From an uncultured Eubacteriales bacterium (GTDB lineage: Bacteria; Bacillota; Clostridia; Christensenellales; CAG-138): DNA of 64,000 nt. How positions within the stretch are numbered: the stretch's first letter is position 1; the number at the start of each line of letters is the position of its first letter. The position numbers were made by a program, and so were the translations under genes. Of this stretch, positions 1 to 64,000 are shown in pieces. The notes beneath the pieces are model-generated. The model saw nothing but the letters and a program-made list of their open reading frames with translations. It had not been told where the DNA came from and searched no databases. The DNA is taken from the NCBI GenBank assembly GCA_900319345.1, contig ONNZ01000011.1:6411-70410 (forward strand), written 5' to 3'.

Positions 1-659
1 GTGATCCGGTCCGCCACGGTGACACCGGTGAGGCCGTCGCCGTTCGATTGGACGCCCACGATCTTCCGGTTGGTTTCGATCGTCACGTTGCTGCGGCTTC
101 GGAGGATCTTCTGCAGGGTCTCCTCACCCGTGAGCTCGGGCAGGTCCTGGAGGATGATGACCTCCCGGCACTTCTCCGCCAGCAGGATCGCCTCCTGGAG
201 CGCGGAGTTGCCGCCGCCGGCCACGCAGACGGTTTGGCCGGAGAAAAAGTCGCCGTCGCACACGGCGCAGAAGGAGATGCCGTTGCCCACCAGCTCGTTC
301 TCCCCGGGCAGGCCCAGCATTCGATGCTTCACGCCCGTGGCGATGACCACGGCCATAGCTTCGAATGCGTTCCCCTCCTCGGTCCGCACCAGCTTGTGGC
401 CGTCCGCTTCCTCCACGGCCACGGCCTTTTCCAGCTCCACCTCGGCGCCCAGGGCCAGTATCTGCTCCAGGAGCTTGTCGGCGAACTCGTTGCCGCTCAT
501 TTGGATGGTGCCCGGGTAGTTCTCCACCTTGGGGGAGTAGGTGATCTGGCCGCCGAAGCCGTGCTTCTCCAGCACCAGCACGCTTTTGCCGTTCCGCAGG
601 GCGTACAGCGCCGCGGTCATGCCCGCCGGGCCGCCGCCGATGACGATGATGTCGTACAT
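1..659 (-). CDS. trxB: thioredoxin-disulfide reductase, truncated by the window edge (N-terminal ~219 aa present)
   Basis: It is absent from the ORF track because it runs off the window. My reverse-complement translation from the ATG at ~659 reads MYDIIVIGGGPAGMTAALYALRNG...GISFCAVCDGDFF...VAGGGNSALQEA. This shows the FAD GxGxxG motif, a CAVC redox dithiol and a second Rossmann motif. Confidence 0.85.
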   Translation of the reverse strand, partial: MYDIIVIGGGPAGMTAALYALRNGKSVLVLEKHGFGGQITYSPKVENYPGTIQMSGNEFADKLLEQILALGAEVELEKAVAVEEADGHKLVRTEEGNAFEAMAVVIATGVKHRMLGLPGENELVGNGISFCAVCDGDFFSGQTVCVAGGGNSALQEAILLAEKCREVIILQDLPELTGEETLQKILRSRSNVTIETNRKIVGVQSNGDGLTGVTVADRI

Positions 660-793
660 GATGAATACCTCAAGTTTTGTTGTGTTCCTTTTTTCTCTTC
701 GGTGAAGAGAAAAAAGGAACCGAAAAAAGAGAAGCTTAAGAAGGGATCAAAGGCTTCGCTGAAGCGATCTTTCCCTTCTTAAAGTTCTTTTGT

Positions 794-820
794 TCAACTT
801 TTCTTTCAAGAAAAGTTGAA
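794..820 (-). terminator. hairpin downstream of nrdD (ttcaacttttctt/aagaaaagttgaa)
   Basis: A 13-bp perfect stem with a 1-nt loop lies 23 nt after the nrdD stop. The trailing T-run on the minus strand is weak. Confidence 0.4.
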
Positions 821-842
821 TGGCTTTCAATAGATTCCTCTA

Positions 843-3269
843 TTACTTTTTCCCCATGAGCCAGCCCTTGATATCGCTGACGCCGCGGAAGGAGGTGAAC
901 CCGTCTCCCTCGATGAGCACCAGGGTGGGGGCCTGCTTCACGCCGTACTGGTTGACCAGCTCCTTGTTCTCGTTGGCGTTCAGCGGCGTGTAGGCGATGC
1001 CCGCCTTATCGAGGAGCGCCATGGCCAGCTTGCAGTTGGGGCAGGTGGGCGTCTTGAACAGCAGGATGCTGGCGCTGCCCGCCTTCACCTCTTCCTTCAC
1101 CTCCGCCACGGGCTCGGCCTTGACTTCCTCTGCGGGGGTTGTGAACACGGGCTTCTCCGCAGCTGCGCCCTCGGGCTTGGGGCCCACATGGGTCAGCACG
1201 GACCGGCCGATGTTGTAGACCTTCCGATCCTTGAACTCCTGGGCCTTGCCGTCGTTCCAGTTCTGCACGGGCCGGTAGTAGCCGGTGATGCGGCTGTAGA
1301 CCTCGGTCTTCTGTCCGCAGATGGGGCAGGTGAAGTGCTCGCCCGTGATATAGCCGTGGTCCTTGCACACCGAATAGGTGGGGGACAGGGTGTAATAGGG
1401 GAGCTTATAGTTTTCGGCGATCTTCCGAACCAGGTTGGCCGCGGCCTTCCAGTCGGGAAGCTTCTCCCCCAGGAAGGCGTGGAACACGGTGCCGGAGGTG
1501 TACAGGGTCTGCAGATCGTCCTGGATATCGAGGGCCGAGAACACGTCCTCCGTGTAGCCCACGGGCAGGTGGGAGGAGTTGGTGTAGTAGGGCGTGCCGT
1601 TCTCGTTGGCGGTGATGATGTCGGGGAACTCCTCCTTGTCGTGCTTGGCGAAACGATAGGTGGTGGACTCCGCCGGGGTGGCCTCCAGGTTGTAGAGGTC
1701 GCCGTACTGCTCCTGATAGTCGCTGAGGCGCTCCCGCATATGGTTCAGCACGTCCTTGGCGAACTGCTGGGTCTCGGGATGGGTCAGATCCTTCCTGAGC
1801 CACTTGGCGTTCAGGCCCACCTCGTTCATGCCGATGAGGCCGATGGTGGAGAAGTGGTTGTTGAAGGTGCCCAGGTACCGCTTGGTGTAGGGGTACAGGC
1901 CCGCATCCAGGAGCTTGGTGATGACGGTCCGCTTGGTCTTGAGGCTCCGGGCGGCGATGTCCATCATCCGATCGAGGCGGGCGTAGAAATCCTTCTCGTC
2001 GCTGGCCAGGTACGCGAGCCGGGGCAGGTTGATGGTCACCACGCCCACGGAGCCGGTGCTTTCGCCGGATCCGAAGAACCCGCCGGACTTCTTGCGAAGC
2101 TCACGCAGGTCGAGCCGCAGCCGGCAGCACATGGACCTGACGTCGCTGGGCTCCATGTCGGAGTTGATGTAGTTGGAGAAGTAGGGCGTGCCGTACTTGG
2201 CGGTCATCTCGAACAGGAGCTTGTTGTTCTCGGTCTCGCTCCAGTCGAAGTCCCGGGTGATGGAGTAGGTGGGGATGGGGTACTGGAAGCCGCGGCCGTT
2301 GGCGTCGCCCTCGATCATGACCTCGATGAACGCCTTGTTCACCATGTCCATTTCCTTCTTGCAGTCGCCGTAGGTGAAGTCCATCTCCTTGCCGCCCACG
2401 ATGGCGGGCAGGTTTTCGAGGTCCTTGGGCACGGTCCAGTCCAACGTGATGTTGGAGAAGGGCGCCTGGGTGCCCCAGCGGCTGGGCGTGTTCACGCCGT
2501 AGATGAAGCTCTGGACGCACTGCTTCACTTCCTTCTGGGAGAGGTTGTCCACCTTCACGAAGGGAGCGAGGTAGGTATCGAAGCTGGAGAAGGCCTGGGC
2601 GCCGGCCCACTCGTTCTGCATGATGCCCAGGAAGTTGACCATCTGGTTGCAGAGGGTGGAGAGGTGGCTGGCCGGGGAGGAGGTGATCTTGCCGGGCACG
2701 CCGCCGAGGCCCTCCTGGATGAGCTGCTTCAAACTCCAGCCCGCGCAGTAGCCGGTGAGCATGCTAAGGTCGTGGAGATGGATGGCCGCGCTACGGTGGG
2801 CCTCCGCCACCTCGGGATCGTAGATCTCGGTGAGCCAGTAGTTGGCGGTGATGGCGCCGGAGTTGGAGAGGATCAGGCCGCCCACGGAGTAGGTGACGGT
2901 GGAGTTCTCCTTCACCCGCCAGTCGGCGATCTTCAGATAGTTGTCCACCAGGTCCTTGTAGTTGAGGAGGGCGGAGTTCACGTTCCGGACCTTCTCCCGC
3001 TGCTTGCGGTACAGGATGTAGGCCTTGGCCACGTCCGCATAGCCGCTTTCAGACAGCACCTTTTCCACGCTGTCCTGGATGTCCTCCACGGCGATGCAGC
3101 CGTCCTGGATCTTGTTCTCGAAGTCCGCCGTCACATGGAGGGCCAACAGGTCGATCACACTGGGATGATAGGCCTTGTTCAGGGCCACGAACGCCTTGGT
3201 GATGGCGCCGGTGATCTTGCTGATGGTGAATTCGGCGATCTGTCCGTCACGCTTTTTGACTTGATACAT
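843..3269 (-). CDS. nrdD: anaerobic ribonucleoside-triphosphate reductase (class III RNR) with a fused C-terminal glutaredoxin/NrdH-like domain
   Basis: Based on ORF 843..3341. The likely start is the internal MYQVKKRDGQIAEF, preceded by GGAGAAG. It has an ATP-cone-like N-terminus, a Zn-ribbon (CKDHGYITGEHFTCPICGQ) and the glycyl-radical motif SRITGYYRPV. An acidic/Ala-Glu-Lys linker and a thioredoxin-fold tail follow (LLFKTPTCPNCKLAMALLDKAGIAY...APTLVL). Confidence 0.93.
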   Translation of the reverse strand: MYQVKKRDGQIAEFTISKITGAITKAFVALNKAYHPSVIDLLALHVTADFENKIQDGCIAVEDIQDSVEKVLSESGYADVAKAYILYRKQREKVRNVNSALLNYKDLVDNYLKIADWRVKENSTVTYSVGGLILSNSGAITANYWLTEIYDPEVAEAHRSAAIHLHDLSMLTGYCAGWSLKQLIQEGLGGVPGKITSSPASHLSTLCNQMVNFLGIMQNEWAGAQAFSSFDTYLAPFVKVDNLSQKEVKQCVQSFIYGVNTPSRWGTQAPFSNITLDWTVPKDLENLPAIVGGKEMDFTYGDCKKEMDMVNKAFIEVMIEGDANGRGFQYPIPTYSITRDFDWSETENNKLLFEMTAKYGTPYFSNYINSDMEPSDVRSMCCRLRLDLRELRKKSGGFFGSGESTGSVGVVTINLPRLAYLASDEKDFYARLDRMMDIAARSLKTKRTVITKLLDAGLYPYTKRYLGTFNNHFSTIGLIGMNEVGLNAKWLRKDLTHPETQQFAKDVLNHMRERLSDYQEQYGDLYNLEATPAESTTYRFAKHDKEEFPDIITANENGTPYYTNSSHLPVGYTEDVFSALDIQDDLQTLYTSGTVFHAFLGEKLPDWKAAANLVRKIAENYKLPYYTLSPTYSVCKDHGYITGEHFTCPICGQKTEVYSRITGYYRPVQNWNDGKAQEFKDRKVYNIGRSVLTHVGPKPEGAAAEKPVFTTPAEEVKAEPVAEVKEEVKAGSASILLFKTPTCPNCKLAMALLDKAGIAYTPLNANENKELVNQYGVKQAPTLVLIEGDGFTSFRGVSDIKGWLMGKK

Positions 3270-3350
3270 AGGTACTTCTCCTAAGCGATATTTTGAAAAA
3301 CTGATGGGGCGCAGCCCGATACAGCCGCAACACCCGAGCATGGCTACTCT

Positions 3351-3418
3351 ACCATATCTTGTGGTGCGGTGTCAATATCTTGTGTTGTTTGTTAACAAAT
3401 CACACAATATCTTGTATT
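3351..3418 (-). promoter_or_regulatory. three NrdR-box-like operators upstream of nrdD
   Basis: The sites are ACCATATCTTGTGGT (3351-3365), GTCAATATCTTGTGTT (3371-3386) and CACAATATCTTGTATT (3403-3418). All share ATATCTTGT and resemble the 16-bp NrdR palindrome acaCwAtATaTwGtgt. Spacings of ~20 and ~32 bp put them on the same helical face. Confidence 0.6.
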
Positions 3419-3460
3419 TATACGGCGCAGTATACACAGGTGATCTGCAAAAAAGCCTGA

Positions 3461-4150
3461 TTATAGGCCGCGAATGGATGTATAGGGCACGTATACCCTT
3501 GCCATAGATGCGTATTTTTCCAAATTTTCCCTTGTGGGGGCGTGCAGGCCCGCGAAGGGCACGGAATCCCGGTCGGTGAAGGGCTGCAAAAAGTAGGCCT
3601 TCGCCCCGGCGATCCACCGGCCCATGGCCTCGAAATCCGCCGCCTTGTGGAGCTCGTCCACCACCGTGGTGCGGAACTCGTAGGGGATGGAGCTATCCAT
3701 CAAGAGCTTCACGCTCCGGCGGATGGGGGCAAGGTCCAGGTTGTCGAGGCCCACGGTCAGGGCGTACTTCTCGGGGCTGTTCTTCAGGTCCATAGCCACA
3801 TAGTCCACCAGCCCCTCCTGAAGGAGCGCCGCCAGGGCGTCCGGGTGGTTGCCGTTGGTATCCACCTTCACCCCGAAGCCCAGCTCACGGATGGCGCGGA
3901 GGAGCTCCGGCAGATCCTTCCGCAGCAGGGGCTCTCCGCCGGTGATGGCCACCCCGTCCAAGAGGCCCTGGCGGCCCTTCAGGAACTTAAGCAATTCTGC
4001 ATCGTCCATGACCGCCGGGGCGGAGCCGTCCAGCAGCTCCCCGTTGTGGCAGAAGGGGCAGCGAAAGTCGCAGCCGCCCAAAAACACCGTGCAGGCCACC
4101 CGGCCGGGGAAGTCCAGCAGCGTCATCTTCTGTAAGCCCTGTATCTTCAT
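3461..4150 (-). CDS. nrdG: anaerobic ribonucleotide reductase activating protein (radical SAM)
   Basis: The 229-aa ORF begins MKIQGLQKMTLLDFPGRVACTVFLGGCDFRCPFCHN, which carries the CxxxCxxC radical-SAM cluster motif. It also has GGEPLL and is adjacent to nrdD. Confidence 0.9.
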   Translation of the reverse strand: MKIQGLQKMTLLDFPGRVACTVFLGGCDFRCPFCHNGELLDGSAPAVMDDAELLKFLKGRQGLLDGVAITGGEPLLRKDLPELLRAIRELGFGVKVDTNGNHPDALAALLQEGLVDYVAMDLKNSPEKYALTVGLDNLDLAPIRRSVKLLMDSSIPYEFRTTVVDELHKAADFEAMGRWIAGAKAYFLQPFTDRDSVPFAGLHAPTRENLEKYASMARVYVPYTSIRGL

Positions 4151-4162
4151 GGCATTTCTCCT

Positions 4163-5104
4163 TTAGATCGTGTATAAAATGTTCAGGTTCCGCACATCCC
4201 CGTCCTCGATGCCGTCGTTGACGGAGTAGGCGTGCTTCTCGAGGTCGCCGCAGATGGCCTTGGTGAGGCCCTGGTTTTGGAGCTCGTCGATGACGTCTGC
4301 CGCGGTGCTCTCGATCATGTCGTACTTCGATTCCGCCAGCTCGGGGTCGTTCCCCGTGGTCAAAAGATACTCCAGCGTCTCCGCCGTCAACGACAGCTTG
4401 GGTAGCCGCCGCAGCGCCCGGAAGCTCCATTTATAGTAGGGGGCGTAGGCCCGGTTCAGCAGGAAGACCACTTCGATGCAGCTCTTCACGAACTCGTTGA
4501 CCGCCAGCTGGGCCGCGGCGGGCTCCCCGTGCTTCAGGCACCGGAGGTAGTTATACTGCCCCGCCTGGGCCATGAGGAGCAGGTGGCCGCTGAGGCGCTT
4601 TTTGCGCACGTCCTCCGGCATATGGGACAGGGCCGCCCGGATGGCCGTGACCTCCCCGAGATCGTCCCGGAAGAGCTGGCCGCCCGTGGCCTCCAGCAGC
4701 GCTTGCTGGGGGAGCTTCAGCCACTGGTCCACCGTGAGCACGCCGTCGGGGGCGCCCACCTTCTCCGTGAAGAAGTCCGCCGCCCTGAGGACCCCGTGCC
4801 GGGCCCCGCCCACGGGGGCCAAGGCGCTGCGCCGGAACCCCATGAATTCCTTGGGGAGCTTCGCGTAGGCACGCTCCAGCAAAAAGGCGGTCCGCCGGTC
4901 CACCACGCTTTCGTCCGGCAGCAGCAGGCAGAACCCGGGCTCGAAGTCGTGGTCCCGGCTCACCTCGTCGTCGAAGCCCAAGCACTCGGACCCGCTGCCC
5001 AGAAGGCCCACGGCGATCAGCCCCGCCTGCGCGGGGAACTGCTCCCGGAGCATGGGCGCGCCGTACTCTTCGTAGAACGCCCGGGAAAGCTCAAGCCCGT
5101 TCAT
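4163..5104 (-). CDS. DUF4037-like (nucleotidyltransferase-related) protein
   Basis: The 313-aa ORF has an N-terminus (GLELSRAFYEEYGAPMLREQFP...GSGSECLGFDDEVSRDHDFEPGFCLLL) that matches my memory of the DUF4037 family. Coding-like codon usage. Confidence 0.6.
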   Translation of the reverse strand: MNGLELSRAFYEEYGAPMLREQFPAQAGLIAVGLLGSGSECLGFDDEVSRDHDFEPGFCLLLPDESVVDRRTAFLLERAYAKLPKEFMGFRRSALAPVGGARHGVLRAADFFTEKVGAPDGVLTVDQWLKLPQQALLEATGGQLFRDDLGEVTAIRAALSHMPEDVRKKRLSGHLLLMAQAGQYNYLRCLKHGEPAAAQLAVNEFVKSCIEVVFLLNRAYAPYYKWSFRALRRLPKLSLTAETLEYLLTTGNDPELAESKYDMIESTAADVIDELQNQGLTKAICGDLEKHAYSVNDGIEDGDVRNLNILYTI

Positions 5105-5921
5105 AGATCGCTTTGGCCCTTTCTTTAAGATCGTCGGCTATGAGGAACCAGCCGTAGTAGTCGAAGGTGGGGGCGCACTTCTCGCACACGAAGGCGTAGT
5201 ACCCGTCCCTCGGCAGGGTCCCGTCGTCCAGCAGGGCGGCAGCCTTCTCCAAATACTGCTCGATCTTCTTCTCGCCCTTCTCGAGGCCGTGCTCCAGCTC
5301 CACCGCGTTGGCGAGATTCAGGTACGTGATGGCCTGTTCCAGGGCCCCGTGCTCCACCTTGCCCATCACGTCCAGGGCCTTCAAAAAACTTTCATAGGCC
5401 TCCCCGAAGCGGCCGAGCGCCATGTACGCAAGGCCCATGTTGTTGTAGAGGCCCCCCAGCCGTCCGTCGTTCTCGGGGAGATTCCCCTCGTAGACGGCCT
5501 TGGCTTTTTCAAATAGCTCAATGGAGCGCTCGGGCATGCCGAAGGCGTCGTAGACCGTGGCGGCGTTCACGTAGGCGGTGCCAGCGGACAGGGTGCCCTC
5601 GAAGCCCAGCCGGTCGATCAGGTTCAAACTTTCGTTGGCGTTCAAAATGGCCTGGTCCTTGTCGCCCACCTTCCGGTAGTGGCCCATCATTTCGCCCCGG
5701 ACGAAGAACTCGCCCCTCAGGTCCCCGTTTTGTTGGGCCTCGGCCAGCCAGTACTTCAAATGCCGCTCCGCCCCGGCGTAGTCCCGGCGGCTCATGTATT
5801 CGTCCAGCTTCTCCCGGACCCGCCGCTGGGGGATGGGCGCGGGCCGGTCCTTGTCCATGCACAGGACGCAGGCGGGCTCCTGGTAGTCCTCGGGGCCGAT
5901 GGGGCCGTGATGCTCCTTCAT
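5091..5921 (-). CDS. tetratricopeptide-repeat protein
   Basis: The 276-aa ORF has repeated 34-aa Ala/Tyr/Gly-patterned helices (e.g. GLYNNMGLAYMALGRFGEAYESFLKAL). It overlaps the downstream gene start by 14 nt. Confidence 0.7.
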   Translation of the reverse strand: MKEHHGPIGPEDYQEPACVLCMDKDRPAPIPQRRVREKLDEYMSRRDYAGAERHLKYWLAEAQQNGDLRGEFFVRGEMMGHYRKVGDKDQAILNANESLNLIDRLGFEGTLSAGTAYVNAATVYDAFGMPERSIELFEKAKAVYEGNLPENDGRLGGLYNNMGLAYMALGRFGEAYESFLKALDVMGKVEHGALEQAITYLNLANAVELEHGLEKGEKKIEQYLEKAAALLDDGTLPRDGYYAFVCEKCAPTFDYYGWFLIADDLKERAKAIYERA

Positions 5922-5934
5922 AGGCGCCTCCTCT

Positions 5935-6495
5935 TCATTCGTTCTTCAGCAGCAGCCCGCCCAGCAGGATGATCTGCTCCGGCAGCCGTTGGCCCGCAGA
6001 CCACTGCAGGGTTTCGCCGAAATATTTCTCCAGGGCCCCGCCGCAGTCGCCGCCCAGGGCTTCGATGGACCACCGCATCCTTTCGGGCATCCGGCAGGGC
6101 TTCCCCTCCGTTCGAGCGCAGGCGGGGCACAGGTCGCACTTGCCCGCGAACAGGGCCAGGTTCCCGGGGGCCTCGGCTTCCATGGCCAGCAGATCCTCGG
6201 CCAAGCCCGCCTTGATCTTCGGCAGCTCCGTGGCCTCGAAGGCCCGCCGCTCCCCGGGGAACAGCCGGTCCTTGGTGAAGACCAGTTTTCGGGCGTAGAG
6301 GCGGAGGGCGTCGTACCGTTGCCACAGGGTCATGGGATCGAACCCAAAGGGCGGGCAGGACCAGAACCGGCCGTAGTTGGGGCAGTCCTGGCAGTATCCC
6401 GAAAACCGGGGCACGTCCACCAGGTCCCGCCGAAACTCGTCCAGGGGGATCGTCCGATCCAATGTGGTGCAGGTGTACAGGGTTCCTTCTTCCAT
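5935..6495 (-). CDS. DUF2284-like predicted metal-binding protein
   Basis: The 186-aa ORF has Cys motifs CQDCPNYGRFWSCPP and CDLCPAC typical of that family. Confidence 0.6.
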   Translation of the reverse strand: MEEGTLYTCTTLDRTIPLDEFRRDLVDVPRFSGYCQDCPNYGRFWSCPPFGFDPMTLWQRYDALRLYARKLVFTKDRLFPGERRAFEATELPKIKAGLAEDLLAMEAEAPGNLALFAGKCDLCPACARTEGKPCRMPERMRWSIEALGGDCGGALEKYFGETLQWSAGQRLPEQIILLGGLLLKNE

Positions 6496-6623
6496 AGGTC
6501 TATGCTACCATGGTCCGGTCGCTTTGACAAGCGCCAAACTTAACGCTCTGTTTGCATTTCCACCCTTGCGCATGGGGTGGGGCGGTGCGATAATATATTT
6601 ATCCTGTCAAGGGGGATAGATCC

Positions 6624-7622
6624 ATGAAAGAGATGAACGTAGGCGTCCTGGGCGCCACCGGCGCGGTGGGCCAGGAGATGCTGAAGATACTGGCGGAGCG
6701 GGACTTCCCCGTGGGGAGCGTCCGGCCCCTGGCCAGCGCCCGCAGCGCGGGCAAGATGATCCTGTTCAAAGGGGAGCAGGTGCCCATCGTGGAGGCCCGG
6801 GAAGACGCCTTCCGGGGCCTCGACCTCGTTTTGGGCGCGGCGGAGAACGATATCGCAAAGCGGTTCGCGCCCCATGTCCTGGACGCGGGGGCCGTGTTCG
6901 TGGACAATTCCAGCGCCTTCCGGTTGCGGGAGGACGTGCCCCTGATCATCCCGGAGATCAACCCGGAGGACGCCAAATGGCACAAAGGCATCATCGCCAA
7001 CCCCAACTGCACCACCATCGTGGCCCTCATGGCCGTGGCGCCCCTGGCCAGGGTGAGCCCCATCGAGACCATGATCGCCTCCTCCTACCAGGCCGTCAGC
7101 GGCGCCGGCGTGGCGGGCATGCGGGAGCTGACGGAGGAGATCGAGGCAGGCCTGAAGGGGGAGCCCTACGCGCCCAAGGCCTTCGCCCACCAGATCGCCT
7201 ACAACGTGATCCCCCAGATCGGGTCCGAGCAGTACCTCGGCTACACCAGCGAGGAGATGAAGATGCAGAACGAGGGCCGGAAGATATTGCACCTGCCCGA
7301 CATGAAGGTGAGCTGCACCTGCGTCCGGGTGCCGGTGCTCCGCAGCCACAGCGTGTCCGTGGTCCTGCGGACCAGGGAAAAGATCACCGTGGACCGGGCC
7401 CGCGCGCTCATCGCCGCCGCCCCGGGCTGCAAGCTGGTGGACGATCTTCCCAACCACGTGTACCCCATGCCTCTTGACACTTCGGACCAGGACCTGATCT
7501 TCGTGGGCCGGATCCGGGAGGACCTGACCTCCGACAAGGGCCTCAACCTCTGGTGCTGCGGCGACCAGATCCGCAAGGGCGCCGCCACCAATGCGGTACA
7601 GATCGCAGAGTTGTTATTGTGA
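6624..7622 (+). CDS. asd: aspartate-semialdehyde dehydrogenase
   Basis: The 332-aa ORF has VGVLGATGAVGQEML, the active-site region NPNCTTI and SGAG. An RBS GGGGGA lies upstream. Confidence 0.93.
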   Translation: MKEMNVGVLGATGAVGQEMLKILAERDFPVGSVRPLASARSAGKMILFKGEQVPIVEAREDAFRGLDLVLGAAENDIAKRFAPHVLDAGAVFVDNSSAFRLREDVPLIIPEINPEDAKWHKGIIANPNCTTIVALMAVAPLARVSPIETMIASSYQAVSGAGVAGMRELTEEIEAGLKGEPYAPKAFAHQIAYNVIPQIGSEQYLGYTSEEMKMQNEGRKILHLPDMKVSCTCVRVPVLRSHSVSVVLRTREKITVDRARALIAAAPGCKLVDDLPNHVYPMPLDTSDQDLIFVGRIREDLTSDKGLNLWCCGDQIRKGAATNAVQIAELLL

Positions 7623-7632
7623 TTTTTTCTGT

Positions 7633-7668
7633 GCCGCTTTTTCTTTTCAGGTGAAAAGAAAAAGCGGC
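7633..7668 (+). terminator. rho-independent terminator after asd
   Basis: A 16-bp stem gccgctttttcttttc/gaaaagaaaaagcggc lies between convergent genes. A- and T-runs flank it, so it could act bidirectionally. Confidence 0.6.
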
Positions 7669-7753
7669 GCAAAAAGAAAAGCCTATTGGGATAATAGGCT
7701 TCGTAAACAAACAGCTTATTTCGAAATAAAGTTCTTTGGCAGCACCTTTTCTT

Positions 7754-8473
7754 TCAAGAAAAGGTGCGTATTTTAATAATATCCTTAATGACTTCTCCCG
7801 CCAGAATGAGCCCGGCCACCGAGGGCACGAAGGCTACGCTGCCGGGGGTGGCCCGGCGATGGGTCTCCTCGTCCGTGGGGGCGGGGGAGAGGGCCGGCTC
7901 CGTGGAGTAGACCACCTTCACGTGGTCGATGCCCCGCTTCCTGAGCTCCCGGCGCATGACCCGGGCCAGGGGGCACACGGAGGTCTCGGCGATGTCCGCC
8001 ACCCGGAAGGCCGTGGGGTCCAGCTTGTTCCCGGCGCCCATGGAGGAGATGATTGGCGTCCCCGCCGCCTTGGCCGCCTCGATGAGCTGGAGCTTCCCGG
8101 CCACGGTGTCGATGGCGTCCACCACGTAATCGTATGCCGTAAAATCAAACTGATCCGCCGTTTCCGGCAGGTAGAAGATGGGATAGGTCCGGACCTGACA
8201 ATCGGGGTTGATGCTCAGCACCCGGGCCTTGGCCGCCTCCACCTTCAGCATCCCCAGGGTGTCTCGGGTGGCCACGATCTGCCGGTTCAGGTTGGAGAGG
8301 ACCACCCGGTCGCTGTCGATCAAATCCAGTGCCCCCACGCCGCTGCGGGCCAGGGCCTCCACCGCGTGGCCGCCCACGCCGCCGATGCCGAACACGGCCA
8401 CCCGGGCCCTCCCCAGCCGGTCCAGGGCTTCGTCCCCCAGCAGCATCCGGGTCCTGGAAAACATATCCTCCAT
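7754..8473 (-). CDS. tcdA: tRNA threonylcarbamoyladenosine dehydratase (ThiF/MoeB-like E1 fold)
   Basis: The 239-aa ORF has VAVFGIGGVGGHAVEALARSGVGALDLIDSDRVVLSNLNRQ. Its stop is embedded in the hairpin at 7742-7767. Confidence 0.8.
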   Translation of the reverse strand: MEDMFSRTRMLLGDEALDRLGRARVAVFGIGGVGGHAVEALARSGVGALDLIDSDRVVLSNLNRQIVATRDTLGMLKVEAAKARVLSINPDCQVRTYPIFYLPETADQFDFTAYDYVVDAIDTVAGKLQLIEAAKAAGTPIISSMGAGNKLDPTAFRVADIAETSVCPLARVMRRELRKRGIDHVKVVYSTEPALSPAPTDEETHRRATPGSVAFVPSVAGLILAGEVIKDIIKIRTFS

Positions 8474-8476
8474 AGG

Positions 8477-9394
8477 TCACTCCTCCTCGACCGGCAGGTC
8501 TTCGATCAGCACGTCCATGGTGCCGCCGCAGACCATCCCCTCCATGGCCGCCACCTCGCCGGTCATGTCCACGGTGACCACCTGGCTCTTGCCCGTGCCG
8601 ATCAGCCGCCGGGCCGCCAGGATGGCCTGGTTCTCCCCGCAGCCGCCGCCGATGGTGCCGGCGGCGTTCCCCAGCTTGTCCGCACCCATGAGGGCCCCGC
8701 CCTTCACCGGCGTAGAGCCCTTGGTGGCGAGGACCAGCAGCAGGGCGGCGGGCCGGGTGTCGTCCGCCAGGAACCGCAGGGCGTCCGGGTCCGTGTTCTG
8801 TTGGGGCAGCAGGCCCGCCTCCGCAGGCAGGGCGTGGCGGGCGGCGATCAGCTCCGCGCAGATGGACACGGCGATCTCCGCCGGGGTCACCGCCCCGATG
8901 GAAAGGCCGATGGGCGCGTGGACCCGGGCGATGCGCTCCTTGTCATAGCCTTCCTCTCCAAGCAGTTCGAACAGCCCCTTCACCCGCCGGTGGGAGCCGA
9001 TCATGCCCAGATACCGGGGCTCGTTCCCCCGGAGCAGGTATTTCATGCAGACGGTGTCGTCCTTGTGGCCCCGGGTCAGCACGCACACGAAGTCCCCCGC
9101 GCCGATGTTCAGCTGGGGCAGGGCGTTTTCGAAGCTGTCGCAGATGACCTCCTTCGCCTCCGGGAACCGGGTGTAGCTGGCGAAGGCGGGCCGATCGTCC
9201 GCCACCGTGACGGCGAACCCCACCTTCAGCGCCGCCTCGTAGAGGGCCAACGACACGTGGCCGCCCCCCAGCAGCACCAGCCGCTCCGGGGGCAGGAACC
9301 GGCGGACCACCCGCCGCCCGTCCACCTGACGGACCAGGTCCGCCTCCTGGCCCGCGGTGACCGCGTCCCAAATATCCTGGAATTCCTTACGCAT
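8477..9394 (-). CDS. XdhC/CoxI-family accessory protein (domain order appears permuted)
   Basis: The 305-aa ORF has the Rossmann part first (LVLLGGGHVSLALYEAALKVGFAVTVADDR). The XdhC_CoxI-like segment (LLVLATKGSTPVKGGALMG...GTIGGGCGE) is at the C-terminus. Confidence 0.65.
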   Translation of the reverse strand: MRKEFQDIWDAVTAGQEADLVRQVDGRRVVRRFLPPERLVLLGGGHVSLALYEAALKVGFAVTVADDRPAFASYTRFPEAKEVICDSFENALPQLNIGAGDFVCVLTRGHKDDTVCMKYLLRGNEPRYLGMIGSHRRVKGLFELLGEEGYDKERIARVHAPIGLSIGAVTPAEIAVSICAELIAARHALPAEAGLLPQQNTDPDALRFLADDTRPAALLLVLATKGSTPVKGGALMGADKLGNAAGTIGGGCGENQAILAARRLIGTGKSQVVTVDMTGEVAAMEGMVCGGTMDVLIEDLPVEEE

Positions 9395-9953
9395 GCTGCG
9401 CCTCGTAGGCCTTCATGGCGTCCAGAGTGTCGGACAAAAGCTGCTCCAAAGGCCAGCCCAGCATGTCCGCCCCCTTCTCGATCACGTCCCGGGAGCACCC
9501 GGCGGCGAAGTTCAACGTCTTATACTTCTTCTTCAGGGACTTGAGGCTCACCTCGCCCACCTGCTTGTTGGGGTGGATCAGGGCCACGGCCCCGATGAGG
9601 CCCGTGAGCTCGTCGGTGGCGTAGAGCACTTTCTCCATCTCGTGCTCCGGCTTCACGTCGTTCCGATGGCCGTAGCCGTGGCTCACGATGGCCCGGATGA
9701 GCCGGGGGTCGAGATCCAGCCCCTCCATGATCTCCCTGGTCTTCTCGCAGTGCTGCTCCGGCCACTTCTCGTAATCCAGGTCGTGTAAGAGCCCCACCAG
9801 CTGCCAGAATTCCTTCTCGGCCCCGTAGCCCAGCTTGTCCGCGTACCAGCCCATGACCGCGGACACGGTCTCGGCGTGCTGCAGATGGAAGGGCTCCTGG
9901 TTGTATTCGGTGAGCAGGGCCCAGGCCTCGCTCCGCGTGATCTCTCTTGCCAT
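9387..9953 (-). CDS. HD/HDIG-domain phosphohydrolase
   Basis: Based on ORF 9387..10016. The probable start is MAREITRSEAW. H...HD motifs are present (HLQHAETV, LLHDLDYEKW, SHGYGH). It overlaps the xdhC-like start by 8 nt. Confidence 0.7.
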   Translation of the reverse strand: MAREITRSEAWALLTEYNQEPFHLQHAETVSAVMGWYADKLGYGAEKEFWQLVGLLHDLDYEKWPEQHCEKTREIMEGLDLDPRLIRAIVSHGYGHRNDVKPEHEMEKVLYATDELTGLIGAVALIHPNKQVGEVSLKSLKKKYKTLNFAAGCSRDVIEKGADMLGWPLEQLLSDTLDAMKAYEAQHA

Positions 9954-10070
9954 GTTTCTTCGCACCTTTCCATAGGTTTCTTGCCTATTATAGGAAGAAA
10001 ACGGGGCCGCTGTCAATTCTGAAAACGAACACGTGTCAACATCAGCTGCTTTTGTTCAACAAAACGAACT

Positions 10071-10123
10071 AAGACAAAGACAAAGAAAAAGACAAAGACA
10101 AAGAAAAAGGAAAAGACAAAGAC
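10071..10123. repeat. purine-only (AAGACA/AAGAAA)n low-complexity tract
   Basis: The sequence aagacaaagacaaagaaaaagacaaagacaaagaaaaaggaaaagacaaagac is followed by (tc)n. It is intergenic, upstream of the HD gene. Confidence 0.8.
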
Positions 10124-10155
10124 TCTCTCTCTGCATATGGGCGCCTGAGGCGCAA

Positions 10156-10191
10156 AGAGAAAAAGATCCCCTCTCGGTTTCGGAGGGGATC
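10156..10191 (-). terminator. rho-independent terminator of the cotF-like gene
   Basis: The stem gatcccctc/gaggggatc is followed on the minus strand by tttttctctttg. Confidence 0.65.
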
Positions 10192-10204
10192 GCCTTCTAT
10201 GGGG

Positions 10205-10666
10205 TCACGCTGTCATGCCGTGGGTACTCATGTAGTCGTACAGCATCTGCCCGTGCTCCTGCTCCTCCTTCTGGATGTGGTTCAGGGCAGAGCGGGCGCC
10301 GGCGTCGGTGAACTCGAAGATACAGGTGTCGTACACGCTGGACACGTGCTTTTCCGTGTCCAGGGCGTCCTTCAAAAGATACTCGTCGGTCTTGCTGTGG
10401 GACTTCTCAGCGGCCTTCCCGTCCCCGGGCTGGCTCTGGCCGCCCTGCTGGTTCTGCTGGCCGCCCGACATCATGGGCACCGTGCCGCCCATCAGGCTGT
10501 TGATGGTCTTCAGGTGCTCCTCCTCCTTGGCGCGGATGGTCAAGAACAGGTCCGCCAGGGCCTGGTCCTCCGCCTTCTGGGCGTACTGGCCGTACTTCTC
10601 GATGCAGATCTCCTCCGAAGTCTTGAGGTCCTGCAGCAGCATGGATTCCTTTTGTGTCAGTTTCAT
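10205..10666 (-). CDS. spore coat protein F (CotF)-like, ferritin-like fold
   Basis: This is the C-terminal part of ORF 10205..11041, and the upstream part is non-coding-like. The start is M(N)MKLTQKESMLLQDL, after GAGGTG. The sequence continues EICIEKYGQYAQKAED...HLKTIN...LKDALDTEKHVSSVYD...ALNHIQKEEQEHGQMLYDYM. The start could instead be 10672. Confidence 0.7.
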   Translation of the reverse strand: MKLTQKESMLLQDLKTSEEICIEKYGQYAQKAEDQALADLFLTIRAKEEEHLKTINSLMGGTVPMMSGGQQNQQGGQSQPGDGKAAEKSHSKTDEYLLKDALDTEKHVSSVYDTCIFEFTDAGARSALNHIQKEEQEHGQMLYDYMSTHGMTA

Positions 10667-10808
10667 ATTCATCACCTCGCCCATAGGATGGCCGGGCCGG
10701 CCGCCCGCCATGCGCCCCCGCCAAAGTCTCCGCTTTTTCGCAGGTATCCCTTGCGTTTTGCGCTCCGCTGTCGTATACTGTCCCATATTTTCACGCCAGG
10801 AGGGGATC

Positions 10809-11519
10809 ATGGAGGCATACGGGTACAGGGAGGGGCTCAGGGACGGGCTGCCCATCGGCCTGGGGTATCTGTCGGTATCCTTCGGCTTCGCCATCTGGGC
10901 GGTGAAGCAGGGCATCCCGGGCCTTATTTTGGTGCTCCTCTCCGGCACCAATCTGACCTCCGCAGGCCAGGTGGCGGGGGTCACGGTCATGGCGGCGGGG
11001 GGCCTTCTCGTGGAGCTCGCCTTGACGGAGCTGGTCATCAACCTGCGCTACGCCCTCATGAGCGTCACCCTGACCCAGAAGCTTTCGCCCCGGTTCAGCC
11101 TGCTGCAGCGGATGGCGGCCTCCTTCTTCGTCACCGACGAGATCTTCGCCGTGGCCTCCACCCGCAAGGGCCTCTTGACCTTCCCCTACATGATGGGCCT
11201 CGGGTGCCTGCCCTGGATCGGCTGGACCCTTGGCACGGCTTTGGGCGCCTTCGCGGGGACGCTGCTCCCTGCGGCCCTCTCCGCCGCGCTGGGCATCGCC
11301 ATCTACGGCATGTTCATGGCCATCCTGGTGCCGGGGGCCCTGGAGGAGCGGGGGGTGCTCCTGGCCATCTTCGCCGCCGTATCGTTGGGCATGGTCCTCC
11401 GGTACGTGCCTCTGTTCCGCTTCCTCTCCGAGGGCTTCGTCATCATCATCAGCGCCGTCTTCGGGGCCTGCGTCGCCGCTTGGCTCAAGCCTGTGAAGGC
11501 GGGGGAGGGGGAGGCATGA
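10809..11519 (+). CDS. azlC: AzlC-family branched-chain amino acid exporter subunit
   Basis: This is the in-frame C-terminal 236 aa of ORF 10275..11519. AGGAGGGG precedes the ATG at 10809. The sequence reads REGLRDGLPIGLGYLSVSFGFA...NLRYALMS...FVTDEIF and is polytopic. Confidence 0.8.
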   Translation: MEAYGYREGLRDGLPIGLGYLSVSFGFAIWAVKQGIPGLILVLLSGTNLTSAGQVAGVTVMAAGGLLVELALTELVINLRYALMSVTLTQKLSPRFSLLQRMAASFFVTDEIFAVASTRKGLLTFPYMMGLGCLPWIGWTLGTALGAFAGTLLPAALSAALGIAIYGMFMAILVPGALEERGVLLAIFAAVSLGMVLRYVPLFRFLSEGFVIIISAVFGACVAAWLKPVKAGEGEA

Positions 11520-11824
11520 AGCTGTACCTGTATCTGCTGGTGATGGCGGGGGTCACCTACCTCGTCCGCATGCTGCCCCTCGCCTTCTTCCGCAAAAAGA
11601 TCACCAGCCCCTTTCTGCTGGGGGTCCTCCACTACATGCCCTTCGCGGTGCTGGGGACCATGACCGTCCCCGCCATCTTCACCTCCACCGGGGAGCCCCT
11701 CTCCGCCGTGGCGGGCTTCGTGGCCGCCCTTTTCCTGGGTCTCAAGCGCCGGTCCCTCATCGAGGTGGCTCTCGTTGCCACCGCCGCGGCGTATGTGACC
11801 TCCCTGGTCCTGCCCCTGTTCTGA
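11516..11824 (+). CDS. azlD: AzlD-family small membrane protein
   Basis: An ATGA overlap joins it to azlC. The 102-aa hydrophobic protein begins MKLYLYLLVMAGVTYLVRMLPLAFF. Confidence 0.75.
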   Translation: MKLYLYLLVMAGVTYLVRMLPLAFFRKKITSPFLLGVLHYMPFAVLGTMTVPAIFTSTGEPLSAVAGFVAALFLGLKRRSLIEVALVATAAAYVTSLVLPLF

Positions 11825-11842
11825 AAAATCTCAAAAAACCTC

Positions 11843-11873
11843 TTGACCCTGACGTAACGTCAGGGTTTATACT
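11843..11873 (+). promoter_or_regulatory. MerR-type promoter with a 19-bp spacer and internal dyad
   Basis: The layout is TTGACC (11843-48), a 19-nt spacer containing the palindrome CCCTGACGTAACGTCAGGG, then TATACT (11868-73). It lies immediately upstream of the MerR-family gene. Confidence 0.65.
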
Positions 11874-11891
11874 TGCTTCAGAAGGGAGGCG

Positions 11892-12629
11892 ATGGAGATG
11901 ATGACGGTCCATGAGGTCAGCGAGCTCACCGGTGTCAGCGTCCGGGCGCTGCATCACTACGATGAGCTGGGGCTCCTGAAGCCCGCGGCGGTGACGGAGG
12001 CAGGCTATCGGCTCTACGACGAAAGCTCCCTCGTCCGGCTCCAGAGCATCCTGCTCTTTCGGGAGCTGCAGTTCCCTTTGAAGGACATCGGGGCCATATT
12101 GGACAGCCCCACCTTCGACAGGAACCGGGCCCTGGACCAGCAGATCCAGCTGCTGGAGCTGAGGAAGGAGCATCTGGAGAACCTGATCGACTTAGCCAAA
12201 GGCATCAAAGGCATGGGGGTGAAACATTTGACGGATTTTAGAGCATTCGACACCAAGAAGATCGACGAATACGCCCGGGAGGCCAAGGCGTCCTGGGGAC
12301 AGACCAAGGAATGGAAGGAATACGAACAGAAGGCCCAGGGCCGGACCCGGGAGGACAACGCCGCCCTGGCCCGGGGCATGATGGACATCTTCGCCGAATT
12401 CGGCGCCATCCGGGACACGGACCCCGCCGCGCCGGAGGCCCAGGCACTGGTGGATAAGCTCCAGAGCTACATCACGGAGCACTACTACACCTGCTCCGAC
12501 GAGATCCTGCTGAGCCTGTCCAAGATGTACGACGGGGGCGGCACCATGACCGAGAGCATCGACAAGGTGGGCGGCCCCGGCACAGGGGACTTCGCCGCCC
12601 GGGCCATCGCGGTCCACTGTAAAAAGTAA
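11892..12629 (+). CDS. MerR-family transcriptional regulator with a TipAS-like C-terminal domain
   Basis: MTVHEVSELTGVSVRALHHYDELGLLKP is a MerR HTH, followed by a coiled coil and a C-terminal effector domain. The start may be ATG 11898 or 11901, which have better SD spacing. Confidence 0.85.
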   Translation: MEMMTVHEVSELTGVSVRALHHYDELGLLKPAAVTEAGYRLYDESSLVRLQSILLFRELQFPLKDIGAILDSPTFDRNRALDQQIQLLELRKEHLENLIDLAKGIKGMGVKHLTDFRAFDTKKIDEYAREAKASWGQTKEWKEYEQKAQGRTREDNAALARGMMDIFAEFGAIRDTDPAAPEAQALVDKLQSYITEHYYTCSDEILLSLSKMYDGGGTMTESIDKVGGPGTGDFAARAIAVHCKK

Positions 12630-12692
12630 GCCCTGTTGCGCTGCAGCGAATAAAGAGGTATACTCATCCTATCAACCACAAGGAGGGCGGGT

Positions 12693-13754
12693 ATGCCTCT
12701 TTTATTGGTGCGCAACGATATCACCAGGATGACCGTGGACGCCATCGTCAACGCGGCCAATCCTTCCCTGCTGGGAGGCGGCGGGGTGGACGGCGCCATC
12801 CACCGGGCCGCGGGGCCGGAGCTGCTGGCGGAATGCCGCACGTTGAACGGCTGCAAAACCGGGGAGGCCAAGATCACCGGCGCCTACCGCCTCCACGCCA
12901 AGTACGTGATCCACACCGTGGGGCCCATCTGGTACGGGGGCGGCCGCGGGGAGGAGCATATGCTCCGGTCCTGCTATCGCCGTTCCCTGGAATTGGCGGC
13001 GGACCACGGCTGCGAGACCGTGGCCTTTCCCCTGATCTCCAGCGGCGTCTACGGCTACCCCAAGGCCGACGCCTTCCGGGTGGCCACCGAGGCCATCACG
13101 GCCTTCCTGGAGGGCCATGAGCTCACCGTGTACCTGGTCCTGTTCGACCGGGCAGCCTACCTGTTGGGGGACCGGTTCGGGGACGTGCGGGCCTTCATCG
13201 ACGACGCCTACGCCCAGGCGGAGGAGGAGCGCCCCCGGAACCAGGCGAGCTATCGCTGGAAACGGGAGCCCAAGGCCCTGCTGGACGAGGACACCTGCTG
13301 CTTCGAGGCGGCCGCTGCGCCTATGCCCGCCGCCGCGCCCCGGAAGAAGTCCAAGCCCCTGGCGAAGGCGGAGAAAGCGGCGGACCCGGACCTGGAAAGC
13401 ATGCTGCGCCAACTGGACGAGGGCTTTTCCCGGACGCTGCTGAAACTCATCGACGAGAGGGGCATGACGGACGTCCAGTGCTACAAGCGGGCCAACATCG
13501 ACCGGAAGCTGTTCTCCAAGATCCGGTCCGATCCCGCCTACAAGCCCTCCAAGACCACCGCCATCGCCCTGGCCCTGGCCCTGGAGCTACCCCTCCCCGA
13601 GACCCAGGCCCTCCTCGGCAGGGCGGGGTACACCCTGTCCCACAGCTTCCTCTTCGACATCATCGTGGAAGCCTGCATCCAAAAGGGCGTCTTCAACGTC
13701 CTGGACGTGAACGAACTTCTCTTCTCCTACGATCAGCCTCTTTTGGGGAGTTGA
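12693..13754 (+). CDS. macro-domain (ADP-ribose binding/hydrolase) protein with a C-terminal HTH-like domain
   Basis: [33 protein letters not shown]...[13 protein letters not shown] are canonical macro motifs. The C-terminal ~110 aa resembles an XRE-like HTH ([22 protein letters not shown]). Confidence 0.8.
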
Positions 13755-13855
13755 GATGTCGCCCGACGAGCGACCTTTTTCCCCTTCATATCCTCTATAC
13801 TGTGGTCACAGGGTCGAAAAAGCCCGGTGACCATTTTTATAAGGAGGACAAGAAA

Positions 13856-14503
13856 ATGAAGAAGGGTTTGACGGAACTGGTGTTCATCCTGGACGAGAGC
13901 GGCAGCATGAGCGGCATGGAGACGGACACCATCGGCGGCTTCAACAGCATGATCGACAAGCAGCGCCGGGAGGCGGGGACGGCCTACGTGTCCACGGTGG
14001 CCTTCTCCAACGAGAGCCGGGTGATCCACGATCGGGTGGACCTGGATCAGGTGGCGCCCCTGACCCGGCGGGACTACGTCCCCAGCGGCTGCACGGCCCT
14101 GCTGGACGCCCTGGGCGGGGCCATCCACCACATCGGGAACGTGCACAAGTACGCCCGGCCGGAGGACGTGCCGGAGCACACCATCTTCATCATCACCACC
14201 GACGGCATGGAGAACGCCAGCCGTCGGTACAGCCGCCGGGAGGTGAAACAGATGGTGGAGCGGCAAAAGGCTAGGTACGGCTGGGAATTCCTGTTCCTGG
14301 GGGCCAACATGGACGCCATCGCCGCCGCGGAGGACATCGGCATCCGGCGAGATCGGGCGGTGAAGTACGTGTCCGACCCGGAGGGCACCGAGCTCAACTA
14401 CCGGGTGGTCAGCGACACCCTCTGCGACCTGCGCATGAGCCGCCCCGTCACCGCCTCCTGGAAGGCCGCCATCGAGGCGGACGAGCAGGCGAGGGGGAAT
14501 TGA
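13856..14503 (+). CDS. von Willebrand factor A (vWA) domain protein
   Basis: The start follows AAGGAGGA. The MIDAS motif is in LVFILDESGSMSG, with further matches in TALLDALG and IFIITTDGMEN. The upstream part of ORF 13478.. overlaps the macro gene and was rejected. Confidence 0.75.
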   Translation: MKKGLTELVFILDESGSMSGMETDTIGGFNSMIDKQRREAGTAYVSTVAFSNESRVIHDRVDLDQVAPLTRRDYVPSGCTALLDALGGAIHHIGNVHKYARPEDVPEHTIFIITTDGMENASRRYSRREVKQMVERQKARYGWEFLFLGANMDAIAAAEDIGIRRDRAVKYVSDPEGTELNYRVVSDTLCDLRMSRPVTASWKAAIEADEQARGN

Positions 14504-14586
14504 CATTTTTTTCCAGCATATCCCGGTCGGATCGGGCCACACTATGGATGTCGGCCATGAGCCGAACAATACCGGGAGGTAAAGAG

Positions 14587-14736
14587 ATGTCTTTCTTCGA
14601 TGAGTTTGAACGCTCCTATACCGGCGACCAGAACAAAAAGGACAAGAAGAACCGGAACGAGCGTAAGGAACAGGACCGACAGATGGAAACGGAACAGAAG
14701 CTGAGAAGGGACAGAAACGATCCCTACTACGAGTAA
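14587..14736 (+). CDS. hypothetical small charged protein (49 aa)
   Basis: GGGAGG precedes the ATG. The product is Lys/Arg/Glu/Asp-rich (MSFFDEFERSYTGDQNKKDKKNRNERKEQDRQMETEQKLRRDRNDPYYE). A terminator follows. No family recognised. Confidence 0.35.
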   Translation: MSFFDEFERSYTGDQNKKDKKNRNERKEQDRQMETEQKLRRDRNDPYYE

Positions 14737-14753
14737 CGACTGAACCAAAACCA

Positions 14754-14781
14754 GAAAAAGGAGGCCGATGGGCCTCCTTTT
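14754..14781. terminator. bidirectional rho-independent terminator
   Basis: The sequence aaaaaggaggcc gatg ggcctccttttt lies between convergent genes. Confidence 0.75.
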
Positions 14782-14786
14782 TCATA

Positions 14787-16253
14787 TTATTTGATGATCA
14801 ATATCCTCTCCGTCCCTGAGAAGGGCTCGGAAAGCTCCCCGTTCAGCTCCCGGAGCCGGGCCTGGGGGATGCCGAAGCGCTTGCCCACGGTGAACAGGTT
14901 TTCCTGGGGGTCCGGGGCGTAGATGAGGATGCCGCGGCCCGGCTGGGTGCCGGGTCCCGCCAGGAGGTCGTCGGTGTAGCCGATGGGGGTCTCGGCGTAC
15001 TGCTCCCCAGAGAAGAGGAGCTCCACCCGGGCCTGCAGCACCCGCCCCCGGCCCGTGACCGTGGAGAAGGCCGCCGCAGACAGGGGCAGCACCAGGGCCC
15101 CCTGGCCCGGCAGGGTCAGGGAGAAGGGCACCTCCCCCGTGAAGCTGTGCAACAGCCCGCTGTCGCACCGGTACACCGTGGTCACCAGCGCCACGCCATC
15201 GAGGAGCGTCCCCCCGTCCGTGGGCTCCAGGCCTGTGACGGCGGGCAGGGCCCGGCTATAGAGGACCTGCTGGACCTCCGGCATGTGGTTGGGCACGGCG
15301 AGGGGCCCTTCCACAGTATCCTCCTGGAGCACGGGCCCGAGATACATGAGCCCCGTCCGCTCCTCCCGGTGGCAGAGGAAGGTGCCGCCCTCGTCGTAGG
15401 CGTCCGATAGGACCCGAAGCCGGCTTTCCGCGGCCCCGTAGGCGGACACGGACACGTCCCCATTGAGGAACAGGGCTTCCCCATCGGTCCGGGCGGAGAG
15501 GCCGGTGAGCTCCGCCGTCAGGGTGGTGCCCTGGCCGGTCTGTCCCTCCAGCTTCACCGTGTCCGAGAAGGGGGTCCGCACGGTCATCTCCTGGAGCCGT
15601 CCCTCCGGGTCCAGCAGCACCAGGGACGAGAACAGCTCCCCGTCGAGAGCCATGCCCTCCCCGGCCGGGCGGCTGCTGAGGATGCGGACCGTACCCTTCG
15701 CTTCCAGCACGTTGGCGCCCGCTTCCACCCCCAGTTCGTCCCGGACCTGGACGGCCTTGGCCCCCTGGAGGGACCGGCGGCGGGTGACGATGGTCTCCTC
15801 CCGGCTCTCCAGGCCCACCGCCCCCCGGATGGCGGACACAGCCCCCACCTCCCGGGGCGCCATGAGCCATACCTTCAGGTCCAAAACCGCGCTGAGCCGC
15901 AGCCCGTCGTCCTCCCGGTGGCAGGCGCACTTCAACAGCTGCCCGTATATCCGGGGCTGCAGGCCGTCCTCCGTGATCCGGGCGCTCATAAGGTGGGTGA
16001 ACTCCGCCGCCGCGTCGAAGGAGAACAGCACCCGTTCCCCGGTCTCCGCGACGAGATGGAGTTGCAGCTGGCCCGAGAGCCGGACGCCGGTCTCGCTGAC
16101 CCGGACCTCCCGTATTTGGAGTTGGGGCGTCACCGACAGCACGCTGCCGGCGGTCCGCCCCTGGGGCAGGGGGATGGCGCTTTCGATGGGCACCTGCTCC
16201 TCCAGCCGCATGCACAGGGTATCCACGTTGAAACTGACCTTTTCCACATCCAT
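14787..16253 (-). CDS. DUF3794-like repeat protein with a C-terminal LysM domain (spore coat/cortex-associated type)
   Basis: The 488-aa ORF has repeated beta-rich segments. The C-terminus ILIYAPDPQENLFTVGKRFGIPQARLRELNGEL resembles LysM. Confidence 0.6.
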   Translation of the reverse strand: MDVEKVSFNVDTLCMRLEEQVPIESAIPLPQGRTAGSVLSVTPQLQIREVRVSETGVRLSGQLQLHLVAETGERVLFSFDAAAEFTHLMSARITEDGLQPRIYGQLLKCACHREDDGLRLSAVLDLKVWLMAPREVGAVSAIRGAVGLESREETIVTRRRSLQGAKAVQVRDELGVEAGANVLEAKGTVRILSSRPAGEGMALDGELFSSLVLLDPEGRLQEMTVRTPFSDTVKLEGQTGQGTTLTAELTGLSARTDGEALFLNGDVSVSAYGAAESRLRVLSDAYDEGGTFLCHREERTGLMYLGPVLQEDTVEGPLAVPNHMPEVQQVLYSRALPAVTGLEPTDGGTLLDGVALVTTVYRCDSGLLHSFTGEVPFSLTLPGQGALVLPLSAAAFSTVTGRGRVLQARVELLFSGEQYAETPIGYTDDLLAGPGTQPGRGILIYAPDPQENLFTVGKRFGIPQARLRELNGELSEPFSGTERILIIK

Positions 16254-16414
16254 GGCTATGACCTCCCATAGGGTTTCTTATCGTCACAGCCTATGCACCG
16301 CAAACGGAAAAAAGACCCGGGAAAGACGGGCCGAGCAAGCCGCGGCCCCCTGCGAATGTGGGACAAGGGAGCTATCGCAGGGAGGGGCTTGCCCCGCCTA
16401 CGTTTCGCCGTGAC

Positions 16415-16468
16415 AAACAAAAAAGCCCCGCCGCTTGCAGGCCAACGAGGCCGTCAAGCGGGAGGGGC
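16415..16468 (-). terminator. terminator of the CDF transporter gene
   Basis: On the minus strand, gcccctcccgcttg...caagcggcggggc is followed by ttttttgtttgt. Confidence 0.6.
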
Positions 16469-16525
16469 AGAGCGCTACTCTGTAGATCCTTGTTTGCTGA
16501 TCGGAACGGAGCGCTTTCTTCCGAT

Positions 16526-17653
16526 TCAATCCGCGATATCCACGTCCGGTACGATCAGGATCTCGTAGTCCGGATATAGTCCGCGGATTTCTTGGTACAA
16601 CGTTTCCAACGCTTCCTTCCGATCGACGTCGAAGCTCATAACGACGTCGAAGCGAAGGGTCTTTTGTTCCGTATCGGCATAGAAGCCGTGCATCTGCAAG
16701 GCCCATTCGTGGGAGAGAACGGTTTGCTGGATGCGGTTGCGCATCTGCGCCGCTTCATCGTTCGACGTGTTGTAGGAATAGACGCCGATGCCGGTCAGAA
16801 TGACGCCGGTCTTATGAAAGACGTTGGTTTGGATCCGCCGCGTGATACGGTCCACCTCGTCCACGGTCAGCGTATCCGGAAGCTCGACGTGCACGGAGCC
16901 GTAGTTTTTGTTCGGTCCGTAGTTGAACAGCGTAACGTCATATGCGCCGAGGACGGCTTCCTCCTCGCAGATGATCTGCTTCAGTTCCTTCGTGATCTCA
17001 GCATCCTCCCGCTTGCCGATGATATCGTTCAGCGTTTCGATCATCATCTCGATGCCCGCCTTGATAATGAAGCCCGCAATGATCACACCGACGTAGGCTT
17101 CCAGCGACACGCCCCAAACGAGATAGACGATCGCCGAGGCAAGCACCGAAGCGGACAAAATCGCGTCGAACATGGCGTCGGAGCCAGAGGCAGCGAGCGC
17201 GCCGGAGTTGACCTTCTTGCCCTGCTTCTTCACATACAGACCGAGCAGGAGCTTCACGACGATCGCCACGGAAATGATGACGAGCGTGACCGTGCCGTAG
17301 TCCGCTGCTTCCGGATGGAAGATCTTTTTGATCGATTCGACCAGCGACGTGATGCCCGCATACAGCACCAGCGCGGCGACGATCATGGAACTTAAATACT
17401 CGATCCTGCCGTAGCCCAGCGGATGCTTTTTGTCCGGCTGCTTGGCGCCCAGCTTCGCACCGATGATCGTTACGACGCTGGAGAGCGCATCGGAAAGGTT
17501 GTTGACTGCGTCCAGAATGATCGCGATCGAATTGGACATGAGCCCGACGAACGCCTTGAATCCCACCAGCAGCAGGTTCGTGACGATCCCGATAACGCTC
17601 GTGCGGACGATCGTTTTTTCCCTGATGGCAACTTCTGCCGAAATATCCTGCAT
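16526..17653 (-). CDS. cation diffusion facilitator (CDF) family metal efflux transporter
   Basis: The 375-aa ORF has six TM segments. It contains SNSIAIILDAVNNLSDALSS...KKHPLGYGRIEYL and a C-terminal cytoplasmic domain. Confidence 0.85.
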   Translation of the reverse strand: MQDISAEVAIREKTIVRTSVIGIVTNLLLVGFKAFVGLMSNSIAIILDAVNNLSDALSSVVTIIGAKLGAKQPDKKHPLGYGRIEYLSSMIVAALVLYAGITSLVESIKKIFHPEAADYGTVTLVIISVAIVVKLLLGLYVKKQGKKVNSGALAASGSDAMFDAILSASVLASAIVYLVWGVSLEAYVGVIIAGFIIKAGIEMMIETLNDIIGKREDAEITKELKQIICEEEAVLGAYDVTLFNYGPNKNYGSVHVELPDTLTVDEVDRITRRIQTNVFHKTGVILTGIGVYSYNTSNDEAAQMRNRIQQTVLSHEWALQMHGFYADTEQKTLRFDVVMSFDVDRKEALETLYQEIRGLYPDYEILIVPDVDIAD

Positions 17654-17662
17654 GCAGATCCC

Positions 17663-18208
17663 TCACAGCGCCGCTTCGACGGCCTTTTTGACCTCCGCCA
17701 TATCGACGGTAGGCTCAAAACGCGCAACCACGTTGCCCTCGCGGTCGATGAGGAACTTCGTGAAGTTCCATTTGATGTACGCCTTGTCGCCGAACTGTTT
17801 GTTGTTCATCTTCGCAAACTTTTCGAGCATGGCGTTTTTGACGCCCTTGCCGAAGCCCTCAAACGGCTTTTCCATGGCAAGGAACGCAAACAGCGGATCG
17901 GCGGTCTCCCCGTTGACGTCGATCTTCTTGAACTGTGGGAAATCCGCACCGAATTTCAGCGTGCAGAACGAATGGATCTCGTCCTCGCTGCCGGGAGCCT
18001 GATTGGCAAACTGGTTGCAGGGGAAATCGAGGATTTCAAAGTTCTTCTCCCGGAGTTCCTTGTACATGGCTTCGAGGGGATCGTAGTGCGGGGTAAAGCC
18101 GCAGCCCGTTGCCGTGTTGACGATCAGCAGCACCTTGCCCTTGTATTCTGACAGGCTGACGTCGTTTCCTTTTCTGTCTTTCACCGTGAAATCATAGACC
18201 GTTTTCAT
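17663..18208 (-). CDS. glutathione peroxidase
   Basis: The 181-aa ORF has VLLIVNTATGCGFTPHY and FPCNQFANQAPG, which are Gpx signatures with the Cys form. Confidence 0.9.
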   Translation of the reverse strand: MKTVYDFTVKDRKGNDVSLSEYKGKVLLIVNTATGCGFTPHYDPLEAMYKELREKNFEILDFPCNQFANQAPGSEDEIHSFCTLKFGADFPQFKKIDVNGETADPLFAFLAMEKPFEGFGKGVKNAMLEKFAKMNNKQFGDKAYIKWNFTKFLIDREGNVVARFEPTVDMAEVKKAVEAAL

Positions 18209-18665
18209 TGTTTTGCTCCTTTTCCTTTCTGCATTGATTGTTCAAGAGTTCATACAGCAGCGCGTACAGCGCCTGCGCCTTTTCCGGCGACAGCGCAAGA
18301 CAGCTCGCCACCTTTTTCGGCACGTCCATGGCCTGCTCCTGCAGGGCTTTGCCCGCCTCCGTCAGCGTGATCACGACCACCCGGTCATCCCGTTCGCTTC
18401 TGGTTCGTTCGATATACCCTGCTTGCTGCATCTTCTTGAGCAGGGGGGAGATCGTCCCGTTATCCAGCATCAGCGTTTCGCAAAGCTCTCCCACCGAGAT
18501 CCCGTCCCTTTCCCACAGCACCAGAAACGCGATGTACTGCGTATACGTGAGCCCCAGCGGCTTCAAATACGGCGTGTACAGGTTCGTTACGTTCCGTGCG
18601 GCGGCGTACAGCGGGAAGCAAAGCTGGTTCTTGAGCTTCATTGTTTCATGATCGTCATGGGCCAT
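18192..18665 (-). CDS. MarR-family regulator, OhrR-like (organic peroxide sensing)
   Basis: The start is MAHDDHETMKLKNQLCFPLYAAAR, with the conserved sensing Cys in an LCFxLY context. A winged HTH follows (GISVGELCETLMLDNGTISPLLKKM). It overlaps the gpx start. Confidence 0.75.
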   Translation of the reverse strand: MAHDDHETMKLKNQLCFPLYAAARNVTNLYTPYLKPLGLTYTQYIAFLVLWERDGISVGELCETLMLDNGTISPLLKKMQQAGYIERTRSERDDRVVVITLTEAGKALQEQAMDVPKKVASCLALSPEKAQALYALLYELLNNQCRKEKEQNNENGL

Positions 18666-18690
18666 AAAGCAATCCTCTAATTGCATTTGA

Positions 18691-18705
18691 TACAATTATA
18701 TTGTA
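18691..18705. promoter_or_regulatory. OhrR-type operator TACAATTATATTGTA
   Basis: This AT-rich inverted repeat TACAAT-N3-ATTGTA lies 26 nt upstream of the MarR/OhrR-like start. From memory, it closely resembles the Bacillus OhrR operator TACAATT-AATTGTA. Confidence 0.55.
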
Positions 18706-18758
18706 ACAAATATAAATAGGACTGTCAAGGATATGCTTTTCATCAAAAACAGCAAATA

Positions 18759-18787
18759 AGAAATGGCGCTTCAAAAGCACCATTTCT
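18759..18787 (-). terminator. terminator of serS
   Basis: The stem agaaatgg(c/t)gc / gc(a/g)ccatttct is followed on the minus strand by a T-rich run. Confidence 0.55.
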
Positions 18788-18816
18788 ACCTGTCGATATG
18801 CTGTAAAGACCGCCGC

Positions 18817-20106
18817 TTACTCCAAATGGTCCTTGCCGCCCATGTAGGGCCGGAGAGGTTCGGGGACGGTCACGGAGCCGTCCGCCTGCAAGTGGTTCTC
18901 CAGGAACGCGATCAGCATCCGGGGCGGGGCCACCACGGTGTTGTTCAGGGTGTGGGCGTAGTAGTTGCCCTTCTGCTTGTCCTTGCTCTTGATCCGGATG
19001 CCGAGGCGCCGGGCCTGGGCGTCGCCCAGATTGGAGCAGCTGCCCACCTCGAAGTACTTCTGCTGCCGGGGGGACCAGGCCTCCACGTCCAGGCTCTTGA
19101 CCTTCAGGTCAGCGAGGTCGCCGGAGCAGCACTCCAGGGTCCGCACGGGGATCTCCAGGGAGCGGAAGAAGTCCACCGTGTTCTTCCACAGCTCGTCGAA
19201 CATCCTGGGGCTGTCCTCGGGCTTGCAGACGATGATCATCTCCTGCTTCTCGAACTGGTGGATCCGGTACACGCCCCTCTCCTCGATGCCGTGGGCGCCC
19301 ACCTCCTTGCGGAAGCAGGGGCTGTAGCTGGTGAGCCGCTGGGGGAGGCTGTCCTCCTCCAGGAAGGAGTCGATGAACTTGCCGATCATGGAGTGCTCGC
19401 TGGTGCCGATGAGGTACAGGTCCTCGCCCTCGATCTTATACATCATGTTCTCCATCTCGGAGAAGCTCATGACCCCGTTCACCACGCTGGAATGGATCAT
19501 GAAGGGGGGGATATAGTAGGTATAGCCCCGGTCGATCATGAAGTCTCGGGCGTAGGAGAGGACGGCGGAATGGAGCCGGGCGATGTCGCCGCACAGGTAG
19601 TAGAACCCGTTGCCGCTGATCTTGTCCCGGGCCGCGTCCAGCTCGATGCCGTTGAACTTCTTCATGATGTCCGTGTGGTAGGGGATGGGATAGTCGGGCA
19701 CCAGGGGCTCCCCGAAGCGCTCGATCTCCACGTTCTCGGAGTCGTCCTTGCCGATGGGCACGGAGGGGTCGATGATCTGGGGGATCACCAGCATGCGCTT
19801 GCGGATCTCCCCCTGGAGCTCCACCTTCCGCTGGTCCAGGGCGGCCATCTCGTCGGCCATGGCGGTGACCTCCTTCTTGGTGGCCTCTGCCTCGTCCCGC
19901 TTGCCCTGGCCCATGAGCATGCCGATCCGCTTGCTGATCACGTTCCGCTGGTTGCGGAGGTAGTCACAGCGGGTCACGGCCTCCCGATACTCCTTATCGA
20001 GGGCGATCACCTGGTCCACCAGGGGGAGTTTCTCGTCCTGGAACTTCTTCTTGATGTTCTCCCGGACCAAGTCGGGGTCCGTGCGCAACAGCTTGATGTC
20101 GATCAT
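18817..20106 (-). CDS. serS: serine--tRNA ligase
   Basis: The 429-aa ORF has an N-terminal coiled-coil arm (MIDIKLLRTDPDLVRENIKKK). Class II motifs are present (FRKEVGAHG, GTSEHSM). Confidence 0.92.
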   Translation of the reverse strand: MIDIKLLRTDPDLVRENIKKKFQDEKLPLVDQVIALDKEYREAVTRCDYLRNQRNVISKRIGMLMGQGKRDEAEATKKEVTAMADEMAALDQRKVELQGEIRKRMLVIPQIIDPSVPIGKDDSENVEIERFGEPLVPDYPIPYHTDIMKKFNGIELDAARDKISGNGFYYLCGDIARLHSAVLSYARDFMIDRGYTYYIPPFMIHSSVVNGVMSFSEMENMMYKIEGEDLYLIGTSEHSMIGKFIDSFLEEDSLPQRLTSYSPCFRKEVGAHGIEERGVYRIHQFEKQEMIIVCKPEDSPRMFDELWKNTVDFFRSLEIPVRTLECCSGDLADLKVKSLDVEAWSPRQQKYFEVGSCSNLGDAQARRLGIRIKSKDKQKGNYYAHTLNNTVVAPPRMLIAFLENHLQADGSVTVPEPLRPYMGGKDHLE

Positions 20107-20110
20107 ATGT

Positions 20111-21802
20111 TTACATCCTTTCCGGGGCCTGGATGCCCAGCAGATTCAATCCGATTGCTATGGTTTGCCGCGCCGCGTCGGTGAGAGCGAGGCGCGCCGT
20201 CCGCTCCGCTTCGTCGTCCGCCATGATGCGGATCTCATAGTAGAACTTGTTCATGGCGGTGCACACGGCCATGACCGCCCGCGCCACCAGATAGGGCTCG
20301 TACTTCTCGCCCGCAGCCTTCACCGCGGCGGGGAAGCCGTCGATGGCCTTGAGGAGCGCCAGGGAATAGGGGTCGGAGAGGACGGAAGCGTCCAGCCTGG
20401 CTCTATCGTAGCCCCCCGCCTTCCGCAGCACGGAGCAGCAGCGGGCGTGGGTGTACTGGGCGTAGGGGCCCGTCTCCCCATCGAAGTTCAGCACCTTGTC
20501 GTAGCTAAAGACCACGTCCTTGATCCGGGAGTTGTAGAGGGCTCCCCAGATCACCGCGCCCACGCCCACGGCCTCCGCCGCAGCGCGCTTGTCCTCCAAG
20601 TCGGGGCTCTTCTCGCAGATGATCTCGTAGGTCTTCTCCACCGCCGCGTCCAGCACGTCGTCGAGATACAGGACCTTGCCCTCCCGGGTGTGGAAGGCGC
20701 CGCCCTCCATGCTGACCATGCCGAAGTTCACGTGGACGCAGTCCTTGACCCAGTCCCGCCCCATGAGCTCCAGCACCTTGAAGATCTGCTTGAAGTGCAG
20801 GTCCTGCTGGTAGGCCACCACGTAGAGGAGCTTGGCAAAATCGTAGGTCTCCTTCCGGTAGCAGGCGGCGGCCAGGTCCCTTGTGGCGTAGATGGTGCTG
20901 CCGTCGCTCTTTAAGATGATGCAGGGGGGCATGTTCCACTCGCTCAGGTCCACGATGGTGGCCCCCTTGTCCAGCTTGCTGATGCCCTTCTCCCGAAGCT
21001 CTTCGATGACGGGCTCCATCTTGTCCTCGTAGAAGGATTCCCCCGCCCAGCTGTCGAACCGGACGCCCATGCGCTCGTAGGTCTTCTTGACCTCCCGGAT
21101 GGTGGCGTCCTTCATCTGCTTCCAGAGGGATACGGCCTCCTCGTCCCCAATTTCGATCCGGTGGAACCAGGAGCGGGCCTCCTCGTCCATCTCGGGATGG
21201 TCCTCGGCCTCCTTATGGTAGCGGACGTACAGGTCCACCAGCTCCCGGATGCCGTACTGGTCCACGGGCTTGACGCCCCACTTCTTATAGGCCACGATCA
21301 TCTTGCCGAACTGGGTGCCCCAGTCCCCCAGGTGGTTCACGCCCACGGGCTCGTACCCCAAATGCTTATAGATGCGGTAGAGGGCGTTGCCGATGGCGGT
21401 GCTGGGCAGATGGTGGAAACCGAAGGGCTTGGCGATGTTGATGGAGGAATAGTCCAGCACCACGTGCCGGCCCTGCCCCTCGTCGGAACCGCCATAGGCT
21501 TTCCCCGCGTCCAGGACCTTTGTGAGCACGTTCTGGGCCTGCTGCCCCTTCTCGATGAAGAAATTGAGATAGGGCCCCACGGCCTCCGCCTTCTCGATGC
21601 CCGCGGGCAGGACCAGCTTCTCCTTCAGCTCCCCGGCGATGGCGGTGGGGGCCTTCCGAAGGACCTTGGAGAGCTTGAAGCAGGGGAAGGCGATGTCGCC
21701 CATGCTGGGGTTCTTGGGGGTCTCCAGCAAGCCCAAAAGCTCCTCCAGGGGCAGGTCCACGCACCCCTGCAGGGCGGCGGCCACGGCGTTCGTATAGTTC
21801 AT
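20111..21802 (-). CDS. argS: arginine--tRNA ligase
   Basis: Based on ORF 20111..21865. The likely start is MNYTNAVAAALQ. Matches include SINIAKPFGFHHL (HIGH-like), GDWGTQFG and the C-terminal anticodon-binding domain ending ...GIQAPERM. Confidence 0.92.
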   Translation of the reverse strand: MNYTNAVAAALQGCVDLPLEELLGLLETPKNPSMGDIAFPCFKLSKVLRKAPTAIAGELKEKLVLPAGIEKAEAVGPYLNFFIEKGQQAQNVLTKVLDAGKAYGGSDEGQGRHVVLDYSSINIAKPFGFHHLPSTAIGNALYRIYKHLGYEPVGVNHLGDWGTQFGKMIVAYKKWGVKPVDQYGIRELVDLYVRYHKEAEDHPEMDEEARSWFHRIEIGDEEAVSLWKQMKDATIREVKKTYERMGVRFDSWAGESFYEDKMEPVIEELREKGISKLDKGATIVDLSEWNMPPCIILKSDGSTIYATRDLAAACYRKETYDFAKLLYVVAYQQDLHFKQIFKVLELMGRDWVKDCVHVNFGMVSMEGGAFHTREGKVLYLDDVLDAAVEKTYEIICEKSPDLEDKRAAAEAVGVGAVIWGALYNSRIKDVVFSYDKVLNFDGETGPYAQYTHARCCSVLRKAGGYDRARLDASVLSDPYSLALLKAIDGFPAAVKAAGEKYEPYLVARAVMAVCTAMNKFYYEIRIMADDEAERTARLALTDAARQTIAIGLNLLGIQAPERM

Positions 21803-21918
21803 AGGGTTCTCCTTCCTATGTGGCTCGGATTCATAACTTAAATAGTATAGCAGATTCTTTTCCAAAAGAAAACAGAGGATTTCAAAAAATCCTCCGTGAT
21901 TCTTTCCTAAAACAGCTC

Positions 21919-22173
21919 TTATCCCTCGTGTATCTCCACGGACAGGTACTTGTTCCGCCGAGCCGCGTCCTTGAACACCCGGACGAAATGCTCCCCGCAG
22001 GGGGACGAGGCCCCGGTGAGGATGAGGCGAGTGGGCGCGCCCACGTCCGTCAGGCAGTCGTGAAGGGCGTCCAGATTCCGGCCGAAATAGGGCGGGAGCT
22101 GGAGCTCCTCCGAAAGATAGTCGTAGACCGCGTCAGGGGTGCCGAGCCGGGCAAAGTCGCACAAAACAAGCAT
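21919..22173 (-). CDS. barstar-family ribonuclease inhibitor
   Basis: The 84-aa ORF has YDYLSEELQLPPYFGRNLDALHDCL, the barstar signature. It lies 3 nt downstream of the barnase-like gene. Confidence 0.8.
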   Translation of the reverse strand: MLVLCDFARLGTPDAVYDYLSEELQLPPYFGRNLDALHDCLTDVGAPTRLILTGASSPCGEHFVRVFKDAARRNKYLSVEIHEG

Positions 22174-22176
22174 GGT

Positions 22177-22839
22177 TCATTCCTCCCCGTAGAGCAAGGT
22201 GAAGCTTTCGTAGTGGTCGTCGGTGTAGTAGATGAGGCCGTCGTTGGAATAGATGATGCGCTTAGCCCCCCGGGAGCGCTTCCCCACGGTGTCGATGTCG
22301 CACTCGTAGTAGCTGCGGCCCTTCTTTTGGGGCAGGAGCCTCTCGTAGTTGCCGAAATAGTCCCCGCCGATGGCCGCGCCGGTGCGGTAGTACTCCACCT
22401 CGCCTCCGTCCCAACCCAGCTTCTGGGCCTCCTTTTTGGTGATGAAGTGGGGCGGCAGCTCCCCGTAGAGGTGCAGGTACAGGGCCACCCGGTCCTTGTC
22501 GTCGTAGTCCGCCCCATACTCCACCGGGCTTTCCGTGGGGGCGGGGGTGGGCTTCGCCGTAGGCTTGGGCGTATCCGTGGGCGTGGGCTTTTCGGTGGGC
22601 TTGGGCGCGTCCGTGGGCTTGGGGGCGTCCGTGGCCCTGGGCTCCGCCGTGGGCGCGGGAGTCTCCCGCCGAGGGGCTTCCGTCAGCAACACCAAACTGC
22701 TGTCCACGGGCGCTTCCGTCGGCGCGGCGGTGGCCGGCATCTCCGTGATCTGAACGAACTCCGTCTGGGCGGGCCGGGGCGCGCAGCCCGCGGCCAGGAC
22801 CAGCAGCAATATGAGCCATAGGGACAAAACCTTCTTCAT
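22177..22839 (-). CDS. secreted lipoprotein ribonuclease, barnase family
   Basis: The start MKKVLSLWLILLLVLAAGC carries a lipobox, followed by a Pro/Thr-rich linker. The C-terminal domain reads YLHLYGELPPHFITKKEAQKLGW...YYECDI...RGAKRIIYSNDGLIYYTDDHYESF, which matches the barnase catalytic region. Confidence 0.8.
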   Translation of the reverse strand: MKKVLSLWLILLLVLAAGCAPRPAQTEFVQITEMPATAAPTEAPVDSSLVLLTEAPRRETPAPTAEPRATDAPKPTDAPKPTEKPTPTDTPKPTAKPTPAPTESPVEYGADYDDKDRVALYLHLYGELPPHFITKKEAQKLGWDGGEVEYYRTGAAIGGDYFGNYERLLPQKKGRSYYECDIDTVGKRSRGAKRIIYSNDGLIYYTDDHYESFTLLYGEE

Positions 22840-22929
22840 ATCCCCAGTATACACCCCGCCACCCCATTGTGCAACGGGCAGAATGGATGTATACTATGGA
22901 CAAGTATGAAACGTGGGGAGGGGACGACC

Positions 22930-23904
22930 ATGCGCAAGACCATCGCGCTGTTGCTGGCGCTGCTGCTTTTCGCTTGCGTGGGTTGCGAAGCCCAGCCAAA
23001 GCCCCTTCAGCGCACGGACTACCTGCTGGACACGGTGGTGACCCTGACCCTGTATGACGCCAAGGAGGCGGACCTGGACGCGGCCTTCAAGGAGATACGG
23101 CGGTTGAACGATTTGCTGGACGCCTACGCCCCCTTCAGCGATCTTGGCTGGGTGCAGGCGGCCGCCGGGGTGAAGCCCGTGGCCGTATCCCCCGAGACCA
23201 TGGAGCTGCTGCTCTTCGCCAAGGAGATGTATGAGCGCACGGGCGGGTATCTGGACGCCACGGTGGGCCCCCTCATCGACCTGTGGGATATCCGGAACGG
23301 GGGCCACTACCCCACGGAAAGCGAGCTGACCGCCGCCTTGGGGCTCCTGGGCATGGAGGACCTCGTCCTGGACGAAGCCCAGGGCACCGCCTATCTCCCT
23401 CGCACCGGCATGCGCCTCGATTTGGGGGCCTTCGCCAAGGGGTATATCGCGGACAAGGTCAAGGCCCTGCTGCTGGACAGAGGCGTCAAGAGTGCCGTCC
23501 TGGACCTGGGCCGGAACATCCTTTTGATCGGGGAGAAGCCGGACGGCGCCCCCTTCTCCATCGGCGTCCAAAGCCCCATGAATTCCGGGGACCTGCTGCG
23601 GGTGCTTTCCCTGCGGGACAAGAGCCTGGTCACCTCCGGCACCTACGAGCGCTATTTCGAGCACGAGGGCAAACGCTATCACCACGTGCTGGATCCCTTC
23701 ACCGGCTTCCCCGCGGATCGGGACCTGCTGGCCGTCACCGTCCTTTCCGACAGCTCCCTCTGGGGCGACGCCCTGTCCACCGCCTGCCTGCTGCTGGGGG
23801 CGGAGGAGGGCTTGAAGCTCGTCGACGCCGTCCCCCAGGCGGAGGCCCTCTTCGTCCGCGCCGACGGCACCGTGGTCACGTCCGCCGGCTTCCCAAATTC
23901 ATGA
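22930..23904 (+). CDS. apbE: FAD:protein FMN transferase (ApbE) lipoprotein
   Basis: The start MRKTIALLLALLLFACVGC carries a lipobox. Further matches are YLLDTVVTLTLY, GAFAKGYIAD, TSGTYERYF and HHVLDP. Confidence 0.85.
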   Translation: MRKTIALLLALLLFACVGCEAQPKPLQRTDYLLDTVVTLTLYDAKEADLDAAFKEIRRLNDLLDAYAPFSDLGWVQAAAGVKPVAVSPETMELLLFAKEMYERTGGYLDATVGPLIDLWDIRNGGHYPTESELTAALGLLGMEDLVLDEAQGTAYLPRTGMRLDLGAFAKGYIADKVKALLLDRGVKSAVLDLGRNILLIGEKPDGAPFSIGVQSPMNSGDLLRVLSLRDKSLVTSGTYERYFEHEGKRYHHVLDPFTGFPADRDLLAVTVLSDSSLWGDALSTACLLLGAEEGLKLVDAVPQAEALFVRADGTVVTSAGFPNS

Positions 23905-23919
23905 TCCAAAACCACAACT

Positions 23920-23944
23920 GCCCTTTCGCTTCATGCGAAAGGGC
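23920..23944. terminator. hairpin gccctttcgc-ttcat-gcgaaagggc between convergent apbE and alr
   Basis: A perfect 10-bp GC-rich stem. The flanking A/T tracts are modest. Confidence 0.5.
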
Positions 23945-24015
23945 AATTTAGCTTGCGCGCCGCAAATTTAGCTGCCGCAAATGCGGCAATTTAGCTCACC
24001 GCAGGTGAATTTAGC
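23945..24015. repeat. four direct copies of AATTTAGC spaced 20/23/20 bp
   Basis: Copies lie at 23945, 23965, 23988 and 24008, each in a GC(A)AATTTAGC(T) context. The last copy overlaps the alr stop codon. Confidence 0.7.
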
Positions 24016-25186
24016 CGATCAGGGGGCGGTGTATGCCGACCACCTGATCATCCTCCAGATACACCCGGGGCACCCGGGGGGTGACGAGGCAGGTGACCTC
24101 GTAGCCGATGGTCCCGATCAGGTCCGCCACGTCGTCCGCCGTGATCTCCTCGGCCCCGTCCCGGCCGAAGATGGTGACGGTGTCGCCCACCTGGGCCTCC
24201 GGGACGCCGGTCACGTCGATCATGAACTGGTCCATGCACACCCGACCGATGATGGGGCAGCGCTTCCCGCGGATCAGCACTTGGCCTCGGTTGCTGAGGA
24301 GTCGGTTCACCCCGTCCGCGTACCCGGCGCACACGGTGGCCACCCGGGTCCCGGGCTGGGCCACGTAGGTGCAGCCGTAGCTCACGGGGGTGGGCGCTGC
24401 GATGGTCTTCAAAAAGCTGATGTGGGACCGCAGGGCCATGACGCCCCGTATCCCGCCGATGAGGCTCAGGTCCACCTCGCTGGAGGGCTTGAGCCCGTAA
24501 AGGATGATGCCCTCCCGGACCATGTCGAACTTGTCCGGCATCTCGATGAGCCCCGCGCTGTTGTCGAGGTGCTTCAGCGGGATCTCAATGCCCCGGCGCT
24601 CCATGGCCTCCGTGAAGGCCTTGTACCGCTTCGTCTGTTCAACGGCGTAGGTCTTGTCGGCGGAGTCCGCCTTGGCGTAGTGGCTGAAGACCCCCAGGAG
24701 CTTCCCGCCGGGGAGCTTCGAAAGGGCCTCGATCTCGGCCAGGGACGCGTCCGTGCAGGCAAAGCCGATCCGGCCCATGCCCGTATCGAGGGCCACGTGG
24801 TAGGGGATATCCTTCCCGTGGGCTTCCCCGTAGGCGCATAGGGCCTGGCCGTATTCGAAGGAGGGCACCGCCGCCTCGATATCGTACCGGGCGATGGCCT
24901 CGAAGTCGCTCTCCGGCGTGGGGGCCAGCAGGAAGATGGGCGTCTCGATGCCCGCCTTTCTAAGCTCCACGGCCTCGTCCGTCATGGCCACGGCGAACCG
25001 GTCCGCCTTGCCCTCCAACAGCTTCGCCGCTTCCACGGCCCCGTGGCCGTAGGCGTTGGCCTTGATCACCGCAGCGAGGAGCACCTCATCCGGCAGGTGG
25101 CGTCGGGCCGCCAGAAAGTTGTGGAGCATGGCGCTAAGATCGACCTCGCACCAGGTCCGCAGCGTATCGAAAACCGTCATTTCCAA
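24011..25186 (-). CDS. alr: alanine racemase
   Basis: The 391-aa ORF has AVIKANAYGHG, the PLP-lysine motif. The C-terminal beta domain contains VSYG. Confidence 0.92.
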   Translation of the reverse strand: MEMTVFDTLRTWCEVDLSAMLHNFLAARRHLPDEVLLAAVIKANAYGHGAVEAAKLLEGKADRFAVAMTDEAVELRKAGIETPIFLLAPTPESDFEAIARYDIEAAVPSFEYGQALCAYGEAHGKDIPYHVALDTGMGRIGFACTDASLAEIEALSKLPGGKLLGVFSHYAKADSADKTYAVEQTKRYKAFTEAMERRGIEIPLKHLDNSAGLIEMPDKFDMVREGIILYGLKPSSEVDLSLIGGIRGVMALRSHISFLKTIAAPTPVSYGCTYVAQPGTRVATVCAGYADGVNRLLSNRGQVLIRGKRCPIIGRVCMDQFMIDVTGVPEAQVGDTVTIFGRDGAEEITADDVADLIGTIGYEVTCLVTPRVPRVYLEDDQVVGIHRPLIG

Positions 25187-25297
25187 AACCTCGACTCTGT
25201 ATTCTCCGATACTGTATCACCCTGGCTTCGGATTGACAAGGCCCTATGAATGTGATACCGTACAAAAATAAACGAAAACAAGCGAGCGACTGTCGAA

Positions 25298-26713
25298 ATG
25301 GTCTTTTCTTCCCTGACTTTTTTGTGTCTGTTCCTGCCCCTGGTGGTGGGTCTCCATAGCCTGGTGAAAAACGGCACGGCGCGTAACGCCATCCTGCTGG
25401 CGGCGTCGCTCCTGTTCTACGCCTGGGGGGAGCCGGTGTGGATCGTGGCCATGCTGTTCGCCACCGCGGTGAACTACGTCTGCGCCCGGATCATCGTGGG
25501 CGCCAAGACTGAGGGGGGCAGGAAGCTGGCGTTGGCGGTGGGCATCCTCATCAGCCTGGCGGCCCTGCTGTACTTTAAGTACGCGGCCTTTCTGGTGAAC
25601 AACTTCTGCGGCCTTATGGGCCTTTCCTACCGGATGACCCAGCCCAAGCTCCCCATCGGCATCTCCTTTTACACCTTCCAGATCATCACCTACACCGTGG
25701 ACGTGTACCGGGGCAAGGCGCCGCTGCAGAAGAACCCCCTGTGGCTGTTGCTGTACGTGTCCTTGTTCCCCCAGCTCATCGCCGGGCCCATCGTCCGCTA
25801 TATCGACGTGGCCTCGGCCATCGAGGATCGGAAGGTCACGGTCAAGGGCATGGGGGAGGGCTTCTTCCGGTTCTCGCTGGGCCTGGGCAAGAAGGTGCTG
25901 CTGGCCAACCTGTGCGGCGAGGTGCTGGAAAGCCTGCCTATCCCGGCCCAGATGTCCTGCCTCTCCGGCTGGGTGGCGACCATCCTCTTTACCCTCCAGA
26001 TCTACTTCGACTTCGCCGGCTATTCCGACATGGCCATCGGTCTCGGGCGGATGCTGGGGTTCCGGTTTCTGGAGAACTTCGACGCGCCCCTGGTCTCCAA
26101 GAGCGTCTCCGAGTTCTGGCGGCGCTGGCACATGTCTTTGGGCACCTTCTTCCGGGAGTACGTGTACATCCCCCTGGGCGGCAACCGGGTGAGCAAAGGC
26201 CGCTGGGTCCTCAACATGGCGGTGGTCTGGGGCCTTACGGGCATCTGGCACGGGGCCAACTGGAACTACTTGATCTGGGGCCTCTATTACGGGATGCTGC
26301 TGGTGCTGGAAAAGATGCTGCTGGAAAAGCCCCTGGCGCGGGCCCCCGGCTTTTTACGGCACGTCCTGGTGCTGCTGGTCACCCTGGTGGGCTTCGTGTT
26401 CTTCCGAAACGAATCCTTTGCCGACATCGGCCTCCAGCTCCGAGCCATGTTCGCCCCCTGGCGGGTGCCCCTGTCCGACCCCTACGCCGTGTACGCGGTG
26501 AAGAACAACCCGCTCCTGCTGATCGCCTGCGTCCTCTGCTCCCTGCCCCTGCGCAAGACGGTGGAAGCCTGGTTCAAGCGGCGCCGGGAGGCGGGGCGGC
26601 GGAACGCCTTTAGGCCTTACGTCAAGGCCCTGGTGGCCCTGGCGATCACGGCCCTGTCGGTCATGTTCCTGGTGGGGCAGAGCTTCAACCCGTTCCTGTA
26701 TTTCCGGTTCTGA
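25298..26713 (+). CDS. MBOAT-family membrane O-acyltransferase (AlgI/DltB-like)
   Basis: The 471-aa polytopic ORF has FSSLTFLCLFLP, FYAWGEP, FWRRWHMSL and the WHG conserved-His region. Confidence 0.85.
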   Translation: MVFSSLTFLCLFLPLVVGLHSLVKNGTARNAILLAASLLFYAWGEPVWIVAMLFATAVNYVCARIIVGAKTEGGRKLALAVGILISLAALLYFKYAAFLVNNFCGLMGLSYRMTQPKLPIGISFYTFQIITYTVDVYRGKAPLQKNPLWLLLYVSLFPQLIAGPIVRYIDVASAIEDRKVTVKGMGEGFFRFSLGLGKKVLLANLCGEVLESLPIPAQMSCLSGWVATILFTLQIYFDFAGYSDMAIGLGRMLGFRFLENFDAPLVSKSVSEFWRRWHMSLGTFFREYVYIPLGGNRVSKGRWVLNMAVVWGLTGIWHGANWNYLIWGLYYGMLLVLEKMLLEKPLARAPGFLRHVLVLLVTLVGFVFFRNESFADIGLQLRAMFAPWRVPLSDPYAVYAVKNNPLLLIACVLCSLPLRKTVEAWFKRRREAGRRNAFRPYVKALVALAITALSVMFLVGQSFNPFLYFRF

Positions 26714-26725
26714 GGGAGGCGGCGG

Positions 26726-28186
26726 ATGGCTAAGAAGAGAAAAAAGAAGAGAAACATGGTCCCGGTGGCGGTGGCCTGCCTGGTGCTGCTCCTGCTGCTG
26801 GCGGCCGCTGTCTACGAGCTGCTGCTGCCCGCCGGTCCCGTGTTCTCCGAACGGGAGAACCGGATCCTTTCGGAGAAGCCCGCCTTCTCCTGGAAAGCCT
26901 TTTTCGACGGCAGCTTCGCGGACGATCTGGAGAGATATCTGGCCGACCGGTTCCCCGGCCGCATGGGCTTCATCGACTTTACCCGGGAGTTGAGGCAGGT
27001 GGGGAGCCTGGCCACCTGGGAGGAGTATTCCCTGGTGGCGGAGAGCGACGTGGCCGACATGCAGGACCCGGGGGAGGTGGAGGAGGCCCAACCCATGGTC
27101 ACGCCCCGGCCCACCCGGACCCCCGCGCCCACGCCCACGGCCACGCCCGAGCCTACCCCCGCGCCTACGCCGGATCCCCAGGCTACGCTGACGCCCACGG
27201 ACACGCCGGAGCCCACGCCTACCCCCGTCCCCACGCCCACGCCCCGGCCCACCAAGCCCCCGGCCAGCGCCAACGACTTCCCCGGCGAGCTCCGGGTGGA
27301 TCTTCTGGACGGCACCTCCAAGCGCCGGTCCTATGCCTTCATGCGCTATAAGGTCCAGCGCCAGTGCTCCCTGTTCGACGCCTACGCCTCGCTCCTGCCG
27401 GAGGACGGCATCTTCGCCATCACCATCGTGCCCAACGCCTACCGGGCCAACCGGCTGCTGGCCTTGGACGATCCCAAGGGTATGGTCTCGGAGGTGGAGC
27501 CCTTCATCCATGCCATGACGGCCAACAACGTGGCCGCCTTCTCCACAGCGGACATCCTCTCCGCGCCCATGCTGGCGGGGGAGTACGTGTATTTCCGCTC
27601 CGACATGCACTGGACGCCCTACGGGGCCTATCTGGTGGTCTCTGAGATGCTGGCGGAGGCGGGGGAGACCCTGCCCCCCTACGACGCCTTCCCCAAGACG
27701 CAGGAGCACCCCTTCCTGGGCACCCTCTATCGGGACTCCCTGAACAAGCAGATGGAGGCGAACCCGGACACCCTGGACATCCTGACGCCCATCCGGCCCA
27801 CGGTGGTGCGTCGGTACACCACCCCCCAGAAATACGACGAAGTGCCCTTCATCGACGACAACGCCAGCCCCCGGGACCGGTACACGGTGTACCTGGGCGG
27901 GCCCAAGGGGAACTGGACCGTGGTGGAGCGCACGGACATCCCGGAGGAGTCCTTCGAAAAGACCTGCCTCGTGATCTCCGACTCCTACGGCCTGTGCACC
28001 ATGCCCTTCTTCGCCCAGGCCTATGACCGGGCCATCCTCTACGACGCCCGGTATTACGAGAGGTACGTCATGGGCGCGGTGTCGGGCCTGATCGAAAGCT
28101 GGGGCGTTCAGGACATCTACATGATCCTGGGGGACGCCCATTTCTCCGAGGAGACCTTCTGCAGGCTCTGCAACGCGGAATTCTGA
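26726..28186 (+). CDS. DHHW/AlgJ-AlgX-like extracytoplasmic protein, partner of MBOAT
   Basis: An N-terminal signal-anchor is followed by an ~80-aa Pro/Thr-rich insert. The FRSDMHWTPYGAY motif resembles DHHW. It lies 12 nt after the MBOAT gene. Confidence 0.6.
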   Translation: MAKKRKKKRNMVPVAVACLVLLLLLAAAVYELLLPAGPVFSERENRILSEKPAFSWKAFFDGSFADDLERYLADRFPGRMGFIDFTRELRQVGSLATWEEYSLVAESDVADMQDPGEVEEAQPMVTPRPTRTPAPTPTATPEPTPAPTPDPQATLTPTDTPEPTPTPVPTPTPRPTKPPASANDFPGELRVDLLDGTSKRRSYAFMRYKVQRQCSLFDAYASLLPEDGIFAITIVPNAYRANRLLALDDPKGMVSEVEPFIHAMTANNVAAFSTADILSAPMLAGEYVYFRSDMHWTPYGAYLVVSEMLAEAGETLPPYDAFPKTQEHPFLGTLYRDSLNKQMEANPDTLDILTPIRPTVVRRYTTPQKYDEVPFIDDNASPRDRYTVYLGGPKGNWTVVERTDIPEESFEKTCLVISDSYGLCTMPFFAQAYDRAILYDARYYERYVMGAVSGLIESWGVQDIYMILGDAHFSEETFCRLCNAEF

Positions 28187-28200
28187 TCGACATACAGCAA

Positions 28201-28230
28201 CAGCCCCTCCCAAACGGAAGGGGCTGTTTT
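28201..28230. terminator. bidirectional terminator between the DHHW gene and the TIR/SLOG cluster
   Basis: The stem cagcccct/aggggctg is followed by tttt, and by an A-rich run on the other side. Confidence 0.6.
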
Positions 28231-28243
28231 CGTATTCCTTCGC

Positions 28244-29836
28244 TTACAGGCTGAAATCCGGGGCGTTGTCCCGCTGGTAGGAGCACCAGTTGCCGTTTTC
28301 GATGAGCTCCTCCCGGGCAAGGAGCAGCAGGAGCGATTCGTCCTGGCCGTAGATGGAGAGCCGATCCAGTATCTTCTGGTAGAAGGCGGCCATCTTCACA
28401 TGATCCTCCACGCCCCGGGACAGGGACAGCTTCCCGTAGTAGTTGGAGATGAAGAGGGTGGCGGCGGAGATGCTCCCCAGCACCAGCTTGATAAGGGTCC
28501 GATACTCCTCCGCCTCCGGGATGGCGCCGAGGCGGGGGAAGAGGCCGCCGTACAGCACCTCGAACACCAGGGCCAAAAGGTACAGCACGATGCTGATCAG
28601 CAGGGCCGCGCCCACCACCCGGCCGCTGATGCGGAGCTTGGTCTGGGCCTTCTTTTGGGCCTTCCGGTGGTAATTGAACTGATCCTCCGCCCAGCAGGCC
28701 CGGATGTCGTGGCTTTCCTTCGGCGCCTCGCCCACGCAGAGGACGGTGATGGCCATGGCGATCCAGGGGGTCTCCTCCTGCTGGCTCCAGGGCAGCAGGG
28801 TGATGGCCTCCCGCCGGACCCCGGCGTAGCGCAGAAAGCCTTGGGCCCGCAGGCTCTCGGCCAGCACCCGGTACTCCAGGTACCGTCGGTGGCAGCTGGA
28901 CCGATAGGCGAACCGGGTCAGCACCCACGCAAGGAGCAGCGAAAGGCCGCACACCAGGATGAGCCAGTGCAGGTTCGCCTCGTCGTACAGCAGGAATGCG
29001 GCGGTGATCAGGGTGCTGAGCACGGCCAGCAGGATGAGGACGCGCCGATACACCTTAGCGAACCGCAGGCTTAGCCGGTCCGCCTGCTGATACACGGCCT
29101 CGATCCGATCGAGGAGGGGGTCCTCCTCCTGGCGCTCCGGCAGCAGGGGATAGGCGTCGGCGGTATCGGTCTTGTCTGCCAAAGCGTTGAACTCCTCCGT
29201 CCGGTCCATGAGCGTCTGCCAGGGCTCCCCGTCCCCCAGCCGCCGCACAGCGCCCGGGACGTTCGCCGCCTGCTCAGTTCGGGGCGTGAAAAGATGGATC
29301 ACCGCCGTGGAGGAGAAGAGGGGGGCGCTGTGGACGGGATGGTAGCTGCCGTGGAGGGCGAACCCCACGGCCTCCGCGGTGCCGCAGCCGGTTTTGGTGC
29401 CGGGGCCCCCGTCCCACAGGGCCAGGAGCACGTGGCAGTGGGTGGCCACGTAGATGCCGGCCTGCCGGTAGTAGAAATCCCGGTCGGGGGCTTGGGGCAG
29501 GGCCTCCGTGGCCGGGGTCACGAAGCGCTGCTCCGCCTTGGATAAAAGGTCCCGAAAGCTATGGAGGGCCGCCCCGGCGAAGTCCTGCTCGTACTCCGCC
29601 AGGGGGAGGGGCAGGGCCGCGACCAGGGGGATGCCCAGGCTGAGGGCGGCTTCGGCGCAGAGCTGGTCGGCCCCCTCGGCCAGACTGTTGAGCATGACCA
29701 TGGGGCTGTGGGGATAGCTCTCCCGCAGCCCTTCCAGCTCTCGCTTCACCCCCGCCAAGAGGGCGGGCCTGTCCTCCGGCCGGATGGCCCGGTGGCCCGT
29801 GACCCCTACCGTCAGGGGGATGCGTTCAGTTTCCAT
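28244..29836 (-). CDS. SLOG (LOG/DprA-like Rossmann) domain fused to a multi-TM, tandem SLATT-like membrane module
   Basis: This is a 530-aa ORF. The N-terminus has VGVTGHR, NSLAEGADQLCAEAAL (DprA-like S.lA.G.D..a..aAL) and WDGGPGTKTGCGTAEAV (LOG-like PGGxGTxxE). The C-terminal half has about 5 hydrophobic helices (VLILLAVLSTLITAAFLLY, WLILVCGLSLLLAWVL, VVGAALLISIVLYLLALVF, LIKLVLGSISAATLFISNYY). Amphipathic helices flank these helices. Confidence 0.6.
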   Translation of the reverse strand: METERIPLTVGVTGHRAIRPEDRPALLAGVKRELEGLRESYPHSPMVMLNSLAEGADQLCAEAALSLGIPLVAALPLPLAEYEQDFAGAALHSFRDLLSKAEQRFVTPATEALPQAPDRDFYYRQAGIYVATHCHVLLALWDGGPGTKTGCGTAEAVGFALHGSYHPVHSAPLFSSTAVIHLFTPRTEQAANVPGAVRRLGDGEPWQTLMDRTEEFNALADKTDTADAYPLLPERQEEDPLLDRIEAVYQQADRLSLRFAKVYRRVLILLAVLSTLITAAFLLYDEANLHWLILVCGLSLLLAWVLTRFAYRSSCHRRYLEYRVLAESLRAQGFLRYAGVRREAITLLPWSQQEETPWIAMAITVLCVGEAPKESHDIRACWAEDQFNYHRKAQKKAQTKLRISGRVVGAALLISIVLYLLALVFEVLYGGLFPRLGAIPEAEEYRTLIKLVLGSISAATLFISNYYGKLSLSRGVEDHVKMAAFYQKILDRLSIYGQDESLLLLLAREELIENGNWCSYQRDNAPDFSL

Positions 29837-31553
29837 ACACCGCCATGCCGCTGCGCTCGGCCAGGGACGGGATGTTGCGGATGGCGTCTCGATCGTAGTC
29901 CTTGATCTCCTCGGACAGCTGGTCGTAGGGCACCAGGTAGGGGGAGGTCTTCTTCTCGGCGTTCCGTTCGCCCAGCTTCCAGCCCCGGCTCAGGCGCTCC
30001 TGCATCCAGGCCTCGTGCTCCAGCTCGGCCATGAACTCCACCAGCTCCGGCGGGAATTCCTTCACGGCGCCCTTCTTGCCCTTGGGCCCCAGGCGGTAGC
30101 CCACCTGCTCCAGCCGGTCGCAGATGTTCTGGGCCTGGCGCAGGTTGCTGTACTTCAAATCATCGGGCAGCTGGGAGAAATCGGGGTAATCCAAAGGCCG
30201 CTCCGGGTGATCCTGGAGCTGCTTCTCGCAGTAGCGGGCGTGGATGGCGATGGCCAGCAGCTCGATATCCTTCAGCAGCGGCCGGGCGTTCACCTTCTGA
30301 AGCTGGGGCTTGAAGGGCTCGAAACTGTCCAGACTCTCCGCGTCCACGTCGAAGCCCAGGGGGAAGATGGCCTTGAGGTCCAGGAGCCCTTGCAAGAGCT
30401 CGATCTTCTCCCTACAGAACTTCTCGGGCAGGTGGCCGTGCCTCGTCACGTAGGTGGCGGAAAGGTATCCGTTCTTGACGGACAGGTGCACCGTGTCCGC
30501 CAGGGTGAAGGTCCGGGTCAGGATGCCGTGAGCCTCCCGGTTCCACTCCTGGAGCTCGTCGCAGAGGATCAGCAAAAAGGCGATGGGGTTCTTCTGGGCG
30601 GCCATGGGCCCGAGGTTGAAGGGCTTCTTCTGCAGCACGTTCCGATAGTAGTTGTGAAGGAGGATGGCCGTGGCGCTGTCGAGGATGGGCCAATAGAACC
30701 GCTCCGGGTGGTCGCCGGACATCTGGATGGCGTAGCCGTACCACTTGAGGATGATCATGGCGCTGTAGTAGCCGTGATCGATGAAGCCGGAGGCGGCCAT
30801 GTCGTTCACGAACCGGTCCACGGCCTTCTTGGTCTCCATGAGATCCGTGCCCAGGGTCTGGTGCACGTGGTGGGCCAAGAGGTCGTTGGGGGTCAAGAGG
30901 TCGATATAGGAGCAGCTCTCATAGGCGTCGTAGTAGGCCCGGGTGAAGGGGCGCTTGGGCACCACCTCCCGGATGTGGTTCAGCTCCGAGAAGTTCTCGA
31001 ATTTGATCTGGGCCTTGACCCGGACCTCGTCCCCGTCCGCGTCCGCCACCATGCGGATGAACCGGTTGATCTGGTGGCCCACGATCTCCACCGGGTAGCC
31101 CACGTCGTGGAACAGGGCCGCCACGCCCCAGCGGAAGAAGAACTCCTCGTGGGGGGTCTGGTAGGCGTAGATGTAGTCCTTCTCGGGCACGGCGCTGTCG
31201 AAGGCCTTCCGGTAGGCCTCGTTCTCGGCGTAGATGCTGAGGCCCGTCAAAAACACGTTCACCGCGTGGATGAAGTGGTCCCGCTGCTTGTCGATGAGGG
31301 TGGCGGCGGTGGCCTCGTAGTGTCGCAGGATGTCCACGAGGTCGATGAACGGGTCGTTCTTGCCGGGCAGGGTGATCCGATAGCTGTCGAAGAAGGCCCG
31401 GTAGACGGCGAAAGCGGTCTCCGGGGTCTCGCCGGACAGGAAGGTCGACACGGCGCCCCGCAGGAAGGACTTGTAGCTGTGGCCCTCCTGCAGGTCGGCG
31501 GCAAGGCTCAGCTGATCGAAAAATCGGTCCACGAAGGGGGAAAGATTGCTCAT
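29826..31553 (-). CDS. HD-domain phosphohydrolase fused to a C-terminal RyR (ryanodine-receptor-type) domain
   Basis: Based on ORF 29826..31583. The start MSNLSPFVDRF follows AAAGGAG. HD motifs are RDHFIHAVNVF and AALFHDVGYP, with IDHGYYS later. The C-terminus reads LAIAIHARYCEK...FMAELEHEAWMQERLSRGWKLGERNAEKKTSPYLVPYDQLSEEIKDYDRDAIRNIP, which matches the RyR-domain pattern. It overlaps the next gene by 11 nt. Confidence 0.65.
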   Translation of the reverse strand: MSNLSPFVDRFFDQLSLAADLQEGHSYKSFLRGAVSTFLSGETPETAFAVYRAFFDSYRITLPGKNDPFIDLVDILRHYEATAATLIDKQRDHFIHAVNVFLTGLSIYAENEAYRKAFDSAVPEKDYIYAYQTPHEEFFFRWGVAALFHDVGYPVEIVGHQINRFIRMVADADGDEVRVKAQIKFENFSELNHIREVVPKRPFTRAYYDAYESCSYIDLLTPNDLLAHHVHQTLGTDLMETKKAVDRFVNDMAASGFIDHGYYSAMIILKWYGYAIQMSGDHPERFYWPILDSATAILLHNYYRNVLQKKPFNLGPMAAQKNPIAFLLILCDELQEWNREAHGILTRTFTLADTVHLSVKNGYLSATYVTRHGHLPEKFCREKIELLQGLLDLKAIFPLGFDVDAESLDSFEPFKPQLQKVNARPLLKDIELLAIAIHARYCEKQLQDHPERPLDYPDFSQLPDDLKYSNLRQAQNICDRLEQVGYRLGPKGKKGAVKEFPPELVEFMAELEHEAWMQERLSRGWKLGERNAEKKTSPYLVPYDQLSEEIKDYDRDAIRNIPSLAERSGMAVYGN

Positions 31554-31618
31554 GTTTCTGCTCCTTTCGTTGCTTAGATACAATTATATCCGTTTCCGCG
31601 CCCAAAGGGAAGGGGGGA

Positions 31619-34600
31619 TCATTGGATTTCCAGCCTAAAAACGTACCCCTCGCCCAGGGAGTCGGCGGCTTCGGCCATGTCGCTGGACAGGTACAGCTGT
31701 CTAAGATCGTTCGGCAGCTCCCGCAGGCAGCTTAGGTCCGTGAGCTGGGGGTTCCAGCGAAGGTCCAGCTGCTCCAGCATGGGATGGGCGGCCACGAAGG
31801 CCCGAAGCTGCTCGTTGGTGATGCCCGAGCGGTGGCAGGAGAGATCGTGCATCTCCTTGCCCATCACGTGATCCAGCCACCGATCCACCGGCACGTTGTT
31901 CATGTTCAGCCCCCAGTAGACGGGCACCGCCTCCAACACCCCGTAGTCCTCGTAGGTGAGCTTGTTGCTGTCCGTCACGTCCAACGCCACCCAAAAGCCC
32001 CAGCTGTTGTAATCCTCCGACGTGCAGTAGCTATAGTCCACCCGTTCGAGGGGCGAGAAGTCCCGCACGTTGGTGCCGGACAGGCTGATGCTGACCAGGC
32101 GGGGCAACTGCTCGATGCCCGCGATGCTGTCGATGGGCTCGTTTCGCAGGCTGACGTCCTCCAGGGAGGCCGTCCGCCACAGGGCGGAGAAGTCGGTGAT
32201 CTTGCGGCATTCCTCGATGGTGATCCGCCGAAGCTGGGGGAAATCCTCCACGCCGTCCAACGTGGTCAAATCCTGGCCGTACAGGTCCAGCTGCTCCAGG
32301 TTCGGCAGCAAAGCGGCCAGCTCGCCCATGTCCGTCACGGCCCCGGCGAGCAGGGGCAGCCGTTCGTCGGTCTCGTTGCTGTGCAGATACAGCTTCGGCG
32401 GGTCGGTGACCCAGTCCTCCTCGAACCACCAGGGGCCGCCGGCGTAGACGTATTCGCCCGCGAGGGACAGGCTCTTGATGTACCGCCGCATCGCCTCCGG
32501 CTGGGCCTTCAGCTCCTTGAAGGTCATCATGGGCAGCTGGAAGGCCACGTCCTCCAGGGCGGAGCAGGCGGCCAGGGGCGACAGGTCCGTCACGGGGCTG
32601 CCGTTCACGTCCAGGCGCCGGAGAGCGTACAGGTTCTGTATCCCCTGGAGGGAGGCGACGCCGGTGTACTGGAACCGCAGCTCCTCCAGACTCTGGATCG
32701 TGAAGGCGGCGGAGGCGTCGGCGAGGGCCGGGCACTGCCGGATGTCCAGGTTCTTGAGATCGCCCATGGCCTGGATGCCCTCCAGGGAGGCGAGCTCCAG
32801 CTGGGCGTAGACGGTCAGCTCCCGAAGCCCCGTCAGCTTTTCAAGGACGGTCAGGTCCGTCAGCGTCCCCGGCTCCACGGGTATGCGCTCCTCCTCCCCG
32901 TCGTAGCGAAGGTACAGGGCGGGCGGGTCCGTGGCCCAGTCCTCCTCCACCCAGGCGCCCTCGGGCACCACCGCGTCCCCGGCCAACGTCAGCCGGCCGA
33001 TGCGTCCGAGGAGGGCGCTGGGGAGGCTGTCGATCTCCGCAAGGCTCGCAAGCTCGATGTCAGGCTGGACGGGCTCCCATCCGCCCTCCGGGTAGACGAC
33101 CTGATACGCCTCCAGCAGGCCGCTGTCCACCATGGCCTGGGCCTGCTCCATAAGATGGGCCGGGATCTGCAGGCTCTTGCCCTTCAGGTGGTAGAGGGGC
33201 GACAGGTCCGTGACCCCGTCCACGTCCATAAGGGAGATGCTGTACCAGTCCTGCTTATAGTTTTCGAAGCAGGACAGGTCCTTGAGGTCGAAGATGGTGG
33301 TGAGGGTGATGTTCTTGGTCACCACGTTTCCGAAGTCAGGCAGGCTGAACAGCCCCTCCAAATGGATCTCGTAGATGCTCCGCCCCGTCAGAGCCGACCA
33401 GTCGTAGAGCCGGGGGCAGTTATAGATCTCCAGCTCCTGCATCCTGGGCATCCCCTCCAGTCCGGCAAGGGAGGCGAGGTAGGGGCAGTCGTCCAGGATC
33501 AGCCGTCGGGCGTCGGGCTGGTCCAGCCCCTCCAGGGAGCGGACGCAGTGGAGCAGCAGCTCGTTGGTCACATGGGGGAGCAGGGTCACGTCCAGCCCCT
33601 CGCTCTGGTTGCCCCGGCCGCCCCGGTTCCACAGCTCGAAGTCAGTGACCGTGGCGTTCTGGACATAGGGCAGGGCGCTGCCGTTCCGGTCCGTGATGTT
33701 GAGATAGCTGTATTTTTCGATGGCGGCCAGGCCCTCCCAGTTCGGCACCTCCGCGATGCCGAAGGAGAAGTATTCCTTGTTCTCGATATCCCAGAGGAAG
33801 TCCACGTCGTTGACGTCGACCCCATACAGCTGCAGGTCCCGGAGCTTGGGGAGCTTGGTCACCGGTGTCAAATCTCGCAAGGCGAAGCACTCGTGCATGG
33901 TCAGGGACTCGAGAGCCGTGCAGCCCGAGAGGGCGGAGATGTCCGTCAGGTTCCGCAGGTTCCAGGTGTTGATCTGCCGCAGCCTCACATGGTCCTCCAG
34001 CCCGTGGAAGGACCGCAGGGTCTCCATGTTGGAGAGGCTCAGCTGTTTCAGCGATCGGCAGCCCGCCAGGAAGGACAGGTCGCTGACAGGGCAGTCCTGC
34101 AAGTAGAGTTTGTCCAGATTGACGCAGGAGGAGAGGGCGGTCAGGTCCCTGAGCTGGAAGCAGCCGTCGATGTCCACACTGTCCAGCAGCACCTTGCTGT
34201 TGAGCCCCTGGAGGCTGGTGAGCCTCTCCATGCCCCGCAGATGCACTCTGCTCAGGGCGCTGGCGTTCGAAAGGCAGGTCAGGTCCAAAATGGGCACGTT
34301 GGCAAAGTGCACATGATCCAGCTTCCGGCAGTTTTTCAACCCGGACAGGTTGACGGTCCGCTGCTCCCCTTCCAGGCTCAGGTTCAAATCCCTCAGGCTG
34401 GCGGGGCCGAATCCGGACAGGTCCGCTTCGGCGGTCCCGTACAGGTTCATGAACACGGTGTTGAGCTGCGGGCACTCGTTGAGGGGGGAGAAGTCCAGCA
34501 CCGGGCCGTGGTAGTTGAACACCTGCAGTCGGCGGCCCTTCACCCCGGAGATGTCGTCGATGGCGCAGTCGAAGAGCTCCACGCAGTCCAGCTTCTGGAG

Positions 34601-35404
34601 GCCCGACAGGTCCGGCAGCGTGCCCTCCACCTGGACCAGCGTCAGCAGCATCAGGTTCTTCATATAGGGCAGGAAGCTCAGATCCCCCCAATCGTGGAGG
34701 GCGTACTCGTGGCCGTCCTCGGCACTGTACCAGTGGGCCCGGCCCTCCTCCACGCTGAAGCTTCGATTGGCGACCTGCTCCACGCCCACCCGGGAGATGC
34801 CCCGGTCCGCCAGGGTCCCGTCGTCCTCGCTGAAGGCGTAGAAGCCGTTCCCCACGATGATGAGCTCGTGGACCTGCTCCAGCTCCTGCAGGGTCAGGTC
34901 CACCTCCTTCGGGAACACGGGCTCCGGAGTGGGCGTGGCGGGGATCGGTGTGGGGGGCAGCGGCGGCGGGACTTGCCGCTTCTGAAACAGGACGATGCCG
35001 CCCACCAGGAGCAGCGCCACAGCCGCCAGGGACAGGATCAGGGGCAGGCGGTTCCTTCTATCGCCCATGGCCGCCGTGGCGATCCGGCCCGCCAGCTCCT
35101 CCGGCCCGTATTTCTGGCCGTCCAGGCCGTGCCGGGCCATGAGGGCGCGCTGGAGCTCCTCCGGGGGCGTGGACCCGTCCAGGTTCACCGGGATCACCAG
35201 CGCCCGGCCCGCGTTGAGCCGGAAGAATTGGTCCGCCTCCGGGCTGTCCGCCGACAGGCTTTCCGACAGGAACAGCATCAGGGCGTCCCCCTTCCGGGGG
35301 TCTGCGGCGCGCACGGTGACGCCCTTCTTCTTCAGGGCGTCCAGGATGGGCTTCACGCGGCTCTCGTCCGCGGGGGCGTAGAGGGGATAGATGGCTCGTT
35401 TCAT
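31619..35404 (-). CDS. TIR-like domain / single TM / large extracellular leucine-rich-repeat protein (1,261 aa)
   Basis: The N-terminus is a flavodoxin-like beta-alpha-beta pattern (AIYPLYAPADESRVKPILDALKKKGVTV...ALMLFLSESL...PEAD...ALVIPVNLDG). An Arg-rich stop-transfer (GDRRNR) precedes the TM helix LPLILSLAAVALLLVGGIVLF, then a Pro-rich linker. About 1,050 aa of ~22-24-aa LRRs follow (L..L..L.L..C..L.DLS.L). Confidence 0.65.
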   Translation of the reverse strand: MKRAIYPLYAPADESRVKPILDALKKKGVTVRAADPRKGDALMLFLSESLSADSPEADQFFRLNAGRALVIPVNLDGSTPPEELQRALMARHGLDGQKYGPEELAGRIATAAMGDRRNRLPLILSLAAVALLLVGGIVLFQKRQVPPPLPPTPIPATPTPEPVFPKEVDLTLQELEQVHELIIVGNGFYAFSEDDGTLADRGISRVGVEQVANRSFSVEEGRAHWYSAEDGHEYALHDWGDLSFLPYMKNLMLLTLVQVEGTLPDLSGLQKLDCVELFDCAIDDISGVKGRRLQVFNYHGPVLDFSPLNECPQLNTVFMNLYGTAEADLSGFGPASLRDLNLSLEGEQRTVNLSGLKNCRKLDHVHFANVPILDLTCLSNASALSRVHLRGMERLTSLQGLNSKVLLDSVDIDGCFQLRDLTALSSCVNLDKLYLQDCPVSDLSFLAGCRSLKQLSLSNMETLRSFHGLEDHVRLRQINTWNLRNLTDISALSGCTALESLTMHECFALRDLTPVTKLPKLRDLQLYGVDVNDVDFLWDIENKEYFSFGIAEVPNWEGLAAIEKYSYLNITDRNGSALPYVQNATVTDFELWNRGGRGNQSEGLDVTLLPHVTNELLLHCVRSLEGLDQPDARRLILDDCPYLASLAGLEGMPRMQELEIYNCPRLYDWSALTGRSIYEIHLEGLFSLPDFGNVVTKNITLTTIFDLKDLSCFENYKQDWYSISLMDVDGVTDLSPLYHLKGKSLQIPAHLMEQAQAMVDSGLLEAYQVVYPEGGWEPVQPDIELASLAEIDSLPSALLGRIGRLTLAGDAVVPEGAWVEEDWATDPPALYLRYDGEEERIPVEPGTLTDLTVLEKLTGLRELTVYAQLELASLEGIQAMGDLKNLDIRQCPALADASAAFTIQSLEELRFQYTGVASLQGIQNLYALRRLDVNGSPVTDLSPLAACSALEDVAFQLPMMTFKELKAQPEAMRRYIKSLSLAGEYVYAGGPWWFEEDWVTDPPKLYLHSNETDERLPLLAGAVTDMGELAALLPNLEQLDLYGQDLTTLDGVEDFPQLRRITIEECRKITDFSALWRTASLEDVSLRNEPIDSIAGIEQLPRLVSISLSGTNVRDFSPLERVDYSYCTSEDYNSWGFWVALDVTDSNKLTYEDYGVLEAVPVYWGLNMNNVPVDRWLDHVMGKEMHDLSCHRSGITNEQLRAFVAAHPMLEQLDLRWNPQLTDLSCLRELPNDLRQLYLSSDMAEAADSLGEGYVFRLEIQ

Positions 35405-35433
35405 GGGGGTTCCTTTCTATAGTCCGGTGTGTC

Positions 35434-38400
35434 TCAACCCACTTGCAGCTCGAACCCGTACCCCTCCCCCAGGGAGGCTTTGGCCTGGGCCATGTTGGGA
35501 GACATCCGGACCTTCCGCAGGTTTTCCAGATTCAGCAGGCAGCTCACGTCGGTCAGCTGCGGGTTCCAGGAGATCTGCACCTCCTCCAGCTCCGGATGGG
35601 CCTCCACGAAGGCTTTGAACTGTTCGTTGGTGAAGCCGCAGTCGTCGGCGTTGAGCCGCTTCACGGGCTTTCCCGCCAGATGATCCAGCCACAGCTTGGC
35701 GGGCACGTTGTGGAGCTCCAGCTGGGAGAAGCCGGGGATGCCCTCCAGGAAGGCGTAGGCGTCCTGGGGCAGGCTGTCGCTGTTCATCACGTTCAGGGCA
35801 AGCGACACGCCCGGCTCCCGGTCCTGGGTCATGGCATAGGTGAAGTCCACCTGACCCAGGGGCGAGAAGTCCCGGATGTTGGTCCCCGCCACCCGTACCT
35901 GGCGCAGGTGCTTGAGCCCCTCAATGCCCTCGAGAGAGGTGATCTTCGTGTTGCACACCTCCAGCATCTCCAGGTCGTAGAGGTTCTGCACCCCCTGGAG
36001 GGAGGCCACGGGGCAGCGCTCGAAGTTGATCTCCTTGAGCCCCTGGAGGGTGAAGGCGGCGGAAACGTCCGTCAGGTTCGGGCTGAACATCACCCTGAGC
36101 CGCTGCAGGTTCTCGAGAGCCTGGACGCCTTCGAGGCTGGTTAACGGCTGCCACCACAGGTTCAGATCCTCCAAGCCCGTCAGCACGCTGAGCTTGGAGA
36201 GGTCCGTGATCCGGGTCCCGGGCTTGTCGATCTTCTTCTGCTCGCCCGTGGCCCGATCCTCGACGAAGGCGGGCACGTTCTGCTGCCCCCAATCGGACCA
36301 GAAGTTCGTGGTATCGTCGTTCACCAGCTCATCGCCGATGATGGTGAGCCGCTTCACATGCTTCAACAGGGAGGGGGGCAGGGTCTCCAGCTCATCGAGG
36401 CTCAGCAGCTGTACCTGCATGTCGCTGGGGTCCCAGCCGCCGTCGGGATAGACGATCTCGTACTTCTTGAACCGCTTGTCCTCCACCAGCCCCTTGGCCT
36501 GCTCGCCCACCTGGGGCGGCACCTCCAGCTTGTTTCCATGGAGCCGGAACAGGGGGGCGAGGCTGGCGATCTGAGGCAGGTCCTCCAGACGGAAGCTGTA
36601 GCTTCGATCATCGCTGATCCCGTCAAGACAGCTTAGATCAGGCAGCACGTCCTCCGACAGCTTTTCCAATGTCAGCTCCTGGAAGGCAACGGCGCTGAAA
36701 TCGGGCAGCGTCAGCACCCGTTCGATCTCGAGCCGGTGGAAGGTCTTTCCTTCGATCCCCGACCAGTCCGAGAGACGGGGGCAGTTTTCCACGGTCAGGA
36801 TGCTGTCCGCCTTGCCGAAGCCGGTCAAATTTTCGATGCCGGCGAAGGAGGTGAAGTAGGGGCAGTCCTGGATCCAGAGCTTCGTACTGAAGTTCATCTC
36901 CCGGATGCCGGTGAGATCCCGGTTGAGGCAGTCGCACAGGTCCAGCTCCCCGGTCACGTTGGGCAGGGTGGAGAGGTCCACCAGACCCCCGTTGTAGATC
37001 ATCAGCTGGCGGATGGTTTTTCCCTCCAGATAGGGTGCCACCGCAGCGTAGTTGCCGCAGGTGTTCGCATGCACGTAGTTGAAGGTGTCGATGGCGTCGA
37101 TGCCCGAATAATCGCAGGGACCGGCGATGCAGAACTCCAGGACCACGTTCTTTTTGATCCGCAGCTCCTTCAAAAAGTCCAGACTGCCGATGTGGTTCGC
37201 CCCGAACAGAGCGATGCTTTGGAGCCGGGGGAGCCGGCCCAGCACGCTCACGTCCGTCAGGTACTCCAAGGGACCGTTTCCGGAGAGACGGAACTCGACG
37301 AGGCTGCTGCAGCCTTCCAATGGGGAGATGTCCCTGAGCAGAGGGGCGTCGTTGATGTTGACGATCTTCAGGTACCGATGATCCTCCAGTCCCTCCAGGG
37401 TCCTTAGCCCTTCCAGATCGTCGATCCGCAGCTCCTCCAGCAGGGGCGCCCCTTCGAGGCCAGTGAGGGTGCGCAGAGAATCCGTCCAACGCAGCTCCAG
37501 CTTCTTAAGCTTACCGGCGTTGGCGAGGCAGCTTAGATCGGTGAGCTGAGGGTAGCCGTCGACGAGCAGCTCCTGCAGGTTGGGACACTGGAGCAGGAAG
37601 GAGAAGTCCACCCCTTCCACACCAAAGCCGGACCCCAGGCCAAAACTGACCAGCTTGGGCGGATGGAAAGAGGAAAGGTCCACCCGGGGGGAGCCCACCA
37701 GGTCCAGATGGGCGGAGCGCAGATTCTGGCAATCCGTAAGGGGCGAGAAATCGCTGACGCCCGCGCCGTGATATTCGATGTTCTGGATGGTGCTTCCCCG
37801 GAGCCCTTCCAGATCGGAAAGGTCGCTGTAGCCCACCATCACGTCCCGCAGGTCCGTAAGCCCCGAAAGGTCCGGCAAAGTGGCGGTCACGTTGTACAGG
37901 GAGAGGAACCGCAAATTGGGCAGCAGAGCCAGCCAGCTGAGGTCGTCCAGCGTCACGTGGGGATACTCGTGACCGTCCTCCTTGCTGTAGAAGTGGACGC
38001 CGTCATCCATCCAGCCGCCGTAGGCAAAGTCCTCGTCGCGGCGCGGGTTCACGTACTTGCCCTTGGTGTTCTTCTCGTCAAAGGTATAGAAGTGGAACTC
38101 GTCGCCCATGAACACCACCTCGGCCACCTGCTCGAGATCCACATCGATGCCGTCCACCCGGGGCGGCTCCGTAGGGGCCGGCGTGGCCGTGGCGGGGACC
38201 TCCGTGGCGGGCGGCGTCGGCGGGGGCGGGGTCTGCCGCTGCCGGAACAGGAGGATGGCGCCTACGGCCAGGAACGCCGCCGACCCGATCAAGGTCAGGA
38301 TCAGGGGCAGGAGGCTCTTTTTATCGCCCTTGACCGCCTTGGCCACAAGGTCGCTGAGCTCCTCTGCGCTGTACTTGCGGCCGTCCAGGGTGTGGCGGGC

Positions 38401-38667
38401 CATGAGGGCGTTCTGCAGCTCCTCCGGGGGCGTGGACCCGTCCAGGTTCACCGGGATCACCAGTTCCCGGCCCGCGTTCAGCCGGAAGAAATCGTCCACG
38501 GCGGGGCTGTCCAACCCCAGGTTTTCCGACAGGAACAACACCAGGGCGTCCTTCTTGCCGGGCTTCGCGCTCCGCACCGTGACGCCCCTTTGCCCCAGGG
38601 CATCCAGGATGGGCTTCACCCGGCTCTCGTCCGCGGGGGCGTACAGGGGATAGATGGCTCGCTTCAT
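35434..38667 (-). CDS. TIR-like domain / single TM / extracellular leucine-rich-repeat protein (1,077 aa), paralog of 31619..35404
   Basis: Based on ORF 35434..38682. The start MKRAIYPLYAPADESRVKPILDAL follows AAAGGAAAG. The first ~100 aa are largely identical to the downstream paralog. The TM helix is LLPLILTLIGSAAFLAVGAILLF. The LRR ectodomain is divergent. Confidence 0.65.
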   Translation of the reverse strand: MKRAIYPLYAPADESRVKPILDALGQRGVTVRSAKPGKKDALVLFLSENLGLDSPAVDDFFRLNAGRELVIPVNLDGSTPPEELQNALMARHTLDGRKYSAEELSDLVAKAVKGDKKSLLPLILTLIGSAAFLAVGAILLFRQRQTPPPPTPPATEVPATATPAPTEPPRVDGIDVDLEQVAEVVFMGDEFHFYTFDEKNTKGKYVNPRRDEDFAYGGWMDDGVHFYSKEDGHEYPHVTLDDLSWLALLPNLRFLSLYNVTATLPDLSGLTDLRDVMVGYSDLSDLEGLRGSTIQNIEYHGAGVSDFSPLTDCQNLRSAHLDLVGSPRVDLSSFHPPKLVSFGLGSGFGVEGVDFSFLLQCPNLQELLVDGYPQLTDLSCLANAGKLKKLELRWTDSLRTLTGLEGAPLLEELRIDDLEGLRTLEGLEDHRYLKIVNINDAPLLRDISPLEGCSSLVEFRLSGNGPLEYLTDVSVLGRLPRLQSIALFGANHIGSLDFLKELRIKKNVVLEFCIAGPCDYSGIDAIDTFNYVHANTCGNYAAVAPYLEGKTIRQLMIYNGGLVDLSTLPNVTGELDLCDCLNRDLTGIREMNFSTKLWIQDCPYFTSFAGIENLTGFGKADSILTVENCPRLSDWSGIEGKTFHRLEIERVLTLPDFSAVAFQELTLEKLSEDVLPDLSCLDGISDDRSYSFRLEDLPQIASLAPLFRLHGNKLEVPPQVGEQAKGLVEDKRFKKYEIVYPDGGWDPSDMQVQLLSLDELETLPPSLLKHVKRLTIIGDELVNDDTTNFWSDWGQQNVPAFVEDRATGEQKKIDKPGTRITDLSKLSVLTGLEDLNLWWQPLTSLEGVQALENLQRLRVMFSPNLTDVSAAFTLQGLKEINFERCPVASLQGVQNLYDLEMLEVCNTKITSLEGIEGLKHLRQVRVAGTNIRDFSPLGQVDFTYAMTQDREPGVSLALNVMNSDSLPQDAYAFLEGIPGFSQLELHNVPAKLWLDHLAGKPVKRLNADDCGFTNEQFKAFVEAHPELEEVQISWNPQLTDVSCLLNLENLRKVRMSPNMAQAKASLGEGYGFELQVG

Positions 38668-38700
38668 AGTCTTTCCTTTCAAATACTGTATGGATGATGC

Positions 38701-39915
38701 TTACGGCACCAGCACCACGGTGAAATCACAGGTCTCCGGCCAAACGAGGGGCAGCATGTCCGCGCTGACGGTGACGGTCTTCAGCGACGGCAGATCCGCC
38801 AGGGGACTTAGGTCCTTCACGCCGCTGTGTTCAAGATGCAGCGTCTCCAGCCGGGGCAGGTCCGTGAGCCCCGTCAGGGTTTCCAACGACCTGTCACCGG
38901 ACAGGTACAGCTCCTTCAGCATCACGAGGCCGCTGAGGGCCCGGGCGCTGGACAGGGGCTGATACACCAGGGCCAGCTTCTCGAGATAGGCCATCTTCCC
39001 GATGATGGACAGATCCCGCACCTTGCCCTCCTGGGGCTTGCTGCCGTTCACCAGGCATTCCCCCTGGTGGGTGAAGGCCGTGTGTTCCAGATCCGGCGCG
39101 TACATGTTGCCCACGATGGCCAGTTCCGTCACCGCCGCCAGCTCGTTCAGCTTGATCTTCTCCGTGGCCCCGACGGTCCCCAGGATCACCCGGACGGCCT
39201 TCTCCTGATCCGTGTCGGGGAAGTCCACCTCGTCCATGCCCGGGGGGAAGGAGGGCGTGGGGGGCGGGGTGCTCGTGGCGTCAGGGGTGGCTGTAGGCGT
39301 GGGCGCGGGGGTGGCCGTGGCCGTGGCGGTGGGGGAGGGGGTCGGCGTCGAGCCCCCATAAATCAGCTGGTCCCACCAGCCGGCGTAGACCCCGTAGGCC
39401 CCCGCCAGGGCTGCCCCGAACAGGATCGCGGACAGCAGGAACCCGAACAGGCCCCGGGGAAGCTTCTCCCACCACTTGCGGTAGAAGGCCCCCTTGAGTT
39501 TCTTGTGCCGGGTGACCTGGTCCGCCCGGGCCTTGGCGTCCCCGGGGGTGGGGAGGGGAAGGCAGCTTTTTAATAAGGTCTCCCACTCGCTGCCGGGCTC
39601 AGGCCGACTGTCGTCCAGGGCGAAGTACAGCACGGGCTTTTTCAGGGCTACGGCGGTCTCGATCTCCGAACGGCAGTTGCTGGAGGCGAGGGCCGTCCTG
39701 GACAGGAAGAACAGGACCATGGCCGAGCAGCGCATGTGGGTCTCGATGTTCTTGGGCCAGTCGTTGCCCGCCGGGATGCCCTCGTCGTACCAGAGCCGGA
39801 CCTTTCGCTGGTGGAGCAGGGTGATGGTCTCCAGGACCTCCGGGGAATCCCGGTGAGAATAGCTGATGAACAGATAGGGTCGCTTGCCCTCGTAGGGGGT
39901 GAAGAAGGCGCTCAT
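38701..39915 (-). CDS. canonical TIR domain / single TM / Pro-Thr linker / short LRR ectodomain protein (404 aa)
   Basis: The N-terminus follows the TIR_2-type pattern, including the W/N..xE glutamate position. It reads RPYLFISYSHRDSPEVLETITLLHQRKVRLWYDEGIPAGNDWPKNIETHMRCSAMVLFFLSRTALASSNCRSEIETAVALKKPVLYFALDD. The TM helix is GLFGFLLSAILFGAALAGAYGVY. A (TPxP)n linker follows, then LRRs (LKELYLSGDRSLETLTGLTDLPRLETLHLEHSGVKDLSPLADLPSLKTV). Confidence 0.75.
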   Translation of the reverse strand: MSAFFTPYEGKRPYLFISYSHRDSPEVLETITLLHQRKVRLWYDEGIPAGNDWPKNIETHMRCSAMVLFFLSRTALASSNCRSEIETAVALKKPVLYFALDDSRPEPGSEWETLLKSCLPLPTPGDAKARADQVTRHKKLKGAFYRKWWEKLPRGLFGFLLSAILFGAALAGAYGVYAGWWDQLIYGGSTPTPSPTATATATPAPTPTATPDATSTPPPTPSFPPGMDEVDFPDTDQEKAVRVILGTVGATEKIKLNELAAVTELAIVGNMYAPDLEHTAFTHQGECLVNGSKPQEGKVRDLSIIGKMAYLEKLALVYQPLSSARALSGLVMLKELYLSGDRSLETLTGLTDLPRLETLHLEHSGVKDLSPLADLPSLKTVTVSADMLPLVWPETCDFTVVLVP

Positions 39916-40760
39916 GGCTGGTCACCTCCCGCCACGATCAGGGTGTAGCTGTCGTAGAGCTCCGGCTGCTCCGGGGCCCCCTGGGCCGCCGCCTCCGACA
40001 GGATCAGGGTGGTGAGGCGGGGGAGAAGGGCAAGCTCCTTTGGGTTTTCGGGCAGTTGGGACAGATACAGGCTCTCCAGCTCGGCCACCGCTTCCTCCGT
40101 GATGGGGCCGCCGCCGATGGCGAAGCGGACCGCCTCCCGCAAGGCTTCGTCCTGGAAGAGGACCGCGTCCTCCGGCGGGGCGACCTCCTCCTGGGGCGGC
40201 GGCGCGGGGGGATTCAGATACCGATACGCCCCGGCGCCTCCGGCCAGCAGCAGGGCCAGCACGATCAGCAGGACGCTGATCCGCCGGAGCCACAGCCGGT
40301 CGTAGACGGGCAGCGGGTCCCCCCGATAGAGTTGAGAGAAGTAGGGGCTGTGGAAGATGGCGCCCACCAGCTCCGAGGCGTTGGTCCCCGGGGTGACGGA
40401 GGAGAACTGGCCCGTGAGTCCCAGGGAAAGGCCCCCGTCCCCGCCGTCCGTGTTCAGCACCAGGATGGGCTGCCGGGCCTTCTGGCAGACCAGCAGCTGG
40501 TTCTTCAGCTCCATGTCCCGCCGGGCGCTGTCCGTGAGGAACAGCACCGTGAGCCCGGCCCCCAGCATGCGCTGGCTTCGAGCGTTCCCGCTGGTCCTGT
40601 CCCGGGAGTAGCCCACGCAGTACCACACCCGGCAGCCCCGGAGCAGCAGCTGCCGCAGCAGGGGCCGGACCTTGCGCTCGTCCCGGTCGGAGAAGCACAG
40701 GTGGATGTAGGGCTCCGCGCCCATATAGGGGGGATAGTAGGTTTCGGTTTTGCTGGCCAT
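39912..40760 (-). CDS. divergent TIR-like domain / single TM / short ectodomain protein (282 aa)
   Basis: The TIR-like part reads EPYIHLCFSDRDERKVRPLLRQLLLRGCRVWY...LTVLFLTDSARRDMELKNQLLVCQKARQPILVLNTD. The TM helix is RRISVLLIVLALLLAGGAGAY. An ~100-aa C-terminal segment has one or two LRR-like units. An ATGA overlap joins it to the next gene. Confidence 0.55.
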   Translation of the reverse strand: MASKTETYYPPYMGAEPYIHLCFSDRDERKVRPLLRQLLLRGCRVWYCVGYSRDRTSGNARSQRMLGAGLTVLFLTDSARRDMELKNQLLVCQKARQPILVLNTDGGDGGLSLGLTGQFSSVTPGTNASELVGAIFHSPYFSQLYRGDPLPVYDRLWLRRISVLLIVLALLLAGGAGAYRYLNPPAPPPQEEVAPPEDAVLFQDEALREAVRFAIGGGPITEEAVAELESLYLSQLPENPKELALLPRLTTLILSEAAAQGAPEQPELYDSYTLIVAGGDQP

Positions 40761-40813
40761 GGCCTGCCCCTTCCTTGAGGCATATTCCCCTCAAGATATA
40801 CTTCAACATATAC

Positions 40814-40842
40814 AGTATATCTTTTTTTCTCCCCCGTGGCAA
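40814..40842 (-). promoter_or_regulatory. sigma-70-like promoter of the TIR-LRR cluster
   Basis: On the minus strand the layout is TTGCCA, a 17-nt spacer, then TATACT. Downstream are a 7-bp hairpin (cttgagg...cctcaag) and the RBS AAGGAAGGGG before the ATG at 40760. Confidence 0.5.
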
Positions 40843-40934
40843 GCAAAAAACGACGTCCTTCACCGCCCTCGGGGCCCTTCCCGGGGCCCCGCTTCCCCCC
40901 TCCGAAAATAATCTCACTTTTTTTGAAAAACCTC

Positions 40935-40963
40935 TTGCAATTTCATCCGGACTTGGCTATAAT
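40935..40963 (+). promoter_or_regulatory. sigma-70-like promoter of tRNA-Asn
   Basis: The layout is TTGCAA, a 17-nt spacer, then TATAAT. It ends 13 nt before the tRNA 5' end. Confidence 0.6.
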
Positions 40964-40976
40964 ACCTCTCGAACGT

Positions 40977-41048
<72 letters not shown>

Positions 41049-41176
41049 TAACAGCCGACGGCTGTTATCTGGTGCGGAGCCGAGCGCTGCCTGTGGCAGG
41101 AGCAGCGAGGCGAAGCACGGGCAAAACAAGGAGAAAACGTGCACGGTGCGCACGTTTCGATTATGTTTTGCCCCCG

Positions 41177-41575
41177 TCAGGGTTGTAGGTTCGAGCCCCT
41201 GTCCGCGGCTCTGTCTTTTTCAAGAAACAGCTTCATCCTCTCCAGGGCCTCCGGGCTGACGGTGTGCTCCATTTCGCGAGCGTCCCGTTCGGCGGCGGCA
41301 GGGTCCACGCCCATGGCGATCAGACAGGCTTTCAGGACGTGGTGTCGGTCCAGGGCCTGCAGGGCCGCTTCCCGCCCGGCGGTCGTCAGGCGGATCCGCT
41401 TGTCCCCGTCCATGGTCAGACACCCGCCCTCCCGCAGGCGCTTCATGGCCTTGCTTACGCTGGGCTTGGTCACATGGAGGGCTTTGGCTACGTCCAGGGA
41501 GCGCACGACGCCGTTCTGCTGCTCTATAACCAGGATCGTTTTCAAATACTCCTTGCCGCCTTTGTGCAGTTCCAT
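41177..41575 (-). CDS. DtxR/MntR-family metal-dependent transcriptional repressor (no SH3-like domain)
   Basis: The 132-aa ORF reads EYLKTILVIEQQNGVVRSLDVAKALHVTKPSVSKAMKRLREGG...RHHVLKACL...DAREMEHTVSPE. Confidence 0.85.
   Translation of the reverse strand: MELHKGGKEYLKTILVIEQQNGVVRSLDVAKALHVTKPSVSKAMKRLREGGCLTMDGDKRIRLTTAGREAALQALDRHHVLKACLIAMGVDPAAAERDAREMEHTVSPEALERMKLFLEKDRAADRGSNLQP
41179..41198 (+). repeat. 20-nt direct repeat of the tRNA-Asn variable/T-arm segment (AGGGTTGTAGGTTCGAGCCC)
   Basis: It is identical to 41018-41037 inside the tRNA. The copy does not fold into a T-arm. It lies 130 nt downstream of the tRNA 3' end and supplies the last 6 codons and part of the stop codon of the DtxR-family gene on the opposite strand. 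Confidence 0.85.
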
Positions 41576-41622
41576 AGGGGCCTCCTTCGCGCTCGTTCGC
41601 CGGCGAGCTGTATGTGCGCTGT

Positions 41623-41640
41623 GGTTAGATATAACTAACT
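41623..41640. promoter_or_regulatory. candidate DtxR-family operator GGTTAGATATAACTAACT
   Basis: An inverted repeat GGTTAG-N6-CTAAC(T) in the divergent intergenic region. Confidence 0.45.
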
Positions 41641-41741
41641 ATGATTATACACATTTTCCGCAGGCTGTCAACGGCATCCTGTGCCCCGGGCTTCGAGAAA
41701 AAAACACCAGAAAGGGTATTTTCAAAACCGGATCGGTGTGG

Positions 41742-41769
41742 TATACTCTGTAGTTAGAGTAAACTAACC
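41742..41769 (+). promoter_or_regulatory. -10 element TATACT plus candidate operator AGTTAGAGTAAACTAACC
   Basis: The operator (41752-41769) lies 4 nt downstream of TATACT (41742-47). This is 28 nt upstream of the ATG at 41797, a classic repressor position. Confidence 0.5.
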
Positions 41770-41796
41770 AAATCTTCAGGCAGAGAGGATCCGACT

Positions 41797-42438
41797 ATGA
41801 GGTATCTGGGGATGCCCGCGGGGATGTGGGCCCTGTTCGCCGGGAGCTTCCGGCGGCAGCTGACGGAGGCCCTGGGCTATGATCGCGCCGCGGCGGCCGA
41901 GATCACGCGAAAGGCCCACCGGGAGTACCGGGCGCTGATCCGCCGGCTGCCCGCCTTCGAGAAGGGGGACCGGTTTGAGATGAACATCGTGAGCTGCGCC
42001 ATGCTGAGCGCCTTCGTGCTGAGCATGCCGAAGCGCCCCACCGTGGACGAGCTGACGGCCTATTACGCCGGGGCCATGATGATCGGGCCCATGCGCTGGT
42101 TCTGCCGCCTAAGCGGTAAGCGGAAGTTCAGCCCGAAGGACGTGGCGGGCATGGAGGCCACCGCCGCTCGGAACGCCGCGGACCGGAACCCCTATTCCTG
42201 GAACATGGCGTTCCTGCCCTACCCGGACGGCAGCGGCTACGAGGCCCGGTTTAGCCGCTGCGGCATCTGTACCTTGATGAACGAGCTGGGGCTCTTCGAC
42301 CTGGTCCCCGCCATGTGCCGATTGGACTACGCCATGAGCGAAGCCGGCGGCCACGATTTCGTGCGGTTGTACACCTTGGCCTCCGGCGGACCCTACTGCG
42401 ACTGCGGCTACAAGAGGAAAGAGAGGAACGAAAGATGA
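41797..42438 (+). CDS. L-2-amino-thiazoline-4-carboxylic acid hydrolase-like protein
   Basis: The 213-aa ORF has a C-terminal Cys pattern (FSRCGICTLMNELGLFDLVPAMCRLDYAM...GGPYCDCGY) typical of that family, as I recall it. Confidence 0.55.
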   Translation: MRYLGMPAGMWALFAGSFRRQLTEALGYDRAAAAEITRKAHREYRALIRRLPAFEKGDRFEMNIVSCAMLSAFVLSMPKRPTVDELTAYYAGAMMIGPMRWFCRLSGKRKFSPKDVAGMEATAARNAADRNPYSWNMAFLPYPDGSGYEARFSRCGICTLMNELGLFDLVPAMCRLDYAMSEAGGHDFVRLYTLASGGPYCDCGYKRKERNER

Positions 42439-42689
42439 TCAAAACGACCTTGAAGATCGACGGCATGATGTGCGGCATGTGCGAGGCCCACGTAGCGGAG
42501 GCCATCCGCCGGGCGGTCCCCGCTGCCAAGAAGGTCTCCGCCTCCCGGAGCAAGGGGGAGGCCACCTTCCTGACGGAGGACGCCGTGGACGAAGGGGCCT
42601 TGAAGGCGGCCATCGACGCCACGGGCTACACCTGCCTGGGGATTTCCTCCGCACCCTGTGAAAAGAAGGGCTGGTTCGGGTGGAGATAA
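42435..42689 (+). CDS. heavy-metal-associated (HMA) domain protein, CopZ-like
   Basis: An ATGA overlap joins it to the previous gene. MIKTTLKIDGMMCGMCEAHVAEAIR carries the GMxCxxC motif. Confidence 0.8.
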   Translation: MIKTTLKIDGMMCGMCEAHVAEAIRRAVPAAKKVSASRSKGEATFLTEDAVDEGALKAAIDATGYTCLGISSAPCEKKGWFGWR

Positions 42690-43465
42690 GGACGGTCCTG
42701 TGGGGGCTGCTGATCCCCTTCCTGGGCACGGCGGCGGGCGCCGGGTGCGTGTTCTTCCTGCAGAAGGACCTGAAGGTCAGCGTCCAGCGGGCCCTCACCG
42801 GCTTTGCGGCGGGGGTCATGGTGGCGGCGTCCATCTGGAGCCTCATCGTCCCGGCTATGGAGCAGAGCGCCCCTCTGGGCCGCTGGGCCTTCCTGCCGGC
42901 CTTCGTGGGCTTCTGGCTGGGCATCGGGTTCTTGCTGCTCCTCGATCATGTGATCCCCCACCTCCATCGGCGGATCGATCAGGCGGAGGGCCCCAAGAGC
43001 CATCTGTCCAGGACCATCATGATGATCCTGGCCGTGACCCTCCACAACATCCCCGAGGGCATGGCGGTGGGCGTGGTCTACGCGGGGCTTTGCACGGGGT
43101 CCGCCAACATCACGGCGGGGGGAGCCCTGGCCCTGGCGTTGGGCATCGCCATCCAGAACTTCCCGGAGGGGGCCATCATCTCCATGCCCCTCTACGCCGA
43201 GGGCAAGAGCAAGCCCAAGGCCTTCTGGCTGGGCGTCCTCTCCGGGGCGGTGGAGCCCCTCTTCGGCGGGCTCACCGTCATCGTGGCGGGGCTGGTGGTG
43301 CCGGCCATGCCCTATCTGCTGTCCTTCGCCGCGGGGGCCATGCTCTACGTGGTGGTGGAGGAGCTGATCCCCGAGATGTCGGCGGGGGAACATTCCAACA
43401 TCGGCGTCCTGTTTTTCGCCGTGGGCTTCAGCCTCATGATGGCCCTGGACGTGGCGCTGGGATAA
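42680..43465 (+). CDS. ZIP-family (ZupT-like) divalent metal transporter
   Basis: The 261-aa polytopic ORF has LAVTLHNIPEGMAVG and LGIAIQNFPEGAIIS, the paired HNxPEG/QNxPEG motifs. Confidence 0.85.
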   Translation: MEIRTVLWGLLIPFLGTAAGAGCVFFLQKDLKVSVQRALTGFAAGVMVAASIWSLIVPAMEQSAPLGRWAFLPAFVGFWLGIGFLLLLDHVIPHLHRRIDQAEGPKSHLSRTIMMILAVTLHNIPEGMAVGVVYAGLCTGSANITAGGALALALGIAIQNFPEGAIISMPLYAEGKSKPKAFWLGVLSGAVEPLFGGLTVIVAGLVVPAMPYLLSFAAGAMLYVVVEELIPEMSAGEHSNIGVLFFAVGFSLMMALDVALG

Positions 43466-43474
43466 GGAGGCGAC

Positions 43475-44314
43475 ATGAAGTGTCATATTGAAAAGAATAC
43501 CGTCCAGGAGACGCTGGTCATCCCCCTGTTCGGGCGGCTGGTGTGCTCCGAACGGTTCCCGGCCCTGTTTTCGGACCCGGAGGCCAAGCGCATCTGCGAT
43601 TCTTTGGACTACGACTTCGCCGAAAAGCGGAGGAAGATGGAGTCCCCGGCGGGGCTCTTCGGGGCGCTGGAGGTGGCCCAGCGGCAGTACGACCTTCGCT
43701 GCGAGGTGGAGGCCTATTTGAAGGACCATCCCCGGGCCGCCGTGGTGAATTTGGGCTGCGGTCTCGACGACACCTTTCATAAGTGCGACAACGGCCTCTG
43801 CCGGGGCTACAATATCGACTTCCCAGACGTGATCGAGGTGCGCAATCAGCTCCTGCCGGCCATCGACAGAGAGACGAACCTGGCCTGCGATCTCAATGAC
43901 TATAGCTGGATGGAGAAGATCGACGCTTCCGACGGGGCCGTCTTCTTCGCCGCGGGCGTGTTCTATTATTTCAAGACCGAGGCCGTGCGGCGGCTCTTTG
44001 ACGCCATGGCCCGTCGCTTCCCCGGCGGGGCGTTGGCCTTCGACGCCTGCAACGCGCGGGGGGCCAAGCTCATGCGCAAGACCTGGCTCAAGGAGGCGGG
44101 GATCACCGACGTGGACGCCTTCTTCTCTCTGGAGGACGAGGGAGAGCTTCGGGGCTGGGGCGACCGGTTCGCGGCCGTCACCGCCAAGAGCTACATGCGG
44201 GGCTATCGGGACATCTATCGGGACGTGAGCCTGTTCCACAGGCTGATGATCCGCTTCTGCGACAGCCTGGTGAACATGAAGATCGTGAAGATCACGTTTA
44301 GGGAGAGCATATGA
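43475..44314 (+). CDS. class I SAM-dependent methyltransferase (LCM/TcmP-like O-methyltransferase family)
   Basis: The 279-aa ORF has VVNLGCGLDDTF (motif I), YNIDFPDVIEVRN and a C-terminal Rossmann remainder. Confidence 0.6.
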   Translation: MKCHIEKNTVQETLVIPLFGRLVCSERFPALFSDPEAKRICDSLDYDFAEKRRKMESPAGLFGALEVAQRQYDLRCEVEAYLKDHPRAAVVNLGCGLDDTFHKCDNGLCRGYNIDFPDVIEVRNQLLPAIDRETNLACDLNDYSWMEKIDASDGAVFFAAGVFYYFKTEAVRRLFDAMARRFPGGALAFDACNARGAKLMRKTWLKEAGITDVDAFFSLEDEGELRGWGDRFAAVTAKSYMRGYRDIYRDVSLFHRLMIRFCDSLVNMKIVKITFRESI

Positions 44315-44562
44315 CACGGCACGACGAGATCCGGCGCTCCTACAAGGCGCTGGGCGACATGGCCAGCATGTACGACGGGATCATCACCCGTTCCACGCTC
44401 CTGGGCAAGATCATGGACAGCCTGGTCTGGGGCCTCGACAAGGACCTGGCGGAAAGATGGGTGGAGGACGCCCTCTCGCCTGTCCCGGTGGATTTCGCCG
44501 GGAAGCTCCTGGAGGTGCCGGTGTGCACCGGGGTGCTGACCATGAGGCGCCGCAATCCGTAG
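44311..44562 (+). pseudogene. 5' fragment of a class I SAM-dependent methyltransferase, truncated just after motif I
   Basis: The 83-aa ORF reads MTRHDEIRRSYKALGDMASMYDG...GKLLEVPVCTGVLT, then RRRNP and a stop inside an inverted repeat. Full-length relatives are ~230-250 aa (from memory). Confidence 0.55.
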
Positions 44563-44600
44563 GATGAACTCCGCTACGCTCCGTTCATCCTACGGATTGC
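44552..44600. repeat. perfect 18-bp inverted repeat (gcaatccgtaggatgaac / gttcatcctacggattgc) with a 13-nt loop
   Basis: Read directly from the sequence. There is no flanking T-run on either strand. A second 9-bp hairpin follows (aacaccttg...caaggtgtt at ~44604-44632). Confidence 0.8.
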
Positions 44601-44758
44601 AAAAGAAACACCTTGCTCATGTGGAACAAGGTGTTGTGTACAAGTTTTTAGTTATTTCCTGTGTCTACTTGACAAGGGCAGAACATACGGGCCGGCTGCT
44701 GTTTTTCCTTTAGTCTTGTTCCCTGATAGGACAGTTTCAAAAAAAGCGGTATAACCCC

Positions 44759-45127
44759 TCAGCGATACTGCCGGGCGTGCTTGCGGATGGCGGCGAAGGT
44801 CTCCTCGCTCAGGTCGTGCTCGATCTCGCAGGCGTCCCGCCGGGCGGTGTCCGGGCTCACGCCCAGGCCCATGAGGAGCTCGGTCAAAAGCTTATGGCGC
44901 TCGTACATGCGCTCCGCGATCTCGAGACCGGGGGGGAGCAGCACGATCATGCCCGCCGGGTCCAGGGCGATATAGCCGCTTTCCCGGAGGCGCTTGGTGG
45001 CGTAGCTGACGCTGGGCTTGGTCACCCCCAGCTTCTCCGCCACGTCGATGGAACGGATATAGCCCCGCTCCTCCTTCAGCATGAGCATGGCTTCCAGATA
45101 ATCTTCCGCTGATTTATGTATGGTCAT
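44759..45127 (-). CDS. DtxR/MntR-family metal-dependent transcriptional repressor
   Basis: Based on ORF 44759..45208. The likely start is MTIHKSAEDYLEAMLMLKEERGYIRSIDVAEKLGVTKPSVSYATKRLRESG. It is divergent from feoA. Confidence 0.85.
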   Translation of the reverse strand: MTIHKSAEDYLEAMLMLKEERGYIRSIDVAEKLGVTKPSVSYATKRLRESGYIALDPAGMIVLLPPGLEIAERMYERHKLLTELLMGLGVSPDTARRDACEIEHDLSEETFAAIRKHARQYR

Positions 45128-45201
45128 AGTCGTCACCTCGCTTAAGGATACCATCCCCGCCGAAAAAAAGCAAGGAAAACAGAATATACATGGGTTAGTT
45201 A

Positions 45202-45255
45202 TTGACAACTACAATTAAAGGTGTTAAACTACCCGCAGGTTAGCGAGCTCTAACC
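45202..45255 (+). promoter_or_regulatory. feoA promoter (TTGACA-17-TAAACT) with operator GGTTAGCGAGCTCTAACC
   Basis: The -35 is at 45202-07 and the -10 at 45225-30. The inverted repeat GGTTAG-N6-CTAACC is at 45238-55, just downstream. Extra GGTTAG half-sites lie at 45193 and 45273. Confidence 0.5.
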
Positions 45256-45323
45256 CTTTTTATGGGCCAGGGGTTAGAGATGTTTAACAGCTACGAGCGG
45301 CCCATGAGAGAGGGGGAAAGACG

Positions 45324-45536
45324 ATGATGCCACTGGTTCTGGCAGACACAGGCGAGGAAGCCGTCATCAAGCGCGTGGGCGGCAGCCCCGAGATGAAGAA
45401 GCACCTGGAGGACATGGGCTTCGTGGCGGGCGGCGCGGTCACGGTGTTGAACACCATCGGCGGGAACCTGATCGTGAAGATCAAGGAAGCCCGGGTGGCC
45501 ATCAGCAAGGAGATGGCCGGAAAAATAATGATTTAA
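45324..45536 (+). CDS. feoA: FeoA-domain protein
   Basis: The 70-aa ORF has an SH3-like FeoA pattern (AVIKRVGGSPEMKKHLEDMGFVAGGAVTVLN...GNLIVKI). Confidence 0.85.
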   Translation: MMPLVLADTGEEAVIKRVGGSPEMKKHLEDMGFVAGGAVTVLNTIGGNLIVKIKEARVAISKEMAGKIMI

Positions 45537-45561
45537 AAAGCGAAGCAAAGGAGAAACAAGG

Positions 45562-45783
45562 ATGAAAACACTGAGAGACGTTTCTGTGGGCGACACCGTG
45601 AAGGTGGTCAAGCTCCACGGCGAGGGCGCCGTCAAGCGCCGGATCATGGACATGGGCATCACCAAGGGCGTGGAGGTCTACGTCCGGAAGCTGGCCCCCC
45701 TGGGGGACCCGGTGGAGGTCAACGTCCGGGGCTACGAGCTTTCGATCCGCAAAGCTGACGCCGAGATGATCGAGGTAGAGTAA
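45562..45783 (+). CDS. feoA: FeoA-domain protein (second copy)
   Basis: The 73-aa ORF reads VGDTVKVVKLHGEGAVKRRIMDMGITKGVEVYVRKLAPLGDPVEV. Confidence 0.85.
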   Translation: MKTLRDVSVGDTVKVVKLHGEGAVKRRIMDMGITKGVEVYVRKLAPLGDPVEVNVRGYELSIRKADAEMIEVE

Positions 45784-45798
45784 AGGAGCAGATACAGT

Positions 45799-48032
45799 AT
45801 GGATAACAAACAGATTCGCATCGCCCTGGCGGGCAACCCCAACAGCGGCAAGACCACCCTGTTCAACAAGCTGACCGGGTCCAACCAGTTCGTGGGCAAC
45901 TGGCCCGGCGTCACCGTGGAGAAGAAGGAGGGCAAGCTGATCGTAGATAAGGAGGTCATCTTGACCGACCTCCCCGGCATCTACTCCCTCTCTCCTTACA
46001 CCTTGGAGGAGGTGGTGGCCCGGAACTACCTCATCGAGGAGAAGCCAGACGCCATTTTGAACATCGTGGACGCTACCAACCTGGAGCGCAATTTGTACCT
46101 CACCACCCAGCTCACGGAGCTGGGCATCCCCGTGGTCATCGCCCTCAACATGATGGATCTCGTGAAGAAGGCGGGGGACAGCATCAACGTGAAGGAGCTC
46201 TCCCGGCAGCTGGGCTGCAAGATCGTGGAGATCTCCGCCCTCAAGGGCGACGGGGTCAAGGAAGCGGCGCTCGCCGCCATCGAGACCGCCAAGAACGGCA
46301 AGACCATCCCCCAGCACAGCTTCTCCGGCCCGGTGGAGCACGCCCTCGCGCACATCGAGGAGGTCACCGTCCACAACCTGCCCGAAGAGCAGCAGCGCTG
46401 GTACGCCATCAAGGTCTTCGAACGGGACGAGAAGGTCATGGACCAGCTGAAGATCCCCGCGGACGTGCGGGCCCACATCGAGAAGGACATCGCCGCCGCC
46501 GAGAAGGAGCTGGACGACGATGCGGAGAGCATCATCACCAACGAGCGCTACGTGTACATCGGCCAGACGCTCAAGGGCATCTATAGGAAGAAAGGGAAGG
46601 GGCAGCTGTCCATCTCCGACAAGATCGACAAGATCGTCACCAACCGCATCCTGGCCCTGCCCATCTTCGCGGCGGTCATGTTCCTGGTCTACGCCCTGGC
46701 CATGGGCAAGTCCATTGCGGACGGCGGCATCTCCCTCGGCACCTTCCTCACCGACTGGGCCAACGATGTGCTGGGCGGCGCCTGGCTCACTGACGGCTCA
46801 AGGGCCATCCTGGAGGGCTGGGGCGTGGCGCCCTGGCTGGTGGGTCTCATCTCTGACGGCATCTTCGCCGGCGTCGGCGCGGTGCTGGGTTTCGTGCCCC
46901 AGATGCTGGTCCTGTTCCTGATGCTGTGCCTTTTGGAGGACTGCGGCTACATGGCCCGTATCGCCTTCATCATGGACCGTATCTTCCGCCGCTTCGGCCT
47001 CTCCGGCAAGAGCTTCATCCCCATGCTGGTGGGCATGGGCTGCGGCGTGCCGGGCGTCATGGCCACTCGTACCATCGAGAATGAGCGTGACCGCCGCATG
47101 ACCATCATGACCACCACCTTCATCCCCTGCGGCGCCAAGATGCCCATCATCGGTCTCATTGCCGGCGCCCTCTTCGGCGGCAGCACTTGGATCGCCGTTT
47201 CCGCCTACTTCATCGGCATCGCGGCCATCGTCGTTTCCGGCATCATACTAAAGAAGACGAAGATGTTCGCCGGCGACCCGGCTCCTTTCGTCATGGAGCT
47301 GCCCGCCTACCATCTGCCCGCCTGGGGCAACGTGCTCAGGGGCACCTGGGAGCGGGGCTGGTCCTTCATCAAGCGGGCCGGTACCGTCATCGTGATCTCC
47401 TCCATCGTCATCTGGTTCCTTACCAGCTTCGGTTCCGTCAACGGCCACTTCGGCATGGTGGACGATCTCTATGCGGATGAAACCGTCGTCACCGACGAAT
47501 ACGTGGCCCAGGTGGCCGACCGCATGGGCATCCCCGAGGACGAGGTGGAGCCCATGGACGAGGCGACTGGAAACCCACCGCCGCCACGGTCACCGGTCTC
47601 GTGGCCAAGGAGGAGGTCGTGGCCAACTTCGGCATCATGTACGCCTATGACGACCAGGAGGGCGAGGAAGAGCTGGAGGAGAACGGCGACCAGATCTGGG
47701 ATCGGGTGGCCGACGACTTCAACGCCTTCTCCGGCGGCCACGGGAAGCTGGCGGCCTTCGCCTTCATGATCTTCAACCTCCTGTGCGCCCCCTGCTTCGC
47801 GGCCATTGGCGCCATCAAGCGAGAGATGAACAGTCCCAAGTGGACCTGGTTCGCCATCGCCTATCAGTGCGGCTTCGCCTGGGTCATAGCCTTCATCGTC
47901 TGGCAGGTGGGCCGGCTCTTCGCAGGCGGCATGAACATCGTGGGCCTCGTTCTGGCCCTCGTGATGCTGGCTCTGCTCTGCTGGCAGCTCTTCAAGCCCT
48001 ATCAGGAAGCCCAGAAGCTGACCGTGAAATAA
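45799..48032 (+). pseudogene. feoB: ferrous iron transporter FeoB, interrupted by an apparent 1-nt frameshift near 47,560-47,575
   Basis: ORF 45799..47769 has the G-domain (ALAGNPNSGKTTLFN, DLPGIYSL, NMMD) and the membrane domain. It degenerates into a Pro/Arg/Ser-rich tail. The authentic C-terminus (..DWKPTAATVTGLVAKEEVVANFGIMY...CAPCFAAIGAIKREM...) continues in the frame of ORF 47601..48032. That frame is open from 47481. Confidence 0.8.
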
Positions 48033-48127
48033 CTTGGCCCCCCATCCCATGATAGCGGCAGCGCGGCGAGATAAGGCACCTTTCATCCTCGCTGCGCTGC
48101 CCCTCCTGAAAAGAAGGAAGTGATCCT

Positions 48128-48340
48128 ATGCTTGCCTGGCTTTCCGCCAATCTGATCAATATCACCCTGATCGCCGCCGTCGCGCTGATCGTGTTCCTGC
48201 TGATCCGCGTCATGGTCCGGGACCGCAGGGCGGGCAAGGCACCCTGCGGCGGCAACTGCGCCTCCTGCGGCGCCTGCCGCGACTGCGCCTCCTGCGGCAG
48301 CTGCGCCGCCGCCAAGGAGAAGACGACGGCCCATCGCTGA
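48128..48340 (+). CDS. FeoB-associated Cys-rich membrane protein
   Basis: The 70-aa ORF has one TM helix, then GKAPCGGNCASCGACRDCASCGSC. Confidence 0.8.
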   Translation: MLAWLSANLINITLIAAVALIVFLLIRVMVRDRRAGKAPCGGNCASCGACRDCASCGSCAAAKEKTTAHR

Positions 48341-48357
48341 CGCCATCGGAAACGAAA

Positions 48358-48384
48358 GGGACTGCCTCATAACGAGGCAGTCCC
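48358..48384 (+). terminator. terminator of the feo operon
   Basis: An 11-bp stem gggactgcctc/gaggcagtccc lies 18 nt after the stop. The T-tail is weak. Confidence 0.55.
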
Positions 48385-48783
48385 TTGTCATATGGAGCGC
48401 TCCAAGAGATTTCTGCCGCAAGGCAGAAAGGCAGACGAGGGCACAGGCCGTCAGGAAGGTTGGCAGAAGCCGTTTTCTCCGCGTCCGAGCTATAGTTCGC
48501 TATGCGAAGGGCCGGAAAAACGGCTAATTTGCGGCATATAAAAATGGGAAAGGACGCAGCTATGCATGCCTCTCCCCAATAAATCCAACAGAGATTATTC
48601 CGCTTTTCCACAAAAAAGTTTTGTGGACGAGGAAGACCGGGCGGACGTGGGACATGGAGCCGCCGGTTTCGCCGTTCTCTGCAAAATGGGTCTTCATTTT
48701 CTCAGCTTTCCGTGATACAATCAAATATCATCGGCCGTATCGTGTCCGGCCGGACGACGAGCGCTTTTCAGGAGGCGATACCT

Positions 48784-49512
48784 ATGACTATTGTTGAGGC
48801 CTTGACGGGGCACTTCTCCCTCTGGCAGTACGCCGAGTTCTTCCTCCGGGTGCTGATGTCCTGCGGTTGCGGGGCTGCCATCGGATACGAGCGCAGCAAG
48901 CGGCTGAAGGAGGCGGGCATCCGGACCCACATCATCGTGTGCTGCGCGGCGGCGCTGACCATGATCGTCTCCAAATACGGCTTCGCGGACCTGGTGGGCC
49001 CCGACGGCGGTGGGCTCTACGGCACCAAGGGCACGGACCCGGCCCGGCTGGCGGCCCAGATCATCAGCGGCGTCTCCTTCCTGGGGGCGGGCATCATCTT
49101 TCGCAACGGCAACTCCATCAAGGGCCTGACCACGGCGGCGGGCATTTGGGCCACCGCGGGGATCGGCCTGGCCATCGGGGCGGGCATGTACGTCATCGGC
49201 GTCTTCTCCACGGCGGTGGTGGCCGCCATCCAGATCCTGACCCACAAGTTCACCGTGGGCGTGGACTCCATGGTGGTGGGCCGGCTGCACTGCGTGGTGA
49301 GCCATTCGGCTGAGTTCCGCAAGGTGTTGAACGAGTACATCGAGGAACACGGCATGCAGATCCTGGAGGTGAAGATCGACCTGCTGGAGGACGGCAGCGC
49401 CGCCTACAACCTAACGCTGCGCATGCGCCACGACGTGACGGTCAACGATCTGTCGGAGTTTTTGGAATCCGTCGGCGACGTGCGGGCGGTCAGCTTCGAG
49501 CTGGGCATCTGA
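48784..49512 (+). CDS. MgtC/SapB-family membrane protein
   Basis: The start MTIVEAL follows CAGGAGG. Matches include CGCGAAIGYERS, GIRTHIIVC and GVSFLGAGIIF, plus a C-terminal ACT-like domain. Confidence 0.85.
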   Translation: MTIVEALTGHFSLWQYAEFFLRVLMSCGCGAAIGYERSKRLKEAGIRTHIIVCCAAALTMIVSKYGFADLVGPDGGGLYGTKGTDPARLAAQIISGVSFLGAGIIFRNGNSIKGLTTAAGIWATAGIGLAIGAGMYVIGVFSTAVVAAIQILTHKFTVGVDSMVVGRLHCVVSHSAEFRKVLNEYIEEHGMQILEVKIDLLEDGSAAYNLTLRMRHDVTVNDLSEFLESVGDVRAVSFELGI

Positions 49513-49604
49513 CCAGCGCAAGGACTATGGACGAAATCGGGATATAACTGCACAGCCCCGCGGCGGGGAAGCCCCTGCCGCAAAGAAAGGAGAAAGGAAA
49601 AGAT

Positions 49605-50447
49605 ATGGTATCGACGGAAAAGAAAGCGCTGCAGGCCTTTGCCGTCCGCATCCGCATGGCGCTGGTGGAGGCGATCCACTCCATCGGCTCCGGCCACGTG
49701 GGCGGGGCGATGAGCATCGCGGACGTGCTGGCCGTCCTCTACGGCCGGGAGATGAACGTGCGGCCGGAGGACCCCCAGTGGCCGGACAGGGACTACCTGG
49801 CGGTGTCCAAGGGCCACGCCGGCCCCGCGGTCTACGGGACGTTGGCGTTGAAGGGCTACTTCCCCTATGAGGAGCTGAAGACCCTGAACCAGGGCGGCAC
49901 TCGGCTCCCCAGCCACTGCGATCGGAACAAGACCCCCGGCATCGACGTGACCACGGGCTCCCTGGGCCAGGGCGCCTCCCAGGCCGCGGGTTTGGCTCTT
50001 GGGAACCGGCTCAAGGGCCGGAAGAACCGGGTGTTCCTCATCGTGGGCGACGGCGAGCTGGACGAGGGCCAGTGCTGGGAAGCTTTCTCCTTCGCCGCAG
50101 CCAAGAAGCTTTCTAACCTGGTGGTCCTCATCGACTGGAACAAGAAGCAGCTGGACGGCCGGGTGGACGAGATACTGCCCCTCGGCGACATCGCCGCCAA
50201 GATGGAGGCCTTCGGCTTCGACACCGTCAAGGTGGACGGCGGGGACGTGGAAGCTATCGCCGGGGCCCTGGAACGAACACGGCAGGGGGGCGACAAGCCC
50301 TACGCCATCGTGCTCGACACGGTGAAAGGACACGGCGTGGCGGAAGCAGAGAACACGGAGATGAACCACAGCATGCCCATCAACGACGAGCGGTACGCCC
50401 GCTGGATGGCTGAGTTGCAGGCGGACCTGGCCGCATTGGAGGGATGA
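49605..50447 (+). CDS. transketolase, N-terminal (thiamine-diphosphate binding) subunit
   Basis: The 280-aa ORF has SGHVGGAMSIADVLAVLY and GDGELDEGQCWEA. Confidence 0.9.
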   Translation: MVSTEKKALQAFAVRIRMALVEAIHSIGSGHVGGAMSIADVLAVLYGREMNVRPEDPQWPDRDYLAVSKGHAGPAVYGTLALKGYFPYEELKTLNQGGTRLPSHCDRNKTPGIDVTTGSLGQGASQAAGLALGNRLKGRKNRVFLIVGDGELDEGQCWEAFSFAAAKKLSNLVVLIDWNKKQLDGRVDEILPLGDIAAKMEAFGFDTVKVDGGDVEAIAGALERTRQGGDKPYAIVLDTVKGHGVAEAENTEMNHSMPINDERYARWMAELQADLAALEG

Positions 50448-51415
50448 CTATGAAGATCGCATATACCGGTGAAATGGACAAGCGCCTCTGCAAGGAGGTC
50501 ATCGGGGCCACCATCGAAAAGCTGGTGACCGAGGATGAGAACGTGGTGTATCTGGACGCGGACCTCATGAGCTGCTGCGGCACCCTGAAGTGGGCCAAGC
50601 AGAACCCGGAGCGGGCCATCGACTGCGGCATCGCCGAGAGCAACATGGCCGGCGTGGCCGCAGGCCTGGCCGTGGCGGGCTATCGGCCCATCATCCACTC
50701 CTTCGGCACCTTCGCGTCCCGGCGCTGCTACGACCAGATCTTCCTTTCCGGCGGCTACGGTATGAACGATATCACGGTGATCGGCACCGATCCCGGCGTG
50801 ACGGCGGCCATGAACGGCGGCACCCACATGCCCTTCGAGGACGTGGCCCTCTACAGCGTCCTGCCCGGCAGCACCGTCATCGACGCCTCCGATCCCACCT
50901 GCCTCGAGAGCGTGCTCAAGCAGTGCGTCTATCGTCCGGGGATCAAGTACATCCGGGTGAGCCGCAAGCAGCTGGCTAAGGTATACGAGGACGGGGCCGA
51001 GCTGCCCATCGGCAAGGCCGTGACCCTGCGGGAGGGCGCCCACGCGGTGATCTTCGCCGCCGGCATCATGCTCCACGAGGCCATGCAGGCCGCCCTGTCC
51101 CTGGAGAAGCAGGGCCTGTCCGTGGCGGTGGTGGACTGCTTCACCATCAAGCCCCTGGACCGGGAGGCCGTGATCGATTGGGCCCGGAAGACCGGCGCCG
51201 TGGTGGTGGCGGAGAACGCCAACCGGCACGGCGGTCTCTATACGGCGGTGCTGGAAGCCCTGGCTGAAAGCTGCCCCGTGCCCGCCGCCTGCGTGGCCGT
51301 GGAGGACGAGTTCGGCGAGGTGGGTTCCCAGGGGTACCTGCAGAAGCGGTTCGGCCTGACGGCGGCCCACATCGAGGAGCAGATTAAATCCGTCGTCGCG
51401 AGAAAGAAAGCCTGA
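50444..51415 (+). CDS. transketolase, C-terminal (pyrimidine-binding) subunit
   Basis: The 323-aa ORF overlaps the upstream subunit by 4 nt. It has GIAESNMAGVAAGLA and FTIKPLD. Confidence 0.9.
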   Translation: MTMKIAYTGEMDKRLCKEVIGATIEKLVTEDENVVYLDADLMSCCGTLKWAKQNPERAIDCGIAESNMAGVAAGLAVAGYRPIIHSFGTFASRRCYDQIFLSGGYGMNDITVIGTDPGVTAAMNGGTHMPFEDVALYSVLPGSTVIDASDPTCLESVLKQCVYRPGIKYIRVSRKQLAKVYEDGAELPIGKAVTLREGAHAVIFAAGIMLHEAMQAALSLEKQGLSVAVVDCFTIKPLDREAVIDWARKTGAVVVAENANRHGGLYTAVLEALAESCPVPAACVAVEDEFGEVGSQGYLQKRFGLTAAHIEEQIKSVVARKKA

Positions 51416-52668
51416 TGAAGCTGACCTTTGGCTATGGCGACGGCGTCCAGGAGGTGGAGGTCCCCGAGAGGAATCTAATGGGGGAGCTCCACGCCAACCC
51501 CGTGCCCCTGGGCCTCACCGGCGAGGCGGAGGTAGCCCGGGCCCTGCAGGAGCCCATGGGCGCCCCTCGGCTTCGGGACATGGTCCGCCCCGGGGAGACC
51601 GTAGCCATCGTCACCAGCGACATCACCCGACCTATGCCTACGGCCAGGGTCATGCCCCTGCTGCTGGACGAGCTCTATCTGGGCGGCGTCCGGCCGGAGG
51701 ACATCACCCTGGTCTTTGCGTTGGGGAGCCATCGGCCCCACACGGTGGCGGAGCGGCGGAAGCTGGCCGGAGAGCGGGCCTTCTCCGAGATCCGCTGCGT
51801 GGACAGCGACCCCGACGACTGCGTCCGTTTCGGCGTCACCTCCCGGGGCACCCCCGTGGACGTGACCCGGATCGTGGCGGAGGCGGATCGGCGCGTCTGC
51901 CTGGGCAACATCGAATACCACTATTTCGCCGGGTACTCCGGCGGGGCCAAGGCCATCATGCCCGGCGTGTCCAGCCGGGCCGCCATCCAATCGAACCACA
52001 GCCGCATGGTCCTGCCTGAATGCTGCGCCGGGGCCCTGGAGACCAACCCCCTGCGTATGGACATCGAGGAGGCCGGGGCCATGGTGGGCATCGACTTCAT
52101 CTTGAACGTGGTCCTTTCGGAGCACAAGGAGATATTGCGGGCGGTGGCGGGGGACCCGTTGGCCGCCCATCGGGCGGGCTGCGCCTTCCTGGACACCCTG
52201 TACCGGAAGGAGCTCCCTGAGGCGGCGGACATCGTCCTGGTCTCCCAGGGCGGCACCCCCAAGGACCTGAACCTGTATCAGACCCAGAAGGCTCTCGATA
52301 ACGCCAGCCACGCCGTGCGAGACGGGGGGATCATCATCCTCATGGGCTCCTGCCGGGAGGGCCTGGGGGAGAGGACCTTCGAGGAATGGATGACCACCGC
52401 GCCCACGGCCCGTTCTCTCATCGACCGCATCCAAAGGGAATTCAAGCTGGGCGGCCACAAGGCCGCGGCCATTGCCATGGTGCTGGAGAGGGCGGAGGTG
52501 GATTTGGTGAGCGAGCTGGATGCCGATTTGGTCCGGTCCCTGTTCCTGGTGCCCCAGCCCTCGGCCCAGGCGGCCCTGGACCACGCCTTCCAAAAGCTGG
52601 GCCCGGACGCCCGGGTCCTCAGCATGCCCTGCGGCGGCTCCACGCTGCCCACCGTCATTTCGAGATAA
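51415..52668 (+). CDS. LarA-family nickel-pincer-dependent 2-hydroxyacid racemase/epimerase
   Basis: The 417-aa ORF has AIVTSDITRPMP, IEYHYFAGYSGGAK and TQKAL. These match LarA (DUF2088) signatures as I recall them. Confidence 0.75.
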   Translation: MKLTFGYGDGVQEVEVPERNLMGELHANPVPLGLTGEAEVARALQEPMGAPRLRDMVRPGETVAIVTSDITRPMPTARVMPLLLDELYLGGVRPEDITLVFALGSHRPHTVAERRKLAGERAFSEIRCVDSDPDDCVRFGVTSRGTPVDVTRIVAEADRRVCLGNIEYHYFAGYSGGAKAIMPGVSSRAAIQSNHSRMVLPECCAGALETNPLRMDIEEAGAMVGIDFILNVVLSEHKEILRAVAGDPLAAHRAGCAFLDTLYRKELPEAADIVLVSQGGTPKDLNLYQTQKALDNASHAVRDGGIIILMGSCREGLGERTFEEWMTTAPTARSLIDRIQREFKLGGHKAAAIAMVLERAEVDLVSELDADLVRSLFLVPQPSAQAALDHAFQKLGPDARVLSMPCGGSTLPTVISR

Positions 52669-52681
52669 ACAGGAGAAAAAT

Positions 52682-53851
<1,170 letters not shown>

Positions 53852-53954
53852 AGCGAAAAAGCTTGCCGGGCAGACCAAACGGCCGCGGGCAAGCTTCTGT
53901 ATATAGTCCCATCCGCTTGACAGCGATAAACGGAAAGGGATATAATACAGTAAA

Positions 53955-54140
53955 ATTGAATACAGCAGTCGGTGCCTTTGCCGCCATCGGGGGCAAGGGG
54001 TAAAAGGGAAACAGGTGCAAGGCCTGTGCGATCTCGTCACTGTATGCGGAAAAGCTCATCCTGCGCCACGGGCGCGGCCACTGGGAGACCGGGAAGGCGA
54101 TGGGCGAAACGCCGCGAGCCAGGAAACCTGCCGTCTGTCG
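53955..54140 (+). ncRNA. cobalamin (B12) riboswitch
   Basis: Matches include GGTGCC...AAAAGGGAAACAGGTGCAA..CCTGT...TCACTGT and GCCACTGGGAGACCGGGAAGGC. The B12-box-like AGCCAGGAAACCTGCC is also present. A TATAAT lies at 53941. It is ~190 nt upstream of the CbiK-like gene. Boundaries are approximate. Confidence 0.8.
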
Positions 54141-54334
54141 GGTACGGGAAAAGTCGTTTTTTCCAGATCACGAGGGATTGATCGTGTACCATGCTCCCGT
54201 CTTGGGGCGCTCTTTACACGCAGTCTCTTTGCCGTTCGGTGAAGAGCTTTTTTCGTGCCGTGGGTCACGCTGATGTACGCATCACATACATCGGGGGACG
54301 CCCAGGCGTCCCAAGAAAAGAAGAGGAGGAACCT

Positions 54335-57007
54335 ATGAAAAGAAAGATCGCATTGTTTCTGGCCCTCGTCATGCTGGCAGCCGTCAGCGTGATCGCTCTG
54401 CCCACCATGGCGGAGGGAGAGGAGCCCTCTGAGGCCGATAAGGAAGCCGCCGCCAAGGTGGCCGCCCTCATCGATGCCATCTACGTCCAGCAGCGGACCG
54501 AGACCACCGACGCCGACTGCGCCGCCGCCAAGGCCGCCTGGGACGCACTGACCGATCTGCAGAAATCCCTGGTGGAGGGCGAGGAGGCCGATCCCGACTA
54601 TTTCGGCCGGGACACCGGCGACGCCTCCAAGGACGATCCCCGGAACGCCGACGAGATCGGTGAGAACGAGCTGTTGGTGGTGAGCTTCGGCACCTCCTTC
54701 AACGACAGCAGGGCCGAGGACATCGGCGGCATCGAAGCCGCCCTGGCCGCCGCCTTCCCCGAGTGGTCCGTGCGCCGGGCCTTCACCGCCCAGATCATCA
54801 TCAACCACGTCCAGGCCCGGGACGGCGAGTTCATCGACAACATGGACCAGGCCCTGGAGCGTGCCGTGAAGAACGGCGTGAAGAACCTGATCGTCCAGCC
54901 CACCCATCTCATGCACGGCGCCGAGTACGACGAGCTGGTGGAGGCCGTGACCAAGTACGCCGACAAGTTCGCCACCGTCACCGTGGCCGAGCCCCTGCTG
55001 GGCCAGGTGGGCGCTGACGCCGCCGCCGTGAACAACGACAAGCAGACCGTGGCCGAGGCCGTAGTGGCCGCCGCCGTGGCGGACGGTGGGTTCTCCAGCC
55101 TCCACGCCGCCGAGAAGGACGGCACCGCCATCGTGCTCATGGGCCACGGCACCGCCCACAGCGCCAAGGTCACCTACTCCCAGATGCAGACCATGATGCG
55201 GGAGCTGGGCTACAAGAACGTGTTCATCGGTACCGTGGAGGGCGAGCCCGAGGAGACCGCCTGCGAGGAAGTCATCAAGGCCGTCCATGAGGCTGGCTAC
55301 ACCAAGGTCATCCTGCGGCCCCTGATGGTGGTGGCCGGCGACCACGCCAACAACGACATGGCCGATCCTGAGGACGAGGAGTCCTGGCTGAGCCAGTTCA
55401 AGGCCTCCGAAAAGTTCACCGACGTCCAGTGCCAGATCGCGGGCCTCGGCCGGATCGAGACCGTCCAGAAGCTGTATGTGAACCATGCCCAGGCCGCCGT
55501 CTACGCCATGGCCCCCGCCAACGAGACCGACGCCGAGGCCGGCGCCCGGGTGGGCCAGCTCATCGACGCCATCTACGTCCAGCAGCGGACCGAAACCACC
55601 GACGCCCAGTGCGCGGCCGCCAAGGCCGCCTGGGACGCTCTGACCGACGCCCAGAAGGAGCTCGTCGAGGGCGAGGAAGCTGATCCCGATTACTTCGGCC
55701 GCGACACCGGCGACGCCAAGCTGGACGATCCGCTGAACAAGAACGGCATCGGCGAGAACGAGCTCCTGGTGGTGAGCTTCGGCACCTCCTTCAACGAAAG
55801 CCGGGCTCAGGATATCGGCGGCATCGAGAAGGCTTTGGCCGCCGCGTTCCCCGAGTGGGCTGTGCGCCGGGCCTTCACCGCCCAGATCATCATCAACCAC
55901 GTCCAGGCCAGGGACGGCGAGTTCATCGACAACATGGACCAGGCCCTGGATCGCGCCGTCATGAACGGCGTCAAGAACCTGATCGTCCAGCCCACCCACC
56001 TCATGCACGGCGCCGAGTACGACGAGCTGGTGGATGCTGTCACGAAATACGCCGACAAGATGACCATTGTGGTGGCCGAGCCCCTGCTGGGCCAGGTGGG
56101 CGCTGACGCCAACCAGGTCAACACCGACAAGCAGACCGTGGCCAAGGCCGTGGTGGATGCGGCCGTGAAGGCCGCTGGGGCCGAGTCTTTGGAGGCCCTG
56201 GAGAAGGACGGCACCGCCCTGGTGCTCATGGGCCACGGCACTGCCCACAGCGCCAAGGTCACCTACTCCCAGATGCAGACCCAGATGAAGGAACTGGGCT
56301 ATAAGAACGTGTTCATCGGCACCGTGGAGGGCGAGCCCGAGGAGACCGCCTGTGAGGCCGTCATCGAGGCCGTCAGCGCCGCCGGCTACACCAAGGTCAT
56401 CCTGCGGCCCCTGATGGTGGTGGCCGGCGACCACGCCAACAACGACATGGCTGACCCTGAGGACGAGGAGTCCTGGCTGAGCCAGTTCAAGGCCTCCGAA
56501 AAGTTCACCGATATCCAGTGCCAGATCGAGGGCCTTGGCCGGATCGAGACCGTCCAGGCGCTGTACGTCGCCCATACCAAGGCGGTCATCGACGAGAAGG
56601 GCCTGCAGGTGGAAGCGGCCGCCGCCCCCGCCGCGGCCCTGGCTGACGGCGTCTACAAGGCCACCTTCAAGACCGACAGCAGCATGTTCCATGTGAACGA
56701 GGCCTGCAAGGGACAGGGCACCCTAACCGTGAAGGACGGGCAGATGACCATCCACATCAGCCTGGTGTCCAAGAACATCACCAACCTGTATCTGGGCCTG
56801 AAGGACGACGCCCAGAAGGAGGGCGCGGACATCCTGCAGCCCACCACCGATACGGTGAAGTACGACGACGGCACCACGGACGAGGTCTACGGCTTCGACG
56901 TGCCCGTGGCGGCCCTGGACGAGGAATTCGATCTCGCCATCCTGGGCAAGAGCGGCAAGTGGAACGACCACAAGGTAGTGGTCACCAACCCCGTGCCCGA
57001 AGCGTAA
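54335..57007 (+). CDS. secreted protein with two tandem CbiK-type (class II chelatase fold) domains and a C-terminal beta-rich domain
   Basis: The start MKRKIALFLALVMLAAVSVIALPTMA (signal peptide) follows GAGGAGGA. Each ~364-aa repeat has VVSFGTSF, IVQPTHLMHGAEY and LMGHGTAH, which are CbiK signatures. The C-terminal ~130 aa resemble the next gene's product. Confidence 0.75.
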   Translation: MKRKIALFLALVMLAAVSVIALPTMAEGEEPSEADKEAAAKVAALIDAIYVQQRTETTDADCAAAKAAWDALTDLQKSLVEGEEADPDYFGRDTGDASKDDPRNADEIGENELLVVSFGTSFNDSRAEDIGGIEAALAAAFPEWSVRRAFTAQIIINHVQARDGEFIDNMDQALERAVKNGVKNLIVQPTHLMHGAEYDELVEAVTKYADKFATVTVAEPLLGQVGADAAAVNNDKQTVAEAVVAAAVADGGFSSLHAAEKDGTAIVLMGHGTAHSAKVTYSQMQTMMRELGYKNVFIGTVEGEPEETACEEVIKAVHEAGYTKVILRPLMVVAGDHANNDMADPEDEESWLSQFKASEKFTDVQCQIAGLGRIETVQKLYVNHAQAAVYAMAPANETDAEAGARVGQLIDAIYVQQRTETTDAQCAAAKAAWDALTDAQKELVEGEEADPDYFGRDTGDAKLDDPLNKNGIGENELLVVSFGTSFNESRAQDIGGIEKALAAAFPEWAVRRAFTAQIIINHVQARDGEFIDNMDQALDRAVMNGVKNLIVQPTHLMHGAEYDELVDAVTKYADKMTIVVAEPLLGQVGADANQVNTDKQTVAKAVVDAAVKAAGAESLEALEKDGTALVLMGHGTAHSAKVTYSQMQTQMKELGYKNVFIGTVEGEPEETACEAVIEAVSAAGYTKVILRPLMVVAGDHANNDMADPEDEESWLSQFKASEKFTDIQCQIEGLGRIETVQALYVAHTKAVIDEKGLQVEAAAAPAAALADGVYKATFKTDSSMFHVNEACKGQGTLTVKDGQMTIHISLVSKNITNLYLGLKDDAQKEGADILQPTTDTVKYDDGTTDEVYGFDVPVAALDEEFDLAILGKSGKWNDHKVVVTNPVPEA
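54455..56582 (+). repeat. intragenic tandem duplication, period 1,092 nt (364 codons)
   Basis: ctcatcgaTgccatctacgtccagcagcggaccga at 54467 recurs at 55559. Protein blocks LIDAIYVQQRTETTDA.CAAAKAAWDALTD and GENELLVVSFGTSFN.SRA.DIGGIE are near-identical in both copies. Confidence 0.85.
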
Positions 57008-57128
57008 CGGCTGTCCATAAAGGCGCCATCGACCCTGTATACGAAGCGGCGCGGCAGCTCGAAAAAGCTGCCGTGCCGCATAGCTGTATTCAAAGAAGAA
57101 AGTTTTTTGTACAGAAAGGACGCTCCCC

Positions 57129-57560
57129 ATGAAGAAACGGACGATTTGTTTGGTGCTGGTTTTCCTGCTGCTGACGCTGGCCGCGGCCTGCAAGAAGGCC
57201 CCTGAGGCGGAGGCCCCCGCGGAGCCGGAGGGCCTTCCGGACGGGACCTATACCGTGGCCGCCGCCCTCACCGGCGGCACGGGCAAGGCGAAGATCGCCT
57301 CCCCCCTGCAGCTCACGGTCCAGGACGGCAAGATCACGGCCACCCTCGTCTGGAGCAGCGCCAACTACGACTATATGAAGGTGGACGGCGTCCGCTACGA
57401 CGCCGTCATCGAGGATGGCCATTCGGTGTTCACCGTGCCCGTAGCTTCCCTGGAGGAGCCCCTCCCTGTGGTGGCGGACACGGTGGCCATGAGCACGCCC
57501 CACGAGATCGAGTACACCATCACCTTCGATCCCGCTACCTTGGCGGCTGACGCGAAATGA
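57129..57560 (+). CDS. small lipoprotein with a beta-rich domain, paralogous to the C-terminal domain of the CbiK-like protein
   Basis: MKKRTICLVLVFLLLTLAAAC carries a lipobox. DGTYTVAAALTGGTGKAKIASPLQLTVQDGKITATLVW parallels DGVYKATFKTDSS...GTLTVKDGQMTIHISLV in the upstream protein. Confidence 0.6.
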   Translation: MKKRTICLVLVFLLLTLAAACKKAPEAEAPAEPEGLPDGTYTVAAALTGGTGKAKIASPLQLTVQDGKITATLVWSSANYDYMKVDGVRYDAVIEDGHSVFTVPVASLEEPLPVVADTVAMSTPHEIEYTITFDPATLAADAK

Positions 57561-58726
57561 AGACCCGGGGGAAGAAGATAGCCTGCCTGCTGCTCCTGGG
57601 GGCCTTGGCCCTGGGGCTGCTCTTCGGCTGCGGAGGCGAAAAGCAAGCAGCGGCCGCGGCCACCGGCCCCGAGTGGAGCACCCTGGCGGCGATCCGGCAG
57701 GTGCCCCTAAAGCACGCCACCCAGTTCTCCCTGACGGAGTACGAGGGGGGCTATACCCTTTTAGACATCCCCACCAGCGGCCGGTTCCTGATCGTGCCCC
57801 AGGGGGCGGGCCTGCCCCAGGGGCTGGACGACGACGTGGTCCCCCTGTACGCGCCTCTCGACCGGATGTATCTCGCCGCCACGTCCTCCATGGACTTCTT
57901 CCGGGCCCTGGGCAGCGTCGGCGCCGTCCGCCTGTCCGGCACGGACGTGAACGGCTGGTATATCGAGGAGGCCAAGGCCGCCCTGGAGGACGGCTCCATG
58001 ATCTTCGCGGGCAAGTACAGCGCCCCGGACTACGAGCTGATCTTCGCGGAGAAGTGCGACCTCGCCATCGAGTCCACCATGATCTACCACAGCCCCGAGG
58101 TGAAGGAGCAGCTCGAAAAGCTGGGCGTCCCCGTGCTGGTGGAGCGGTCGAGCTACGAGGAGGACCCCCTGGGCCGCATGGAGTGGGTCAAGGTCTACGG
58201 GGCTCTGCTGGGCAAGCTCCCGGCGGCGGAAGCGCTGTTCGACGGGGAGGTCCAGGCCGTGGAGCCCCTGTTGGACCAGCCCAAGACCGGCAAGACCGTG
58301 GCCTTCTTCTACATCACCACCACCGGCACCGTGAACGTGCGCAAGAGCAGCGACTACGTGCCCCGGATGATCGCCCTCGCGGGGGGCGACTACGCCTTCC
58401 CCGACCTTAGCAGCGGCAGCGCCCTGTCCACCGTGAACATGACCATGGAGTCCTTTTACGACGGGGCCAGGGACGCGGATGTGCTCATCTACAACAGCAC
58501 CATCGACGGGGAGCTGTTCACCCTTTCGGAGCTGTTGCAAAAGAGCGCCTTTCTCAAGGATTTCAAAGCCGTGCAGACCGGGAACGTGTGGTGTACGGGC
58601 AAGAACCTGTTCCAGGAGCCCATGGGCCTTGGGAAGCTCATCTTGGACATGCACCGGGTGCTGACCGACGAGAACGCGCCCGAGGAGCTCACATACCTGC
58701 ATAAGCTGACGGACGGAGGCAAGTGA
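57557..58726 (+). CDS. ABC transporter substrate-binding lipoprotein, BtuF/FhuD (cluster A, class III) type
   Basis: ACLLLLGALALGLLFGCG carries a lipobox. The 389-aa ORF has an ATGA overlap with the previous gene and sits in the B12 regulon context. Confidence 0.75.
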   Translation: MKTRGKKIACLLLLGALALGLLFGCGGEKQAAAAATGPEWSTLAAIRQVPLKHATQFSLTEYEGGYTLLDIPTSGRFLIVPQGAGLPQGLDDDVVPLYAPLDRMYLAATSSMDFFRALGSVGAVRLSGTDVNGWYIEEAKAALEDGSMIFAGKYSAPDYELIFAEKCDLAIESTMIYHSPEVKEQLEKLGVPVLVERSSYEEDPLGRMEWVKVYGALLGKLPAAEALFDGEVQAVEPLLDQPKTGKTVAFFYITTTGTVNVRKSSDYVPRMIALAGGDYAFPDLSSGSALSTVNMTMESFYDGARDADVLIYNSTIDGELFTLSELLQKSAFLKDFKAVQTGNVWCTGKNLFQEPMGLGKLILDMHRVLTDENAPEELTYLHKLTDGGK

Positions 58727-59733
58727 TGGAGAAGCGGACGCGGCTCATACTGGGCTTTCTGGCCCTGCTGCTGGGGTTGGCGGCCCTGGTGGTCTGGAAC
58801 GTGAACGCCGGGAGCGTCCACGTGTCCCCGGGGGAGATCGTGTCCATCCTCCTGGGTCAAGGCGGCGGCAACGACGTGATCGTCCGCAGCATCCGCCTGC
58901 CCCGCATCTTCGCCGCGGCCCTGCTGGGCGGGGCCCTGGCCCTCTCCGGCTTCCTGCTCCAAACCTTCTTCGCCAACCCCATCGCCGGCCCCTTCATCCT
59001 GGGCATCTCCTCGGGGGCGAAGCTGGTCCTGTCCCTGACCCTCATCGGCTTCCTCTCCCGAGGCGTGGCCGTGGGGTCTGTGACCCTCATCCTGGCCTCC
59101 TTCGTGGGGGCCATGCTGTCCATGAGCTTCGTGCTGCTCATTTCCTCCAAGGTGAAGCGGATGTCGCTGCTCATCATCTCCGGCGTCATGATCGGCTATA
59201 TCTGTTCCGCCGTCACCGATTTCGTCATCACCTTCGCCGACGACGCCAACATCGTGAATCTGCACCACTGGTCCTTGGGCAGCTTTTCCGGCATCACCTG
59301 GGGCAACGTGGGCGTCATGGCGTCGGTGATCCTACCCGCCCTGCTGGTAGCCTTCCTGCTCAGTAAGCCCATCAGCGCCTACCAGCTGGGGGAGGTCTAC
59401 GCCCAGAACATGGGGGTCAACGTCCGGGCCTTTCGGGCGGCGCTGATCCTCCTCTCCAGCGTCCTTTCCGCCGCGGTCACCGCCTTTGCGGGCCCCATCT
59501 CCTTCGTGGGCGTGGCGGTGCCCCATCTCATCCGCAGCATCTTCAAGACGGCTAAGCCCCTCGTCATGATCCCCGCCTGCTTCCTGGGCGGGGCGGTGTT
59601 CTGCCTCCTCTGCGACCTGATCGCCCGGACCGCCTTCGCGCCCACGGAGCTGTCCATCAGCTCCGTCACGGCCTTGTTCGGGGCGCCGGTGGTCATATTG
59701 GTCATGCTCCGGCGGCAGAAGGAAAACCTGTAA
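58723..59733 (+). CDS. FecCD/BtuC-family ABC transporter permease
   Basis: The 336-aa polytopic ORF has RLPRIFAAALLGGALALSG, NPIAGPFILGISSGA and GPISFVGVAVPHL. Confidence 0.88.
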   Translation: MMEKRTRLILGFLALLLGLAALVVWNVNAGSVHVSPGEIVSILLGQGGGNDVIVRSIRLPRIFAAALLGGALALSGFLLQTFFANPIAGPFILGISSGAKLVLSLTLIGFLSRGVAVGSVTLILASFVGAMLSMSFVLLISSKVKRMSLLIISGVMIGYICSAVTDFVITFADDANIVNLHHWSLGSFSGITWGNVGVMASVILPALLVAFLLSKPISAYQLGEVYAQNMGVNVRAFRAALILLSSVLSAAVTAFAGPISFVGVAVPHLIRSIFKTAKPLVMIPACFLGGAVFCLLCDLIARTAFAPTELSISSVTALFGAPVVILVMLRRQKENL

Positions 59734-59742
59734 GGAGGGAGC

Positions 59743-60882
59743 ATGGATACCTGGTACATTCGCACCGAGCATATGGACGTGGGCTACGACGGGGTGCCCC
59801 TGATCCGAAACATCGAGATCGGCGTCCGCCGGGGGGAGATCTTGACCCTCATCGGCCCCAACGGCTCCGGCAAATCCACCATATTAAAGAGCATGATCCG
59901 GCAGCTGAAGCTTCTGGCGGGCGTGGTGGTCCTGGACGGGGAGGCCATGGCCGCCATGAAGGAGGGGGACATCGCCAAGAAGATGGCCATCGTCATGACG
60001 GAGCGCCTTCGGGCGGAGCTCATGACCGGCGAGGACGTGGTCGCCACGGGCCGCTACCCCTACACGGGCCGGTTGGGCATCCTGACGGCAGCCGATAAAC
60101 AGAAGGTGAGGGAGGCCGTCGCCCTGGTCCACGGGGAGGATTTCGCGGATCGGCCCTTTAGTCAGATCAGCGACGGCCAGCGGCAGCGGCTGCTCCTCGC
60201 CCGCGCGGTGTGCCAGGAGCCGGAGGTCATCGTTCTCGACGAGCCCACCTCCTTCCTGGACGTGAAGCATAAGCTGGAGCTGTTGGAAATTTTGAAGAAG
60301 CTGGTACGGGAGCGGAACGTGGCGGTATTGATGTCCCTCCACGAGCTGGACCTGGCCCAGAAGATATCGGACCGGGTGGTGTGTGTGGCCAACAACGCCG
60401 TGGACCGGTGCGGCACCCCCGAGGAAATTTTCACCAACGAGTATATCGAGGCCCTCTACGGCATGGAGGCCGGCAGCTACAACGCCCTCTTCGGCTCCCT
60501 GGAGATGGGGCGGGTGGCGGGCGCCCCCCGGGCCTTTGTCATCGGCGGCGCCGGCCGGGGCATCCCCGTGTACCGGGCCCTGCAGCGGCGGGGCGTGCCC
60601 TTCGCTGCGGGCATCTTGGCGGAGAACGATGTGGACTATGCCGTAGCCAAGGCCCTGGCCGTGGAGACGGTGGCCGTGCCCGCCTTCGCCCCCATGGACG
60701 AAGGGGCCTTCGATAGGGCCAAAGCCGTGATGCTCGGCTGCGAGCACGTGATCTGCTGTCTGGACGGTTTCGGCGAGCTGAATCAAAACAACCGCCAGCT
60801 GCGGGACGAAGCGGCGGTGCGGGGAAAGATCCTGCCGGTCAGCCGACTTTCCGAACTTTGGACGGGAGGTGGCGCAGGATGA
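59743..60882 (+). CDS. ABC transporter ATP-binding protein (BtuD/FepC-like) with an extra ~120-aa C-terminal domain
   Basis: It has Walker A GPNGSGKST, the signature ISDGQRQR and Walker B VIVLDEPTS. A non-ABC tail follows after residue ~255 (RAFVIGGAGRGIPVYRALQRRGVPFAAGILAENDVDY...). Confidence 0.85.
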   Translation: MDTWYIRTEHMDVGYDGVPLIRNIEIGVRRGEILTLIGPNGSGKSTILKSMIRQLKLLAGVVVLDGEAMAAMKEGDIAKKMAIVMTERLRAELMTGEDVVATGRYPYTGRLGILTAADKQKVREAVALVHGEDFADRPFSQISDGQRQRLLLARAVCQEPEVIVLDEPTSFLDVKHKLELLEILKKLVRERNVAVLMSLHELDLAQKISDRVVCVANNAVDRCGTPEEIFTNEYIEALYGMEAGSYNALFGSLEMGRVAGAPRAFVIGGAGRGIPVYRALQRRGVPFAAGILAENDVDYAVAKALAVETVAVPAFAPMDEGAFDRAKAVMLGCEHVICCLDGFGELNQNNRQLRDEAAVRGKILPVSRLSELWTGGGAG

Positions 60883-61856
60883 GCCTCTACGGCCTCACCG
60901 CCCTGTCCGTCTTCGCGGGCTTCGGGCTGGACTGCTTGCTGGGGGACCCCCTGAGCGCCGCCCATCCCGTGGTGCTCATGGGTAAGCTCATCTCCTTTCT
61001 CGAAAAAAGGCTTCGGGCCCGCTTCCCGAAGACCCCCCAGGGGGAGCGGACCGCGGGCCGGATCATGGCCCTTACGGTGCCCCTGATCAGCGCCGGCGCG
61101 GGCCTTCTGCTGCTGTATTTTGCTTGGCGGGTCCATCCCTGGGCCTACTTCGCTGTGAGCGCCTTCCTCTGCTGGCAGTGCTTCGCCGCCCGGTGCCTCA
61201 TGACGGAGGCGAAGAAGGTGGTGACCTGTCTCGAAACCCAGGGCCTTGCCGCCGGCCGCCGCCAGGTCGGCATGCTGGTGGGCCGGGACACGGAAAAACT
61301 GACCGAGGAGCAGGTGATCAAGGCCGCCGTAGAGACCGTGGCGGAGAACACCTCCGACGGGGTGGTGGCCCCCCTCCTCTGGATGGCCCTCTTCGGCGCG
61401 GCGGGCGGCCTCCTCTATAAGGCCATCAATACCATGGATTCCATGGTGGGCTACAAGAACGACAGATATCTGCATTTCGGCCGGGCCGCCGCCAAGCTGG
61501 ACGACGGGGCGAACTATATCCCCGCCCGGCTGTCGGCCCTGGCCATGATCGGGGCGGCCTTTCTCCTGAAGCTGGACGGCCGGGGCGCCTGGCGCGCCTG
61601 GCGGCGGGATCGGCGGAATCATGCGAGCCCCAACTCCGCCCAGACCGAGTCCGCCTGCGCCGGAGCGTTGGGAGTGCGGCTGGGGGGCGACGCCAGCTAT
61701 TTCGGCCAGCTCTACAAAAAGCCCACCATCGGCGACCCCCGCCGGCCCATAGAGCGGGCGGACGTGACGCGGGCCTGCAACCTGATGTACGGCACCAGCG
61801 GCCTGCTGCTGGCGTTTTATGGGGTACTTTTGCTGCTGGGAGGGATGCTGCTATGA
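60879..61856 (+). CDS. cbiB: adenosylcobinamide-phosphate synthase
   Basis: MSLYGLTALSVFAGFGLDCLLGDPLSAAHPVVLMG is the CbiB/CobD membrane family. An ATGA overlap joins it to the ATPase. The ORF-track start at 60858 is possible. Confidence 0.85.
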   Translation: MSLYGLTALSVFAGFGLDCLLGDPLSAAHPVVLMGKLISFLEKRLRARFPKTPQGERTAGRIMALTVPLISAGAGLLLLYFAWRVHPWAYFAVSAFLCWQCFAARCLMTEAKKVVTCLETQGLAAGRRQVGMLVGRDTEKLTEEQVIKAAVETVAENTSDGVVAPLLWMALFGAAGGLLYKAINTMDSMVGYKNDRYLHFGRAAAKLDDGANYIPARLSALAMIGAAFLLKLDGRGAWRAWRRDRRNHASPNSAQTESACAGALGVRLGGDASYFGQLYKKPTIGDPRRPIERADVTRACNLMYGTSGLLLAFYGVLLLLGGMLL

Positions 61857-62905
61857 TCATCAATACGGGCTACGGCCACGGGGGCGACGTCTATTCCCAG
61901 CCCATCCGTTTGGACTTCTCCGCCAACGTGAACCCCTTCGGCCCGCCGGAGCCGGTGAAGGCGGCGGTCCGGGCGGCGGCGGACCAGGTCTCCGCCTATC
62001 CCGATCCCTACTGCGGTCCCCTGCGGGACAAGCTGGCGGCCCTGAACGGGGTGGCCCGAAAGGACGTGATCTGCGGCAACGGGGCGGCGGAGCTGATCTA
62101 CCAGTTCATAGGGGCCCTGCGGCCGAAGAAGGCCCTGCTGCCGGTCCCCTCCTTCTCCGACTATGAGGGGGCGTTGGCGGCGGCGGGCTGCGCGCCCACC
62201 TTCTATCCCCTCCGGCGGGAGAGGGGCTTTTTGCTGACCGAGGACGTCCTGGCCCATATCAGCCCCGAAACGGACCTCCTTCTGCTCTGCTCCCCCAACA
62301 ACCCCACGGGCCGATCCGTGCCCCGGGGGCTGCTCCTTTCCATCCTGGACCGGTGCCGGGAGACGGGGACCTGGCTGTTTTTGGACGAGTGCTTTTTGGA
62401 GCTTACCGACGAGGACAAGGCCTTTTCCCTGGCGGACCGGCTGCGGGACGGGGACCGGGTCTTCCTCCTTCGGGCCTTCACCAAGGCTTACGGCATGGCG
62501 GGGCTGCGCCTCGGCTACGGTCTCTGCAAGAACCGGGAGCTATTGGATAGGATGTGCCGCTTGGTCCAGCCCTGGAACGTGTCCACGCTCGCTCAGGCGG
62601 CGGGCCTCGTTGCCCTCGATTGCCTCGATTGGCCGGAAAAGGCCCGGCGGCTGATCCAGAAGGAGAAGCCCTGGCTGTGCGGCTATCTGACCGCCCTGGG
62701 CTTTGAAGTGCTGCCGGGGGACGCCAACTACCTGTTCTTCTCCGGGGCCCCGGGGTTGTACGAGAAGCTACGGGCCCGGGGGGTGCTGATCCGGGACTGT
62801 GCCAACTATCGGGGATTGCAGCCCGGGGACTGCCGCATCGCCGTCCGCACCCGGCGGGAGAACGAGGAACTATTGAGGGCCATACAGGAGGCATTGGATG
62901 TTTGA
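61853..62905 (+). CDS. cobD: threonine-phosphate decarboxylase (class II aminotransferase fold)
   Basis: The 350-aa ORF has HGGDVY, NPFGPP, NPNNPTG and RAFTKAYGMAGLRLGY (PLP-Lys). It sits between cbiB and cbiD. Confidence 0.8.
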   Translation: MIINTGYGHGGDVYSQPIRLDFSANVNPFGPPEPVKAAVRAAADQVSAYPDPYCGPLRDKLAALNGVARKDVICGNGAAELIYQFIGALRPKKALLPVPSFSDYEGALAAAGCAPTFYPLRRERGFLLTEDVLAHISPETDLLLLCSPNNPTGRSVPRGLLLSILDRCRETGTWLFLDECFLELTDEDKAFSLADRLRDGDRVFLLRAFTKAYGMAGLRLGYGLCKNRELLDRMCRLVQPWNVSTLAQAAGLVALDCLDWPEKARRLIQKEKPWLCGYLTALGFEVLPGDANYLFFSGAPGLYEKLRARGVLIRDCANYRGLQPGDCRIAVRTRRENEELLRAIQEALDV

Positions 62906-64000
62906 AACGGGCATAGAGGGCCATTACGCCCTGGTGGACGGGAAGAAGCTCCGCTACGGCTACACCACCGGCACCTGCGCGGCGGCGGCGGCCAAGGGGG
63001 CGGCCCTGCTCCTGCTCACGGGCCGGGCCCCGGCGGCGGTGCAGATACACACCCCCAAGGGCATCGACCTTACCTTGCCCATGGAGGAAGCGAAGCGGGA
63101 GGGGAACGCCGCCCGCTGCGCCGTCCGCAAGTTCAGCGGCGACGACCCGGACGTGACGGACGGGGCCCTGATCGTGGCCACAGCGTCCGTTTCCGCCGCC
63201 CCCGGCGTCCACGTGGACGGGGGCGAGGGAGTGGGCCGGGTGACCAAGCCGGGCCTGAAGGTGCCCGTGGGCGAGGCGGCCATCAACCCCGGCCCCCGCT
63301 CCATGATCGAGCGGGCGGTACAGGAGGCCCTGGAGGAGACGGAGCCGGTCTTAGGCCTGGACGTGGTGATCTCGGTGCCCGAGGGGGCGGCCCTGGCCCA
63401 AAAGACCTTCAACCCCCGGCTGGGCATCCTGGGGGGCATCTCCATCTTGGGCACCAGCGGCATCGTGGAGCCCATGAGCGAGGAGGCCCTCATCGACAGC
63501 ATCCGTCTGGAGATCCGGCAGCGCAAGGCCCTGGGCGAAACACGGTTGATCCTGGCCCCGGGCAACTACGGCACGGACTTTCTGCGGGACACCCTGGGCG
63601 TCTCGGAGGACAGGATCGTCAAGATTTCCAACTACGTGGGCAGGGCTCTGGACGCGGCGGCGGAGGCGGGCTTCGCCGAAGTGCTGCTGGCGGGCCACAT
63701 CGGAAAGCTGGTGAAGCTCTCCGGCGGCATCATGAACACCCACTCCCGGGAGGGGGACGGCCGGGCGGAGCTCATGGCCGCCTGGGCCCTGAAGGCCGGG
63801 GCGGACGGGGACACGGCCCGTTCTATCCTCGCGTGCGTCACCACCGACGAGATGCTGTGCATCCTCCGGGAGAAGGGCTTGCTGGCCCCGGCCATGGAGC
63901 TCATGGCCCAGGGGATCGACCTATACGTGAACGCTCGGGTCAAGGGCCTTTTGACCGTGGGCGTGCTGGTGTTCTCCGACGGCTCCGGGCCCCTGTGCGC
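62898..64000 (+). CDS. cbiD: cobalt-precorrin-5B (C1)-methyltransferase, 3' end beyond the window
   Basis: It is absent from the ORF track because it runs off the edge. My translation reads MFETGIEGHYALVDGKKLRYGYTTGTCAAAAAKGAALLL...GGEGVGRVTKPGL...GEAAINPGPRSMIERA. It overlaps the cobD stop by 8 nt. Confidence 0.85.
   Translation, partial: MFETGIEGHYALVDGKKLRYGYTTGTCAAAAAKGAALLLLTGRAPAAVQIHTPKGIDLTLPMEEAKREGNAARCAVRKFSGDDPDVTDGALIVATASVSAAPGVHVDGGEGVGRVTKPGLKVPVGEAAINPGPRSMIERAVQEALEETEPVLGLDVVISVPEGAALAQKTFNPRLGILGGISILGTSGIVEPMSEEALIDSIRLEIRQRKALGETRLILAPGNYGTDFLRDTLGVSEDRIVKISNYVGRALDAAAEAGFAEVLLAGHIGKLVKLSGGIMNTHSREGDGRAELMAAWALKAGADGDTARSILACVTTDEMLCILREKGLLAPAMELMAQGIDLYVNARVKGLLTVGVLVFSDGSGPLC

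What the first reader, a model, noticed from the sequence alone, without database searches (positions are those of the whole stretch)
28244..40842. Six-gene cluster of four TIR-like/TM/LRR proteins, an HD-RyR protein and a SLOG-multiTM protein: candidate surface-sensing, Thoeris-like NAD-signalling system
**Seen in sequence**
- Six co-directional genes run between one sigma-70-like promoter (40814-40842) and a bidirectional terminator (28201-28230).
- Spacing suggests translational coupling: an ATGA overlap at 39912-15, gaps of 29-33 nt with RBSs, and an 11-nt overlap at 29826-36.

**Established knowledge**
- In Thoeris defence, a TIR protein (ThsB) makes a cyclic ADP-ribose isomer.
- That signal is bound by the SLOG domain of the effector ThsA.
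- Other Thoeris effectors are TM proteins.
- SLATT-type 2TM modules were predicted by Burroughs et al. 2015 to be membrane-perturbing effectors linked to SLOG/SMODS.

**Inference**
- Here the TIR component is anchored in the membrane with LRR domains facing outward, and the SLOG component is itself fused to TM modules.
- A signal made by TIR heads on LRR engagement at the cell surface could activate a membrane effector, with the HD-RyR protein acting as a second effector or signal-degrading enzyme.
- I know of no described TIR/SLOG system with extracellular sensing.
Basis: partly seen in the sequence, partly recalled or inferred. Interest (0 to 1): 0.9.

Follow-up and report, generated by a model that had tools for sequence, protein, structure and literature searches.

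The report
Membrane-anchored TIR–LRR, Thoeris-like signalling operon
A six-gene operon in rumen Clostridia joins surface-exposed leucine-rich-repeat proteins carrying cytoplasmic TIR domains to two proteins with cyclic-ADP-ribose-type sensor domains, which looks like a bacterial immune signalling pathway wired, like an animal Toll-like receptor, to sense something outside the cell.

Summary
Six co-directional, tightly packed genes (28244-40760, minus strand) form a unit that recurs across hundreds of rumen and gut Clostridia genomes.

**Domain checks**
- g2 is a genuine TIR_2 with an invariant catalytic Glu.
- g1, g3 and g4 carry degenerate TIR-like domains that lack that Glu.
- All four have a single TM helix with N-in/C-out charge bias, followed by LRR ectodomains.
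- g6 is a YpsA-like SLOG fold fused to two SLATT 2TM modules.
- g5 ends in a complete RyR Repeat12 module, a domain shown in 2026 to bind or cleave 2'/3'cADPR in phage proteins. It retains the His/Trp/Asp ligand residues.
- g5's "HD" label rests only on motifs, because Pfam HD does not hit it.

**Linkage**
- TIR genes lie within 10 kb of the SLOG-SLATT gene in 38 of 46 well-flanked loci.
- Some loci use other TIR-TM sensors (WD40) instead.
- The g5 family is fused directly to TIR in several lineages.

**Most likely mechanism (inferred)**
- Ectodomain engagement assembles the TIRs.
- g2 makes an NAD-derived signal.
- That signal acts on SLOG-SLATT (membrane effector) and on HD-like-RyR (second effector or signal clearance).

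**Status**
- This is a new variant of Thoeris-like signalling.
- Nothing was tested biochemically.
- The genomic context is housekeeping, not a defence island.

The parts
40814..40842 (-). Sigma-70-like promoter (TTGCCA-17 nt-TATACT) upstream of g1
   Evidence: Consensus scan, 10 of 12 matches. No transcript data.
39912..40760 (-). g1: 282-aa protein with a TIR-like domain that lacks the catalytic Glu (aa ~14-125), one TM helix (aa 161-179) and a short ~100-aa ectodomain
   Evidence: ORF. Reciprocal phmmer hits between g1-type and g2-type N-domains at 1e-5 to 1e-9. Catalytic column is A/R/S/N/Q, never E, in 29 homologs. TM and K/R bias. Its stop overlaps the g2 start (ATGA). g1 then g2 are adjacent in 27 loci.
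38701..39915 (-). g2: 404-aa protein with a catalytic-type TIR, a TM helix, a P/T-rich linker and a short LRR ectodomain
   Evidence: Pfam TIR_2 57.7 bits (cut-off 28) and LRR_4. TM at aa 155-173 with K+R 5 on the N side and 0 on the C side. About 390-400 aa family with the same architecture.
39595..39870 (-). g2 TIR_2 domain (aa 16-107), including Glu84 (codon 39664-39666) in the S-x-N-C-x-S-E motif
   Evidence: Pfam. E is present in 35 of 35 homologs. It aligns with the WCxxE Glu of Cat1 TIR, PDB 9mud.
35434..38667 (-). g3: 1077-aa protein with a degenerate TIR-like domain (aa 1-100), TM (aa 122-140), P/T linker and a ~900-aa LRR ectodomain. It is a lineage-specific extra sensor.
   Evidence: LRR_4 and LRR_EndoS. 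hhalign of the N-domain family against the g2 TIR family gives 97% probability, E 5e-11, with a 15-residue deletion at the BB-loop region. 12 of 19 family members give sub-threshold TIR_2 hits. No ortholog in most related loci.
31619..35404 (-). g4: 1261-aa protein with a degenerate TIR-like domain (aa 1-100), TM (aa 122-140), P/T linker and a ~1100-aa LRR ectodomain
   Evidence: Same evidence as g3. The N-domain is 74% identical to g3's but the ectodomain only 40%. Orthologs are present in most complete loci.
29826..31553 (-). g5: 575-aa cytoplasmic protein with an all-helical HD-like N-domain and a C-terminal RyR Repeat12 module
   Evidence: Pfam RyR 53.6 bits. PDB profile hits to RyR repeats. 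AF2 model pLDDT 82. No TM helix.
30519..31301 (-). g5 HD-like domain (aa ~85-345), with invariant R91 D92 H93 H96, H149 D150, D259 H260, H300 N301 and D332
   Evidence: Alignments A2 and A3. Only a 28-column hhalign match around AALFHDVGYP to canonical HD (probability 45%). No Pfam HD hit. The family has at least 1036 clusters at 50% identity.
29829..30275 (-). g5 two-repeat RyR R12-like module (aa ~427-575), with invariant H513, W516 and D554
   Evidence: Foldseek matches the whole human RyR3 Repeat12 domain: ~200 columns, TM-score normalised to the target 0.5-0.65, probability 1.0. Phage RyR-domain proteins match in BFVD. Ligand residues H75, W78 and D117 of RyDEP are as described in PMC13232231.
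28244..29836 (-). g6: 530-aa protein with an N-terminal cytoplasmic SLOG domain and two SLATT-type 2TM modules
   Evidence: AF2 model pLDDT 87.5, pTM 0.86. Pfam DUF4231 25.9 bits (cut-off 24.7). NCBIfam SLATT_1 and SLATT_3 at aa 241-338 and SLATT_4 at aa 393-493, all below cut-offs. TM helices at 259-277, 292-310 and 407-425, plus helix 442-467.
29177..29836 (-). g6 SLOG domain (aa 1-220), with conserved GxTGHR, SLAEGAD, LALWDG and GCGT loops
   Evidence: Top Foldseek PDB hits are YpsA 2nx2 (TM-score normalised to the target 0.65, probability 1.0), DprA, ShosA and TM1055. Invariant columns come from A1 and A4.
28201..28230 (.). G+C-rich hairpin between the convergent g6 and DHHW genes; candidate bidirectional terminator
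   Evidence: RNA fold gives -29.3 kcal/mol on the minus strand and -23.2 kcal/mol on the plus strand. The T-run is good only on the plus strand. The rule-based scan did not report it.

Best explanation
The six genes are one conserved membrane-embedded TIR signalling system of the Thoeris kind. It has an outside-in, receptor-like input.

**Shown here**
- Four single-pass proteins have cytoplasmic TIR or TIR-like heads and LRR domains predicted outside the membrane.
- Only g2 keeps the catalytic Glu.
- g1 is its translationally coupled non-catalytic paralogue.
- g3 and g4 are long-LRR proteins with truncated TIR-like heads.
- g6 is a cytoplasmic YpsA-like SLOG domain fused to two SLATT 2TM modules.
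- g5 is a cytoplasmic HD-like domain fused to a complete RyR R12 module.

**Inferred**
- Binding of a ligand at the cell surface clusters the long-LRR proteins with the short g1/g2 pair. Candidate ligands are phage particles or another envelope-directed attack.
- This resembles a receptor plus co-receptor. It brings the TIR heads together and switches on the g2 NADase or cyclase.
- The resulting NAD-derived nucleotide, probably a cADPR isomer, binds the SLOG domain of g6 and makes the SLATT modules permeabilise or depolarise the membrane.
- The same nucleotide binds the R12 pocket of g5.
- g5's HD-like hydrolase then acts either as a second effector or, with the conserved His/Asp dyad, as the enzyme that clears the signal.
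- The most likely biological role is defence or regulated cell death triggered from the surface.
For: **Operon and domains**
- Operon structure.
- g2 TIR_2 is above the Pfam cut-off, with Glu in 35 of 35 homologs. That Glu is absent from the g1 and g3/g4 families.
- The g3/g4 heads are homologous to TIR.
- There is a single TM helix. K+R is higher on the TIR side in 90 of 107 proteins. P/T/S-rich linkers follow, then internalin or EndoS-type LRRs.
- The SLOG fold and two SLATT units are supported.
- The R12 module is present with conserved H513, W516 and D554.

**Published precedent**
- RyR-domain proteins bind or cleave 2'/3'cADPR (PMC13232231).
- TIR plus a SLATT effector is validated as cADPR-signalling type VII Thoeris.
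- SLOG is the 3'cADPR sensor of type I Thoeris (bioRxiv 10.64898/2025.12.03.692087).

**Linkage**
- 519 hits in GTDB species genomes.
- Of 46 well-flanked loci, 38 have TIR genes, 35 have the HD-like gene and 31 have both.
- Gene order varies between loci.
- The trio persists at 38% identity.
- Other loci swap in TIR-TM-WD40, TIR-TM or TIR-TPR sensors.
- The g5 family is fused to TIR_2 in several proteins, and forms a two-gene TIR + HD-like-RyR operon.
- Ectodomains diverge faster than the cytoplasmic parts, and sensor copy number varies from 1 to 3.
Against: - No biochemical, expression or phage data exist. All carriers are uncultured MAGs.
- Flanking genes are housekeeping: tRNA-Asn, a DtxR-family repressor, MBOAT/DHHW, Alr, aconitase, GidA/B. 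No integrase, phage or known defence genes are adjacent.
- The system is almost absent from viral contigs. This is unlike most Thoeris loci.
- PADLOC recognises no system.
- Topology rests on the positive-inside rule only.
- Eight of 46 well-flanked loci show no TIR within 10 kb.
- The HD assignment is not supported by any profile.
- The phosphate-contacting His of RyDEP and RyR is a Ser in g5.
- TIRs fused to HD-like-RyR could be NAD-depleting effectors rather than signal makers.
Confidence: 0.5

Rival explanations
1. The hardware and signal flow are the same, but the role is not immunity. It is a physiological outside-in pathway that senses a rumen cue, such as a plant or host surface, neighbouring cells or the state of the cell wall. 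It tunes membrane permeability, dormancy or nucleotide pools.
For: - The locus is embedded among housekeeping genes in every context examined.
- It is stably present with intact genes across many rumen and gut Clostridia.
- It is nearly absent from viral contigs.
- No PADLOC system is recognised.
- Internalin-type LRRs are classic surface-binding modules.
Against: - Every cytoplasmic module (catalytic TIR, SLOG, SLATT, RyR R12) is so far characterised only in conflict systems.
- Sensors vary in copy number and evolve faster than the rest.
- Gene order and chromosomal position are not conserved.
- These patterns are typical of accessory defence loci.
Confidence: 0.22
2. The TIR domains are not signal generators. 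They are NAD+-depleting effectors or passive oligomerisation scaffolds. SLOG-SLATT and HD-like-RyR respond to a different nucleotide or act upstream.
For: - Three of the four TIR-like heads are catalytically dead.
- TIR fused to HD-like-RyR resembles sensor-TIR effector fusions such as TIR-STING, TIR-SAVED or Cat1. Cat1 is also the closest solved relative of the g2 TIR.
Against: - No other nucleotide synthase (CD-NTase, SMODS or cyclase) was seen in the window operon or among Pfam-annotated neighbours.
- Both partner sensor domains belong to families known to bind TIR-made cADPR isomers.
Confidence: 0.12
3. The topology is reversed or the proteins are not exported. The LRRs are cytoplasmic, and the system senses intracellular phage components like ordinary Thoeris, merely tethered to the membrane.
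For: - A soluble TIR-LRR_5 partner without a TM helix sits next to an HD-like-RyR-TIR fusion in L085. Intracellular LRR sensing by this module family therefore exists.
- No dedicated topology predictor was available.
Against: - K+R bias favours N-in in 90 of 107 proteins and C-in in only 4.
- There is no signal peptide, and a single hydrophobic anchor is followed by P/T-rich linkers typical of wall-spanning segments.
- The LRR types (internalin, EndoS) are those of secreted Gram-positive proteins.
Confidence: 0.08
4. Two unrelated units happen to be neighbours. One is a set of LRR surface adhesins with a cytoplasmic anchor domain. The other is a separate HD-like-RyR / SLOG-SLATT module.
For: - Some loci have HD-like + SLOG-SLATT without TIR-LRR genes nearby (L029, L046, L073, L077, L082).
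Against: - Co-occurrence is found in 31 of 46 well-flanked loci despite shuffled order.
- Genes are translationally coupled or tightly packed under one promoter.
- Where LRR proteins are missing, other TIR-TM proteins take their place.
- Direct TIR fusions to the g5 family exist.
Confidence: 0.05

Closest known systems
Type VII Thoeris (ThsB TIR + ThsH SLATT effector; canonical cADPR signal), bioRxiv 10.64898/2025.12.03.692087
   Same: - A TIR gene sits next to a SLATT-domain membrane protein.
- The effector is predicted to oligomerise and breach the membrane on binding a TIR-made cADPR.
   Different: - ThsH is described with a SLATT domain only, and its ligand pockets lie between SLATT protomers.
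- g6 instead has a separate N-terminal SLOG domain and two SLATT units.
- The TIRs here are membrane-anchored with LRR ectodomains and come as four paralogues.
- An HD-like-RyR gene is added.
- Orthology was not tested.
Type I Thoeris (ThsB + ThsA SIR2-SLOG; 3'cADPR)
   Same: - A TIR enzyme is paired with an effector whose SLOG domain senses the nucleotide.
   Different: - There is no SIR2 domain here.
- The SLOG is YpsA-like by fold rather than detected as ThsA by PADLOC.
- The output is a membrane module.
- The sensor topology differs.
Type III Thoeris (several TIR proteins + a SLOG-containing effector; signalling uncharacterised), as summarised in bioRxiv 10.64898/2025.12.03.692087
   Same: - Multiple TIR paralogues occur in one operon with a SLOG effector.
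   Different: - No TM-LRR TIRs or RyR protein are mentioned for type III.
- I could not obtain its sequences, so the relationship is untested.
Phage RyDEP and the RyR Repeat12 (R12) domain family, PMC13232231
   Same: - The g5 C-terminus is a complete R12 fold.
- It keeps the His/Trp/Asp that contact the ribose and adenine of 3'cADPR/ADPR in RyDEP.
   Different: - g5 is host-encoded.
- The two repeats lie in one chain rather than a homodimer.
- It is fused to a 340-aa HD-like domain.
- The phosphate-binding His is Ser.
- It sits in a TIR operon rather than acting as an anti-defence gene.
Animal Toll-like receptors and plant LRR receptor/co-receptor pairs (own knowledge)
   Same: - The architecture is an LRR ectodomain, a single TM helix and a cytoplasmic TIR.
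- Long-LRR proteins are combined with a short-LRR partner.
   Different: - Domain order is inverted (TIR at the N-terminus, a type II anchor).
- The bacterial TIR is predicted to be an enzyme feeding nucleotide sensors, not an adaptor scaffold.
- It is an analogue, with no evidence of orthology.
SLOG/SMODS-SLATT nucleotide-activated pore systems predicted by Burroughs et al. 2015 (own knowledge; paper not retrievable) and TIR+SLATT neighbourhoods in Firmicutes phages (PMC9503650)
   Same: - The SLOG-SLATT association and TIR-SLATT neighbourhoods are predicted to be ADPR-derivative-gated membrane effectors.
   Different: - Those descriptions, as far as I could search, do not include membrane-anchored LRR-TIR sensors or an HD-like-RyR partner.

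Membership tests
TIR domain (Pfam TIR_2, catalytic type) | Profile match above the curated cut-off | tested here: met
   g2 scores 57.7 bits against a cut-off of 28. g1 has no Pfam hit. g3/g4 give only sub-threshold hits in 12 of 19 members. The feature is met for g2 only.
TIR domain (Pfam TIR_2, catalytic type) | Conserved catalytic Glu in the (W/N)CxxE motif | tested here: met
   g2 E84 is conserved in 35 of 35 homologs and aligns with the WCxxE Glu of Cat1. It is not present in g1 (Q; family A/R/S/N), g3 (D) or g4 (Q).
TIR domain (Pfam TIR_2, catalytic type) | NAD+ cleavage or cyclisation activity | not testable with these tools
   Needs enzyme assays.
Thoeris defence systems | A TIR gene in an operon with an effector carrying a signal-sensing domain | tested here: met
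   g2 TIR occurs with g6 SLOG-SLATT and g5 R12. The neighbourhood is conserved.
Thoeris defence systems | Recognition by existing defence-system models | tested here: not met
   PADLOC-DB v2 gives only weak ThsB hits for g2 (1.7e-5), no ThsA and no system.
Thoeris defence systems | Phage-triggered signal production and protection from phage | not testable with these tools
Thoeris defence systems | Location in defence islands or mobile elements (typical, not strictly defining) | tested here: not met
   Neighbours are housekeeping in four different contexts. Only 3 weak hits were found in IMG/VR.
SLOG superfamily (YpsA-like) | Rossmann-like fold matching YpsA, DprA or LOG structures | tested here: met
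   Foldseek hits are 2nx2 YpsA (TM-score normalised to the target 0.65, probability 1.0), DprA, ShosA and TM1055, from a model with pLDDT 87.5.
SLOG superfamily (YpsA-like) | Sequence profile match above the cut-off | tested here: not met
   Pfam YAcAr gives E 0.036 and 14.3 bits against a cut-off of 28.2. A PDB sequence search found no hit.
SLATT (2TM effector) domain | Profile match and paired TM helices | tested here: met
   Pfam DUF4231 scores 25.9 bits against a cut-off of 24.7 at aa 254-334. NCBIfam SLATT_1, SLATT_3 and SLATT_4 hit two regions, all below cut-offs. Four membrane helices appear in two pairs.
RyR / Repeat12 domain (PF02026) | Profile match and the two-repeat R12 fold | tested here: met
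   Pfam RyR scores 53.6 bits against a cut-off of 27.4. The PDB profile search gives E 6e-23. Foldseek matches the whole RyR3 Repeat12.
RyDEP-type cADPR-binding or -cleaving RyR proteins | Ligand and catalytic residues H75, W78, H100 and D117 | tested here: inconclusive
   H513, W516 and D554 are invariant in g5 relatives. The H100 equivalent is Ser (KTSPYLVPY against KKHPCLVPY).
HD phosphohydrolase superfamily | Profile or structural match to an HD domain | tested here: inconclusive
   - There is no Pfam HD hit on g5 or its family's N-domain. The two HD hits in relatives lie in separate C-terminal domains.
- hhalign matches only 28 columns around the HD motif, at 45% probability.
- The invariant H..H / HD / DH / H / D pattern and the all-helical model are compatible with HD.
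Toll-like receptor architecture | LRR ectodomain, single TM helix and cytoplasmic TIR | tested here: met
   The feature is met as an architecture in inverted order. The topology is predicted, not measured. This is an analogy, not a claim of homology to TLRs.

The most novel reading that the evidence does not exclude
This is the first prokaryotic system in which a TIR enzyme is switched on from outside the cell.
- LRR ectodomains on the surface of Gram-positive rumen bacteria recognise an extracellular ligand, for example an adsorbing phage. They transmit this across a single TM helix to a hetero-oligomer of one active and several dead TIR domains.
- This would be a functional bacterial counterpart of Toll-like receptors.
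- The resulting cADPR-type messenger would be read by a host-encoded RyR Repeat12 domain as well as by SLOG-SLATT.
- That would make the cADPR-RyR connection of animal calcium signalling an inheritance from bacterial immune signalling.
Probability: 0.35. Interest if true: 0.95.

Novelty: new variant of a known kind. Interest (0 to 1): 0.8.

Why it matters
**Sensing from outside.** All characterised Thoeris and other bacterial TIR systems sense infection inside the cell. A TIR system with receptor-like surface LRR sensors would mean bacteria can start nucleotide immune signalling before, or without, entry of foreign DNA. It would also give a prokaryotic analogue of the TLR architecture.

**Role of the RyR domain.** The operon places a host-encoded RyR Repeat12 domain beside a TIR enzyme. 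Until now that domain was shown to handle 2'/3'cADPR only in phage anti-defence proteins. The operon therefore offers a direct test of whether the RyR domain is an ancestral cADPR receptor.

**Abundance.** The family has hundreds of species-level genomes and more than 1000 clusters of the g5 N-domain. It is unannotated, and it may shape phage-host or cell-cell interactions in the rumen microbiome.

Tried and rejected
- **Sequence searches for g6's SLOG and g5's N-domain.** Pfam, NCBIfam and PADLOC gave nothing significant. PDB sequence profile searches also found nothing for these domains. Only the structure search settled the SLOG fold.
- **Confirming the HD label failed.** The g5 Foldseek lists were filled by RyR hits. 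Pfam HD hits in two distant relatives turned out to be separate C-terminal domains. hhalign against those gave only a short motif match.
- **Prophage or plasmid cargo was rejected.** There are only 3 weak IMG/VR hits and no mobile-element genes nearby.
- **Insertion at the tRNA was not established.** tRNA-Asn lies next to the promoter, and a 20-nt T-arm repeat lies 161 nt downstream. The repeat is on the far side of the tRNA from the cluster, so it does not bracket it.
- **Presence/absence polymorphism was inconclusive.** A metagenome scan with the neighbouring DHHW gene showed the cluster at the same site in close relatives (L097, L104). It was absent downstream of DHHW in one more distant relative (L100), where synteny is lost anyway.
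- **Prior literature could not be fully checked.** The 2015 Burroughs et al. paper was not retrievable. The supplements of the 2025 Thoeris survey contained no RyR, LRR or DUF4231 terms.
- **No prior description was found.** Literature searches found no description of bacterial TIR-TM-LRR proteins.

Full report
**Observation**

The window carries six co-directional minus-strand ORFs between 28244 and 40760.
- With the start codons that have Shine-Dalgarno sequences, they are:
  - g1 39912-40760
  - g2 38701-39915
  - g3 35434-38667
  - g4 31619-35404
  - g5 29826-31553
  - g6 28244-29836
- These match the gene calls made by others on the same metagenome scaffold.
- g1/g2 overlap by ATGA. The g2-g3 gap is 33 nt and the g3-g4 gap is 29 nt. 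g5/g6 overlap by 11 nt.
- The g4-g5 gap is 65 nt rather than about 30 nt.
- A TTGCCA-17-TATACT promoter-like site lies at 40842-40814.
- A strong hairpin lies between g6 and the convergent DHHW gene.
- The source is a high-GC Clostridia MAG from rumen metagenomes.

**The four membrane proteins**

- g2 has a Pfam TIR_2 domain well above threshold, plus LRR_4.
- Its Glu84, in S-x-N-C-x-S-E, is invariant in 35 of 35 relatives. It aligns with the WCxxE glutamate of the CRISPR-associated TIR NADase Cat1, its closest solved relative.
- g1 is a paralogue of g2, with reciprocal phmmer hits. It lacks that Glu across its family.
- The 120-residue heads of g3 and g4 have no significant Pfam hit of their own.
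  - Their family profile aligns to the g2 TIR family at 97% probability (E 5e-11), with a 15-residue deletion at the BB-loop region.
  - 12 of 19 members give sub-threshold TIR_2 hits and no other recurrent family.
  - The catalytic column is never Glu.
- All four proteins have exactly one hydrophobic helix after the head.
  - K+R is higher on the head side in 90 of 107 family members and lower in 4.
  - The helix is followed by P/T/S-rich linkers.
  - The ectodomains run to about 100, 220 and 900-1100 residues. Those of g2, g3 and g4 match internalin or EndoS-type LRR models.
- The predicted topology is therefore TIR inside and LRR outside. This is a prediction, not a measurement.

**g6**

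- An AlphaFold2 model built on 36 homologs is confident (pLDDT 87.5, pTM 0.86).
- Its N-terminal alpha/beta domain matches the following, all members of the SLOG superfamily:
  - B. subtilis YpsA (TM-score normalised to the target 0.65)
  - DprA
  - ShosA
  - a LOG-like protein
- Sequence profiles alone had been inconclusive.
- The remainder is helical, with two pairs of membrane helices. These are hit by Pfam DUF4231/SLATT above threshold and by NCBIfam SLATT_1, SLATT_3 and SLATT_4 below threshold.

**g5**

- The C-terminal ~150-200 residues fold as a complete two-repeat RyR Repeat12 domain.
- A 2026 preprint shows that phage RyR-domain proteins (RyDEP) bind 2'/3'cADPR at nanomolar affinity. 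In one case they cleave the ribose-ribose bond, using His75, Trp78, His100 and Asp117 (PMC13232231).
- In g5 and all aligned relatives the corresponding His513, Trp516 and Asp554 are invariant. The His100 position is Ser.
- The N-terminal 340 residues are all-helical, with invariant RDH..H, HD, DH, H(N) and D motifs.
- This pattern resembles bimetal HD phosphodiesterases (own knowledge). No profile or structure search confirmed HD membership, so I call it HD-like.

**Linkage**

- The g6 family has at least 786 protein clusters. It gave 519 confirmed hits in the GTDB species-representative genomes; the 80 best are all rumen or gut Clostridia.
- I searched the ORFs of 80 fetched loci with the window's domains.
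  - The set of g1-like, g2-like, one to three long TIR-like-LRR genes, the HD-like(-RyR) gene and SLOG-SLATT recurs.
  - Gene order differs between loci (HD-like first, last or on the other strand; SLOG-SLATT first).
- Among 46 loci with enough flanking sequence, 38 have TIR-type genes, 35 have the HD-like gene, 31 have both and 4 have neither.
- Where TIR-LRR genes are missing, other TIR proteins sit beside SLOG-SLATT:
  - TIR-TM-WD40 propeller proteins
  - a TIR-TM protein
  - a TIR-TPR/Sel1 protein
- A 38%-identical homolog in an IMG/VR contig again has the RyR/HD-like gene, SLOG-SLATT and a TIR.
- The g5 N-domain family is larger, with at least 1036 clusters at 50% identity.
  - It contains direct fusions to TIR_2 at either end.
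  - It also occurs as a two-gene TIR + HD-like-RyR operon in a complete genome.
- These are the classic signatures of a functional partnership between the TIR enzyme and both downstream proteins.

**Evolutionary pattern**

- g5 is the most conserved component and the ectodomains the least. The TIR heads are more conserved than their own ectodomains.
- g3 has no ortholog in most relatives.
- The g3 and g4 heads are 74% identical, but their ectodomains only 40%.
- Sensor number and sequence therefore vary around a stable cytoplasmic core.

**Context**

- Neighbours are housekeeping genes, and they differ between lineages.
- There are no integrases, phage genes or recognised defence genes.
- PADLOC recognises no system.
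- This is the main reason not to take a defence role for granted.

**Mechanism**

Shown:
- domain identities
- predicted topology
- conservation of one catalytic TIR
- conservation of the R12 ligand residues
- gene linkage and fusions

From the literature:
- SLOG senses 3'cADPR in type I Thoeris (bioRxiv 10.64898/2025.12.03.692087).
- TIR+SLATT is type VII Thoeris, which signals with canonical cADPR (same preprint).
- RyR domains bind or cleave cADPR isomers (PMC13232231).
- YpsA-clade SLOGs are linked to cADPR sensing (PMC9503650).

Inferred:
- Ligand binding to the long LRR ectodomains recruits the short-LRR g1/g2 pair and assembles the heads.
- g2 converts NAD+ into a cADPR-type messenger.
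- The messenger opens or oligomerises SLOG-SLATT in the membrane and engages g5.
- I cannot decide whether g5 is a second effector or a signal-clearing enzyme.
  - The two-gene TIR + HD-like-RyR operons favour an effector.
  - The intact His/Asp dyad and the PDE-like motif pattern favour signal clearance.

**Comparison and novelty**

- The logic is that of Thoeris.
- TIR+SLATT and multi-TIR+SLOG arrangements are already described.
- I searched the held literature for three features together:
  - membrane-anchored TIRs with extracellular repeat sensors
  - the one-active/three-dead TIR set
  - a host HD-like-RyR partner
- I found no description that combines them.
- I therefore file this as a new variant of a known kind. 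The TLR-like outside-in reading is the high-value possibility that has not been excluded.

Noticed in passing
window 40976-41049 (+), 41018-41037 and 41179-41198: tRNA-Asn(GTT) lies immediately upstream of the operon promoter. An exact 20-nt copy of its T-arm (AGGGTTGTAGGTTCGAGCCC) recurs 161 nt downstream, inside the 3' end of the DtxR/MntR-family repressor gene (41177-41575, minus strand). It may be an old att-site remnant. It does not bracket the six-gene cluster.
   Followed up: partly
window 21919-22173 (-) and 22177-22854 (-): A barstar-family gene (Pfam Barstar in the gene calls of the same contig) directly follows an unannotated 225-aa ORF. This could be a barnase-like toxin/immunity pair, sitting between ApbE and ArgS.
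   Followed up: no
L032 11647-14391 (-), L062 5482-8220 (-), L063 5627-8395 (-): About 912-aa proteins with an N-terminal TIR_2, one TM helix and WD40/beta-propeller repeats sit next to SLOG-SLATT genes in place of the TIR-LRR set. The same module therefore uses a different predicted surface sensor.
   Followed up: partly
L037 1655-9982: This is a variant locus upstream of SLOG-SLATT. It carries a TIR-TPR/Sel1 protein (778 aa), an unannotated 693-aa protein, a calcineurin-like metallophosphatase, a TIR-TM protein (545 aa) and a 390-aa secreted protein.
   Followed up: no
P0339 (1366 aa), P0345 (1271 aa), P0326 (751 aa): Distant members of the g5 N-domain family carry a canonical Pfam HD domain at the C-terminus instead of RyR (P0339, P0345). 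P0326 has the RyR domain at the N-terminus. This shows modular shuffling around the HD-like domain.
   Followed up: partly
L085 1059-5425: An HD-like-RyR-TIR fusion (740 aa) is followed by a soluble TIR-LRR_5 protein (715 aa, no TM helix predicted). This looks like a cytoplasmic counterpart of the membrane system, without SLOG-SLATT.
   Followed up: partly
L087 8943-11764 (GCA_942492735.1, 4.2-Mb chromosome): This is a minimal two-gene arrangement of a TIR_2 protein (345 aa) and HD-like-RyR (587 aa), with no SLOG-SLATT and no LRR. It suggests HD-like-RyR can be the sole partner of a TIR.
   Followed up: partly
L039 and L058 (both MAG RUG14730): One genome carries two SLOG-SLATT loci. One has the full TIR-LRR/HD-like set. 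The other has no detectable partner within 10 kb.
   Followed up: no

Follow-up and report, generated by a model that had tools for sequence, protein, structure and literature searches.

The window, that is, the whole 64,000-nucleotide stretch of DNA that was analyzed, carries on its minus strand a cassette conserved in rumen and gut Clostridia (Table 1). The last gene of this cassette, the target of the analysis, encodes a predicted membrane protein in which a SLOG domain is followed by two 2TM units. Its open reading frame starts with an ATG and spans exactly 28244 to 29836, the limits proposed in an earlier note on this DNA. The note gave no strand; it is the minus strand, and the plus-strand reading of the interval is interrupted by stop codons. 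All peptides that the note had quoted are found in the 530-aa translation: VGVTGHR (aa 10-16), SLAEGADQLCAEAAL (aa 51-65), GGPGTKTGCGTAEAV (aa 143-157), QADRLSLRFAKVYRRVLILLAV (aa 250-271), WLILVCGLSLLLAWVL (aa 291-306), YLEYRVLAESLR (aa 319-330), FNYHRKAQKK...LLISIV (aa 387-417), LIKLVLGSISAATLFIS (aa 448-464) and HVKMAAFYQKILDRL (aa 479-493). Plus-strand open reading frames over the cassette (e.g. 29784-31577 and 31784-35422) are without family matches and were dismissed as antisense artefacts of 65% G+C sequence.

Table 1. Genes, domains and sites of the cassette, with positions in the window
Feature	Position	Strand	Description
Promoter-like site TTGCCA-17-TATACT	40814..40842	minus	Upstream of the first gene; consensus match only
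282-aa protein	39912..40760	minus	First gene of the cassette; degenerate TIR-like domain, TM aa 161-179, short ectodomain
404-aa TIR-TM-LRR protein	38701..39915	minus	TIR_2 aa 16-107, TM aa 155-173, Pro/Thr linker, LRRs aa 229-385
1077-aa paralogue of the 1261-aa protein	35434..38667	minus	N-domain ~80% and ectodomain ~35-39% identical
1261-aa receptor-like protein	31619..35404	minus	Degenerate TIR-like aa 1-120, TM aa 122-140, Pro-rich linker, large LRR ectodomain
RyR partner	29826..31553	minus	575 aa, soluble; all-alpha N-domain and C-terminal RyR Repeat12-type domain
Target, SLOG + 2 x 2TM (SLATT-type) membrane protein	28244..29836	minus	530 aa, last gene of the cassette
SLOG (YpsA/YAcAr-like) Rossmannoid domain	29171..29836	minus	aa 1-222; Foldseek, BFVD, YAcAr, invariant columns
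2TM module 1	28802..29131	minus	aa 236-345; DUF4231, SLATT_1, SLATT_3, hydropathy, model
2TM module 2, divergent SLATT-like duplicate (weaker case)	28337..28714	minus	aa 375-500; weak SLATT_4, hhalign to module 1
Conserved C-terminal helix and tail	28247..28339	minus	aa 500-530; predicted cytoplasmic

The target is regarded as a real gene because it has at least 786 homologues at E<=1e-3, the best 120 of which span the whole protein (~530 aa) at 53-89% identity. At the same threshold, the family comprises 6372 50%-identity cluster representatives, and its full-length architecture is preserved to ~30% identity. There are at least 578 matches in species-representative genomes, mainly of rumen and gut Clostridia. 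No homologues were found in the phage genomes searched, and a search of PDB sequences gave no match at E<=10. The AlphaFold2 model of the protein has a pLDDT of 89.3 and a pTM of 0.87.

Judged by this model, the N-terminal domain is a member of the SLOG (SMF/DprA-LOG) superfamily, as the earlier note had supposed. Beta-alpha units at aa 8-200 form a three-layer Rossmannoid fold, as in YpsA, DprA and LOG. The best Foldseek match in the PDB is YpsA (2nx2; E 2.5e-4, TM 0.64 on the target), followed by DprA (3uqz, 5mll, 4ljk), ShosA, TM1055 and YgdH, all of which have SLOG-superfamily folds; the best BFVD matches are DprA-like and “YspA cpYpsA-related SLOG” proteins. YpsA and DprA thereby lead among the relatives that the note had put forward, the SLOG of ThsA is absent from the top 50 matches, and none of the other Rossmann families, which the note had named as the contrary outcome, fits. 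The Pfam SLOG model YAcAr matches 15/74 divergent family members at E<=0.01 (best 6.6e-5). As the target itself scores below threshold (14.3 bits, cut-off 28.2), its domain is assigned to a divergent SLOG subfamily and placed by fold.

Three motifs characterize this domain: GxTGHR (aa 11-16), AEGAD (aa 53-57) and LWDG...CGTAE (aa 140-155), the last of which resembles PGGxGTxxE and retains its Glu (CGTAE, E155). The invariant or near-invariant positions of the family are G11, G14, H15, R16, A53, G55, D57, L140, W141, D142, G143, C151, G152, T153 and A154. Since the motifs picked out in the note coincide with these positions, the pattern is well beyond chance. From the strand ends in the model, we infer that the motifs line the predicted ligand pocket. 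The nearest annotated SLOG relatives are stand-alone SLOG genes within TIR-caspase operons, on plasmids of four genera; in the plasmid search with the target, the SLOG domain alone matches. The relative on a Rhizobium plasmid carries a DUF1273 annotation, which is presumably the YpsA family. The Streptomyces pSCL4 match is a stand-alone 159-aa SLOG, and its surrounding genes are uninformative.

The second half of the protein contains the two consecutive 2TM units that the note had described. Hydropathy peaks at aa 266-284, 292-310 and 407-425, with a weaker one at 448-466, mark four hydrophobic helices, and the AlphaFold2 model has helices at 240-287, 292-313, 379-429 and 442-467. Model and hydropathy together delimit two hairpin units (aa 240-337 and 379-496) with flanking helices that are predicted to be cytoplasmic. 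In module 1, an amphipathic helix precedes TM1 (~266-284), an outer loop of 4 residues links TM1 to TM2 (~292-310), and an Arg-rich helix (YLEYRVLAESLR) follows, in which R323, E327 and R330 are invariant. In module 2, a Lys/Arg-rich helix leads into TM3 (~407-425), which an outer loop of 12 residues connects to TM4 (~448-466), and a helical tail comes after. In the C-terminal tail of the protein, E509, E510, L511, E513, W517, Y520 and N524 are invariant among close homologues. Charges follow a positive-inside pattern: they precede TM1 and TM3 and come after TM2 and TM4. As modeled, the target has its SLOG domain in the cytoplasm and, behind it, a tandem pair of SLATT-type hairpins, with four TM helices and an N-in/C-in orientation.

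In Pfam, SLATT denotes the “SMODS and SLOG-associating 2TM effector domain”; both SLOG and SLATT were reportedly defined by Burroughs et al. in 2015. The proposal that the C-terminal half belongs here is borne out for module 1, which matches DUF4231, a family that we take to be a member of the SLATT clan, above the gathering score (25.9 bits, threshold 24.7). The NCBIfam models SLATT_1 (E 1.4e-4) and SLATT_3 (E 4.5e-4) also match module 1, both below their cut-offs, and SLATT_3 matches 54/74 members of the family. For module 2, the proposal finds a weak, below-cut-off match to SLATT_4 (aa 393-493; E 7.5e-5, 22.6 bits, cut-off 55), a model that matches 15/74 members. The two modules align in register in hhalign with a score of 26.3 (P 2.3e-4, probability 44%); column-shuffled controls score 10.7 +/- 2.2, with none of 150 above 17.7, and a reversed control scores 13.95. 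Module 2 is a putative divergent SLATT-like duplicate, for which the case is weaker than for module 1. A SLATT protein also appears among the BFVD matches of the target, at rank 35 (E 0.15).

Other assignments of the C-terminal half were considered and rejected. A transporter identity, which the note had listed as evidence to the contrary, was represented by Foldseek matches to ABC transporters that amount to noise (probability 0.08-0.57, TM 0.1-0.16, rmsd ~30 A). Pfam DUF2207_C, DUF1345 and DUF7266 are all below their cut-offs. The PADLOC models KwaA (E 0.0066) and “4TM effector” (E 0.025) were set aside as too weak (range 0.007-0.03).

The RyR partner gene lies directly upstream of the target, whose ATG overlaps the stop region of the partner by 11 nt, and the two genes look co-transcribed. 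The Pfam RyR domain of the partner occupies aa 503-561, with H513, W516, D554 and R555 invariant, and some partner homologues carry a fused TIR. RyR-domain proteins bind or cleave 2'/3'cADPR, and cleavage of cADPR isomers was demonstrated for phage versions in 2026 (PMC13232231). The partner domain (PF02026) resembles this RyDEP/RyR Repeat12 family (PMC13232231) in keeping the His, Trp and Asp positions (H513, W516, D554). Unlike phage RyDEP, it is host-encoded within a TIR cassette, shares its polypeptide with an all-alpha domain of 400 aa and has the fold of a whole two-repeat R12 unit; the equivalent of RyDEP H100 appears to be Ser, as judged by eye from the RyR alignment. The N-terminal domain of the partner has invariant His and Asp residues (D92, H96, H149, D150, H260, H300, D332). 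It is called HD-like by motif only, because Pfam HD matches 1/52 members (E 0.089) and a profile search of PDB sequences gave nothing; an HD-phosphohydrolase identity was accordingly not adopted. The Foldseek list for the partner consists of RyR matches. A literature search for RyR domains combined with SLOG found nothing relevant.

The four proteins encoded further upstream are receptor-like. They share a cytoplasmic N-terminal TIR-like domain, lacking a signal peptide, that is joined by a single TM helix and a Pro/Thr linker to an LRR ectodomain; the ectodomain of the 282-aa protein is short. The 404-aa protein matches TIR_2 with an E-value of 2.1e-15 as well as the PADLOC ThsB models. Its E84 lines up with the WCxxE Glu of the solved Cat1 TIR and is invariant in 41/41 members of its family, and this TIR is the presumed signal-making enzyme. 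The N-domains of the 282-, 1077- and 1261-aa proteins are TIR homologues (hhalign probability 97-99.5%) that do not have the catalytic Glu, which among the four is kept only in the 404-aa protein. The 1077-aa gene is an extra copy that is missing from the collinear cassettes of relatives. Between 0 and 5 LRR paralogues are present per locus; their ectodomains diverge fast and the signalling domain is conserved. A literature search for bacterial TIR-TM-LRR receptors found nothing relevant.

Gene neighbourhoods were counted at 46 loci with enough flanking sequence. The RyR partner is found within 10 kb of the target homologue at 36/46 loci and is directly adjacent in 22, a TIR-like gene on the same strand lies within 10 kb at 33/46, and both are present at 27/46. 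The link with TIR is frequent and not obligate, since 8/46 loci have the RyR partner without a TIR within 10 kb and 4/46 have neither. The minimal form, found at locus L005, consists of two genes, the RyR partner and the target. The same cassette occurs in unrelated genomic neighbourhoods at 74-78% nucleotide identity. Enrichment beside known defence genes, by which the Thoeris types were defined, was not seen at the handful of loci inspected gene by gene: the flanks in four contexts are housekeeping genes. Within the cassette, PADLOC recognizes the TIR and nothing else.

The locus shares features with several known systems, the Thoeris systems among them. TIR and SLATT constitute Thoeris type VII, which uses a cADPR signal and whose ThsH is proposed to oligomerise into a membrane-breaching assembly once it binds an ADPR derivative made by the TIR; in type I, 3'cADPR is sensed by SLOG; and known Thoeris TIRs detect infection intracellularly (bioRxiv 10.64898/2025.12.03.692087). 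The target resembles ThsH in being a putative 2TM membrane effector of SLATT type that shares its operon with a TIR presumed to make the signal. ThsH, compared here by description only, is annotated with SLATT alone, with ligand pockets proposed between SLATT protomers, and belongs to a two-gene system, whereas the target has a fused SLOG and a doubled 2TM unit and sits in an operon of 5-6 genes with membrane-anchored TIR-LRR proteins and an RyR protein. “SLOG and 4TM” is also a listed candidate Thoeris effector (Table S2), and two such systems gave no protection when assayed in E. coli (bioRxiv 10.64898/2025.12.03.692087). These candidates (Streptomyces sp. GKU 895, Ca. Nitrospira nitrosa) have an equal domain description and adjoin a TIR gene, but they come from other phyla and a two-gene context, and are likened to the target by description only. 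One Thoeris feature, a TIR with a catalytic Glu, is present in the cassette (the 404-aa protein); a second, an effector whose domain receives the TIR product, may be supplied by the SLOG fused to the membrane module, a receiver role proposed by analogy with ThsA. In ThsA (SIR2-SLOG), the SLOG receives a TIR-made cADPR isomer and switches on a fused effector module, but the output is a soluble SIR2 NADase rather than a membrane module. The association of SLATT with SLOG or with a nucleotide-signal generator is seen in the SLOG fusion of the target and in the TIR-like genes counted above (33/46 loci).

Resemblances beyond Thoeris are looser. YpsA is the best structural match and YAcAr the only Pfam SLOG model that matches the target, but proteins of this type are small and soluble, whereas the target scores below the YAcAr cut-off and forms a divergent subfamily (GxTGHR / AEGAD / WDG..CGTAE). 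Animal Toll-like receptors also join an LRR ectodomain through a single TM helix to a TIR in the cytoplasm. This is an analogy only: the cassette proteins are reversed, with the TIR N-terminal in a type II membrane protein, and common descent is not claimed. TRPM channels are said, in Burroughs et al. 2015, to bear an N-terminal SLOG-type domain. The comparison with ADPR-gated TRPM2 is again an analogy, as the membrane module of the target is SLATT-type and TRPM2 is a 6-TM channel.

On the basis of its domains and neighbours, the target probably serves as the membrane output, whether as effector or channel, of a TIR signalling cassette composed of several genes. The best reading is that it would act as a four-helix pore or channel, gated by SLOG and responding to an ADPR-type signal that the TIR makes. 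The genomic context, with a TIR of invariant Glu and an RyR protein, supports the ligand-gated effector role predicted in the earlier note. Points that count against this reading are the two “SLOG and 4TM” systems that failed to protect E. coli, the below-cut-off SLOG and SLATT_1/3/4 scores of the target, the weak matches of module 2, the loci without a TIR, the housekeeping flanks, the recognition of the TIR alone by PADLOC, its weak matches to the target and the lack of homologues in phage genomes. In the proposed mechanism, the LRR ectodomains would detect something at the cell surface, whereupon the cytoplasmic TIR and TIR-like domains would gather and the single catalytic TIR would turn NAD+ into an ADP-ribose-derived signal, e.g. 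a cADPR isomer. This signal would bind the SLOG pocket formed by GxTGHR, AEGAD and WDG...CGTAE, and binding would re-pack or oligomerise the four-helix membrane part so that ions or small solutes pass. As a result, the attacked cell would stop growing or die. The RyR partner may bind or hydrolyse the same signal and so set a threshold or switch the response off.

A broader interpretation, which we advance tentatively and consider somewhat doubtful, is that the cassette is a bacterial counterpart of the animal TLR/SARM1 - cADPR - TRPM2/RyR axis, built from the same domain kit. Its surface LRR receptors would have cytoplasmic TIRs, one catalytic and several scaffolding, its messenger would be of ADPR type and made by the TIR, its output would be the SLOG-gated channel or pore, and its host-encoded RyR Repeat12 would be a built-in messenger binder or hydrolase.

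The same chemistry could serve a different biology. The cassette may be a physiological transmembrane signalling pathway rather than an abortive infection system. In such a pathway, surface LRRs would respond to a cue from a host, the diet, the cell wall or neighbours, and the product of the TIR would be a second messenger. The SLOG-4TM protein would then be an ion channel that opens reversibly on ligand binding, comparable in function to ADPR-gated TRPM2, with the RyR protein resetting the signal. The extracytoplasmic position of the sensors favours this, whereas known Thoeris TIRs sense inside the cell; so do the housekeeping surroundings of the cassette, its wide distribution in species-representative genomes and a built-in module for signal binding or degradation that fits a resettable pathway. 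We nevertheless think it unlikely. To date, SLATT-type modules are known, or have been predicted, to act as killing effectors, the variable LRR copy number with fast ectodomains and a conserved signalling domain is typical of immune receptors, and the cassette occurs in differing neighbourhoods at 74-78% nucleotide identity.

The role of the SLOG domain might also be catalytic. The target could be a LOG/YpsA-like N-glycosidase or nucleotide-processing enzyme, tethered to the membrane, by which the signal is made or matured, its four helices a mere anchor beside the TIR receptors. Some SLOG clades are catalytic, and those of conflict systems are predicted to be either sensors or signal-processing enzymes. 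The retained E155 is compatible with this, as are the nearest plasmid relatives, where a stand-alone SLOG lies beside TIR and caspase genes and the caspase is the effector. A simple anchor, however, needs no two conserved SLATT-type hairpins with the juxtamembrane residues R323, E327, R330, Q386 and W517 invariant to 30% identity; the minimal two-gene form contains no other candidate effector; and the best fold match, YpsA, is not a characterized enzyme. These points make an enzymatic role quite improbable. We give least credence to a target that is neither sensor-gated nor part of a TIR pathway and has an unrelated membrane function, such as a cell-envelope factor acting with the RyR protein. 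It would account for the 12/46 loci where a TIR-like gene is missing within 10 kb and for a partner N-domain without a recognisable family, but three modules linked to ADPR signals (TIR, SLOG, RyR) co-occur, fusions connect them (SLOG-SLATT in the target, RyR-TIR in partner homologues), and plasmids of other phyla again carry this SLOG subfamily together with TIR.

The target protein is of a known kind and fits an earlier prediction in the literature that SLOG sensors are coupled to SLATT pores. As its family is abundant and well conserved and has a confident model, it offers a system for studying how SLOG gates a membrane module. The operon is more interesting than the target protein alone; in the literature covered, which leaves out Burroughs et al. 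2015, a receptor-like, RyR-containing operon of this kind appears undescribed. Descriptions of TIR signalling in bacteria have until now treated it as a response to phage within the cell. The TIRs of the cassette are membrane-anchored behind large, fast-diverging LRR ectodomains, which suggests that they are triggered from outside the cell. If the counterpart reading is true, this would be the first bacterial TIR pathway with an extracellular trigger and the first cellular (non-phage) role of a bacterial RyR domain in cADPR-type signalling. If the pathway is real, the cue of a Gram-positive surface LRR receptor and the ADPR derivative read by a SLOG-SLATT protein would become testable. So would the idea that the handling of cADPR is an ancient role of RyR-type domains, a question relevant to the long-debated link between cADPR and ryanodine receptors. 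The target family is common in rumen and gut Clostridia, and may therefore affect phage-host or host-microbe dynamics there.

The target gene, which encodes a SLOG domain followed by two membrane modules, is real and conserved. Its coordinates in the earlier note proved exact, with the open reading frame on the minus strand; the plus-strand frame across the same interval is interrupted by stop codons. All peptides quoted there were found in the translation (aa 10-16, 51-65, 143-157, 250-271, 291-306, 319-330, 387-417, 448-464 and 479-493), and the motifs singled out fall on invariant or near-invariant columns (G11, G14, H15, R16, A53, G55, D57, L140-G143, C151-A154). A word-indexed search returned at least 786 homologues, the best 120 of which are all about 530 aa long, share 53-89% full-length identity and originate from metagenome bins of Clostridia, Oscillospiraceae and Lachnospiraceae. 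Exhaustive HMMER searching of 50%-identity cluster representatives gave 6372 matches at E<=1e-3 and 640 at E<=1e-30, among which the whole architecture is kept to about 30% identity. The AlphaFold2 model of the protein, with 47 homologues as input, is confident (mean pLDDT 89.3, pTM 0.87).

In this model, residues 8-220 form an alternating beta/alpha domain. The proposal that it is SLOG-like is borne out by Foldseek comparison with the PDB, where the top match is YpsA of B. subtilis (2nx2; E 2.5e-4, TM 0.64 normalised to the target, 166 columns), followed by DprA from three species, ShosA, TM1055 and YgdH; all of these belong to the SMF/DprA-LOG (SLOG) fold group. The best matches among predicted viral structures are again proteins described as ‘DprA-like’ and ‘YspA cpYpsA-related SLOG domain-containing’. 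Pfam YAcAr is the only SLOG model reached by sequence, with a sub-threshold match in the target (E 0.036) and matches in 15 of 74 divergent family members; the target reaches no SLOG model's curated threshold. Because of the fold matches and the sub-threshold but recurrent YAcAr signal, the domain is assigned, mainly by its predicted fold, as a divergent, YpsA/YAcAr-type SLOG domain.

Residues 236-530 are all-helical, with hydrophobic helices at about 266-284, 292-310, 407-425 and 448-466 according to the model and hydropathy. Lys/Arg clusters lie ahead of TM1 and TM3 and behind TM2 and TM4, and the loops connecting the two hairpins are short (4 and 12 residues); we therefore infer an N-in/C-in topology with nearly nothing outside. 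The earlier description of two consecutive 2TM modules was accepted, the first being a SLATT-type domain and the second its divergent duplicate. Module 1 scores 25.9 bits against Pfam DUF4231, above the gathering score of 24.7, and is also matched by two NCBIfam SLATT models, whose curated thresholds, like those of all NCBIfam SLATT models, the target does not reach. Among the 74 divergent members, module 1 is matched by SLATT_3 in 54, DUF4231 in 30 and SLATT_1 in 13. Module 2 matches SLATT_4 at E 7.5e-5, far under that model's cut-off; SLATT_4 also matches 15 of the 74. In profile-profile comparison, the modules align in register (TM1/TM3, TM2/TM4, tail helix/tail helix; P = 2.3e-4) with a score of 26.3, compared with 10.7 +/- 2.2 for 150 column-shuffled controls (maximum 17.7) and 13.95 for a reversed module. 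The best-conserved residues of this half lie in the juxtamembrane helices and C-terminal helix (R323, E327, R330, Q386, W517) and are invariant to 30% identity, which argues that it is not merely an anchor. The C-terminal helix and tail are among the best-conserved parts of the target, with E509, E513 and W517 near-invariant to 30% identity. This segment, which matches no known domain, may make contact with the SLOG domain or the partner.

Positions of the features described, in window coordinates unless another locus or the protein is named
Feature	Position	Strand	Details
Target gene	28244..29836	minus	ATG start, 530 aa
Module 1	aa 236-345 of target	minus	Pfam DUF4231, NCBIfam SLATT_1 and SLATT_3
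Module 2	aa 375-500 of target	minus	NCBIfam SLATT_4 below cut-off; profile match to module 1
C-terminal helix and tail	28247-28339; aa 500-530 of target	minus	ELIENGNWCSYQRDN.PDFSL
Partner gene	29826-31553	minus	575 aa; 11-nt overlap with target's ATG
Four TIR-like/TM/LRR genes	31619-40760	minus	282, 404, 1077, 1261 aa; consecutive
Giant LRR paralogues	35434-38667 (1077 aa); 31619-35404 (1261 aa)	minus	identity ~80% in cytoplasmic TIR-like domain, ~35-39% in ectodomain
Six-gene cassette	28244-40760	minus	target last
Imperfect short tandem repeats	38167-38231; 39274-39335; 40161-40204		18-33 nt periods
Convergent gene pair	25298-28186	plus	MBOAT acyltransferase; DHHW/AlgX-like SGNH protein
Plasmid operon, B. 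subtilis pBS72	L089 4635-6489
Plasmid operon, Rhizobium binae	L090 4617-6986
Plasmid operon, Methylorubrum	L091 5163-7368
Plasmid operon, Agrobacterium pTi	L093 3642-5483
SLOG ORF, Streptomyces clavuligerus pSCL4	L092 5001-5480		159 aa, stand-alone

The partner gene encodes a soluble protein ending in an RyR domain (Pfam E 2.6e-14; solved bacterial/human RyR chimera E 1.6e-22). Its model (pLDDT 84) aligns over about 195 columns with the entire two-repeat Repeat12 domain of human RyR3, including ATP/ADP-bound structures, and the RyR domain keeps H513, W516 and D554. An all-alpha region of about 400 residues comes first, in which D92, H96, H149-D150, H260, H300 and D332 are invariant; an HD-hydrolase identity was not confirmed for this region, which matches no Pfam or PDB family. 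In some partner homologues, 740-750 aa long, a TIR domain that has the Glu is fused at the C-terminus. Proteins P0349, P0352 and P0369 are listed with the partner for the RyR fold, N-domain and TIR-fusion observations.

The four remaining genes encode proteins of a common plan: an N-terminal TIR-like domain of about 100 aa, one TM helix, a Pro/Thr-rich linker and an LRR region, which is very large in two, with no signal peptide in any. This order is an inverted Toll-like-receptor layout. The three kinds of N-domain are homologous and TIR-like by profile-profile comparison (probability 99.5% and 97.1%). Strong matches to Pfam TIR_2 (E 2.1e-15) and PADLOC ThsB are confined to the 404-aa protein. 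Its E84 aligns with the WCxxE Glu in the Cat1 TIR structure and is kept in 41/41 relatives, whereas the other two N-domain families vary at that position and mostly have a non-acidic residue there. Retention of the catalytic-position Glu in the 404-aa protein alone, with variability in the rest, suggests one enzyme and several scaffolds. Related loci have 0-5 LRR genes, and the 1077-aa copy is absent from the otherwise collinear cassettes of four of them (L002, L013, L015, L017). The tandem repeats coincide with the linker-coding stretches directly after the TM helices and are possible sites of linker-length variation.

These tightly packed, co-directional genes, with a promoter-like site upstream of the first, recur as a cassette in unrelated neighbourhoods, beside aconitase/isocitrate dehydrogenase, spoVA/radC or RNase T/gyrase. 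Relatives' cassettes share 74-78% nucleotide identity with the window and have different flanks; the minimal form consists of partner and target genes only. The MBOAT and SGNH genes beside the cassette probably act as a pair in O-acylation of a cell-surface polymer; in two loci (L012, L017) other DNA takes their place between flanks that are still syntenic.

To survey neighbourhoods, ORFs were called at 80 loci of species-representative genomes, almost all of them rumen/gut Clostridia MAGs, and searched with profiles of the window proteins; counts were taken over the 46 loci whose flanks extend for 8 kb or more upstream and 5 kb or more downstream. An RyR-type partner lies within 10 kb of the target homologue in 36/46 and directly adjacent upstream in 22/46. 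A same-strand TIR-like gene is found within 10 kb in 33/46, both in 27/46 and neither in 4/46. In addition, the nearest annotated relatives of the target's SLOG domain are stand-alone genes of about 160 aa in TIR-caspase-SLOG(-TIR) operons on plasmids of Bacillus, Rhizobium, Methylorubrum and Agrobacterium, where the separate SLOG stands beside a caspase-type effector. Cassette neighbourhoods, RyR-TIR fusions and plasmid TIR operons thus join the SLOG subfamily, RyR partner and TIR genes by neighbourhood and by fusion. The pSCL4 ORF has the same motifs, in the form GITGHR / LADGPD / VWDG..GGTADAV; it is flanked on both sides by ORFs for HTH/TPR-like regulators, at a place where PLSDB records no gene.

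Domain identity, conservation and linkage are what is shown; beyond these, we regard the following chain as rather likely as a whole. A surface event would be sensed by the LRR ectodomains, the cytoplasmic TIR-like domains would cluster, and the single catalytic TIR would produce an ADPR-derived signal. The target's SLOG domain would bind this signal and its four-helix part would open or assemble as a pore, while the RyR-domain protein, putatively coupled to it in translation, would buffer or destroy the signal. In type I Thoeris, SLOG takes the TIR product 3'cADPR and activates the fused SIR2; in type VII, where TIR yields canonical cADPR, the SLATT effector is proposed to oligomerise in the membrane (10.64898/2025.12.03.692087). 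SLATT is predicted in the literature to be a pore former responding to a nucleotide signal. The RyDEP proteins of phages, which contain an RyR domain, bind or hydrolyse 2'/3'cADPR via a His, Trp and Asp common to RyR Repeat12 (PMC13232231).

The same chemistry might serve reversible, non-lethal signalling, which we hold to be unlikely. A catalytic rather than sensory SLOG domain seems quite improbable, and a target lacking any functional link to the TIR genes very improbable. The observation in the earlier note is confirmed, and its reading of the protein as a possible ligand-gated membrane effector is supported within the reach of computation.

The target belongs to a known kind of protein, though under curated SLOG and NCBIfam SLATT thresholds. 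Pfam gives the SLATT name as ‘SMODS and SLOG-associating 2TM effector’, so the SLOG-SLATT coupling is a known pattern rather than a new one. A candidate effector of the same domain description, ‘SLOG and 4TM’, appears in a 2025 survey of TIR systems; two examples of it gave no protection in E. coli (10.64898/2025.12.03.692087). In the few contexts inspected, the cassette showed no defence-island enrichment, the operational criterion for Thoeris. Membrane-anchored TIR proteins with extracytoplasmic LRRs, one catalytic TIR with several degenerate TIR-like domains per cassette, and a host-encoded RyR Repeat12 protein within a TIR cassette were not found in the searchable literature; any of them may already be described in the founding SLOG/SLATT paper, which lies outside it. 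It is this receptor-like, RyR-containing cassette that makes the locus merit experiment.

Follow-up and report, generated by a model that had tools for sequence, protein, structure and literature searches.

A divergent HD-like/RyR protein family linked to TIR and SLOG genes as a candidate host receptor/effector of Thoeris-like signalling

In the window analyzed here, i.e., the whole 64,000-nucleotide stretch of contig ONNZ01000011.1 from an uncultured Eubacteriales bacterium (Clostridia) of the rumen, a gene for an RyR domain joined to an enzyme-like domain lies between TIR-like genes and a SLOG/SLATT gene, and it raises the question of what such a protein does in a bacterial host. Phage domains of the RyR/R12 type bind or cleave 2'/3'cADPR and also bind canonical cADPR (PMC13232231; 10.64898/2026.06.04.730250). 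Among them are two anti-Thoeris proteins, namely RyR Tad (Pectobacterium phage CB1 gp68; 10.64898/2026.06.04.730250) and RyDEP (DyoEdafos gp78), which as a glycosidase hydrolyses the ribose-ribose bond of 2'/3'cADPR and thereby yields ADPR (PMC13232231). Both 2026 preprints left the cellular role of the RyR fold open (PMC13232231; 10.64898/2026.06.04.730250). Thoeris systems combine a ThsB TIR protein with a signal-activated effector, for example the SIR2-SLOG protein ThsA in type I or the SLATT protein ThsH in type VII (10.64898/2025.12.03.692087). In the main text of that Thoeris survey ryanodine receptors are named for animals only, and the terms 'RyR', 'ryanodine', PF02026 and PF01966 are absent from four of its supplementary files (10.64898/2025.12.03.692087). 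We found no description of host RyR-domain partners of TIR proteins in the searchable literature. Since the HD-RyR family adjoins or is fused to TIR or SLOG genes in several phyla, we regard it as a probable, hitherto undescribed receptor/effector on the host side of a Thoeris-like pathway.

The HD-like/RyR gene of the window is a real gene, located on the minus strand at 29826..31553 and encoding 575 aa followed by a TGA stop codon in the list of open reading frames. It has 1267 homologues. The start position (MSNL...) is shared by homologues, and an AGGAG ribosome-binding site can be read at 31561..31565 (minus strand), 7 nt 5' of the ATG at 31553. The preliminary description of this locus had placed the stop codon 11 nt inside the next gene, and this holds: the gene ends in TAT GGA AAC TGA, and the ATG of the SLOG-2xSLATT gene lies inside this end, giving an overlap (ATGGAAACTGA) at 29826..29836 of the minus strand. 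The identical 11-nt overlap was found in six other loci, the proteins of which are only 53-63% identical.

The assignment of an RyR domain to the C-terminus, already proposed in the preliminary description, is solid. PF02026 matches aa 503-561 with 53.6 bits (gathering score 27.4; E 2.6e-14), RyR repeats in the PDB are the best match for the last 150 aa, with E values down to 1.5e-22, and the 575-aa protein holds the only RyR match in its host genome. According to the AF2 model (pLDDT 82), the C-terminal part is a tandem Repeat12-like module of one degenerate and one canonical repeat, with 177-199 columns aligned by Foldseek to 6uhi, 6uhe, 6uhh and 9l9b (prob 1.00, E 8e-6 to 1e-4). The nearest R12 structures are bound to ATP, ADP or AMP-PCP, those of RyR3 R12 to ATP or ADP. 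The degenerate repeat 1 (aa 427-490; 30084..30275, minus strand) was delimited by Foldseek, by internal-repeat alignment and by alignment to a phage RyR Tad orthologue; it aligns with repeat 2 over 61 columns (P 0.007) and carries H438, Y441 and N470 at the positions of the His, Trp and Asp of the latter. The canonical repeat (aa 503-575; 29829..30047, minus strand) was defined by PF02026, the PDB RyR repeats and the alignment to Pectobacterium phage CB4 gp72. This 183-aa RyR Tad orthologue served as the reference for mapping, by sequence alignment, the gcADPR pocket, six residues of which RyR Tad requires for 3'cADPR binding. H129, W132 and D171 of RyR Tad correspond to H513, W516 and D554, all invariant among 42 homologues, while K147, H154 and K170 are replaced by R530, S537 and Y553, so that of the six pocket residues three are identical, one is conservative and two are different. 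The latter two, S537 for a phosphate-contacting His and Y553 for a Lys, are non-conservative, and the ligand may thus differ from that of RyR Tad. The earlier suggestion that the RyR domain acts as a signal sensor has gained backing from the two phage studies (PMC13232231; 10.64898/2026.06.04.730250) and from the retained H/W/D core of the pocket. However, the His and Asp of the RyDEP catalytic dyad are also present, and the module could therefore degrade a signal instead of sensing it.

The N-terminal domain (aa 1-345; 30519..31553, minus strand) is all-helical in the AF2 model (pLDDT 87.5, pTM 0.89). We consider it a very divergent HD-like domain, an assignment that is not statistically secure and draws on the conservation of a collinear motif set together with the recurrent sub-threshold match to PF01966 across the family. 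The conserved residues are H96, H149-D150, D259-H260, H300-N301 and C331-D332-E333, and the collinear H-HD-H-H-D set (H96, H149-D150, H260, H300, D332), which would provide the putative metal ligands, is 95-97% conserved among 193 diverse relatives. PF01966 was the sole recurrent weak Pfam match, found below threshold in 21 of 56 relatives (best E 1.2e-3). The protein had been described beforehand as an HD phosphohydrolase, with the motifs DHFIHAVNVF (H96), LFHDVGYP (H149, D150) and IDHGYYS (D259, H260). All three motifs are present, but the proposed check against PF01966 gave no match in the 575-aa protein even at E<=10. Likewise, neither HD nor any other family was found for the N-terminal domain in Pfam (E<=10), NCBIfam or PADLOC, a PDB search with a 67-sequence profile of the domain returned zero matches, and a six-frame HD search of the whole genome yielded seven HD matches, the HD-like/RyR protein not being among them. 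Foldseek of the domain against the PDB gave no significant match, the best being PPX/GppA domain III (E 0.05, prob 0.69), followed by PDE10A at E >1. Domain III of PPX/GppA and PDE10A both have the HD/PDEase-like fold.

The N-domain family and the genome's seven HD domains were compared with hhalign, using the alignment as given, the 193-sequence alignment and a version with insertions removed post hoc. Probabilities were 11-32%, and the matches were at the motif level only (P 5e-4 to 3e-3), H96 and H149/D150 being superposed on the first His and the HD dyad, and H260 and D332 on the later His and Asp. A control with swapped segment order scored equally, and collinearity therefore contributes no score in these comparisons. 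The resemblance to the HD superfamily (PF01966) lies in the all-helical architecture, in motifs (xxHSxxV, LFHDxG, DHG, LLHN, xxCDExx) similar to those of the genome's own HD proteins, and in the H-HD-H-H-D order of binuclear members. In contrast, an insertion of about 100 aa separates the HD dyad from the His that follows, the first His and the HD have 53 aa between them, and the domain, with no significant profile or fold match, stays outside every curated family. Strong Pfam HD matches in two family members come from a separate canonical C-terminal HD domain and are thus no evidence for the N-terminal one. A HEPN domain (Rx4-6H) was also considered and rejected, as the sole Arg-His pair (R339...H342) is wrongly spaced and its His is not conserved. 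Between the two parts, a small alpha/beta linker subdomain (aa about 350-420; 30294..30506, minus strand) was recognized from AF2 strands at 354-360, 363-370 and 400-407; it had no family match.

The downstream partner (28244..29836, minus strand) is a 530-aa protein with a SLOG-like N-terminal domain and two 2TM modules of the SLATT/DUF4231 type. It matches DUF4231 with 25.9 bits and the SLATT models of NCBIfam below their cut-offs; the YAcAr/YpsA SLOG families were found sub-threshold in 21 of 28 orthologues, and the SLOG profile had no match among PDB sequences. In the best explanation of the locus this membrane protein would be a second responder, translationally coupled to the HD-like/RyR gene. 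Upstream lie four co-directional TIR-like/TM/LRR genes (31619-35404, 35434-38682, 38701-39915 and 39912-40760, minus strand), identified with Pfam and a home-made TIR HMM. LRR families were found by Pfam in three of the four, and TIR_2 matched the 404-aa protein with 57.7 bits; this is the only one that keeps the Glu at the TIR catalytic column. The TIR proteins of the window are predicted to be membrane proteins with outward LRRs. No PADLOC model matched, and the window does not stand out as a defence island.

The preliminary description had also expected RyR genes to be linked to TIR or SLOG genes elsewhere, and the survey bears this out. Neighbourhoods were compared in 49 loci from several phyla, each flanked by 4 kb or more in both directions, using home-made HMMs for TIR and SLOG/SLATT. 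TIR genes were present in 31 of these loci and SLOG/SLATT genes in 25; both occurred in 16, TIR only in 15, SLOG/SLATT only in nine and neither in nine. At the TIR density of the window's own genome, TIR would be expected in about 5% of loci, against the 63% observed (rough binomial P 1.7e-28). The gene order TIR, HD-RyR, SLOG-SLATT is conserved. In addition, twelve loci contain compact cassettes in which TIR comes directly after HD-RyR, either overlapping it by 4 nt or separated from it by 3-13 nt, with no SLOG/SLATT nearby, and in two of them (L027 and L042) the pair is flanked by genes on the opposite strand. Three proteins (P0188, P0196 and P0210) are Pfam-confirmed TIR-HD-like-RyR fusions with one to three TIR domains. 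HD-like-RyR-SLOG fusions occur in 15 representative clusters, and as these hold a second candidate sensor, the role of RyR is blurred in them. At 50% identity the family falls into about 1000 clusters, with MAG labels of Clostridia and other Bacillota, Actinomycetota, Chloroflexota, Terriglobales and Lentisphaerae, and it is distributed patchily, like accessory genes, with a match in 13 of the 151 genomes belonging to the taxonomic family.

These features resemble Thoeris in that a TIR gene adjoins a gene coupling a small-molecule-binding domain with an enzymatic or membrane domain, in the compact two-gene cassettes and patchy accessory distribution, and, in this window, in the SLOG/SLATT partner. 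Unlike Thoeris, the candidate sensor is an RyR/R12 module and its enzymatic partner a divergent HD-like domain, and the TIR proteins of the window are membrane-bound with outward LRRs; no phage-protection experiment on the HD-RyR family was found in the literature. In the mechanism that we propose, a TIR protein of the operon would make an NAD-derived signal of the ADP-ribose type, to be bound by the tandem RyR/Repeat12-type module of the cytosolic two-part protein in a pocket formed by H513, W516 and D554, as deduced from the phage RyR proteins. Binding would turn on the N-terminal HD-like metal-dependent hydrolase, which would then break down nucleic acid or nucleotides as its phosphoester substrate and arrest the cell. 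That HD-RyR is a receptor/effector of Thoeris-like TIR signalling in this sense, with the RyR module receiving an ADPR-type signal and activating the hydrolase, is in our judgement an evenly balanced proposition.

The main rival reading holds that HD-RyR is an off-switch, in which a RyDEP-like RyR module and/or an HD-like domain that cleaves the product would clear the signal, limiting or resetting the response and protecting the cell from the SLOG-SLATT pore, by analogy with the ring nucleases of type III CRISPR systems. H513 and D554, the equivalents of the RyDEP dyad (PMC13232231), are invariant, an 11-nt overlap with the gene of a probable membrane-killing effector would suit a safety partner, and SLOG/SLATT without a nearby TIR gene was observed at 9 of 49 loci. 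However, in the 15 of 49 loci with TIR only, in the compact cassettes and in the TIR-HD-RyR fusions there is no SLOG/SLATT to restrain, and the TIR plus HD-RyR loci that lack such a gene speak for an effector rather than a signal-clearing enzyme. Moreover, phage RyR proteins that share these residues mostly bind without catalysis (PMC13232231), and a conserved enzyme domain of 430 aa seems excessive for a timer. We thus regard this reading as unlikely, yet the one to be taken most seriously after the receptor/effector.

It is also conceivable that HD-RyR stands outside TIR signalling, the R12 module sensing common adenine nucleotides such as ATP or ADP. The protein would then travel with conflict genes as a hydrolase of metabolism or regulation, or as a helical scaffold without catalysis. 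This would agree with the nucleotides held by the nearest R12 structures, with the insecure HD assignment and with the nine of 49 loci where the home-made HMMs found neither TIR nor SLOG/SLATT. We consider it improbable given the strong TIR/SLOG linkage, covalent fusions included, the near-invariant putative catalytic His and Asp residues and the patchy accessory distribution. Slightly more doubtful still is a signal-converting enzyme turning the TIR product into a second molecule, the true ligand of the adjoining or fused SLOG. The conserved order TIR, HD-RyR, SLOG-SLATT, the HD-RyR-SLOG fusions and the deviation of the RyR pocket at the phosphate-contacting S537 are in line with such a role, but TIR plus HD-RyR loci exist without any SLOG gene and, to our knowledge, a signal-converting step has no precedent in bacterial TIR systems.

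The receptor/effector reading also bears on the phage proteins. Like RyDEP and RyR Tad, the 575-aa protein has the PF02026/R12 fold and keeps the His-x-x-Trp and Asp pocket residues, whereas it carries Ser for the phosphate-contacting His and Tyr for Lys; the phage proteins are small homodimers of one repeat, and the host protein is an intramolecular tandem attached to a 430-aa enzyme-like domain, with a role that would be reception and not evasion. A phage anti-defence protein of the RyDEP/RyR Tad type was rejected, as the gene is a host chromosomal one in a TIR/SLOG operon and matches phage proteins in its RyR part only; a BFVD search returned phage RyR proteins alone, all aligned to the C-terminal part. 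With Repeat12 of animal ryanodine receptors (6uhh, 9l9b, 6uhi), the best match of the C-terminal 150 aa, the protein shares the tandem of two repeats and the adenine-nucleotide binding site, but it has no channel context and holds a single R12-like unit on a hydrolase-like domain. We tentatively suggest, at somewhat less than even likelihood, that RyR/Repeat12 is a native bacterial host receptor for TIR-made signals of the cyclic ADP-ribose type that switches on a hitherto unrecognized HD-like effector, and that the phage RyR sponges and glycosidases are decoys of this receptor. With the RyDEP-type His/Asp dyad in place, such a receptor may in addition slowly break down its own ligand, and the effector would then limit itself in the manner of Csm6. 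If so, there would be an evolutionary rationale for the action of cADPR on animal ryanodine receptors.

The HD-RyR family offers a concrete host-side counterpart of the phage RyR proteins, namely an RyR module with an enzyme-like domain, linked to TIR and SLOG. If the proposed role is true, TIR-based immunity acquires a sensor domain and an effector domain that are both new, we can account for where the phage RyR sponges come from, and the long-debated link between cADPR and the ryanodine receptor becomes testable with a small soluble bacterial protein. Finally, at the sides of the loci where no partner was assigned, 6 of 38 neighbouring proteins were of the DUF4062-NACHT type, five of these six with WD40 repeats; a SLOG/SLATT gene is present for one of them (L024).

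The C-terminal RyR domain proposed in the preliminary description is borne out, as PF02026 matches the 575-aa HD-RyR product of the window at residues 503-561 with 53.6 bits (cut-off 27.4, E 2.6e-14). PDB sequence searches with this protein returned ryanodine-receptor repeats and a Bacteroides 'putative ryanodine receptor' only, and the protein is the sole RyR match in its 2.14-Mb genome. An AlphaFold2 model from 42 homologues (mean pLDDT 82) was aligned by Foldseek with the tandem Repeat12 domain over 177-199 columns (prob 1.00, E 8e-6 to 1e-4), the matched structures being 6uhi, 6uhe and 6uhh (RyR3 R12 with ATP) and 9l9b (with dantrolene and ADP). The module therefore consists of two repeats, spanning approximately residues 427-575. 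Repeat 1 (residues 427-490) is degenerate, escapes Pfam and is collinear with repeat 2 over 61 columns (P 0.007).

Two 2026 preprints on RyR domains of phages offer a reference for the ligand pocket. Mycobacteriophage RyDEP, an R12-type domain, cuts 2'cADPR and 3'cADPR at their ribose-ribose bond with the catalytic dyad H75/D117, W78 stacking on the adenine and H100 contacting the phosphates; further phage PF02026 proteins bind both molecules at nanomolar affinity without cleavage (PMC13232231). For RyR Tad (Pectobacterium phage CB1 gp68), the KD for 3'cADPR is 43 nM, 2'cADPR and canonical cADPR are bound at < 1 uM, and binding requires the pairs H129/W132, K147/H154 and K170/D171 (10.64898/2026.06.04.730250). 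The 183-aa RyR Tad orthologue of phage CB4 was aligned with repeats 1 and 2 of the window protein. In repeat 2, H129, W132, K147, H154, K170 and D171 correspond to H513, W516, R530, S537, Y553 and D554, respectively, and H513, W516 and D554 are invariant in the 42 homologues. The pocket thus retains its adenine and terminal-ribose side, RyDEP dyad included, whereas the phosphate-contacting His of the phage proteins is replaced by Ser in the window protein and in the consensus of the 42 homologues. In repeat 1, H438 falls in the His column of the alignment to the RyR Tad orthologue, and the internal-repeat alignment places Y441 and N470 in the Trp and Asp columns. By residue correspondence, the pocket fits some ligand of the same class as those of the phage proteins.

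The N-terminal half had been described as an HD phosphohydrolase. The motifs behind that claim are real and are the most conserved positions of the family, but a significant HD profile match is lacking. Pfam HD gave no match to the window protein even at E<=10, NCBIfam and PADLOC returned nothing for this domain, a 67-sequence profile of it had zero matches in the PDB, and a six-frame PF01966 search of the genome matched seven other genes, the HD-RyR gene not among them. The model of residues 1-430 is confident (pLDDT 87.5, pTM 0.89), but Foldseek found nothing significant; its top match was PPX/GppA domain III (E 0.05, prob 0.69), and PDE10A appeared further down the list. Both presumably have the HD/PDEase-like fold, and as a pointer to it these matches are suggestive only.

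Within the family (1039 representatives at 50% clustering), H96, H149, D150, D259, H260, H300 and D332 are 95-97% identical and R91, D92, E156, N301, C331 and R339 are 90-96% identical in 193 sequences. The motif contexts HyIHSVNV, LFHDIGYP, DHG, LLHN and LCDELQ resemble, in the same order, five motifs of the genome's own HD domains. At a loose setting, hhalign aligned H96 and H149/D150 with the first His and the HD dyad of these domains, and a second alignment paired H260 and D332 with the later His and Asp of the same domains, with weak statistics (P 5e-4 to 3e-3, probability 11-32%). The H-HD-H-H-D pattern is typical of binuclear HD members. When 56 diverse members were scanned singly, 21 matched PF01966 (best E 1.2e-3), while every other non-RyR family was found in at most three; this recurrence is the best single piece of evidence for an HD-like domain. 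We read the N-terminus as a putative, very divergent HD-superfamily domain that should not be filed under Pfam HD and that has large insertions, 53 aa separating the first His from HD and ~100 aa following HD. Two family members that match HD strongly were discounted as evidence, since they carry a separate canonical HD domain C-terminally. In P0226 (1366 aa) and P0243 (1271 aa), a divergent N-domain is followed ~1000 aa further along the same chain by a canonical Pfam-type HD domain. Stand-alone HD-like domains of ~400 aa without the RyR module form 26 representatives (e.g., P0123, P0139, P0156).

In the window, the HD-RyR gene lies on the minus strand together with four co-directional TIR-like/TM/LRR genes (39912-40760, 38701-39915, 35434-38682 and 31619-35404) and the SLOG-2xSLATT gene. 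At the TIR column with 69% Glu in a 71-domain HMM alignment, Glu (E84, ...NCRSEIE...) occurs only in the 404-aa product of 38701-39915, and the 282-, 1082- and 1261-aa paralogues have Gln at this catalytic-Glu column, so that catalysis may be confined to one of the four. The HD-RyR ORF begins with an ATG at 31553, 65 nt after the preceding gene and with an AGGAG box 7 nt upstream, and ends with a TGA at 29828-29826; its start (MSNL/MNNL) is common to homologues in other genomes. The gene end, ...TAT GGA AAC TGA, contains the ATG of the next gene (METERIPLTVGV...), and the reported stop codon 11 nt inside that gene was recovered as the overlap ATGGAAACTGA at 29826-29836. An identical 11-nt overlap is present in six loci (L012, L016, L033, L037, L038 and L051) where the proteins are just 53-63% identical, and is thus conserved rather than fortuitous. 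In the downstream 530-aa product, a SLOG-like head is joined to two 2TM modules of the SLATT/DUF4231 type. The DUF4231 score is 25.9 bits, SLATT models match but below their own cut-offs, and the YAcAr/YpsA SLOG families are sub-threshold in 21 of 28 orthologues.

Scanning one genome per species yielded 80 loci, in MAGs labelled Clostridia and other Bacillota, Coriobacteriales and other Actinomycetota, Anaerolineae/Chloroflexota, and Terriglobales; all HD-RyR relatives come from MAGs or metagenomes. A match is present in just 13 of the 151 genomes of the window's taxonomic family, an accessory-gene pattern. Partners were tallied within 8 kb at the 49 loci flanked by 4 kb or more on each side, using simple ORFs and home-made HMMs iterated from the window's own TIR, SLOG, SLATT and RyR parts. 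TIR with SLOG/SLATT was found at 16 loci, TIR only at 15, SLOG/SLATT only at nine and neither at nine. The suggested association with TIR or SLOG genes elsewhere therefore holds, with TIR at 63% of these loci against an expectation of ~5% based on the TIR_2 density of the window's genome (six matches), a single-genome estimate (rough binomial P 1.7e-28). At loci without an assigned partner on the side in question, six of 38 scanned neighbours had the architecture DUF4062-NACHT, in five cases with WD40 repeats and a length of ~1400 aa. DUF4062 is considered TIR-related, and DUF4062-NACHT-WD40 would be a different, cytosolic NLR-like partner replacing TIR-LRR. Proteins of ~1400 aa lie immediately upstream of HD-RyR at L024:5788-10005, L034:1183-5385, L040:4915-9114 and L055:5622-9899; that of L024 is DUF4062-NACHT-WD40, with which its three counterparts share 57-58% identity.

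At many of the loci with TIR only, HD-RyR and a TIR gene after it form a compact cassette, the two genes overlapping by 4 nt or lying 3-13 nt apart, and in L027 and L042 the pair is flanked by opposite-strand genes. Single-chain TIR-HD-RyR fusions carry one to three N-terminal TIR domains (P0188, P0196 and P0210, TIR_2 63-95 bits; also at L023), with two or three in tandem in P0196 (1173 aa), P0187, P0188 and P0204. HD-like-RyR-SLOG fusions of ~690-780 aa form 15 representative clusters (P0221, P0224, P0228-P0230, P0234, P0235, P0238, P0240-P0242, P0249, P0256, P0257, P0270; E 1e-26 to 1e-11 with our SLOG HMM). Their SLOG part matches the head of the window's SLOG-2xSLATT gene, and Pfam gave weak YAcAr or DprA matches in two of four scanned members.

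Nearly all arrangements share the HD-like domain and most the RyR module, and TIR is the sole other recurrent enzyme. Since both the compact cassettes and the TIR-HD-RyR fusions occur without a SLOG/SLATT gene, a Thoeris-like TIR/HD-RyR pair is the most economical model. TIR would produce an ADPR-type signal, the RyR module would receive it and the HD-like domain would be the output, with the window's SLOG-2xSLATT protein as a possible second, membrane-directed output. The latter has parallels in the SLOG sensor of Thoeris type I and the SLATT effector, with its cADPR signal, of type VII, according to a Thoeris survey (10.64898/2025.12.03.692087). Beyond the existence of the domains and their linkage we infer each step, and we give the model about an even chance of being right. 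The main rival, rather improbable, is that HD-RyR is instead an off-switch clearing the signal: the conserved RyDEP dyad and the translational coupling to a probable pore-former would suit such a role, but HD-RyR loci without any SLOG/SLATT gene speak against it. The receptor and off-switch readings can be combined in a self-limiting receptor. Less likely, HD-RyR would be a signal-converting enzyme, or a TIR-independent sensor of adenine nucleotides.

We rate the HD-RyR family as a probable case of TIR signalling of the Thoeris kind in which the pairing of sensor and effector is new. RyR, ryanodine, PF02026 and PF01966 are absent from four supplementary text files of the Thoeris survey with its 29 putative types (10.64898/2025.12.03.692087), and no paper that connects RyR-domain proteins of hosts to TIR or SLOG emerged from full-text literature searches. 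In the RyDEP and RyR Tad preprints, RyR domains figure as evasion proteins, and speculation is confined to animal receptors (PMC13232231; 10.64898/2026.06.04.730250).

The window's genome has five more TIR_2 matches beyond the window (contigs C25:7761-9211, two adjacent; C45:14750-14959; C26:76686-76928; C2:1-147); as RyR is matched only once in the genome, none of them has a RyR partner. In the scan of loci, five downstream neighbours matched Pfam TrkA_N, a tally that does not state which. Finally, Anaerolineae/Chloroflexota loci encode, after HD-RyR, a further RyR-domain protein of ~590-610 aa (L031:2484-4250, L039:2096-3877, L046:6937-8778, L050:6839-8459, L054:12717-14537, L075:11864-13618), which may be another kind of RyR-coupled output.
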